From NCBI GenBank assembly GCA_044892525.1, contig CM097885.1, forward strand, positions 29,762,001 through 29,826,000: DNA of 64,000 bases. Direction: 5' to 3'. Below the pieces are notes generated by a model that did no database searches, was not told the DNA's origin, and saw only the letters and a list, made by a program, of their open reading frames with translations. Origin of the DNA: Schmidtea polychroa (lineage: Eukaryota). How positions within the stretch are numbered: position 1 is the first letter of the stretch; each line of letters begins with the position of its first letter. This document shows positions 1-64,000 of the stretch, in pieces. The position numbers and the translations under genes were made by a program.

Positions 1-11300: not shown

Positions 11301-13410
11301 CAAAAAACAAATAAAATATAAAAATATCTATTGAAGAAGATATGAAAATATTTGGAAATAAAAATATATACAATTTTCAAAAATTTATTATTTATTTAAA
11401 AAGTTCAAATATTGAATAGAAAAATATTTTATTCAAAATTCTAAAAAAATATCGAAAATATTAAAAAACCATTTAATTTTTATATAATTATTGAAAATTT
11501 AGATCAAGTTGATATTTAAAAAATTAGAATGTAAAAATTATATTTATAGAAAATATATCTAAAAAGAATTTTAAATCAATGAAAAATCAAAATTCAGAAC
11601 AATTCAGAACCTCGTCCAAATAAAATTGGAAAAACCCCTTATAACCTTCCACCAGTATCCAAGATAAAGTACAACAAAAACGAAATGCCAAATTATAGTA
11701 AAATAATCAATTAACAGTTTAATATATATATATATATATATATATTTCATTTCTTATTCCTTGTGATCTCCAATGCTTCGAATTGAAACAGTTTTTCTCG
11801 TATGTCTTGTGATGACATTTAGATAAAAACTTTCGTTTCTTGGAATCTGGATGTTAGTGGGCTGATAATATCTGGTTGGTAATTGGTTGTTATTATCTAG
11901 TTATTATCTAGTTATATTCGATAACTAACAGCTTCTACAAAATCCAAAGAATCTACTAGGTCATCCTGGAAGACTAATCCGAGAAATTGATAACGTGTTT
12001 AGTCTTTTATCAAAAGGTGAATGCATTTAAAATTAGGACAGGATATGTTATCAGATTACACAAAAATCCATCATAATTTAATATCAAATAAAATAAGTAG
12101 ATTATTTAACAAAATTAAATTATTTTTAGATAAAGAAATACCAATCGAAACAAGAAGAAAATATGTCGTTTGTATTATGTTTTGAGTATGATTTAATTAT
12201 TGGAGATTCAATAATAATAAAAATTAAGATTGAATTAATTGTTGAAATATTAAATTTATCACAGAAAATATCTCGATGTTAGAGGATATGGGTCTTTTAT
12301 TAGAAAGTTAATTTATTAATAAAAATAATTTAAAATATACAAAAAACAAATAAAATATAAAAATATCTATTGCCTAAGATAAATATCTCAAAATTAGAGT
12401 ATATGGGTCTTTTATTAGAAAGTTAATTTATTATTAAAAATAATTTAAAATATACAAAAATTAAATAAAATATAAAAATATCTTTTGGCTAAGATAAACA
12501 TTTTTAGAAATTAAAATGTAAACAATAATTATTTAAAATTGAAAGTTCAAATATTGAATTAAAAAAAATTTTTTTGGCAGAATGGGTTTATTTAATTATA
12601 GTTGAATTATTTGTATTTTTTTAAAGTTAAAAATGTAAATGTGTATGTAAGTCATAAATATCATAAGAAAATTTAAATGATAAAAATTAATTTATTATTA
12701 AAAATAATTGAAAATATACAAAAAACAAATCAAATTTAAAAATATCAATAAAAATATTTAGAAATAAAAGTTAAAACAATTTTTAAAATTTAATATTTTT
12801 TTTTAAAAATGGAAGGTCAAATATCGAATTTAAAAATATTTTAATCCAAATTTAAAAAAAACATTTAATTATAATAATAATATTGAAATTTTAGATCAAG
12901 ATGATAATAAACAATTAGAATGTTACAATTATATTTATGAAAAATATATATAAAATATCAAACTTTAAAGAAAATTATATCAGAATATGATTTTAAAGAT
13001 AAAAAATATATTAAAATTTCAAATATATTTTAACAAAAAATATTGAAGTACCAACAGATTTATAATAACTCTAACAGTTATATAAATACATTTTTTTAGT
13101 TTAACTAATTCAATGAAAAAGAATTTTAAAACAATGAAAAATTCGAAATTCAGAACAATTCAGAACCTCGTCCAAATGAAATTGGAAAAAGCCCTAAATA
13201 ACTTTCCACCAGCATCCAAGATGAAAAACAACGATAACTAAATGCCAATTAATAGTAAAAAAAATAATTAACAGTTTAATCAATAACTTATATATAATTA
13301 AAAATAAATAAAAAAATTAAAAAAATTAAATCATTAAATTATATTATATTTCTGATTATTCTTGAATGAAGATTTTGAACTTTTTGAATTCTATGATTGT
13401 TGAGTTCTCA
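8321..13410. repeat. AT-rich tandem repeat, unit about 2168 bp, about 2.3 copies, with internal diverged sub-repeats and a (TA)n tract
   Basis: TATCATAAGAAAATTTAAATG at 8321, 10491 and 12659; (TA)n-TTTCATTTCTTATTCC near 9577 and 11745; related diverged sequence upstream from about 7240. Confidence 0.92.
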
Positions 13411-13619
13411 GTTTCTGGTTGTTTGGTAGTGGAAATCTCTCTGTCTTTGGCGGCCAATGCGTTCATATTTTCTTTTGAAATTTTGTTTTCGGTATTTCTT
13501 ATCTGGGAAAGGTTGGCAGAGGTTTATATTATTTTCTTTATGTTCTTTGAGGTTTTATATAAAATATATTTATCATTTATTTGTTCTTTGATAAAATTTT
13601 ATAATTTGGTAACCACTAT

Positions 13620-13980
13620 CATTGAGTAGCCTACAGATGTCACAAGAGACTCAGACACTGTAGAGCTGTCAAATCCAATAGAACTCACAACTATCGAGCA
13701 ACCATGTAGAAGCATGGAAAATAATGAGACCGCAATCTCTACAGTAAACAACGAAAACATAGAAATTGACGGAACAAGTCGGGGAATAATAATAAAACCC
13801 ATTGCACCTGTACTCAAAGAAAATATATCAAATAACGAAACAAGAAGGCAATCAAGACAAGATAAAAATATCAGATCCAAGAGTCAGAAGAAAGAAAGAC
13901 AAATAATTGACTCCGATAGCCATTGATACCACAAAACAAAACAAAAAACTACGTACCGGTGGAGACCATCAACGGCAAAT
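13620..13980 (+). mobile_element. Diverged fragment of retrotransposon N-terminal linker
   Basis: Resembles 1345-1645 (NNENIEI..KNIRSKS.KK, CGTACCGGTGGAG..CAACGGCAAAT). Confidence 0.7.
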
Positions 13981-14210
13981 AATTGGCTTATGGTAGTTAA
14001 AAAACATCCAATAGCCAGTTAACCGAATGGAAAAATGCCTTGAAAATATTTTTAGCATAAAAGCCCACATAATATAGTTAATAAACTATAATATGCAGGC
14101 AATTAGTTAATCTAAATTTCAATCTAGAAATTTAAAGTTAATTTTAAAAACGACATGAATGAATCATAAAGACTCAATACATATCTACACAATGAATGAT
14201 TCATAAAGAA

Positions 14211-14806
14211 TCAAATCATCGCGCATGGGGATGAAGTTCAAAATCTCGCAGTTTACACCACTCGAATTCTTACGCTTCCCCGACCGTAAAGTAAGTCGTC
14301 TACAAACGATTTAATGCCAACACGTAAATCATTAAAAATGATTCAAACATCCAAACTATTTTCATAGAATGGTTAGAGTTTAAATATATGGCTAAGCCAC
14401 ATCCACTAACTTGCGTTAATGAATAATAATATTGCCTCATTACGAGGATGGCACAAAATATCATGATTTTTAGGCGAGATTCAGACTTAGAGGCGTTCAG
14501 TCTTAATCTCTCGGATGGTAGCTTCGTGCCACTGACCTTTTGATCAAGCACATTTACCAGTGATCCGAATCTGCGGTTCCTCTCGTACTGACCAGAATTA
14601 CTATTATCATGACAAATTATATAGTAGGGTAAAACTAACATGTCTCACAACAGTCTAAACCCAGCTCACGTTCCCTATTAGTGAGTGAACAATCCAACGC
14701 TTTGCGAAATCTGCTTCGCAATGATAGGAAGAGCCGACAACGAAGGATCAAAAAGCGACGTCGCTATGAACGCTTGGCCACCACAAGCCAGTTATCCCTG
14801 TGGTAA
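14211..14806 (-). rRNA. 28S rRNA: 3'-terminal ~600 nt of 28S rRNA, pseudogenic fragment
   Basis: Minus strand has GGGATAACTGGC, GTCGGCTCTTCC, GAACGTGAGCTGGGTTTAGAC, the sarcin-ricin loop AGTACGAGAGGAACCG (14574-14589) and GTAGACGACTTA; several universally conserved bases are substituted. Confidence 0.95.
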
Positions 14807-16836
14807 TAGCACAAATTCGAAAATCGGAGAAGATGAAAACATCACAACAATATCAGAAATACAAAAATTACATCAAAAAAACAGTCATTTGGAATCAGGA
14901 ATGCAGATAATGATGAAAATGATGCAATCATTGACTGAAGAAATAAATACTCTAAAAAAATGATGGACAAATCACAAAATGGGAATGAAACAGATAAAAA
15001 TAATCAAAGAAACAGTTATGCCCAAATTGCCAAAAAATCAAATAGCAATTTAAATTTCCAAGAAAATGATAAAAATTTGAATTTTACAAATTGTAAAAAA
15101 AATTCAAATTCGGAAGAAAATAATAAAAATTTAAATTTAAATTCAAATTTAAATACAGAAAATCAAGAGAATTTAAATATTTTAAAATCAAATATTAATG
15201 ATTTTAAAATTTCGAAGAATACATCATTTAAAAATTTTAAAAATAAGAAAGATTTTATAAATAATAAAAATGATTTTAAGCCAATAATCAATCAACACTG
15301 AAATCCAGATCTGCGCTGAGAAAATTAATACTACAACACTGAATTCTCAACCAGTAGAATCAAACAGAAAGAGAAGAAAGGCAATCTTAGCAAGTGATGA
15401 AGAGCAAAATCTTCCAAAAAAGACTAATAATCATAAAGAGCAACCCATATTCGACCAACCTGAAAAATTGATTGGAGGAGGACCAAGTGATAATGAGAAC
15501 TTCCAGATCCACGTTACTAATGAACTAACCTACAAATGTGCTCTGATTGGATGCCAATCCAAATCTGAATCATTAGCCGGGATTAAACAGCATGTATCAA
15601 GAGCCCATAAAATCAGGACAACATACACTAAATGCCATCAATGACCAAACAATATTCAACAACATGAAATTGAAGAACATGTCAAATATCATAAAGAGTT
15701 GACAAATAAATATAAAGATGCGAAAATGGATGTCATAATTCCAACAAAAAATGACATTCCTTCAAACATCGCATGACTAGCACAGTCAGCTATCGAGGCT
15801 CAAATAAGATCAATCATAAAAGAGCCTAAGAACAAAGATAGCATAATCTGTTACTTAAATCCCCAGTGCGCTAATGACCTAATATCAAACAACAGGAATG
15901 GCCTCTTTAAAAAGTTAAAAATGGATGCCCTTGTTGGATGTGAGCTTACTATTTGGCTAATCCATTGGAATAAAAGTCATTGAACTGTATACCTTGCAGA
16001 AAGGAAAAACAGGACGTCAGTAATTATGGACCCTGACAATCAAATGTCTCAAGAACTTAAGATTTCCATCAAAAAGAAAATAGATGATATACTGAGAATA
16101 ACTTCCTCCGAGCAAGACAATGAAATGCAATTAATGAACATCCCAATCTATCCAACTCAGACAAACAAATATGATTGTGGAGTGTTCGTTATTCAATATA
16201 TAATGGACTTCCTAGAAAATCCGGAGAGGCCCATATTCAATATGCCCGACTCCGATAAAATAAGAACCCAAATAACATCAAGCATATTAGAGGATATCAA
16301 AAGATACAAAAAATGCTCAAATGAATCAAAGAAAGAAGATATAGAAGATGCTATAAACCAATTTAGATTACACCAGCTATCAATAAACGATATACTAAAT
16401 TGGCTCAAACACAGATTTCTAAAAGATCCTAAACCGAGAAGGGCATGCAGAAGCGAAAATAAAAAACCCAATCTATGCTCATACCAAATACAGAGATTAT
16501 ACTCAATAAACTCTGGCAAAGCGATAATGCAAATACATAATGAATCATGCAAGGTTATTGACCTAACATCAACGTCAATGGACCTGCATTTTACAAAACC
16601 AAAGCCACCAAAAATACAGAACATGATTAATATTGCGTACAAAAGACCAGAATGGGAATCCTCAAAGCCAATTTCAGAGAAAGATGTATTCTTTGCAATA
16701 AAAAATAGCAAAGATACAGCGCCAGGAGAGGACGGAATTCCGGTCAGAGCATAGAAAGAATGGATGCCTGAGGACCCATTGACTCCAATATTCAATAGAA
16801 TAATCGAATCCAAAACTATCCCTGATTCTTGGAAAA
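14807..16836 (+). pseudogene. 5' half of NeSL/R5-like retrotransposon (subfamily C) inserted antisense in 28S
   Basis: Abuts 28S at CCCTGTGGTAA; coiled coil, two C2H2-like fingers, Ulp1 motifs (YDCG), APGEDG; several stops and frameshifts. Confidence 0.9.
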
Positions 16837-17845
16837 ATAATATAATTTAATGATTTAATTTTTTTAATTTTTTTATTTATTTTTAATTATATATAAGTTA
16901 TTGATTAAACTGTTAATTATTTTTTTTACTATTAATTGGCATTTAGTTATCGTTGTTTTTCATCTTGGATGCTGGTGGAAAGTTATTTAGGGCTTTTTCC
17001 AATTTCATTTGGACGAGGTTCTGAATTGTTCTGAATTTCGAATTTTTCATTGTTTTAAAATTCTTTTTCATTGAATTAGTTAAACTAAAAAAATGTATTT
17101 ATATAACTGTTAGAGTTATTATAAATCTGTTGGTACTTCAATATTTTTTGTTAAAATATATTTGAAATTTTAATATATTTTTTATCTTTAAAATCATATT
17201 CTGATATAATTTTCTTTAAAGTTTGATATTTTAGATATATTTTTCATAAATATAATTGTAACATTCTAATTGTTTATTATCATCTTGATCTAAAATTTCA
17301 ATATTATTATTATAATTAAATGTTTTTTTTAAATTTGGATTAAAATATTTTTAAATTCGATATTTGACCTTCCATTTTCAAAAAAAATAATTAAATTTTA
17401 AAAATTGTTTTAACTTTTATTTCTAATTATTTTTATTGATATTTTTAAATTTAAATTTTTTTTGTATATTTTCAATTATTTTTAATAATAAATTAATTTT
17501 TATCATTTAAATTTTCTTATGATATTTATGACTTACATACACACTTACATTTTTAACTTTAAAAAAATACAAATAATTCAACTATAATTAAATAAACCCA
17601 TTCTGCCAAAAAAAATTTTTTTAATTCAATATTTGAACTTTCAATTTTAAATAATTATTGTTTACATTTTAATTTCTAAAAATGTTTATCTTAGCCAAAA
17701 GATATTTTTATATTTTATTTGATTTTTGTATATTTTAAATTATTTTTAATAATAAATTAACTTTCTAATAAAAGACCCATATACTCTAATTTTGAGATAT
17801 TTATCTTAGGCAATAGATATTTTTATATTTTATTTGTTTTTTGTA
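16837..17845 (-). repeat. Inverted ~1-kb copy of the AT-rich repeat (about 12338-13347)
   Basis: Reads as the reverse complement, e.g. CATCTTGGATGCTGGTGGAAAGTTATTTAGGGC versus GCCCTAAATAACTTTCCACCAGCATCCAAGATG. Confidence 0.92.
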
Positions 17846-20800
17846 ATTGCAATCATTTTTCTGGATGGAAGTTATGAATTCCAAAAACCTATTGACCAGC
17901 ATAATGCAATACACTGGTTCAACTTCTTTATCAAAAGAACGATAGTCGGAGTACCAAGATCCTTCAATCTAAGGAAAAGTATACCATATCTTAATAAAAG
18001 CCAAACAGTTCCGCAGACCAATGTGGAAACAAATGGAGACATAACCAACCACTCTAACCTGAAAGGTCTACAATGCCGAGATATTAGTAGAAAAAGGAGA
18101 AAATGCTCAACTAATGAATCCGTAGAACATCAATCAAAGAGAAAAAATAATGAGGAAAATACTGAACAACCAGTAAATCAGGAAGAAGAAACACATGTAA
18201 CTCATCAAACCACAACAAGTCCCAATCAATCATTAAATGAACAAGCATGACGGGATGGGGAAAGGACAACAAGTGCAGTCCTACCCCCACAAGAAAATAC
18301 TATCATTTCAACACTCCAAAACCCTGACAACCGTCTAATAGGAGGAACAATGCAAATCAAACAAATTGAAGCTTCAATCGATCTAATAATTGACAATGAA
18401 TGCAGAATAGTTTGTGCAAAAGAAGGTTGCAACAAAACCTATACTGATATCTTCCATGCTGAGCACCATTCCAGAAATAAACATAATCTACCTTCTGGAA
18501 CAAGAACAAAGGTCAAATGTGTACAATGTGAGAACCCAATCGAAGGAGATCAAGTAAATGACCATATCAACAACCACAAAGACGAAAGAAAAGAAGACCT
18601 GATTAGACAAATGAATATCATCCTACCAAATAAAAGAGATACGCCTTACGGACCATATGATCTACTATCACAAGCGGCGTTGGAAATATATATTAGGAAT
18701 CTAATAATGTATGACAAAAGGGAAATAGCATACATTGGCCCCAGAGCATCAATATACCTTAACAACAACAATAAACACGCTCTGCTCAAAGAAATACAAC
18801 TGCACAACCTTGTCGGCTGGAAACTGGCAATCTGGCTCATCCACTGGAATGGTAGCCACTGGGCAGTGTACCTAGCTAATAAAAACACTAGACAATCCAT
18901 AATCCTGGATTCAGCTAACTCATTTACAATCAACCAAGAATTTTTAATGAAAAAGAATATGGATTCAATTCTTAATACCGCATCAGAAGAGGATAAACCC
19001 TTCCTGAGATTGCAGATTGAGCATAAACCTACCCAATCTAACCAATATGACTGCGGCCCATATGTACTACAATTCATAAAGGACTTTCTAAATAATCCTG
19101 AAAGAACTAGATACAACGAGCCAAACACGAAAGAAATTAGAGAAAAAATATGCGAATTAATAACGGAAGAATGAAAAAAATAAAGATAATGGAATAAAAC
19201 AAATCAATGATCCTGAAATCGCAGAGCTACTGAAAAAATTCTCACTACATCAATACACAATTGAACAGATCCTAGAAAATTTCAGAAGAATATACGAAAG
19301 AGACAATCTAAAACCAAAAAGAAATTCTAAACTAAAGATTCCAATGGCTAAATGCTCTTATCAGATCCAACGATTATATGCCATCAATCCTGGAAGAGCT
19401 ATTAATGAAATAAACAAAGCCACTGATTCTACTCCAGAACTACAAACAGAAGTAATGAACATCTACTTCACCAGACAAAAACCACAAACAAATCCAGAAA
19501 ATATTCTAATATCGAAAAGAACCGCTGACTGGATAACCGACAAAAAGATCAAAAACAAGGAAATCACAATAACAATCAAAAGAATGGAAGATAAAGCACC
19601 AGGAGCAGACAAAATTCCTATACGACAATGGAAAACCTGGAACAAAGATAGGGCATTAAAAGTGCTATTTAACCATATCATAAAACAAAAGAAGATACCA
19701 ATAAACTGGAAAACATTTATGACAAAACTAATTATAAAACCAGGAAAAGCCGAAGAAGCATCCAATCCATCTAACTGGAGACCGATAGCACTAATGCCAA
19801 CGGCCTATAGAATCCTAATGAAACTACTAAATAAAAGATTATTAAAATGGATCCATGACGGAAAGCTACTATCTCCATGGCAAAAGCATTTTAGAAAAAG
19901 AAAACGGATGCGATGAGCACAATTTCATAATCAATTGCCTTATGGAAAAAGCAAACAGAACAAGATACAAAGGCGAACAGATACACCTAGTATTCTTGGA
20001 CCTCGCAGACGCCTTTGGCAGTATGCCACACGAGGTGATTTGGTACACATTAGAGAGAATGGGGTTAAATAAAAACACCATTGAACTAATTAAAAATAGC
20101 TACCAAGACTGCTTCTCAATATACGAAAGCGGCGAATCCCAATCAGACAAAATTAAAATTGATAAAGGGGTCAAACAGGGATGCCCCTTGTCCATGACGC
20201 TATTTAGTCTATGTATAGAATTCCTCATAAAAGCTGTAGAGGATCTAAACAAAGGTGCCAAAATAGCAGAAACAAAAATAAGTATTCTAGCCTACGCAGA
20301 CGATTTGGTACTAATCGCAAATAACAAAGAGGACATCCAAATAATGCTTAACACCATATTCGAAGAGGCAAATAAAGCATGTCTAACCTCTAAACCTGCC
20401 AAATGTGGATATTTCAGTGAACAAGAAAACAATGATATCCCAATAATGATCAACAACCAGACAATTAGGAAAATCAACAACAATGAACTGTACACATACC
20501 TAGGAGTCAGAATAGGAGGACCTAAAAAAAGGAACAGACCAACTATTCAAGGAAGCAATCACCTACTCTGAAAAGATATTCAAATCAAAACTTAAAGCAT
20601 GTCAAAAAATAGAAGCATACCAAACATTTATACACTCCAAATTCGTATTCCCTCTCCAAGGAGAAGACATAAACAAAGGGAACATCGAAGAATACGATAA
20701 CCAAATCCGAACAAGAATCAAAAAAGATGTTATTGACCTACCTACAAATAGTCCATTTATGGATGCAATAATCTATTCCCCAAGAGCAAAAGGAGGTCTA

Positions 20801-22037
20801 GGAATAACAAAAGTCGCAGACGAGCAACTTATCCAGACCATCGCTAGATACCTAAGGCTATTTAACAGTAGCCACATGGACATCAGATGAATCCTAACAG
20901 AAGAAACAATTGATATTGCCAAGATCAGAACAAACCAGACAATCTATACCATTAAAGACGCAATAAAATGGCTAGATAATACGCATACCAACTCAAAAAG
21001 GAACGACACAAAATACAGTTGGATCACTAGAATCAAAACAGCAATAATGGGAATCATGAGAACCCATAAAATTGAGATAAAACTGTCCATTAATGAGGAT
21101 GACCAACTAGAAGCAAGAGTCAAATGTGCTACTGAAGAAACACCAGTAGTGGTCAAAGAAACGAATAAAATTTCAGCAACACTACACTGGATGATCAAAG
21201 AAAGCTATTTCAATAAATGGAAAGCAGCTAAATGCCAAGGCTACATCATAAGCCTCCCATATTCCAAGAAAATGGAATGGGAACTCCCACGGAACTTAGA
21301 TGATTCAGATTGGCAATTCATAATAAAAGCACGTGCCAACATGCTTGACCTAAGGAACAAGCAAGCAAACCAAGGAGGAAGACTAGCAGCAATAAACTGC
21401 AGGAAATGCGACTACCCAAGAGAATGCCAAGCACATGCCATCAACCACTGTGACTATGGTAAAAACAGTAGAGTAACAAAACACAACGAAATCCAAAGAT
21501 TGCTTACCGAATTACTCGAAACAAAAAAGTTAAATTACGAGACAGAAGCAATACCAAAAGAATCATCTGTGAACCTAAAACCAGACATCCTAATCAGAGG
21601 AGAATCAAAAAATACCATCATTGACATTAAATGTCCTTTCGATGACTAGGATACCATTGAACTGGCAAGAAACAAAAACCAAGACAAATATCGAAACTTG
21701 GCCACAGAGATCCAAACCAAGTCTGAAAAACCTACCACTGTAGAAACATTTGTGGTGTGTTCCCTTGGAACCCGGGATAAGAGAAATAACGAAATCCTCA
21801 GAAAACTTCAATTCAAATTTGACGAATATTCAAAAACAAAAGACAAAATGATCAAAGCCGTAATCAAAGGATCCAGATACACATTCGACCAGCACAGGGG
21901 CTTCATGACCTGATGCTTTAAATATACCAGTGACTAGTTCACTCAAGAATCCAGATATCCCACCTATTCTGTTTACAGAAAGGTTCTTAACTCATCCTTG
22001 TGATGACACTTTTTGTTATATTAATAAATATTTTGTA
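17846..22037 (+). mobile_element. Most complete NeSL/R5-like retrotransposon (subfamily D): C2H2 x2, Ulp1, RT, CCHC, restriction-like endonuclease, 3' UTR; disabled
   Basis: HW..LDS..QSNQYDCG; NWRPIAL; AYADDL; CRKC..HAINHC; R..KHNEI; KPDILI..IIDIK; AATAAA near 22023; multiple stops and frameshifts (e.g. 18248, ~19175, ~19890, ~20530, 21647). Confidence 0.93.
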
Positions 22038-22088
22038 TTTCTGACACCTCTTGCTACAAACTCTGTAAAAATCAAAAGGATCGATAGG
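22038..22088 (-). rRNA. 51-bp 28S target remnant at the 3' junction of element D
   Basis: TTTCTGACACCTCTTGCT...TCAAAAGGATCGATAGG is the antisense 28S sequence that normally continues from CCCTGTGGTAACTT. Confidence 0.85.
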
Positions 22089-23990
22089 GAACAAAACCAA
22101 TCAATGAATAAAACCATCAAATACATTGAACCAAGACTGGCAAACTTGCTTATCAATCGAAACTTGAGAACATTTCATAATGAAATCAAGATAGACTCCT
22201 TGATTGGATGGGAACTAATAATCTGGCTTATACACTGGAACAACTGCCATTGGATTGTCTACCTTGCTAATTTCGAGGATAAAACCTCCATTATCTTGGA
22301 TTCAGACAATCAGATGACAACATTGCAAAAGTGTTATATAAAAGACAGACTAGATAAATTCCTAGAAAATACAGTGGAAGAAAGAACCATCTTTAAATCA
22401 CTTGAAAACAGATTAATTCCTCAACAATCAAACGACTATGATTGTGGAACATATGTCCTTCAATTCATAGAGGACTTTGTGAATGAACCTGAAAGACTAA
22501 ATTATCAGACTCCAGACTCAATTAGAATTAGAAACATAATCGGGAAGCAGATTATGGAAGAATTAAAAGATGCCAAAAAGAATACACCAAAGAAGTCAAA
22601 TAAAGAAATAGACGAATTAATTCTCAAATTGAAGTTACTACAGATAGACATTCATTCAGTACTTCAATGGTTCACGAACAAATATAATGAATCAATCCCT
22701 AAACAAAAGAACAAAAGAGGTGCAAAGATCAACATCTCAAAATGCTCATATCAAATACAAAGATTATTTGCATAGCTCCAAAAAGAGCAATAAAGGAAAT
22801 ATATAAAAATGAGTCAGCCCCAGCAGACCTTCCGAAAAGCATCTTAGATGCTTACTTCATAAAAGAAAATTGATCTCGGAATGGCAGTAGGCAGTAATGG
22901 CTGTGATGAGCACAATTACATCATCCAGGCACTGACTGAGAAATCGAACAGAATTAAATACAAACACGAACAATGTCACCTGGCTTTCTTGGACTTGGCT
23001 GATGCATTCGGAAGCATCCCATTTTCTGTCATTTGGCATACAATGAGCATAATGGGACTCGATAAAACAACTATCGACCTATTAAAAGAATTGTATAAAG
23101 ATAATGTCACAAGATACAAAAGTGGAAAAACTGAATCGGAAAGGATAAACATTGTAAAAGGCGTGAAACAGGGTTGCCCACTATCAATGACCCTATTCAG
23201 CCTATGCATTCAATTCATTCTAAAAGAGATCATCAATATGAATAAAGGAGCAACAATGGCAGCACAAGATATTAACATCCTTGCCTATGCAGACGACTTA
23301 GTAATTGTGGCCGATTCTGCTAAAAACCTACAAATTCTACTAGGAAGAATTGAAGATCTAGCAAATAAAGCATGCCTAAAGTTCAAACCGGCAAAATGCG
23401 GATACTACAGAGATCCAAAAGACAATACATCACGAGTTATGATCTATAAAGAACAAATCAGATTAGTAAGTGAGGAAAACATATACACCTATCTTGGAGT
23501 CAGAATAGGTGATAAAAAGAAAAAGAACCTAAATAAGCTTTTCGAAAAGGTTAAAGATCATACTAAATCGATTTTCACTTCAAAACTCAGAAATGACCAA
23601 AAACTGGGGGCTTATAACACCTTTGGCTAATCAAAATTTGTATATATACTACAAGGAGAAGATATCTCAAAAATAAATATTGAAAAATACGATAATGATA
23701 TAAAAGCCATAATAAAAAAGCACGTGCTAGATCTCCAAGATAACAGCCCATTCACAGACTCAGTGATTTACTCACCACGAGAAAAGGGAGGCTTAGGAAT
23801 CACAAAAGTGTTCGATGAGCAGATAATCCAAACAATAAATAGAGCTCTGAAACTCCTAACAAGTAACCACAAACTGATCCAAGAAAAGATTGAAGATTTG
23901 GAAAATGCATTGAAATGGTTGGATGGATCAATAAAATACAAGAAAAACACAAACGCCAAGACAACGTGGATAACACGAGTAAGAGAAAAC
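22089..23990 (+). pseudogene. Internally deleted NeSL/R5-like fragment (subfamily E): Ulp1 plus RT
   Basis: WLIHWNNCHW..LDS..QQSNDYDCG; early RT motifs missing near 22870-22880; FLDLADAFGSIP and AYADDL present. Confidence 0.9.
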
Positions 23991-24395
23991 TTTTTTAGAC
24001 GACCATCTGAAATAGTCCAAAAAATTAGACTAAGTATTTTGGCTAGTGTACAAATGCTACTGCAAAAACATTTTCAAAAAATGTGGTAATGAAGAGATTT
24101 TGACAATTGGAGGAGATGAAATTCAGATTGCAGATCTTACAAAGTCAGAAATCAGCCAAAACAAACCAGATAATCAGAATACTTCAACAATTTCTGAATT
24201 AAAGAATGAGAATCGTCAATTACGTTTGGAAATGAAAAACATGAAGAAAATGATGGAACAAATGATAAAATCAATTGAAACTTTAGAACAAATTATCAAA
24301 GACTCTGCCAAAATTTCTACAGAAAATAGAAAAACACAACCAAATTCAGATCAGATTGTGAAAATTCGAGAAAAAGAGCATTATTTAAACAAAGT

Positions 24396-27300
24396 GTGTG
24401 TTACACATTAATTGTATACAAGATTGTAGATGCAGTCATTGAGGAACCAGTCCAAGATACTGTGGACCTGCCAATACCAATAGAGCCCACAGTTGTCGAA
24501 GAACCACAGATAACCACAAACAACGAAAATATAGAAATTAGTGAAACAGATAGAGATTTGGTAGAGAAACACACAACACCTGCACCAACATCAGTCAGCA
24601 AATCAAAACAACAACCAAAAAATATCCGGTCCAAGAGCATAAAGAAAAGAAGACAAGTGGATGACACCGAATACCAAGAAAACACAAAGGATAACAAAAA
24701 AATACGTACCGGTGGAGGACCGTCAACGGCAAATACTCCACTGACCAATCTTATTATACCAAATATGAAAATCAACGATGAACTAAAAATCCAATGCAAT
24801 TGCAAAAAAAATAGATACTCGTACTCAACAGATACCAATGCCACCAAACACTTCAAAGAGTTACATCCACAATCCGGAGATCCAATAATAGAGTGCGGAA
24901 TATGCAAAGCCATCATCACTATCAATGAAGCAATAGAACATATAGCAGTCCATAGAGAGAACAATACAAAAGAAAGGAACATACAGCAGCCCGCAATCAA
25001 ACCAACAGAGGAGGACATCCCTACGGAGACCAGCTGACTATCACAGACAGCGATAGAATATTACATAAAATTTCTATCGCTCAGTATACCTACTCCAAAC
25101 ACCGTGGCCTATATCAAACCAACATGTGCCACGGACCTGATAGAGAATAATAAGGCTGGTCTCTACAGTAACATCCATTTGGATACAATCGTGGGCTCTG
25201 ATAGGGTCGTATGGCTGATCCATTGGAAACTCTGTCACTGGTCAATATACCTAGCGGACAAAGAAAATAGGGAGTCGGTAATTCTTGATACTGATGACCA
25301 AATATCCGAATCAGAGAAAAGTACAATAAAGGCCAAAATGGATGAAATACTAAGGATGACTACACAGGATCAAGCCCCATTCAACAGAATATCAATTGAC
25401 GAATACCCCAAACAAGATAACGATTATGATTGTGGAGTGTTCGTTCTTCAATATATAATGGACTTCTTAGAAAATCCAGAGAGACCCTTATTCAATATGC
25501 CTGATTCAGATAAAATAAGAACACAAATTACAACGAGCATACTAGAAGATATCAAAAAATACAAAAAATGCAACAATGAAACAAAGAATGAAGACATAGA
25601 AGACGCCATAAATCAATTTAGACTACACCAATTATCAATAAATGACATACTTAATTGGTTCAAGAACAGATTCCTAAAAGATCAAAAGCCGAGAAGAGCA
25701 TGCAGAAGCGAAAATAAAAAACCCAAGCTATGCTCATACCAAATACAGAGATTATATACAATAAACTCGGGCAAAGCAATAATACAAATTCACAATGAAA
25801 CATGCAAAGTTATTGACCTAACATCAACGGCAATGGACCTGCATTTTATAAGAACAAAGCCTCCAAAGATACAAAATATGATTAATATTACGGATAAAAG
25901 ACCAGAATGGGAATCATCAAAGCCATTTACAGAGAAAGATGTATCCATTGGAATAAAAAACAGCAAAGATGCAGCACCAGGAGAGGATGGAATTCCAATA
26001 AGAGCATGGAAAGAATGGATGCCTGAAGACCCATTAACTCCAATATTCAACAAAATAATAGAATCCAAAAACATCCCAGATTCATGGAAAACTTATGTTA
26101 CAAAGTTAATTAAAAAACTAGGCAAAAGTAACCAAGCACACAATCCGGCAAATTGGAGACCAATAGCATTAATGCCCACAAGTTATAGAATTTTTATGAA
26201 AATCCTTAACAAAAGAATTCTCCAATGGATCCACGAACACAGGTTAATTTCGAAATGGCAAAAGGCAGTGAATATATCCAATGGGTGTGATGAACATAAT
26301 TACATCATCACTGTTCAAAAAGAAAAGCCCAACAGAAAAAGATACAAAGGATGTGAATGCCACCTAGTGTTCTTGGATCTTGCGGATGCCTTCGGCAGCA
26401 TTCCACACGAAGTGATCTGGCATACTTTAGAACAGAAAGGCCTAAATAAAAACACCATAAGCCTATTGCAAGAATGCTATAAAGACTGTCACACTATATA
26501 TCAAAGTGGTGACACCAGATCAAGCCAAATCAAACAAGTAAAAGGTGTTAGACAAGGATGCCCACTATCAATGACCATCTTCAGCCTCTGTATTGAATAT
26601 CTAATACAAGCTGCAATAAATAGTGGGAAAGGAGTCGAGATAGCTGGAGAGAAAATAAGCATTTTAGCATATGCGGACGATCTCGTTCTTATGGCACCAC
26701 AACACTATCAAATCCAAGAAATGCTCAACATAATAGTGGAACAAGCAAAGATGGCTCACCTTATATTTAAACCCGAAAAGTGTGGTTACTACCTAAATAA
26801 AAAAGATGCTATTGGATGGGAAAACAACATCTTTCTCGACGGAACAAAGATCAAACATATAAATGAGGAAAATCTTTACACTTACCTTGGTGTCACAGTT
26901 GGTAGCACAAAGAAAAACGATCTAAATCAAATTTTCAAAGAAGTTGAAGACAAAGCAATCAGCATTTTCAGATCTTCGTTGAGGGCTCACCAGAAAATCG
27001 AGGCATATAACATCTTTTGCCATTCAAAATTCATATTCATCTTGCAAGCCGAAGAAATAGCTAAAAGCGAAGCTGGAAAATTTGATGACAAAATTAGAAT
27101 GCTAATAAAGGATAAAGAGGTGCTTGACCTACAACATAAAAGCCCTCTAATGGACGCAATTTTTTACTCCCCGACCGAAAAAGGAGGCATTGGTATTACA
27201 AAGATAGTAGACGAACAGATCATACAAACAATTTCTCGTTTCCTAAAGTTGATAAACAGCAGTCATTCGGCAATAGTAAACATATTAACGGAAGAATTAA

Positions 27301-27641
27301 TAGATGTAGCCGAAACAAGAACCGATTCCCCCATCAACTCATTGTCAGATTCGTTAAAATGGTTAGATGAAACATATGCCCATAAAAGAACAAATTCGGC
27401 AAAAAAATCATGGTTAGATAGAGTAAAGAATGCAATAACTCAATTATACAACGATCATGATATCAAATTGACTTTCCTATCACGAAATATTGGCACTGGA
27501 TGTAACATCAAATCCTACAATCAAGAAAAACCTGAGGAAGTCTTTCCTCCATTCTTAGACGAAGCCTCAAAAAAGCTACACAAAATGATCAGAGAAGGCC
27601 TATATCAAACCAACATGTGCCACGGACCTGATAGAGAATAA
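24396..27641 (+). pseudogene. Copy 2 of subfamily A ZF-Ulp1-RT ORF
   Basis: Translation identical to 1306-4551. Confidence 0.93.
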
Positions 27642-30600
27642 TAAGGCTGGTCTCTACAGAAACATCCATTTGGATACAATCGTGGGCTCTGATAGGGTCG
27701 TATGGCTGATCCATTGGAAACTCTGTCACTGGTCAATATACCTAGCGGACAAAGAAAATAGGGAGTCGGTAATTCTTGATCCTGATGACCAAATATCCGA
27801 ATCAGAGAAAAGTACAATAAAGGCCAAAATGGATGAAATACTAAGGATGACTACACAGGATCAAGCCCCATTCAACAGAATATCAATTGACGAATACCCC
27901 AAACAAGATAACGATTAAGAAGTTTTTGCAAATGAGTAGTCAAACAAAAATTTGGAAGAAATGAAAGCTTGGGCCGCCACAACCAGTTATCCCTGTGGTA
28001 AACACACAAATTCAACAATCGAAGAGGATGAAAACATCGCAAAGGAATCAGAAATACAGAAAATTCACGAAAAAACCAATAAATTAGAGTCTGGAATACT
28101 GATGATGATGAAATGGATACAAACTCTAACCAATGAAATAAAAACTCTATCGGAAAAATTGGACAAATCGCAAAATGGGAATGAATCAGACGGAGGAATT
28201 CAAAGGAAAAGCTATGCCAAAATTGCCAAAAAATCAAATACAAATTTAAATCTCAAAGAAAATAACAAAAATTTAAATTTTACGAATTATAAAAATTCAG
28301 AAAATCCAGAAAATCCAGATAATAATTTAACTTTCAAAGAAAATAATTAAAATTTAAATTCTACGAATTATAAAAATCCAGAAAACCCAGAAAATTCTGA
28401 TAATAATTTAATTTTCAAAGAAAATAATGAAAATTTAAATTCTACGAATTATAAAAATTCAGAAAATCCAGAAAATTTAAAAGATTTTAAAAATTTAAAA
28501 AATGGAAAATCAATTAAAAATTTTAAAACTCAGTATACCTACTCCAAACACCGTGGCCTATATCAAACCAACATGCGCCACGGACTTAATAGAAAATAAT
28601 AAGGCTGGTCTCTACAGAAACATCCATATGGATACAATCGTGGGCTCTGATAGGGTCGTATGGCTGATCCATTGGAATCTCTGTCACTGGTCAATATACC
28701 TAGCGGACAAAGAAAATAGGGAGTCGGTAATCCTTGATCCTGATGACCAAATATCCGAATCAGAAAAAAACACAATAAAAGCCAAAATGGACGAAATTCT
28801 AAGAATGACCACACAAGAATAACAATTGACGAATACCCCAAACTATGACTGTGGGGTGTTCGTACTCCAATACATATCCGACTTCCTATCCAGTGACAGA
28901 GGGATCAGATTTACGACCCCAAACTCAATGGAAATCAGAGAGCAAATTAAAAATATCTTAATGGAAAATATAGACAAATATGATAGCCTAGCCTCAATCA
29001 AGAAAAATGAGGCTATTGAGGCTATCATAACCAGCTTCCGCCTACACAAGACAAACATCGACCAATTCCTCAAATGGTTCACTGATTTATTCAATAAAGA
29101 TCGAAAGCCACAAAGGAATCATAGAGATAAAACATATACAATTACCAAATGCTCCTACCAGATACAGAGAATATTCACAGTGGCACCTGGTAGGGCTATC
29201 AAAGAGATAGACAGAATCCTGGAACCGGCTACCGATTTAACAACAGCGGTGATAGACACATACTTCGAAAGACCCACTCCTCCAAAAATGAGAGAAAAAC
29301 CAGCACCCATTAAAAGTGATCCGGAGTGGGAAACAAATAAACCAATAACCAGGGCAGACATCGATGAAGCAATAATAAACAGCAAAGATGCTGCACCTGG
29401 TATGGACCAAATCCCACTTCGACAATGGAGGGAGTGGATGGCATTTGATGCGCTAACACCAATCTTCAACAAAATCCTGGAGACGCATCAAATTCCCGAA
29501 GTATGGAGAAAATATTTATTTGAATTAAAGAATGAGAATCGTCAATTAAGTTTGGAAATGAAAAACATGAAGAAAATGATGGAACAAAAGATAAAATCAA
29601 TTGAAACTTTAGAACAAATTATCAAAGACTCTGCCAAAATTTCTACAGAAAATAGAAAAACACAACCAAATTCAGATGAGATTGTGAAAATTCGAGAAAA
29701 AGAGCATTATTTAAACAAAGTGTGTGTTACACATTAATTGTATACAAGATTGTTATCACAAGATTGCTTGTTTTTATTAATAAATTTTTGACTCTGACAC
29801 CTCATGCTGGTGTTCCTCATCTGGGAAAAGTTTGCTGACTTATCTAAGATTTTTTAATTTTTAATTGAGCTTAATTCTGAATTTATTTCTTTTTGTAATT
29901 TTTCTATTGGTTTAAAAATATTTTAAATTGATTTTAAATTTTTTAAATGATTTTTATTATTACTTTTAAAATTTCTTGGATTAATTTTATTATTTTTTGT
30001 ATTTTTAATATTTAAATTTAAATCATGGGTATTTCCTTGAAAGTTTTTAAATTTTCTTGGATATTTATTTGAAAATTTAATTTCATGTTTAAATTTTTAT
30101 TGTTTTCTTGAAATATTTTATTATTCTTTGAAATTAATTTTTCTTGTATTTTCTTGTATATATAATAAAATTCATGTTTTTATCCAAATTTAACATTATT
30201 TCCAAGCTTTTTTCTTGATAAATAAATTTGTCTTGGATATTTTCTTGAAGATTTGACATATTGTGTATCACTTTTATTATTTCCATCTGTAATTTTCAAA
30301 TTGAAGTTTTGTTTTTAGTATTTTTTATCTGGGAAAGGTTTAAAAAAATATCGAAAATATTAAAACAATACCATTTAATATTTATAATTTTATTGAAAAT
30401 TTAGATCAAGATGATATTAAAAAAACTAGAATGTAAAAATTATATTTATAGAAAATTTATCTAAAAATTTATATAAGAATTTTGATAAAAAATAAATGAT
30501 TAAACTACAAATGCTTAAAAATTATATATAACATTAAAAATATATCTAAACATTTAAACTTTAAAGAAATATATATTAAAATATAATTTTAAAGATAAAA

Positions 30601-32608
30601 AATCTTTAAATTTAAAAGAAATATGTTACCAAAGAATATTGAACTATCAACAGAAAATAATAAAAACTCTGAATGATAATTGAATAATAATTTTTAAAAT
30701 GTTACTTATTCAATTAAAAACAAAAAACGAATCCAGATAATATTCAGGAAAGCAATAACAATGCCAAAAAACCAAGATCCAATAATGAAAAACGCAGCAA
30801 CTCTGCCCAAAAAAATGAAATCAAAAATTCAGAGACTCCCATAAAACCATTAAACTTTGACAATAATGTCAAATCTAATGATATAAATATATTTCTATTC
30901 CATGAAAATACCAGATTATCAAAAACATATATAGAAATAGAATATTATAAGAAGAAATTTGTAAAAATCTGTCAAAAATGATAAAAAATAGTGAATGTTA
31001 TAAAAACGATAAATTTGTCGTTTAAATTATCGTTTTTATTGCAGTTTTAATTTTTAATGTTTTGAGTATGATTTAATTATTTCAAGATTCATTAATAATA
31101 AAAATCAAGATTAAATTAATTTTTGAAATATTAAATTTATCACAGAAAATATCTCAAAGTTAGAGGATATGGGTCTTTTATTAGAAATAAAATATAAAAA
31201 TATCTATTGAATAAAATAAGCATTTTTAGAAATAAAAATGTAAACAATTTTAAAAATTCAATATTTATTTGAAATTTGGAAGTTCAAATATTAAATTAAA
31301 AAAAATCTTTTTTGGCAGAATAGGTTTATTTAATTATAGTTGAATTATTTGTATTTTTTTAAAGTTAAAAATGTAAGTGTGTAAAATATTATTGATATAA
31401 ATAAAAAAAATATCATAAGAAAATTTAAATGATAAAAATTAATTTATTATTAAAAATAATTGAAAATATACAAAAAACAAATCAAATTTAAAAATATCAA
31501 TAAAAATATTTAGAAATAAAAGTTAAAACAATTTTTAAAATTTAATATTTTTTTTTAAAAATGGAAGGTCAAATATCGAATTTAAAAATATTTTAATCCA
31601 AATTTAAAAGAAACATTTAATTATAATAATAATATTGAAATTTTAGATCAAGTTGATATTAAAAAATTAGAATGTTACAATTATATTTATGAAAAGTATA
31701 TCTAAAATATCAAACTTTAAAGAAAATTATATCAGAATATGATTTTAAAGATAAAAAATATATTAAAAGTTCAAAAATATTTTTACAAAAAATATTGAAG
31801 TACCAACAGATTTATAATAACTCTAACAGTTATATAAATAGTTTTTTTAAATTTAACTAATTCAATGAAAAAGAATTTTAAAACAATGAAAAATTCGAAA
31901 TTCAGAACAATTCAGAACCTCGTCCAAATGAAATTGGAAAAAGCCCTAAATAACTTTCCACTAAATGCCAATTAATAGTAAAATAAATAATTTACAGTTT
32001 AATCAATAACTTATATATAATTAAAAATTAAAAAAATTAAATCATTAAATTATATTATATTTCTCATTATTCTTGAATGAAGAGTTTGAACTTTTTGAAT
32101 TCTATGATTGTTGAGTTCTCAATTTCAAAATTAGAGTATATGGGTCTTTTATTAGAAAGTTAATTTATTATTAAAAATAATTTAAAATATACAAAAAACA
32201 AATAAAATATAAAAATATCTATTGAAGAAGATATGAAAATATTTGGAAATAAAAATATATACAATTTTCAAAAATTTATTATTTATTTAAAAAGTTCAAA
32301 TATTGAATAGAAAAATATTTTATTCAAAATTCTAAAAAAATATCGAAAATATTAAAAAACCATTTAATTTTTATATAATTATTGAAAATTTAGATCAAGT
32401 TGATATTTAAAAAATTAGAATGTAAAAATTATATTTATAGAAAATATATCTAAAAAGAATTTTAAATCAATGAAAAATCAAAATTCAGAACAATTCAGAA
32501 CCTCGTCCAAATAAAATTGGAAAAACCCCTTATAACCTTCCACCAGTATCCAAGATAAAGTACAACAAAAACGAAATGCCAAATTATAGTAAAATAATCA
32601 ATTAACAG

Positions 32609-32648
<40 letters not shown>

Positions 32649-34380
32649 CATTTCTTATTCCTTGTGATCTCCAATGCTTCGAATTGAAACAGTTTTTCTC
32701 GTATGTCTTGTGATGACATTTAGATAAAAACTTTCGTTTCTTGGAATCTGGATGTTAGTGGGCTGATAATATCTGGTTGGTAATTGGTTGTTATTATCTA
32801 GTTATTATCTAGTTATATTCGATAACTAACAGCTTCTACAAAATCCAAAGAATCTACTAGGTCATCCTGGAAGACTAATCCGAGAAATTGATAACGTGTT
32901 TAGTCTTTTATCAAAAGGTGAATGCATTTAAAATTAGGACAGGATATGTTATCAGATTACACAAAAATCCATCATAATTTAATATCAAATAAAATAAGTA
33001 GATTATTTAACAAAATTAAATTATTTTTAGATAAAGAAATACCAATCGAAACAAGAAGAAAATATGTCGTTTGTATTATGTTTTGAGTATGATTTAATTA
33101 TTGGAGATTCAATAATAATAAAAATTAAGATTGAATTAATTGTTGAAATATTAAATTTATCACAGAAAATATCTCGATGTTAGAGGATATGGGTCTTTTA
33201 TTAGAAAGTTAATTTATTAATAAAAATAATTTAAAATATACAAAAAACAAATAAAATATAAAAATATCTATTGCCTAAGATAAATATCTCAAAATTAGAG
33301 TATATGGGTCTTTTATTAGAAAGTTAATTTATTATTAAAAATAATTTAAAATATACAAAAATTAAATAAAATATAAAAATATCTTTTGGCTAAGATAAAC
33401 ATTTTTAGAAATTAAAATGTAAACAATAATTATTTAAAATTGAAAGTTCAAATATTGAATTAAAAAAAATTTTTTTGGCAGAATGGGTTTATTTAATTAT
33501 AGTTGAATTATTTGTATTTTTTTAAAGTTAAAAATGAAAGTGTGTATGTAAGTCATAAATATCATAAGAAAATTTAAATGATAAAAATTAATTTATTATT
33601 AAAAATAATTGAAAATATACAAAAAACAAATCAAATTTAAAAATATCAATAAAAATATTTAGAAATAAAAGTTAAAACAATTTTTAAAATTTAATATTTT
33701 TTTTTAAAAATGGAAGGTCAAATATCGAATTTAAAAATATTTTAATCCAAATTTAAAAAAAACATTTAATTATAATAATAATATTGAAATTTTAGATCAA
33801 GATGATAATAAACAATTAGAATGTTACAATTATATTTATGAAAAATATATATAAAATATCAAACTTTAAAGAAAATTATATCAGAATATGATTTTAAAGA
33901 TAAAAAATATATTAAAATTTCAAATATATTTTAACAAAAAATATTGAAGTACCAACAGATTTATAATAACTCTAACAGTTATATAAATACATTTTTTTAG
34001 TTTAACTAATTCAATGAAAAAGAATTTTAAAACAATGAAAAATTCGAAATTCAGAACAATTCAGAACCTCGTCCAAATGAAATTGGAAAAAGCCCTAAAT
34101 AACTTTCCACCAGCATCCAAGATGAAAAACAACGATAACTAAATGCCAATTAATAGTAAAAAAAAATAATTAACAGTTTAATCAATAACTTATATATAAT
34201 TAAAAATAAATAAAAAAATTAAAAAAATTAAATCATTAAATTATATTATATTTCTGATTATTCTTGAATGAAGATTTTGAACTTTTTGAATTCTATGATT
34301 GTTGAGTTCTCAGTTTCTGGTTGTTTGGTAGTGGAAATCTCTCTGTCTTTGGCGGCCAATGCGTTCATATTTTCTTTTGA

Positions 34381-34573
34381 AAATTATATAGTAGGGTAAA
34401 ACTAACATGTCTCACAACAGTCTAAACCAAGCTCACGTTCCCTATTAGTGAGTGAACAATCCAACGCTTTGCGAAATCTGCTTCGCAATGATAGGAAGAG
34501 CCGACAACGAAGGATCAAAAAGCGACGTCGCTATGAACGCTTGGCCACCACAAGCCAGTTATCCCTGTGGTAA
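34381..34573 (-). rRNA. 28S rRNA: 28S rRNA fragment (shortened copy of 14614-14806)
   Basis: Same sequence as the first fragment; the sarcin-ricin portion is deleted. Confidence 0.92.
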
Positions 34574-36413
34574 TAGCACAAATTCGAAAATCGGAGAAGA
34601 TGAAAACATCACAACAATATCAGAAATACAAAAATTACATCAAAAAAACAGTCATTTGGAATCAGGAATGCAGATAATGATGAAAATGATGCAATCATTG
34701 ACTGAAGAAATAAATACTCTAAAAAAATGATGGACAAATCACAAAATGGGAATGAAACAGATAAAAATAATCAAAGAAACAGTTATGCCCAAATTGCCAA
34801 AAAATCAAATAGCAATTTAAATTTCCAAGAAAATGATAAAAATTTGAATTTTACAAATTGTAAAAAAAATTCAAATTCGGAAGAAAATAATAAAAATTTA
34901 AATTTAAATTCAAATTTAAATACAGAAAATCAAGAGAATTTAAATATTTTAAAATCAAATATTAATGATTTTAAAATTTCGAAGAATACATCATTTAAAA
35001 ATTTTAAAAATAAGAAAGATTTTATAAATAATAAAAATGATTTTAAGCCAATAATCAATCAACACTGAAATCCAGATCTGCGCTGAGAAAATTAATACTA
35101 CAACACTGAATTCTCAACCAGTAGAATCAAACAGAAAGAGAAGAAAGGCAATCTTAGCAAGTGATGAAGAGCAAAATCTTCCAAAAAAGACTAATAATCA
35201 TAAAGAGCAACCCATATTCGACCAACCTGAAAAATTGATTGGAGGAGGACCAAGTGATAATGAGAACTTCCAGATCCACGTTACTAATGAACTAACCTAC
35301 AAATGTGCTCTGATTGGATGCATATCCAAATCTGAATCATTAGCCGGGATTAAACAGCATGTATCAAGAGCCCATAAAATCAGGACAACATACACTAAAT
35401 GCCATCAATGACCAAACAATATTCAACAACATGAAATTGAAGAACATGTCAAATATCATAAAGAGTTGACAAATAAATATAAAGATGCGAAAATGGATGT
35501 CATAATTCCAACAAAAAATGACATTCCTTCAAACATCGCATGACTAGCACAGTCAGCTATCGAGGCTCAAATAAGATCAATCATAAAAGAGCCTAAGAAC
35601 AAAGATAGCATAATCTGTTACTTAAATCCCCAGTGCGCTAATGACCTAATATCAAACAACAGGAATGGCCTCTTTAAAAAGTTAAAAATGGATGCCCTTG
35701 TTGGATGTGAGCTTACTATTTGGCTAATCCATTGGAATAAAAGTCATTGAACTGTATACCTTGCAGAAAGGAAAAACAGGACGTCAGTAATTATGAACCC
35801 TGACAATCAAATGTCTCAAGAACTTAAGATTTCCATCAAAAAGAAAATAGATGATATACTGAGAATAACTTCCTCCGAGCAAGACAATGAAATGCAATTA
35901 ATGAACATCCCAATCTATCCAACTCAGACAAACAAATATGATTGTGGAGTGTTCGTTATTCAATATATAATGGACTTCCTAGAAAATCCGGAGAGGCCCA
36001 TATTCAATATGCCCGACTCCGATAAAATAAGAACCCAAATAACATCAAGCATATTAGAGGATATCAAAAGATACAAAAAATGCTCAAATGAATCAAAGAA
36101 AGAAGATATAGAAGATGCTATAAACCAATTTAGATTACACCAGCTATCAATAAACGATATACTAAATTGGCTCAAACACAGATTTCTAAAAGATCCTAAA
36201 CCGAGAAGGGCATGCAGAAGCGAAAATAAAAAACCCAATCTATGCTCATACCAAATACAGAGGATATACTCAATAAACTCTGGCAAAGCGATAATGCAAA
36301 TACATAATGAATCATGCAAGGTTATTGACCTAACATCAACGTCAATGGACCTGCATTTTACAAAACCAAAGCCACCAAAAATACAGAACATGATTAATAT
36401 TGCGTACAAAAGA
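34574..36413 (+). pseudogene. Copy of subfamily C 5' half, interrupted by the Polinton
   Basis: Matches 14807-16646 up to TGCGTACAAAAGA. Confidence 0.9.
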
Positions 36414-37657
36414 AGTAGTAGGATGTGGGCTCCCCCGGCCAGGAGCTCCCCCGGCCACATATACCCCCTCCCCCCCCCCCGGGAAAAAAATTTTTTTTTA
36501 ATTTTTTGTTTTAATTAATTGGCCGGGCGGGCTCACACTTTTTTTCATCCCAAAAATTAATGTTCCTGCCAACAGATTTTATTGACCGATACCTCATCTT
36601 AAAGCTCAGTCCAAGACCTTTCGAATGAGCTATAGGTATCATATATATATTTAATATAGTTTTAATGTTATTAACAATTGATGACCACCATCTTTTCAAC
36701 GTTAAATTATTATTATTTTCCAAAATATTATTAATTGGCCGGGCGGGCTCCTACTTTTTTTCATCCCAAAGATAAATGTTCCCGCCAACATATTATATTG
36801 GTCGATAGCTTATTTTAAAGCTCAGTCCAAGACCTTTCGAATGAGCTATAGGTATCATATATATATTTAATATAGTTTTAATGTTATTAACAATTGATGA
36901 CCACCATCTTTTCAACGTTAAATTATTATTATTTTCCAAAATATTATTAATTGGCCGGGCGGGCTCCTACTTTTTTTCATCCCAAAGATAAATGTTCCCG
37001 CCAACATATTATATTGATCGATAGCTTATTTTAAAGCTCAGTCCAAGACCTTTCTAATGAGATATAGATTTTTATCATACGATGACTCATCACATTTTTA
37101 GAACAAAGACAATGACTCATCACATTTTTAGAATGATGTCTAATATTTTAGAATGATGCCTAATATTTTTAGAATGATTACGTCACATTTTTAGAATGAT
37201 GCCTCTTATTTTTAGAATGATTACGTCATATTTTTAGAATGATGCCTAATATTTTTAGAACGATTACGTCATACTTTTAGAACGATGCCAAATATTTTTA
37301 GAATGATTACGTCATACTTTTAGAACGATGCCTAATATTTTTAGAACGATGCCTAATATTTTTAGAACGATGTCTATTATTTTTAGAATGATTAGTCATA
37401 CTTTTAGAACGATGTCTATTATTTTTAGAATGATTACGTCATACTTTTAGAACGATGCCTAATATTTTTAGAATGATTACATCATAATTTTAGAACGATG
37501 CCTAATATTTTTAGAATTAATAATTTTGTTTTAATTATCGATGATTATATAATTTTGTTTAAATCATTGATTATATAATTTTTTTTTGTTTTAATTATCG
37601 AATACGTAATAATATAATTTTGTTTAAATCGTTGATTACATATTATTATTTTCTAAG

Positions 37658-37730
<73 letters not shown>
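36414..37730 (+). repeat. Left terminal inverted repeat region: GC-rich tip, 216-bp repeats (about 2.5x), ~20-23-bp minisatellite, (ATT)n
   Basis: GGCCGGGCGGGCTC at 36521, 36737 and 36953; TTTTAGAA(C/T)GATGCCTAATA units about 37095-37517; inner part mirrored at 48840-49186. Confidence 0.85.
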
Positions 37731-37933
37731 GTTAACGAAAAATCTAAAATATGGTTTACACACACAACCCCTCAACCATTATTATTATTATCAATATTAA
37801 TAACCTAAAATATTTTCTACACACACACACACATGCACAACTCATTAACCATTATTATTATCAGTATTAGTGAAATTCTAAAATATTTTCTACACACATA
37901 TACAACCCATTAAACTTTTATTATTATTATTAA

Positions 37934-38024
<91 letters not shown>

Positions 38025-41000
38025 GCAAATATTAGTTAAAAAGATAAATTATTTCTACACACATACACAACCCATTAACCATTATTATTATCATTATTAG
38101 TGAAAACCTCAAATATTTTTTACACACACACACAACCCATTAACAATTATTATTATCACTATTAGTGAAAACCTAAAATATTTTTACACACTAAGTTATG
38201 GGGTAGAGAATTATTATATGTTTGCAGTATTCTGTGTTTGCCTTTACAGGAAGTTGTCAATATGGAGCGATAATTTTATACATACATTCTATATACACAT
38301 ACCTTGTTTAACATGGGTGTATATACTCCTAGTCTATCCGACAAGATATTCTGTCCCCCTATGGGTAATGCTCACAAGGGTACTACTCACATTCAACATA
38401 TCGCAAGGGTATATTAATTAAGGTTAGTAAATAAAACCTATCACACACACTATTTAAACGATAAAAATCAAGACAAGAGAGGACAAGGCAAAGTGTATGC
38501 ATTTAGTATTGCCAGGCCTAATGAGCAGTGATCAAATATCTGTGCCTGAAAGACACGGTGGATATTTGTTCGCGTCCACAAGGGTCGTCTGTGCCTCCCC
38601 CAAGTGGGGTCAGAAGAACCTGGGCATTATAGCTTTCCGTACGGAACATTACGCCTAGCATGGGTAGTCAACTACCAGCACATTCGAAACGTATAATTTC
38701 AAAATACATGCGTCATTGGCACTATAACCAAATTAATTAATGTTTTCACTAACACAAATATATATTTACAGAGGCCTCCCACTAGTTGGATTACAACCGC
38801 CCACCACGACGATCAGCTTGTAAATATATATTAATTAAGGGATAAAGAGGACCCACCCAACCCTATTATATTTAATTTACAAATTTTTCTCGCTCTTCTG
38901 CTGGTATTCTATCTCAAAATTATCATCTCCATCGGGCCATTTGGAATACATCTTGCGAATTGGACATATTTCTTAGTTTCTGATGTGGCGTCAACTATCA
39001 TTGCTAAAATTTATATTGATTTAAAAGCAATTAACTTACATTATCTAGCATTTTATCGTCACAGGCTTGATAAATTAGGCAACTGTTATTTGTGGTATAC
39101 TTTTTCAATGTCATTTCCCACCATAAAACACAGATACCTAAATATAATATATATATTTTAAAGAATTAATTCATGTCTTACATTAATAATAATATTCTTC
39201 AGGTAGTACTTTACAATATCTAATTGCTAAAACATCGGTTTTTCCCATTTTTCTTGACAATCGTTGAAAGTTTACATAATTTAAGTCTGATAATTCATGT
39301 TGAAGGACACCCACAATCAGCTACTACATTTAAGAAATCCGGAACATAGCAATGTTTCACCATTTTGTCTGGTTCATTTTTTTCTATAATTCATGTTTTA
39401 ATAAGAAATTTCTAAATCCAGAACATAAGTCATTTAGTGTTTCACCATTTTATCTGGTTCATCTTCTTCATAATCATATAATTCATTTTCTTCATTACTA
39501 AGTAAAATAATTAAAATATTGTAGTAAATTCTTTATTTACTTACTTTATGGATACTAAAACGAAAGAAATAAAGTTATATCAAAAGTATATTTAAATAAT
39601 TTAAATTTAAATAATTTAATTTAGTTATTTAAAAATATTTAAACAATTTAGTTATTTAAGCATATTTAAACATTAACATTATTATATAGTATAATTTTAT
39701 ATAATATTATAATTTTATGTACACTTATATATCCTTCATTTAATTTTTTAAATTCAAAATTTATAATGAAGATTCTTTGAATTAAAAAATATTCTGTTAG
39801 TATTTCCAGGCAGTAAACAACGAATTCAATAATTAAAATCTTAATTTTCATGTTGTTAGGGTTGTGGCCAGAAGTTAATCGCCATCTAATCGTTTGTTCT
39901 CAATTTAGCTCATTTTTGTTCAAAACATTCAGGTGAGTTGTTATCTGGAAAGTTTCTTTGAGCTCAGTTTTGTTAAAACACTCACGGTATTTTTGAGGGA
40001 CGTGTCACTGGAAATAAATTAACAATGGGTAGTCATACATACATGTTGTTGGTTTGAACTGTTGATTTATTTTAGAAATATGTATATTAAAAACATTTAA
40101 GGTATCATTCAGTAAAATAATATAGTATTTTTGAGTATTTTTAGTTGATTTATAAATAACAGTATTTTGATATATCAATAAAGACCATATACTCCTAGTT
40201 TATCCGACAAAATATTCTGTCCCCCTATGGGTATTGCTAGCAAGGGTACTGGTCACACTCAACATGTCGCAATATTAATCATTTAGAAATTCTTAGGTAA
40301 TTTAGTGAGATGATCGTGAATATTTTAAATGTAACTTTACACTTATGTCGAGCGACTAATTTATTGGTTAACTTTTTAGACATTTAAAGCAAAAGGTAAT
40401 TTATTCATCTAATGTTCGTTACAATAGATAATAATATGAGAAAAACATGGTCATTATTCATTGATAATTTTAAATTCTTTATCATTTGGAGTAAATTTGT
40501 TTGAGGCAAAAATAATTAAAGGAGTCATAATAGAAATATGGTTATCATTTATCCAATTAAGGGGCTTATTAGTTAGAAATATAAAGTAACAATTCTTTTC
40601 TAATTTAATTAGATGATCATTAGACGTAGTATATCTTTGCGAGAAATTTAAGATGTTTGAGTAACCAAAACAATGATATTTTGGATCATCAATTTATGAA
40701 TATTGGTTAATTTTGTTATTTTTAGTCATTTAAAATAATATTTAGCAAAGGTAATTTAGCAAAATATCATTTATCCATCCGATAATAATATTCCTTCAAT
40801 AGATTTTACCTTTAATATTCAACCGATTTAATTTCTAGAAATCTAATTAAAATCATAAAATTCCTTCAATAAAGTTAAATTTTCTTTAGCCGTTGTCGAT
40901 TTCCAACTTTTAAGTCAATATTTCTCAAGTTTTGTCACTGATGTCCCCACAATGAATAAAATAACTTCTTAAGTAAATAATTTAAAGCAATAACCTTTGA

Positions 41001-41710
41001 TATCAATCCCAATTAATTCTAAAGATTTCAAATATTTCATTGTGAAAACCAAGTAAATTGATCATTAACCCTAAACGACTTAATAAAACAATGGATAATT
41101 AATATAAAACTGGTTCTAAAACATAAATCTAAATTACTGTGCAATAACATTCATCACAACCTAATAAACCTCTAAAACGATATAATTTCACAGGAACTAT
41201 TATTAATTCATAGCTAAATACTGACTATTTCCCTTTAAAATTTTACCAATAAGAACATTGTCGATTTAAATAGAGATTTCAAACATTTCCACCTTAACCG
41301 ATCCCTCACCAAATATTTCTATCATTTTAAACACCTTAAAAATCGTATATTACCATCTTAACCAACCGACTTTAATATATCAGACCTTTAATATATCAAT
41401 TCTCTTAAAATCCATAGAAAATTCTTCAAAATATGAATTTTATTTATTTGTTACAGACATCCGTCCATTGAAATAATTTAGTATCTAAATTCATGTAGTA
41501 AGAGCCCATTAAAAAAATCAAAATTCACTAAAATCAATATTTTCTACAAATATTTCACCACATTTACCATCAAATACCTAACTAGAAATGAAATATATTG
41601 ATTGATCATAATTCTTCATCGATTCAGCTAATTATATAGCAATTATAACGTGATATATCTTTCAAAATCACAAATTTCAGTATATTTTACAATAATTTTT
41701 ACAAAAATTA

Positions 41711-41744
<34 letters not shown>

Positions 41745-41777
41745 TAATAATAATAATATTAATAATATTAATAATAA

Positions 41778-41844
<67 letters not shown>

Positions 41845-41874
41845 AACAACAACAAAGGATACAAAATACATTTA

Positions 41875-42258
41875 TTAATCATCAAATTTTTTATACAACA
41901 ACCAAGCTAAACAATGTTGACCGCATGTTTGTGTCAAGGGATTTTGAAACATTGTTTTATTATATACAATAGGTTTCCCCATTGTTTGTAGTTTTGATAC
42001 CAACAAAGCAGGGTAATAGAAACCCATAGGATCGAACACGAATATATTACTAGGTTTCACATATATAGCAATCCAATGTTCTCCACCAAGATGAGACGAT
42101 TGAGTATTGACGATTATGGCTTGATTATTGCTCAAATATGGGATTTTATCGAGAGGAAAAACTCCTACAAATTCATTTCCCAATATCTGTTTTCCAATTC
42201 TATTGACCTGAACAGAACTACTTTAATAAATTAAACAGTATTGAAAAACTTACTCCAT
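41875..42258 (-). CDS. Polinton adenain-like cysteine protease (probably spliced)
   Basis: FVGVFP, IIVNT..GEHWIA, FDPMG and FQ..TQTCGQHC motifs; ATG at 42258 joins in frame via a GTAAGT..AG intron. Confidence 0.9.
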
Positions 42259-42286
42259 GACAACTTTTTGGTGTTTCTGTATACAT

Positions 42287-43510
42287 TTATACTAGCACGG
42301 TTCTATTTGCAGTAATTTGAACTTCATTTTCAAATACTCCATATATTATAACATGTACTGGTTCAGTAATGGCCTTTGCAAACTTTATATCCAGTCGTAA
42401 ATTCCCGTTTTGTGGTAATTGACTCTGATTTAAATCAAAATCGGGAGCTAGAACAAATGTGAAAAATGGGTATTTGCTTTTAAATTCTTCAAGAGTTATT
42501 CCGCAATTCAAGTTTTTATCTAAATAACCCAGATTTCTAACAATACTCTGCATATATGTCGCACAGTAATTATCATTCTCGAAATCTTGAGTATATGTTT
42601 CTCTATAATCAGTATTTTTCGATAAAGTCAATGAAGTAACACCAAAATTTTTGAAAATTGAGCTGGAAGCAGTATACGATCCATTATATTGCGTTTCACT
42701 TTGAAATGTTACCAGAATAAAATTAGGCATTCTTCTGTCACCAAATATTTGTTCTTTATAGAATGATGAAGCACCTTTAGCAATAGCAAATTGTACAATT
42801 TCCTTTGTTTTTAAAGGATAAATTGCATGTTTTGAATTAAGCCCCAATTGATGACCAGCTAATACTGACGGGTCTACTCGAACTCTTCTCACCAATAATT
42901 TTGCATCAACTAATTGACATATTGGTGCACCAGTTGCACTAGTAAGAGACAATGCAGAATCAGATCTTTTCAGTCTAATATGTATATTAACTCCCGGTAG
43001 TAAATATTTCGGTTGATCCATAAAATCAAGTTGTAATGATGAGCACATAGTGAATACTTTTGAGCCTTTAACCCACTTTTTTCTTTCATCATCTGCTGCT
43101 GCATAACCCATAGGTGTAAGACAGGTATTTTTAGTATCTGAATTGTAATTTAAAATAGTTTCTATCAAAGCCTTGTGAATGAATGTATTATTTCCACCCT
43201 CAATCTTGATATTATTAAATCCCAACACTGCATCTTTAAACAGAGTATGAAACATGAAATTGTTTGGTAATACATCCGCATTGGCATCCAAAACCTTTCT
43301 ATCTTTATCTACAACCTTGATCTGAACAGTCAATAAAGTATCGTTCAAATCTAAATATTCAGTTTGCGAACCATTAATATAAAACTCGATATCATTTCTA
43401 CTATCAGTAATTGAATTCATAGGAAAAACTTCCTCAAAGGCACCAAATTCTATTACTGCCTGGGGCGACGGTCTATCAAATATACATAATTCGGATTTAC
43501 CACAAATCAT
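42287..43510 (-). CDS. Polinton major capsid protein (double jelly-roll, PY-like)
   Basis: 407 aa; KSELCIF, IEF.I.G...YLDLNDT.L, KYLLPGV.I.I.L.R and GNLRL.IKF motifs as in Polinton MCPs; position within the capsid module. Confidence 0.9.
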   Translation of the reverse strand: MICGKSELCIFDRPSPQAVIEFGAFEEVFPMNSITDSRNDIEFYINGSQTEYLDLNDTLLTVQIKVVDKDRKVLDANADVLPNNFMFHTLFKDAVLGFNNIKIEGGNNTFIHKALIETILNYNSDTKNTCLTPMGYAAADDERKKWVKGSKVFTMCSSLQLDFMDQPKYLLPGVNIHIRLKRSDSALSLTSATGAPICQLVDAKLLVRRVRVDPSVLAGHQLGLNSKHAIYPLKTKEIVQFAIAKGASSFYKEQIFGDRRMPNFILVTFQSETQYNGSYTASSSIFKNFGVTSLTLSKNTDYRETYTQDFENDNYCATYMQSIVRNLGYLDKNLNCGITLEEFKSKYPFFTFVLAPDFDLNQSQLPQNGNLRLDIKFAKAITEPVHVIIYGVFENEVQITANRTVLV

Positions 43511-43869
43511 TTTGCAAATATAGTTCCATGTCCTTTCATTCGTTTGTTTATACGCGATATTCCATGCCCTTTACGTTTTGGAGCTGGGACTGGAGGTGTA
43601 TCTTTTTGAAACATACCAGCAACTCCAGGTAGAACCTTCCCTAACTCAGCTAAAGCATTTGTTTTTAGGGATGGTAATATTTTCTGTTCATTAATAATCA
43701 CATCTTTTGCAGTTTTCATGCCAAAACTACCAATACGTTTAAGAATGGGAAGTGCAAATCTCCCTATTGTTTTTAACCAACCTGATCCATACTGTTTACC
43801 AATAAAATATGGTAATTCACCACCAGATTGGCTATCACTATACATACTAATAATATCGGAATTAGCCAT
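43507..43869 (-). CDS. Small basic Polinton core/structural protein
   Basis: 120 aa; QSGG, QYGSG and KGHG Gly motifs resembling adenain cleavage sites; basic C-terminus; overlaps both neighbours. Confidence 0.7.
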   Translation of the reverse strand: MANSDIISMYSDSQSGGELPYFIGKQYGSGWLKTIGRFALPILKRIGSFGMKTAKDVIINEQKILPSLKTNALAELGKVLPGVAGMFQKDTPPVPAPKRKGHGISRINKRMKGHGTIFAK

Positions 43870-44864
43870 CTACTTTACGAAAATGTAGTGTCAAATGAGT
43901 TTTTGAGTCTTTTGGGAAGTTTATAAGTTTTCCACTATCGTCACGAATATTTATTTCTATATTGTTTATACATGAGCTTGAAATTGGTAAATACATGGGA
44001 TTATCTATATTTATATTGACAACTTCATCATGTTCATATTTTCCAATCCACACCGATTTCAATAGAGGAACACTGGAATCACCAACTATTATAGGCTCAA
44101 TAATATTAGTATATATGAACATTTGTTGATGATGTTCAAGTATTCTTGGTTTACGTATACCAGCCGATTTTTCCCGATATTGCTGCTTCTCTAATCCAAG
44201 TGTATTTGTCAAATTTTTCGCAAATGTCATCATTCAAACTGAAGGTAAATAACAAATCTTTCACAATATCCAAACTTTTAAATATGTGTGAACAATTATA
44301 CTTTAAATATTTAAGTAACACATCAAGTTTATCAATATATAATTCGTCAGCGAAGGTGAATGATTCTTCAACTTCATTATTATACGACACTGAAATTTTG
44401 ATTTCTTCTCTCATTACACTGTTTGCTTCAAATAGATCAAAGCGTAATAAATATTCTGTTTCCATAACTTCATTTTTCAACTTATTGCAACCCATTAGTC
44501 TGGCATCTTCAATATAATCGAATGTTATTGTAAATGGTTTAAAATCACAACTGATATTTAATCCATCCTTGTAAAACATAGTGCAATGCTGATCTAATAT
44601 TTGATTCGGAATATGATATGTTTTATCATAATTACTGATAATAAAGATACCACTACATGTTTTCATAGCATTCCTTTTGAAATCAATCTTACATTGACTA
44701 TAAAATGGGAATGTATTGTACACGAATGTAAAATCTTGCAGTGCAACTTCCCAGTCACCATTTAAAGAAATCGGATTCTGGAGATTGACCATGAATTTAC
44801 TGGCTTGATTATCTGAATAAATAAGCGGGCAACTATTGCTTGGTAAAATAGTATAAAAATTCAC
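43862..44864 (-). pseudogene. Polinton minor capsid (penton-like) protein, frameshifted near 44230
   Basis: N-terminal FYTILPSNS..N....F...L..PI.L.GDWEVAL and C-terminal MFIYTNIIEP.IVGD..VPLL..IRDDSG..LHFR lie in different frames; start codon uncertain. Confidence 0.8.
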
Positions 44865-45916
44865 TTTACTAGGTCCTTTTCTGATATCCATGATGGGTTT
44901 TGATAACCATGCCATTTGACATAGTATTGTTTATCCTTGCCTTTATTTTTAGTTTTCAAAATCTTCTGAATTCTAAATACTTTTGGGGGAGGAATAACTT
45001 GTAATTCCTGCTCATAAAATTTTCCTTGTACAATATTGTTATCATTGTCTTTGATGACATACATTACAGGATTCTGTTTAGTATTTATTTTTGAAATTAC
45101 AAAGACTTCATCACTCCAATTCGTATCAAAATTTTTAATAAATGGTGATGCACTAATTTTACTAATTCTAACATGGTCACCTACTTTATATTTCGGTTTT
45201 GTAACTTTTTCAGATTTTTTAGAATAGATTGTTTTTGACGTGATATCAGTCGGCCTTAATCCATTCAGTCCTTGATGTGATGAGTGATTATAACTGGTTA
45301 TTATTTTTGGTAAAACCAATACCCATTTTTTATTACCTTGATGCACGAATAATTTCTTTAGTCTATCTCTCAAAGTTCGGTTAAATCTTTCAACATGAGC
45401 AGCTTTGTATTGAGAATGTACTGAGTAATGGTTTATTTTCAATTTATTGAGGATTTGCTTGACTTTACTGTTGTAGAATTCTTTACCTAAAATAATAATA
45501 ATAATAATAAAAATAATAATATTAATACCTAAATCAGTTTGCAAGTTTTTAGGATGTCCATCTTTAAATAAATGATTAACAGCTTTGGACATTTCATCTG
45601 CAGATTTTGCCTTGACGGGTATTGCTCGGGCAAACCGACTGAATACATCAATACATGTTAAAATATATTTATACCCATTGTTAATTTTCGAATAGGGTAT
45701 CATCTCCATCAAATCCATTTGCCATAAATCATTTATTCCATATGTTTTATATGCTCTTGTTGGGAATCGTTTCTGCATTGGTTTGTTCAAACTGTACGCA
45801 AGCTGGTCTGATAACCACTTCTGAGTTTCCTTTTTCGAATTCGGAACTCTTTTCCTTAATTTTGCCACTCCACCAAAACCGGCTTCGTCTTCCGGGTTCG
45901 TCCAAATCTTCTCCAT
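44861..45916 (-). CDS. Retroviral-type DDE integrase with C-terminal chromodomain; 42-nt intron
   Basis: WQMDL, LQTDLG/KEF and VERFNRTLR catalytic motifs; IQKILK..QYYVKWHGY..SWI chromodomain; likely start at MEKIW. Confidence 0.93.
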   Translation of the reverse strand: MEKIWTNPEDEAGFGGVAKLRKRVPNSKKETQKWLSDQLAYSLNKPMQKRFPTRAYKTYGINDLWQMDLMEMIPYSKINNGYKYILTCIDVFSRFARAIPVKAKSADEMSKAVNHLFKDGHPKNLQTDLGINIIIFIIIIIILGKEFYNSKVKQILNKLKINHYSVHSQYKAAHVERFNRTLRDRLKKLFVHQGNKKWVLVLPKIITSYNHSSHQGLNGLRPTDITSKTIYSKKSEKVTKPKYKVGDHVRISKISASPFIKNFDTNWSDEVFVISKINTKQNPVMYVIKDNDNNIVQGKFYEQELQVIPPPKVFRIQKILKTKNKGKDKQYYVKWHGYQNPSWISEKDLVK

Positions 45917-45974
45917 TACAACAAGAAGATTTAATATTAAATTTAATGTCTGGTAATGAAGGATTAGCACCCAT
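45747..45974 (-). CDS. Small putative myristoylated protein overlapping the integrase 5' end
   Basis: MGANPS N-terminus and SSCC motif; ACAATGG start just after the upstream stop. Confidence 0.5.
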   Translation of the reverse strand: MGANPSLPDIKFNIKSSCCNGEDLDEPGRRSRFWWSGKIKEKSSEFEKGNSEVVIRPACVQFEQTNAETIPNKSI

Positions 45975-45977
45975 TGT

Positions 45978-46466
45978 TTATGATCGACTTCCTATTATTC
46001 CACCTAATAATGATATTGCTAAAGGTATCAATGCACCGATAAATCCCCCTTGTTGTTTATATATAATTTTTCTCATTTGTTGACGATTTTTATTATTTAC
46101 TAATGATAGCAAAGGTTTCCTATGTTTACTCAATAATTGCTTTTTAGATTTACTGATTTTAATCTTGCCTTTGACTACTTTAAGTATAATATCGAGTAAA
46201 TCATCGACAACATAATTTGGAAATGATTGCAAAATACTGTTTCTTTTCATACTTGGTGCCTTTAACAATGTATTGAAAAACGGGAAACTCCGATGATTTT
46301 TAACAACTTTTACTTTCTTAGTGGTTTTACTTTTAGGTTTAGGATTTTTCGAAATAAGATTCATTGCAGGAAAATTTTCTGTAATAAGATCTTTAGATGG
46401 AGTATAACTAGTTGTTGGTGGAACTTTTGTTTGTTTTTTACCCGATATCCTTGTTTTTGAAAACAT
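45978..46466 (-). CDS. Basic Polinton virion protein with C-terminal amphipathic peptide
   Basis: Lys-rich; ends QQGG/FIGALIPLAISLLGGII, like adenovirus pX-type cleaved peptides. Confidence 0.75.
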   Translation of the reverse strand: MFSKTRISGKKQTKVPPTTSYTPSKDLITENFPAMNLISKNPKPKSKTTKKVKVVKNHRSFPFFNTLLKAPSMKRNSILQSFPNYVVDDLLDIILKVVKGKIKISKSKKQLLSKHRKPLLSLVNNKNRQQMRKIIYKQQGGFIGALIPLAISLLGGIIGSRS

Positions 46467-46479
46467 GATTTATATGTTT

Positions 46480-47118
46480 TCAACTTTGTTTTGAACTTTG
46501 TTTATATACCATGGCACCTTTTGGGTTGAAAATATCTGTTTTTACCCGTATATCATCAGGGCATTGTTGTGTGAAATCGAGAAATATATACCCATCCGGT
46601 ATTTTCGTGGCATCTTGAAATGCACTGATAAGAAAATTACGGTTATTAGGGTATGCTTGTCGTCCAAGAAAATCAATGACAGTTGCATCTCTAGGATTCT
46701 TGAAAATAACTAAATATTGTACATTTAAATTACGTGTTCGATGTGCACCACCTTGATGAAATAGATTTTGTGTTATGAAAATAACTGTTACACCAACATG
46801 TCTGCTGATTTTTGTGAATAAATTATTAAAGTCCTTTTCTTTATTGGCTTCTTGATACAAATCATCGATAATGATGACATCATCTTTCTTCAAACGACTT
46901 GACCAGTTTTTATCAAAGCCCTTTACTATTTTCATGTTTTTCAACTGACAGAAACTTGATTGCGTCAATCCGTGTTCTTCGTCGGCGCCCCTATGCCAAT
47001 AAATATTGTTGAATTTTGTTTTAAACAAATTTGATTTTAGTAATTTACAAACAAATAAAGTTTTCCCGCTACCACTTGGACCAACGATTTGCTATACTGC
47101 ATCATTTCGTAATTCCAT
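46480..47118 (-). pseudogene. A32/FtsK-like genome packaging ATPase with an early nonsense codon
   Basis: MELRNDAV*QIVGPSGSGKT (Walker A; TAG at 47092-47094), IIIDD Walker B, SRH, ITQNLF, FKNPRD. Confidence 0.9.
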
Positions 47119-47222
47119 TTTTTAAATTTAAACTATATAATTATTGTTTATATTGATAATTTAAATGAACTCTGTTTTTAAATACCTATATATATCAAAG
47201 TTTTTAAAATTATTTCATTAAA

Positions 47223-47687
47223 ATGCTTTCAAATATAAATTACAGGGCAAAAACTGATGTATCAAAAATGGTATTTCCAATAGGGAAACCACAACAACTT
47301 ATCAATAGAAGTAATAAATATCCAATAATATATTTCAAAACTGGTAAATGTAGAATTATGGGGTGTAAGGAAATAATCAAAGCTAGTGAATATAATGTTT
47401 ATGATTTAGAAATACAATCGATAACCGTAACTTCCGATATAGGTTTTTCTTGTAATTTAAATAAATTAGCTAAATTAATACCATGCTTTTATGAACCAGA
47501 ATTATTTCCAGCTTTGAGATATATAAAATATAACCCTATGTGTGTAAATATATTCGCTAGTGGTAAGATAGTAATTCTTGGAATAAAAAATATTGATTAC
47601 AAATGTATAGTTGATAATATCATATCTGAAATTAAATCAATAATTGAAGGAAAAGAATTTTTAGATTTTTTATTATCACTTAATTAA
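47223..47687 (+). CDS. TATA-binding-protein-like protein
   Basis: YEPELFPALRY..VNIFASGKIVILG matches TBP repeat 2 (YEPELFPGLIY..LIFVSGKVVLTG); IYFKTGKCRIMG matches repeat 1. Confidence 0.85.
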   Translation: MLSNINYRAKTDVSKMVFPIGKPQQLINRSNKYPIIYFKTGKCRIMGCKEIIKASEYNVYDLEIQSITVTSDIGFSCNLNKLAKLIPCFYEPELFPALRYIKYNPMCVNIFASGKIVILGIKNIDYKCIVDNIISEIKSIIEGKEFLDFLLSLN

Positions 47688-47727
47688 TTATTTATCATTC
47701 AATTAAAACAAAAACATACTGCAATCT

Positions 47728-47762
47728 GATTGGATGATAAACAATAGTCATAGGTATAAAAA
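47728..47762 (+). promoter_or_regulatory. Candidate Pol II promoter (inverted CCAAT plus TATAAAA)
   Basis: GATTGG at 47728 and TATAAAAA at 47755, about 40 nt before ATG 47796. Confidence 0.5.
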
Positions 47763-47795
47763 CCCTGTACCATTTCATTTTAATCATAATTCACA

Positions 47796-48215
47796 ATGAC
47801 CAAGAAAATTTCAAGCACTGAAAAACCAAAAGTAGTTCCAGAACTTGTACAACCTGTTCAAATGTTCCACAACTACAAAATGTATTTTTTAAAAGAAGAA
47901 ATCAATATGAAATTGGTGTCACCGATCAAGCTAATTCCTACCCAATTTCAATTCTTAACCGGCACGCTTTCAATGTTAGATATTAAAACCATAGATGATG
48001 TTTTCAAAAGGTTGAATACGAATCTATCATGCAATCAATATGCATTTTTCAACAACCGATATGCAAAATTTTATGATTCCTTTGATGAAATCAGTTTCAA
48101 AGAAAACGAAAATTGGTATATAACAATTACAATCCAAGGATATAAAGTTGATAATAATGATGTGTATTCTCCAATTTGGAAAATTATGTCTGCTAGACTT
48201 TCACAGTTATTTTAA
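47796..48215 (+). CDS. Hypothetical Polinton protein, possibly an OB-fold ssDNA-binding protein
   Basis: 139-aa ORF with promoter motifs and downstream AATAAA; beta-rich C-terminus ITIQGY..SPIWKI. Confidence 0.6.
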   Translation: MTKKISSTEKPKVVPELVQPVQMFHNYKMYFLKEEINMKLVSPIKLIPTQFQFLTGTLSMLDIKTIDDVFKRLNTNLSCNQYAFFNNRYAKFYDSFDEISFKENENWYITITIQGYKVDNNDVYSPIWKIMSARLSQLF

Positions 48216-48311
48216 TGTTGTATTTAATAAATGTATTTAGTCATATTTGTTTTCGCTTATATTCTATATTTTCTATAAACAAATATATACTATAGTTTTA
48301 AAATACTAATA

Positions 48312-48670
48312 ATGACTACAGAAAAAGGTTAATATGATTAGTTAATTATCGAATTATTTAATATTTAGAATTTATAATAAACTTTTTATTGGAAAAGTTA
48401 GCAGAAATATCTGGTGTGAAAATTGAGGACATATTATCTGTTACAAACGCATTAAATATCGGCTGGGTAGCAGAGAGTGAAGATTCGGAATTTGATGAAA
48501 CAGATGAAGAAAACACTCAAGATGATGAGGAAAGCATTCAAGAAATTGATGAACCTATGGAGGAATTTACGGATACTGAACCGTGTGTATATAGGGATTG
48601 TATAGATCATGTTGTTGAAAATGTTATGAACTGTGGAGATGATGAATGTGAATGTGTTAATAAATTTTAG
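48312..48670 (+). CDS. Acidic hypothetical protein, probably two exons
   Basis: ATG 48312 plus GT-AG intron 48328-48368 joins in frame to ORF 48389-48670; D/E-rich with a Cys-rich tail. Confidence 0.55.
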
Positions 48671-48839
48671 TGAATATTTAAAGAATAATATTTAGAATTT
48701 AGAAAGTTTTGTCTTGAATATTTTTACAAGTAATTTTGTGAACAGTACCCTTGTGACTTGTTGAGTGTGAGTAGTACATTTGTGTGCAGTACCCTTAGGG
48801 GGACAGAATATTTTGTCGGATAGACTCTGTATATATATG

Positions 48840-48902
<63 letters not shown>

Positions 48903-49186
48903 CTTAGAAAATAATAATATGTAATCAACGATTTAAACAAAATTATATTATTACGTATTCTATAATTAAAACAAAAGAATTATATAATCAATGATTTAAA
49001 CAAATTATATAATCATCGATAATTAAAACAAAATTATTAATTCTAAAAATATTAGACATCGTTCTAAAAGTATGATGTAATCATTCTAAAAATATTAGGC
49101 ATCGTTCTAAAAATATTAGGCATCGTTCTAAAAATAATAGACATCGTTCTAAAAATATTAGGCATCGTTCTAAAAGTATTACGTAA
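48840..49186 (-). repeat. Truncated right terminal inverted repeat
   Basis: Reverse complement of about 37300-37730 (AAT tract, unique spacer, minisatellite). Confidence 0.9.
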
Positions 49187-49334
49187 CATCTCAAAATGCT
49201 CATATCAAATACAAAGATTATTTGCATAGCTCCAAAAAGAGCAATAAAGGAAATATATAAAAATGAGTCAGCCCCAGCAGACCTTCCGAAAAGCATCTTA
49301 GATGCTTACTTCATAAAAGAAAATTGATCTCGGA

Positions 49335-50084
49335 ATGGCAGTAGGCAGTAATGGCTGTGATGAGCACAATTACATCATCCAGGCACTGACTGAGAAATCG
49401 AACAGAATTAAATACAAACACGAACAATGTCACCTGGCTTTCTTGGACTTGGCTGATGCATTCGGAAGCATCCCATTTTCTGTCATTTGGCATACAATGA
49501 GCATAATGGGACTCGATAAAACAACTATCGACCTATTAAAAGAATTGTATAAAGATAATGTCACAAGATACAAAAGTGGAAAAACTGAATCGGAAAGGAT
49601 AAACATTGTAAAAGGCGTGAAACAGGGTTGCCCACTATCAATGACCCTATTCAGCCTATGCATTCAATTCATTCTAAAAGAGATCATCAATATGAATAAA
49701 GGAGCAACAATGGCAGCACAAGATATTAACATCCTTGCCTATGCAGACGACTTAGTAATTGTGGCCGATTCTGCTAAAAACCTACAAATTCTACTAGGAA
49801 GAATTGAAGATCTAGCAAATAAAGCATGCCTAAAGTTCAAACCGGCAAAATGCGGATACTACAGAGATCCAAAAGACAATACATCACGAGTTATGATCTA
49901 TAAAGAACAAATCAGATTAGTAAGTGAGGAAAACATATACACCTATCTTGGAGTCAGAATAGGTGATAAAAAGAAAAAGAACCTAAATAAGCTTTTCGAA
50001 AAGGTTAAAGATCATACTAAATCGATTTTCACTTCAAAACTCAGAAATGACCAAAAACTGGGGGCTTATAACACCTTTGGCTAA
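49335..50084 (+). pseudogene. Copy of subfamily E RT fragment
   Basis: Translation identical to 22881-23630. Confidence 0.9.
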
Positions 50085-50849
50085 TCAAAATTTGTATATA
50101 TACTACAAGGAGAAGATATCTCAAAAATAAATATTGAAAAATACGATAATGATATAAAAGCCATAATAAAAAAGCACGTGCTAGATCTCCAAGATAACAG
50201 CCCATTCACAGACTCAGTGATTTACTCACCACGAGAAAAGGGAGGCTTAGGAATCACAAAAGTGTTCGATGAGCAGATAATCCAAACAATAAATAGAGCT
50301 CTGAAACTCCTAACAAGTAACCACAAACTGATCCAAGAAAAGATTGAAGATTTGGAAAATGCATTGAAATGGTTGGATGGATCAATAAAATACAAGAAAA
50401 ACACAAACGCCAAGACAACGTGGATAACACGAGTAAGAGAAAAATTTTTTAGACGACCATCTGAAATAGTCCAAAAAATTAGACTAAGTATTTTGGCTAG
50501 TGTACAAATGCTACTGCAAAAACATTTTCAAAAAATGTGGTAATGAAGAGATTTTGACAATTGGAGGAGATGAAATTCAGATTGCAGATCTTACAAAGTC
50601 AGAAATCAGCCAAAACAAACCAGATAATCAGAATACTTCAACAATTTCTGAATTAAAGAATGAGAATCGTCAATTACGTTTGGAAATGAAAAACATGAAG
50701 AAAATGATGGAACAAATGATAAAATCAATTGAAACTTTAGAACAAATTATCAAAGACTCTGCCAAAATTTCTACAGAAAATAGAAAAACACAACCAAATT
50801 CAGATCAGATTGTGAAAATTCGAGAAAAAGAGCATTATTTAAACAAAGT

Positions 50850-53800
50850 GTGTGTTACACATTAATTGTATACAAGATTGTAGATGCAGTCATTGAGGAA
50901 CCAGTCCAAGATACTGTGGACCTGCCAATACCAATAGAGCCCACAGTTGTCGAAGAACCACAGATAACCACAAACAACGAAAATATAGAAATTAGTGAAA
51001 CAGATAGAGATTTGGTAGAGAAACACACAACACCTGCACCAACATCAGTCAGCAAATCAAAACAACAACCAAAAAATATCCGGTCCAAGAGCATAAAGAA
51101 AAGAAGACAAGTGGATGACACCGAATACCAAGAAAACACAAAGGATAACAAAAAAATACGTACCGGTGGAGGACCGTCAACGGCAAATACTCCACTGACC
51201 AATCTTATTATACCAAATATGAAAATCAACGATGAACTAAAAATCCAATGCAATTGCAAAAAAAATAGATACTCGTACTCAACAGATACCAATGCCACCA
51301 AACACTTCAAAGAGTTACATCCACAATCCGGAGATCCAATAATAGAGTGCGGAATATGCAAAGCCATCATCACTATCAATGAAGCAATAGAACATATAGC
51401 AGTCCATAGAGAGAACAATACAAAAGAAAGGAACATACAGCAGCCCGCAATCAAACCAACAGAGGAGGACATCCCTACGGAGACCAGCTGACTATCACAG
51501 ACAGCGATAGAATATTACATAAAATTTCTATCGCTCAGTATACCTACTCCAAACACCGTGGCCTATATCAAACCAACATGTGCCACGGACCTGATAGAGA
51601 ATAATAAGGCTGGTCTCTACAGTAACATCCATTTGGATACAATCGTGGGCTCTGATAGGGTCGTATGGCTGATCCATTGGAAACTCTGTCACTGGTCAAT
51701 ATACCTAGCGGACAAAGAAAATAGGGAGTCGGTAATTCTTGATACTGATGACCAAATATCCGAATCAGAGAAAAGTACAATAAAGGCCAAAATGGATGAA
51801 ATACTAAGGATGACTACACAGGATCAAGCCCCATTCAACAGAATATCAATTGACGAATACCCCAAACAAGATAACGATTATGATTGTGGAGTGTTCGTTC
51901 TTCAATATATAATGGACTTCTTAGAAAATCCAGAGAGACCCTTATTCAATATGCCTGATTCAGATAAAATAAGAACACAAATTACAACGAGCATACTAGA
52001 AGATATCAAAAAATACAAAAAATGCAACAATGAAACAAAGAATGAAGACATAGAAGACGCCATAAATCAATTTAGACTACACCAATTATCAATAAATGAC
52101 ATACTTAATTGGTTCAAGAACAGATTCCTAAAAGATCAAAAGCCGAGAAGAGCATGCAGAAGCGAAAATAAAAAACCCAAGCTATGCTCATACCAAATAC
52201 AGAGATTATATACAATAAACTCGGGCAAAGCAATAATACAAATTCACAATGAAACATGCAAAGTTATTGACCTAACATCAACGGCAATGGACCTGCATTT
52301 TATAAGAACAAAGCCTCCAAAGATACAAAATATGATTAATATTACGGATAAAAGACCAGAATGGGAATCATCAAAGCCATTTACAGAGAAAGATGTATCC
52401 ATTGGAATAAAAAACAGCAAAGATGCAGCACCAGGAGAGGATGGAATTCCAATAAGAGCATGGAAAGAATGGATGCCTGAAGACCCATTAACTCCAATAT
52501 TCAACAAAATAATAGAATCCAAAAACATCCCAGATTCATGGAAAACTTATGTTACAAAGTTAATTAAAAAACTAGGCAAAAGTAACCAAGCACACAATCC
52601 GGCAAATTGGAGACCAATAGCATTAATGCCCACAAGTTATAGAATTTTTATGAAAATCCTTAACAAAAGAATTCTCCAATGGATCCACGAACACAGGTTA
52701 ATTTCGAAATGGCAAAAGGCAGTGAATATATCCAATGGGTGTGATGAACATAATTACATCATCACTGTTCAAAAAGAAAAGCCCAACAGAAAAAGATACA
52801 AAGGATGTGAATGCCACCTAGTGTTCTTGGATCTTGCGGATGCCTTCGGCAGCATTCCACACGAAGTGATCTGGCATACTTTAGAACAGAAAGGCCTAAA
52901 TAAAAACACCATAAGCCTATTGCAAGAATGCTATAAAGACTGTCACACTATATATCAAAGTGGTGACACCAGATCAAGCCAAATCAAACAAGTAAAAGGT
53001 GTTAGACAAGGATGCCCACTATCAATGACCATCTTCAGCCTCTGTATTGAATATCTAATACAAGCTGCAATAAATAGTGGGAAAGGAGTCGAGATAGCTG
53101 GAGAGAAAATAAGCATTTTAGCATATGCGGACGATCTCGTTCTTATGGCACCACAACACTATCAAATCCAAGAAATGCTCAACATATTAGTGGAACAAGC
53201 AAAGATGGCTCACCTTATATTTAAACCCGAAAAGTGTGGTTACTACCTAAATAAAAAAGATGCTATTGGATGGGAAAACAACATCTTTCTCGACGGAACA
53301 AAGATCAAACATATAAATGAGGAAAATCTTTACACTTACCTTGGTGTCACAGTTGGTAGCACAAAGAAAAACGATCTAAATCAAATTTTCAAAGAAGTTG
53401 AAGACAAAGCAATCAGCATTTTCAGATCTTCGTTGAGGGCTCACCAGAAAATCGAGGCATATAACATCTTTTGCCATTCAAAATTCATATTCATCTTGCA
53501 AGCCGAAGAAATAGCTAAAAGCGAAGCTGGAAAATTTGATGACAAAATTAGAATGCTAATAAAGGATAAAGAGGTGCTTGACCTACAACATAAAAGCCCT
53601 CTAATGGACGCAATTTTTTACTCCCCGACCGAAAAAGGAGGCATTGGTATTACAAAGATAGTAGACGAACAGATCATACAAACAATTTCTCGTTTCCTAA
53701 AGTTGATAAACAGCAGTCATTCGGCAATAGTAAACATATTAACGGAAGAATTAATAGATGTAGCCGAAACAAGAACCGATTCCCCCATCAACTCATTGTC

Positions 53801-54095
53801 AGATTCGTTAAAATGGTTAGATGAAACATATGCCCATAAAAGAACAAATTCGGCAAAAAAATCATGGTTAGATAGAGTAAAGAATGCAATAACTCAATTA
53901 TACAACGATCATGATATCAAATTGACTTTCCTATCACGAAATATTGGCACTGGATGTAACATCAAATCCTACAATCAAGAAAAACCTGAGGAAGTCTTTC
54001 CTCCATTCTTAGACGAAGCCTCAAAAAAGCTACACAAAATGATCAGAGAAGGCCTATATCAAACCAACATGTGCCACGGACCTGATAGAGAATAA
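50850..54095 (+). pseudogene. Copy 3 of subfamily A ZF-Ulp1-RT ORF
   Basis: One visible amino-acid change (NII to NIL) relative to 1306-4551. Confidence 0.93.
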
Positions 54096-57000
54096 TAAGG
54101 CTGGTCTCTACAGAAACATCCATTTGGATACAATCGTGGGCTCTGATAGGGTCGTATGGCTGATCCATTGGAAACTCTGTCACTGGTCAATATACCTAGC
54201 GGACAAAGAAAATAGGGAGTCGGTAATTCTTGATCCTGATGACCAAATATCCGAATCAGAGAAAAGTACAATAAAGGCCAAAATGGATGAAATACTAAGG
54301 ATGACTACACAGGATCAAGCCCCATTCAACAGAATATCAATTGACGAATACCCCAAACAAGATAACGATTAAGAAGTTTTTGCAAATGAGTAGTCAAACA
54401 AAAATTTGGAAGAAATGAAAGCTTGGGCCGCCACAACCAGTTATCCCTGTGGTAAACACACAAATTCAACAATCGAAGAGGATGAAAACATCGCAAAGGA
54501 ATCAGAAATACAGAAAATTCACGAAAAAACCAATAAATTAGAGTCTGGAATACTGATGATGATGAAATGGATACAAACTCTAACCAATGAAATAAAAACT
54601 CTATCGGAAAAATTGGACAAATCGCAAAATGGGAATGAATCAGACGGAGGAATTCAAAGGAAAAGCTATGCCAAAATTGCCAAAAAATCAAATACAAATT
54701 TAAATCTCAAAGAAAATAACAAAAATTTAAATTTTACGAATTATAAAAATTCAGAAAATCCAGAAAATCCAGATAATAATTTAACTTTCAAAGAAAATAA
54801 TGAAAATTTAAATTCTACGAATTATAAAAATCCAGAAAACCCAGAAAATTCTGATAATAATTTAATTTTCAAAGAAAATAATGAAAATTTAAATTCTACG
54901 AATTATAAAAATTCAGAAAATCCAGAAAATTTAAAAGATTTTAAAAATTTAAAAAATGGAAAATCAATTAAAAATTTTAAAACTCAGTATACCTACTCCA
55001 AACACCGTGGCCTATATCAAACCAACATGCGCCACGGACTTAATAGAAAATAATAAGGCTGGTCTCTACAGAAACATCCATATGGATACAATCGTGGGCT
55101 CTGATAGGGTCGTATGGCTGATCCATTGGAATCTCTGTCACTGGTCAATATACCTAGCGGATAAAGAAAATAGGGAGTCGGTAATCCTTGATCCTGATGA
55201 CCAATTATCCGAATCAGAAAAAAACACAATAAAAGCCAAAATGGACGAAATTCTAAGAATGACCACACAAGAATAACAATTGACGAATACCCCAAACTAT
55301 GACTGTGGGGTGTTCGTACTCCAATACATATCCGACTTCCTATCCAGTGACAGAGGGATCAGATTTACGACCCCAAACTCAATGGAAATCAGAGAGCAAA
55401 TTAAAAATATCTTAATGGAAAATATAGACAAATATGATAGCCTAGCCTCAATCAAGAAAAATGAGGCTATTGAGGCTATCATAACCAGCTTCCGCCTACA
55501 CAAGACAAACATCGACCAATTCCTCAAATGGTTCACTGATTTATTCAATAAAGATCGAAAGCCACAAAGGAATCATAGAGATAAAACATATACAATTACC
55601 AAATGCTCCTACCAGATACAGAGAATATTCACAGTGGCACCTGGTAGGGCTATCAAAGAGATAGACAGAATCCTGGAACCGGCTACCGATTTAACATCAG
55701 CGGTGATAGACACATACTTCGAAAGACCCACTCCTCCAAAAATGAGAGAAAAACCAGCACCCATTAAAAGTGCTCCGGAGTGGGAAACAAATAAACCAAT
55801 AACCAGGGCAGACATCGATGAAGCAATAATAAACAGCAAAGATGCTGCACCTGGTATGGACCAAATCCCACTTCGACAATGGAGGGAGTGGATGGCATTT
55901 GATGCGCTAACACCAATCTTCAACAAAATCCTGGAGACGCATCAAATTCCCGAAGTATGGAGAAAATATTTATTTGAATTAAAGAATGAGAATCGTCAAT
56001 TAAGTTTGGAAATGAAAAACATGAAGAAAATGATGGAACAAAAGATAAAATCAATTGAAACTTTAGAACAAATTATCAAAGACTCTGCCAAAATTTCTAC
56101 AGAAAATAGAAAAACACAACCAAATTCAGATGAGATTGTGAAAATTCGAGAAAAAGAGCATTATTTAAACAAAGTGTGTGTTACACATTAATTGTATACA
56201 AGATTGTTATCACAAGATTGCTTGTTTTTATTAATAAATTTTTGACTCTGACACCTCATGCTGGTGTTCCTCATCTGGGAAAAGTTTGCTGACTTATCTA
56301 AGATTTTTTAATTTTTAATTGAGCTTAATTCTGAATTTATTTCTTTTTGTAATTTTTCTATTGGTTTAAAAATATTTTAAATTGATTTTAAATTTTTTAA
56401 ATGATTTTTATTATTACTTTTAAAATTTCTTGGATTAATTTTATTATTTTTTGTATTTTTAATATTTAAATTTAAATCATGGGTATTTCCTTGAAAGTTT
56501 TTAAATTTTCTTGGATATTTATTTGAAAATTTAATTTCATGTTTAAATTTTTATTGTTTTCTTGAAATATTTTATTATTCTTTGAAATTAATTTTTCTTG
56601 TATTTTCTTGTATATATAATAAAATTCATGTTTTTATCCAAATTTAACATTATTTCCAAGCTTTTTTCTTGATAAATAAATTTGTCTTGGATATTTTCTT
56701 GAAGATTTGACATATTGTGTATCACTTTTATTATTTCCATCTGTAATTTTCAAATTGAAGTTTTGTTTTTAGTATTTTTTATCTGGGAAAGGTTTAAAAA
56801 AATATCGAAAATATTAAAACAATACCATTTAATATTTATAATTTTATTGAAAATTTAGATCAAGATGATATTAAAAAAACTAGAATGTAAAAATTATATT
56901 TATAGAAAATTTATCTAAAAATTTATATAAGAATTTTGATAAAAAATAAATGATTAAACTACAAATGCTTAAAAATTATATATAACATTAAAAATATATC

Positions 57001-60000
57001 TAAACATTTAAACTTTAAAGAAATATATATTAAAATATAATTTTAAAGATAAAAAATCTTTAAATTTAAAAGAAATATGTTACCAAAGAATATGGAACTA
57101 TCAACAGAAAATAATAAAAACTCTGAATGATAATTGAATAATAATTTTTAAAATGTTACTTATTCAATTAAAAACAAAAAACGAATCCAGATAATATTCA
57201 GGAAAGCAATAACAATGCCAAAAAACCAAGATCCAATAATGAAAAACGCAGCAACTCTGCCCAAAAAAATGAAATCAAAAATTCAGAGACTCCCATAAAA
57301 CCATTAAACTTTGACAATAATGTCAAATCTAATGATATAAATATATTTCTATTCCATGAAAATACCAGATTATCAAAAACATATATAGAAATAGAATATT
57401 ATAAGAAGAAATTTGTAAAAATCTGTCAAAAATGATAAAAAATAGTGAATGTTATAAAAACGATAAATTTGTCGTTTAAATTATCGTTTTTATTGCAGTT
57501 TTAATTTTTAATGTTTTGAGTATGATTTAATTATTTCAAGATTCATTAATAATAAAAATCAAGATTAAATTAATTTTTGAAATATTAAATTTATCACAGA
57601 AAATATCTCAAAGTTAGAGGATATGGGTCTTTTATTAGAAATAAAATATAAAAATATCTATTGAATAAAATAAGCATTTTTAGAAATAAAAATGTAAACA
57701 ATTTTAAAAATTCAATATTTATTTGAAATTTGGAAGTTCAAATATTAAATTAAAAAAAATCTTTTTTGGCAGAATAGGTTTATTTAATTATAGTTGAATT
57801 ATTTGTATTTTTTTAAAGTTAAAAATGTAAGTGTGTAAAATATTATTGATATAAATAAAAAAAATATCATAAGAAAATTTAAATGATAAAAATTAATTTA
57901 TTATTAAAAATAATTGAAAATATACAAAAAACAAATCAAATTTAAAAATATCAATAAAAATATTTAGAAATAAAAGTTAAAACAATTTTTAAAATTTAAT
58001 ATTTTTTTTTAAAAATGGAAGGTCAAATATCGAATTTAAAAATATTTTAATCCAAATTTAAAAGAAACATTTAATTATAATAATAATATTGAAATTTTAG
58101 ATCAAGTTGATATTAAAAAATTAGAATGTTACAATTATATTTATGAAAAATATATCTAAAATATCAAACTTTAAAGAAAATTATATCAGAATATGATTTT
58201 AAAGATAAAAAATATATTAAAAGTTCAAAAATATTTTTACAAAAAATATTGAAGTACCAACAGATTTATAATAACTCTAACAGTTATATAAATAGTTTTT
58301 TTAAATTTAACTAATTCAATGAAAAAGAATTTTAAAACAATGAAAAATTCGAAATTCAGAACAATTCAGAACCTCGTCCAAATGAAATTGGAAAAAGCCC
58401 TAAATAACTTTCCACCAGCATCCAAGATGAAAAACAACGATAACTAAATGCCAATTAATAGTAAAATAAATAATTTACAGTTTAATCAATAACTTATATA
58501 TAATTAAAAATTAAAAAAATTAAATCATTAAATTATATTATATTTCTCATTATTCTTGAATGAAGAGTTTGAACTTTTTGAATTCTATGATTGTTGAGTT
58601 CTCAATTTCAAAATTAGAGTATATGGGTCTTTTATTAGAAAGTTAATTTATTATTAAAAATAATTTAAAATATACAAAAAACAAATAAAATATAAAAATA
58701 TCTATTGAAGAAGATATGAAAATATTTGGAAATAAAAATATATACAATTTTCAAAAATTTATTATTTATTTAAAAAGTTCAAATATTGAATAGAAAAATA
58801 TTTTATTCAAAATTCTAAAAAAATATCGAAAATATTAAAAAACCATTTAATTTTTATATAATTATTGAAAATTTAGATCAAGTTGATATTTAAAAAATTA
58901 GAATGTAAAAATTATATTTATAGAAAATATATCTAAAAAGAATTTTAAATCAATGAAAAATCAAAATTCAGAACAATTCAGAACCTCGTCCAAATAAAAT
59001 TGGAAAAACCCCTTATAACCTTCCACCAGTATCCAAGATAAAGTACAACAAAAACGAAATGCCAAATTATAGTAAAATAATCAATTAACAGTTTAATATA
59101 TATATATATATATTTCATTTCTTATTCCTTGTGATCTCCAATGCTTCGAATTGAAACAGTTTTTCTCGTATGTCTTGTGATGACATTTAGATAAAAACTT
59201 TCGTTTCTTGGAATCTGGATGTTAGTGGGCTGATAATATCTGGTTGGTAATTGGTTGTTATTATCTAGTTATTATCTAGTTATATTCGATAACTAACAGC
59301 TTCTACAAAATCCAAAGAATCTACTAGGTCATCCTGGAAGACTAATCCGAGAAATTGATAACGTGTTTAGTCTTTTATCAAAAGGTGAATGCATTTAAAA
59401 TTAGGACAGGATATGTTATCAGATTACACAAAAATCCATCATAATTTAATATCAAATAAAATAAGTAGATTATTTAACAAAATTAAATTATTTTTAGATA
59501 AAGAAATACCAATCGAAACAAGAAGAAAATATGTCGTTTGTATTATGTTTTGAGTATGATTTAATTATTGGAGATTCAATAATAATAAAAATTAAGATTG
59601 AATTAATTGTTGAAATATTAAATTTATCACAGAAAATATCTCGATGTTAGAGGATATGGGTCTTTTATTAGAAAGTTAATTTATTAATAAAAATAATTTA
59701 AAATATACAAAAAACAAATAAAATATAAAAATATCTATTGCCTAAGATAAATATCTCAAAATTAGAGTATATGGGTCTTTTATTAGAAAGTTAATTTATT
59801 ATTAAAAATAATTTAAAATATACAAAAATTAAATAAAATATAAAAATATCTTTTGGCTAAGATAAACATTTTTAGAAATTAAAATGTAAACAATAATTAT
59901 TTAAAATTGAAAGTTCAAATATTGAATTAAAAAAATTTTTTTGGCAGAATGGGTTTATTTAATTATAGTTGAATTATTTGTATTTTTTTAAAGTTAAAAA

Positions 60001-63000
60001 TGAAAGTGTGTATGTAAGTCATAAATATCATAAGAAAATTTAAATGATAAAAATTAATTTATTATTAAAAATAATTGAAAATATACAAAAAACAAATCAA
60101 ATTTAAAAATATCAATAAAAATATTTAGAAATAAAAGTTAAAACAATTTTTAAAATTTAATATTTTTTTTTAAAAATGGAAGGTCAAATATCGAATTTAA
60201 AAATATTTTAATCCAAATTTAAAAAAAACATTTAATTATAATAATAATATTGAAATTTTAGATCAAGATGATAATAAACAATTAGAATGTTACAATTATA
60301 TTTATGAAAAATATATATAAAATATCAAACTTTAAAGAAAATTATATCAGAATATGATTTTAAAGATAAAAAATATATTAAAATTTCAAATATATTTTAA
60401 CAAAAAATATTGAAGTACCAACAGATTTATAATAACTCTAACAGTTATATAAATACATTTTTTTAGTTTAACTAATTCAATGAAAAAGAATTTTAAAACA
60501 ATGAAAAATTCGAAATTCAGAACAATTCAGAACCTCGTCCAAATGAAATTGGAAAAAGCCCTAAATAACTTTCCACCAGCATCCAAGATGAAAAACAACG
60601 ATAACTAAATGCCAATTAATAGTAAAATAAATAATTTACAGTTTAATCAATAACTTATATATAATTAAAAATTAAAAAAATTAAATCATTAAATTATATT
60701 ATATTTCTCATTATTCTTGAATGAAGAGTTTGAACTTTTTGAATTCTATGATTGTTGAGTTCTCAATTTCAAAATTAGAGTATATGGGTCTTTTATTAGA
60801 AAGTTAATTTATTATTAAAAATAATTTAAAATATACAAAAAACAAATAAAATATAAAAATATCTATTGAAGAAGATATGAAAATATTTGGAAATAAAAAT
60901 ATATACAATTTTCAAAAATTTATTATTTATTTAAAAAGTTCAAATATTGAATAGAAAAATATTTTATTCAAAATTCTAAAAAAATATCGAAAATATTAAA
61001 AAACCATTTAATTTTTATATAATTATTGAAAATTTAGATCAAGTTGATATTTAAAAAATTAGAATGTAAAAATTATATTTATAGAAAATATATCTAAAAA
61101 AAATTTTAAATCAATGAAAAATCAAAATTCAGAACAATTCAGAACCTCGTCCAAATAAAATTGGAAAAACCCCTTATAACCTTCCACCAGTATCCAAGAT
61201 AAAGTACAACAAAAACGAAATGCCAAATTATAGTAAAATAATCAATTAACAGTTTAATATATATATATATATATATATATATTTCATTTCTTATTCCTTG
61301 TGATCTCCAATGCTTCGAATTGAAACAGTTTTTCTCGTATGTCTTGTGATGACATTTAGATAAAAACTTTCGTTTCTTGGAATCTGGATGTTAGTGGGCT
61401 GATAATATCTGGTTGGTAATTGGTTGTTATTATCTAGTTATTATCTAGTTATATTCGATAACTAACAGCTTCTACAAAATCGAAAGAATCTACTAGGTCA
61501 TCCTGGAAGACTAATCCGAGAAATTGATAACGTGTTTAGTCTTTTATCAAAAGGTGAATGCATTTAAAATTAGGACAGGATATGTTATCAGATTACACAA
61601 AAATCCATCATAATTTAATATCAAATAAAATAAGTAGATTATTTAACAAAATTAAATTATTTTTAGATAAAGAAATACCAATCGAAACAAGAAGAAAATA
61701 TGTCGTTTGTATTATGTTTTGAGTATGATTTAATTATTGGAGATTCAATAATAATAAAAATTAAGATTGAATTAATTGTTGAAATATTAAATTTATCACA
61801 GAAAATATCTCGATGTTAGAGGATATGGGTCTTTTATTAGAAAGTTAATTTATTAATAAAAATAATTTAAAATATACAAAAAACAAATAAAATATAAAAA
61901 TATCTATTGCCTAAGATAAATATCTCAAAATTAGAGTATATGGGTCTTTTATTAGAAAGTTAATTTATTATTAAAAATAATTTAAAATATACAAAAATTA
62001 AATAAAATATAAAAATATCTTTTGGCTAAGATAAACATTTTTAGAAATTAAAATGTAAACAATAATTATTTAAAATTGAAAGTTCAAATATTGAATTAAA
62101 AAAAATTTTTTTGGCAGAATGGGTTTATTTAATTATAGTTGAATTATTTGTATTTTTTTAAAGTTAAAAATGAAAGTGTGTATGTAAGTCATAAATATCA
62201 TAAGAAAATTTAAATGATAAAAATTAATTTATTATTAAAAATAATTGAAAATATACAAAAAACAAATCAAATTTAAAAATATCAATAAAAATATTTAGAA
62301 ATAAAAGTTAAAACAATTTTTAAAATTTAATATTTTTTTTTAAAAATGGAAGGTCAAATATCGAATTTAAAAATATTTTAATCCAAATTTAAAAAAAACA
62401 TTTAATTATAATAATAATATTGAAATTTTAGATCAAGATGATAATAAACAATTAGAATGTTACAATTATATTTATGAAAAATATATATAAAATATCAAAC
62501 TTTAAAGAAAATTATATCAGAATATGATTTTAAAGATAAAAAATATATTAAAATTTCAAATATATTTTAACAAAAAATATTGAAGTACCAACAGATTTAT
62601 AATAACTCTAACAGTTATATAAATACATTTTTTTAGTTTAACTAATTCAATGAAAAAGAATTTTAAAACAATGAAAAATTCGAAATTCAGAACAATTCAG
62701 AACCTCGTCCAAATGAAATTGGAAAAAGCCCTAAATAACTTTCCACCAGCATCCAAGATGAAAAACAACTGACTATTTCCCTTTAAAATTTTACCAATAA
62801 GAACATTGTCGATTTAAATAGAGATTTCAAACATTTCCACCTTAACCGATCCCTCACCAAATATTTCTATCATTTTAAACACCTTAAAAATCGTATATTA
62901 CCATCTTAACCAACCGACTTTAATATATCAGACCTTTAATATATCAATTCTCTTAAAATCCATAGAAAATTCTTCAAAATATGAATTTTATTTATTTGTT

Positions 63001-63258
63001 ACAGACATCCGTCCATTGAAATAATTTAGTATCTAAATTCATGTAGTAAGAGCCCATTAAAAAAATCAAAATTCACTAAAATCAATATTTTCTACAAATA
63101 TTTCACCACATTTACCATCAAATACCTAACTAGAAATGAAATATATTGATTGATCATAATTCTTCATCGATTCAGCTAATTATATAGCAATTATAACGTG
63201 ATATATCTTTCAAAATCACAAATTTCAGTATATTTTACAATAATTTTTACAAAAATTA

Positions 63259-63295
<37 letters not shown>

Positions 63296-63328
63296 TAATA
63301 ATAATAATATTAATAATATTAATAATAA

Positions 63329-63398
<70 letters not shown>

Positions 63399-63428
63399 AA
63401 CAACAACAAAGGATACAAAATACATTTA

Positions 63429-63812
63429 TTAATCATCAAATTTTTTATACAACAACCAAGCTAAACAATGTTGACCGCATGTTTGTGTCAAGGGATTTTG
63501 AAACATTGTTTTATTATATACAATAGGTTTCCCCATTGTTTGTAGTTTTGATACCAACAAAGCAGGGTAATAGAAACCCATAGGATCGAACACGAATATA
63601 TTACTAGGTTTCACATATATAGCAATCCAATGTTCTCCACCAAGATGAGACGATTGAGTATTGACGATTATGGCTTGATTATTGCTCAAATATGGGATTT
63701 TATCGAGAGGAAAAACTCCTACAAATTCATTTCCCAATATCTGTTTTCCAATTCTATTGACCTGAACAGAACTACTTTAATAAATTAAACAGTATTGAAA
63801 AACTTACTCCAT
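63429..63812 (-). CDS. Polinton cysteine protease, copy 2
   Basis: Translation identical to 41875-42183, same putative intron. Confidence 0.88.
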
Positions 63813-63840
63813 GACAACTTTTTGGTGTTTCTGTATACAT

Positions 63841-64000
63841 TTATACTAGCACGGTTCTATTTGCAGTAATTTGAACTTCATTTTCAAATACTCCATATAT
63901 TATAACATGTACTGGTTCAGTAATGGCCTTTGCAAACTTTATATCCAGTCGTAAATTCCCGTTTTGTGGTAATTGACTCTGATTTAAATCAAAATCGGGA
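63841..64000 (-). CDS. Polinton major capsid protein C-terminus, copy 2 (partial, runs off the window)
   Basis: Matches 42287-42446. Confidence 0.88.
   Translation of the reverse strand, partial: PDFDLNQSQLPQNGNLRLDIKFAKAITEPVHVIIYGVFENEVQITANRTVLV

Follow-up and report, generated by a model that had tools for sequence, protein, structure and literature searches.

Proteins that join a reverse transcriptase (RT) to a restriction-like endonuclease (RLE) insert through target-primed reverse transcription (TPRT). R5 of Girardia tigrina, like the elements described here, is a planarian, 28S-specific RT-RLE element with two ORFs; Burke reportedly described it in 2003 as an element that inserts next to the R2 site, in type II rDNA units alone. 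Its site would then be ∼545 nt from the one studied here and restricted to type II units, whereas our families A and N are present in both of the two rDNA types in the genome. R9 of Adineta vaga reportedly inserts antisense in 28S with a long target duplication; it differs from the present elements in belonging to the R2 superclade and in using another site. R2, a sense-oriented element that is co-transcribed and ribozyme-processed and has a single ORF and no Ulp1, resembles the present elements in its TPRT into 28S, with uniform full-length and variable truncated 5′ junctions (PMC3774820, in the parts covered here). R2 is thought to anneal a 28S leader, obtained by sense co-transcription and ribozyme cleavage, to its target, with uniform junctions as the outcome (same parts of PMC3774820).

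R5 and the LIN families are regarded as one lineage, which includes LIN9_SM, LIN24_SM and LIN26_SM as 28S-specific planarian families (Kojima & Jurka 2015, PMC4640811, cited throughout for the parts covered). NeSL-1 and Utopia-1_TSP have an Ulp1-like protease ahead of the RT-RLE, as here (PMC4640811), and differ in targeting spliced-leader or U2 genes in nematodes. LIN9_SM, from Schmidtea mediterranea, is assigned to the NeSL clade (PMC4640811); in S6 Fig of that paper its 5′ boundary falls after ...TTATCCCTG(T/C)GGTAAC and its 3′ boundary before TTTTCTGACACCTC, on the antisense strand.

We analysed a window of 64,000 nt from Schmidtea polychroa (contig CM097885.1, positions 29,762,001–29,826,000), together with related copies elsewhere in the genome. 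The elements are inserted antisense between GGTAA(C) and (T)TTTCTGACACC of 28S, which is the target and the orientation of LIN9_SM, and the 120-nt 28S line in S6 Fig is identical to the intact site here; this identity and the presence of two rDNA types are in keeping with a dugesiid planarian host. The site is the already published antisense 28S target of LIN9_SM and is not new. A preliminary description of the window had tied its claim of novelty, in advance, to the site not belonging to a described family; in view of S6 Fig (PMC4640811) that claim falls. Other parts of it held: the 28S flanks in the window are antisense, so that insertion is opposite to rRNA transcription, and the genome contains 781 exact intact sites in which the two target halves adjoin. 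The site is also distinct from that of R2, which lies 536–551 nt away (∼545 nt) and takes sense insertions at AAGG^TAGC, the opposite of the orientation found here. The LIN24/26 site is 622–634 nt away (∼630 nt). We take GGGATAAC to hold the equivalent of E. coli A2451, with the insertion site presumably ∼15–19 nt 5′ of it.

At least five Ulp1-RT-RLE lineages (A, D, E, L129 and L151) occupy this site, with 48–58% amino-acid identity between their endonucleases. Families A and D have the RLE-type order of a PF00078 RT followed by a CCHC finger and a KPD...IDIK endonuclease, and the Ulp1-like protease lies upstream of the RT (PF02902, E = 2.5e-10 in family A ORF2). In a tree that omitted the named R5, LIN, NeSL and LIN9 proteins, the RTs of the lineages sharing the target formed one clade (100/99) together with P0001. 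In the loci analysed, the 60-nt tail that precedes the downstream half-site takes 35 different forms, a few of which are rDNA variants or chance matches. A 16-nt motif from the LIN9_SM tail was absent from all 368 loci at up to two mismatches, and the terminal sequences of LIN9_SM, as given in the parts of the source covered, matched neither the 5′ ends (30 clusters) nor the 3′ tails analysed here. The families described here are therefore sister families of LIN9_SM and, as a difference from it, several lineages use the one site.

Tabulating the flanks of the copies upheld the proposed specificity. Family A is young and intact; it has 42 exact 3′-end matches. Of the 41 that were examined, 40 lie at the site, and the exception (L313) falls in a core look-alike (TGTGGT ... 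TTTCTGAC). Family N is non-autonomous and has ORF1 only; 20 of its 21 matches are at the site. Its exception, L312, keeps the same register but is inserted in the rDNA spacer, where 26 nt of the upstream half-site are copied next to unrelated downstream sequence. As only the upstream half is present there, the upstream side seems to account for most of the recognition. The older N-type copies are scattered and lie outside rDNA; a TGG/AGGT core is seen in the 5′ flank of only some half of them, indicating that specificity is relaxed there. Unequal exchange may multiply copies within rDNA, so copy counts overstate the number of independent insertions; several insertions are nevertheless independent, since truncations differ between copies. 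Specificity for one antisense 28S site, common to several lineages, is confirmed. A metagenome scan for interrupted sites returned five stretches, none of them resembling ORF2 or the part of ORF1 that belongs to the element itself; three proved to be rDNA variants, and the other two carry a different insert.

The window itself is part of a large array of near-identical segmental-duplication blocks. Self-comparison matched positions 1–13232 to 49545–62769 at 99.8% and positions 1–11235 to 23091–34317 at 99.5%, and a motif search found copies of CCCTGTGGTAA ending at 4911, 14806, 28001, 34573 and 54455 and copies of TCTGACACCTC starting at 6703, 22040, 29793 and 56247. Because the window is a duplication array, its repeated junctions count as single events.

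An Rfam search placed LSU rRNA on the minus strand at 14213–14854. The 3′ part of 28S rDNA extends over 13980–14806 (minus strand; 96.6% to an intact rDNA unit of the same genome; RF02543) and ends at the insertion site. Read on the plus strand, its last 41 nt (14766–14806) are the antisense half-target, an ATG and 13 codons that open-frame reading places in frame with ORF1 of an element that we call B; 65 codons are open from 14766, and they are homologous to the N-terminus of intact family A ORF1. The 5′ part of element B (14807–16835, plus strand) comprises a decayed ORF1, the Ulp1 protease and the start of the RT region, its 3′ end being lost. It is 74% identical in DNA to the 5′ end of family A, matches ORF2 residues 1–351, contains PF02902 and has a TGA-CTA border at 15774–15779. 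There follow an unrelated AT-rich repeat (16836–17800, minus strand; 91% to window positions 8095–9002 on the other strand) and a family-A-like ORF1 fragment (17840–18041, plus strand; 90% DNA identity to family A positions 1241–1409). The 3′ part of element D (18042–22037, plus strand) encodes zinc fingers, Ulp1, RT, CCHC and a restriction-like endonuclease with the motif KPDIL...IIDIKCPF, with a stop at 21911–21913 and then the 3′ UTR; it has frameshifts and stops, and its own 5′ end is absent. Comparison with the intact rDNA unit shows that its 3′ junction is with a 51-nt downstream half-target (22038–22088, minus strand; 100%). Beyond this lies a fragment of lineage E with Ulp1 and RT matches in Pfam (22089–23987, plus strand; 90–94% to L137).

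The interval 14766–22088 is thus patched together from B, D and further pieces, and 14806 and 22038 flank different broken elements, with two Ulp1 domains, an inverted AT-rich repeat (∼16832–17720) and a third-family fragment between them. The preliminary description had read the interval as one element, giving both junctions of a previously unassigned 28S site. Its motifs and orientation are as described, but with LIN9_SM published at the site (PMC4640811) and with two Ulp1 domains and foreign DNA inside the interval, which rule out a single element across it, we give that reading almost no credence. Both junctions can be recovered genome-wide, though not from this interval, and target loss is unreadable from the pair 14806 and 22038 because they flank different elements. 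Element D had also been put forward as a test protein; it is broken, and its best-scoring matches (the best 40 in each search) are 99–100% array copies, so that intact family A is the better subject. The suggestion that the element looks programmable finds nothing here to show it.

Elsewhere in the window, the junctions listed earlier stand in part. Position 14806 is a 5′ junction, but 4911 is not an rDNA junction, since the ∼45 nt upstream are element leader and the half-site is element-borne. This leader and diverged upstream half-target copy (4828–4911, plus strand) share their upstream sequence with the dispersed copy L116 and with the end of a family A unit; the half-target copy has one base inserted and one deleted, and its frame is kept. 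It is followed by an ORF1 N-terminal unit of an A-related subfamily (4912–5431, plus strand; 75% DNA identity to family A positions 1–505), with 212 open codons from the half-site ATG. The possible junction at 999 does mark a 5′ end, that of another subfamily (993–1337, plus strand; 106 open codons in the target frame), joined via GTGGTAA, but its match to the target covers no more than 7 nt. Next to it lies a fragment of an rDNA spacer subrepeat (897–991; 87% spacer match). Among the 3′ ends, 22038 is confirmed (100% 28S over 22038–22088), whereas the flank at 6703 agrees with 28S in no more than 15 of 18 nt, as a degenerate downstream half-site after a 3′ tail (6664–6720, plus strand; a similar flank is present in L106). 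The window is thus a dead, nested and amplified pile of such elements.

Junction geometry was read from a table of 65 rows, those beyond the full-length A and N rows and L129 being truncated, mosaic, decayed or nested cases. Target loss was 2 nt in 24 full-length A rows, 1 nt in 13 N rows and 0 in L129, and no target duplication longer than 1 nt was seen among these. The absence of duplication agrees with the preliminary description, but the loss in complete single insertions elsewhere in the genome is 0–2 nt rather than 2–4 nt. T-rich element tails make the position of the nick ambiguous by several bases. As in RLE-type elements, the 3′ junction is fixed and 5′ truncations vary (L125, L314, L320 and L321). 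Junctions of 5′-truncated copies are variable, some with microhomology (L320 and L321); that of L125 runs through a GGTAA inside ORF2, and larger 28S deletions are found at some truncated copies. At two mosaic junctions, L234 and L322, the upstream sequence is real 28S and the last 20–33 nt carry element-type variants; these point to homology-guided joining at the 5′ end.

The antisense half-target can be read as an open frame, and ATGs occur in it at −86 and −41 relative to the junction. In L247, an intact family A copy in real rDNA, ORF1 extends for 714 aa from the 28S ATG at −41; its beginning is coiled-coil-like, and its end carries two zinc-finger-like motifs. It is followed, in the same frame, by TGA-CTA and then by ORF2 (1089 aa), which contains PF02902 and PF00078. 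The best PDB matches of ORF2 are R2 proteins, the nearest solved structures to family A. No stop separates the ORF1 and ORF2 regions in D, L129 and L151. An ORF of at least 60 aa was present in 14 of the 30 5′-end clusters, and in 10 of these 14 the longest downstream ORF is in the target frame (nominal p = 0.004, in a test that counts related lineages); the four off-frame clusters are two truncated copies, one leader-joined and one decayed.

Elements also carry their own diverged half-site of 41–49 nt, placed after a short ATG-bearing leader and arranged in tandem 5′ units. Among 10-kb loci in real 28S, 19 family A copies have one unit and 8 have two, the corresponding figures for family N being 5 and 8. 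Spacings between successive half-sites (369, 660, 612, 264 or 156 nt) are multiples of three in 24 of 27 cases, and insertions and deletions inside the half-site compensate (+1/−1). These internal half-sites could be passive relics, left by duplication of the target and by unequal crossing-over within rDNA and contributing neither to joining nor to coding: R2 in several arthropods has duplicated upstream 28S at its 5′ end that later decays (PMC3774820, parts covered), and family A has more one-unit than two-unit copies (19 versus 8). We regard this as improbable, as the frame is kept both by the unit lengths and by the compensating changes, the half-site persists across lineages that are only ∼50% alike, junctions can be mosaic, and dispersed copies begin with leader plus half-site.

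The copies also share a common 5′ end. Of 16 N-type copies, 15 have theirs at −90 to −96 relative to the junction, mostly in unrelated flanks, and L335 does likewise; L113/L114 begin at −91 in real 28S, a single event of this kind, and in L221 leader plus half-site is joined to real 28S. L319 begins in the last leader, without the half-site. We considered the last leader as the main start route and rejected it, as upstream unit sequence is retained at all 22 last-leader sites of N and at 26 of the 27 of A. Three hairpins (z = −3.4) were seen after the last leader.

Such sharp 5′ ends might instead be made by cleavage, by a ribozyme or a host nuclease, of a longer antisense read-through transcript, with annealing to the target unchanged. 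R2 offers a precedent, its 5′ end being cut from a sense co-transcript (PMC3774820, parts covered), and the internal promoter of the elements described here is putative. However, no Rfam ribozyme was detected at E ≤ 1 in a two-unit copy, a search that a divergent ribozyme could escape, and the 5′-terminal 140 nt show no excess of folding over shuffled sequences (z = 0.04 and 0.72). Furthermore, leaders and real 28S are unlike in sequence from −92 to −50, but the 5′ end falls at the same position in both. We consider cleavage unlikely, though somewhat less so than passive relics.

We therefore favour, with a probability of roughly 70%, a reading in which these are Ulp1-RT-RLE elements inserted antisense at the LIN9_SM site, with an in-frame ORF1 half-site and, probably, an internal promoter and 5′ annealing. 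Transcription would start ∼92 nt upstream of the GGTAA junction, in the element leader or, for the first unit, in real antisense 28S. The first ATG (in the leader, or in 28S at −86/−41) is in the ORF1 frame, so that on translation 14 antisense-28S codons would form the ORF1 N-terminus. ORF2 (Ulp1-RT-CCHC-RLE) keeps to this frame; some lineages have it fused, and in others it lies behind TGA-CTA with predicted read-through. The RLE would nick within CTTTT and prime reverse transcription, probably recognizing the upstream ∼26 nt. Half-site cDNA would then pair with the upstream 28S and prime the second strand, giving a uniform junction with 0–2 nt lost, while truncated cDNAs would join by microhomology. 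Unequal exchange between leader repeats would add or remove whole in-frame 5′ units. We infer the start site, promoter, translation and read-through from DNA ends.

In contrast to R2, these elements are antisense and carry half of the target themselves, in the ORF1 frame, with no ribozyme detected by Rfam. An antisense element lacks the route by which R2 obtains a 28S leader, and a self-carried copy would solve this lack. We lean, with some hesitation, towards a more specific proposal: that the start codon and the initial 14 codons of ORF1 come from the antisense peptidyl-transferase region, that a private copy of this sequence serves both as code and as annealing handle, and that a fixed start at −92 and recognition through the upstream ∼26 nt alone make these elements a self-contained, promoter-bearing alternative to R2. 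The arrangement is probably a trait of the whole group, because most of the 12 5′ rows of LIN9_SM in S6 Fig likewise have diverged half-sites and, by eye, a coiled-coil-like ORF in the frame of the target; in the parts of the figure covered, these half-sites are drawn as flank and the frame is uncommented. The literature searched, PMC5035012, PMC7650587 and PMC13188248 among it, contained no description of an in-frame half-site, of 5′ units, of copies beginning ∼92 nt upstream of the junction or of mosaic junctions, though the R5 and R9 papers, Repbase and part 3 of S6 Fig could differ.

The remaining interest thus lies in the 5′ architecture and the intact copies rather than in the site itself. 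Both bear on open questions, namely by what means antisense rDNA elements come to be expressed and in what way the 5′ ends of non-LTR elements are joined, for which the mosaic junctions, the insertion into a spacer decoy and the one- and two-unit copies offer natural experiments. The intact copies also supply naturally complete ORFs for a second 28S site, which is biochemically unstudied and lies 545 nt from that of R2, with a possible use in gene insertion into rDNA.

In family A, the young intact Ulp1-RT-RLE family at the LIN9_SM site in antisense 28S rDNA, and in the decayed window element B, the border between ORF1 and ORF2 is marked by TGA-CTA (window 15774–15779 and 1945–1950; 2803–2808 in an intact family A copy, L247). 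TGA-CTA is a stop codon context for read-through, and the first methionine of ORF2 is located past the Ulp1 histidine. In other lineages, ORF1 and ORF2 are fused.

Family A and the non-autonomous, ORF1-only family N were also present in a second rDNA type (L232, L251), which is 89–92% identical to the main type. One family A copy (L319, G000:C405) begins at the last leader, the short ATG-bearing sequence ahead of the element-borne half-site, and ∼1 kb of 28S is duplicated around it. A further lineage (L143–L149; G000:C3, 0.70–0.88 Mb) has a 3′ end with two downstream half-sites at a spacing of 82 nt, one of which is probably element-borne. This arrangement resembles the vertebrate R2 elements with 28S-derived 3′ UTRs.

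At the R2 site itself, the sequence was CTCTCTTCAGGTAGCC in all 49 occurrences in the rDNA loci, as opposed to the canonical AAGG^TAGC context. Despite this, an RT element of a different clade begins there in L227 and runs opposite to family N.

Dispersed 28S fragments at three loci (L093, L100, L119) carry inserts of 74–140 nt at the LIN9_SM site, which we read as heavily truncated or SINE-like copies. Close to the same 28S position, two metagenome contigs from another eukaryote (L366, L367) have a 1.7-kb insert, unrelated to the planarian site elements and possibly a group I intron. In the window, the region 42287–47687 (minus strand) contains an integrase with a chromodomain and a Pox_A32-like ATPase, which are Polinton/Maverick-like remains.

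The upstream half-site recurs, inverted and 26 nt long, in the spacer of the rDNA units, ∼1120 nt beyond the insertion site (L123; L312, G000:C3:794000–803900), with 25 such copies in the long loci. Read on the rRNA-sense strand, this copy complements the 28S peptidyl-transferase region, and in L312 it hosts one family N insertion. The spacer copy may be a decoy, a relic or a pairing element.
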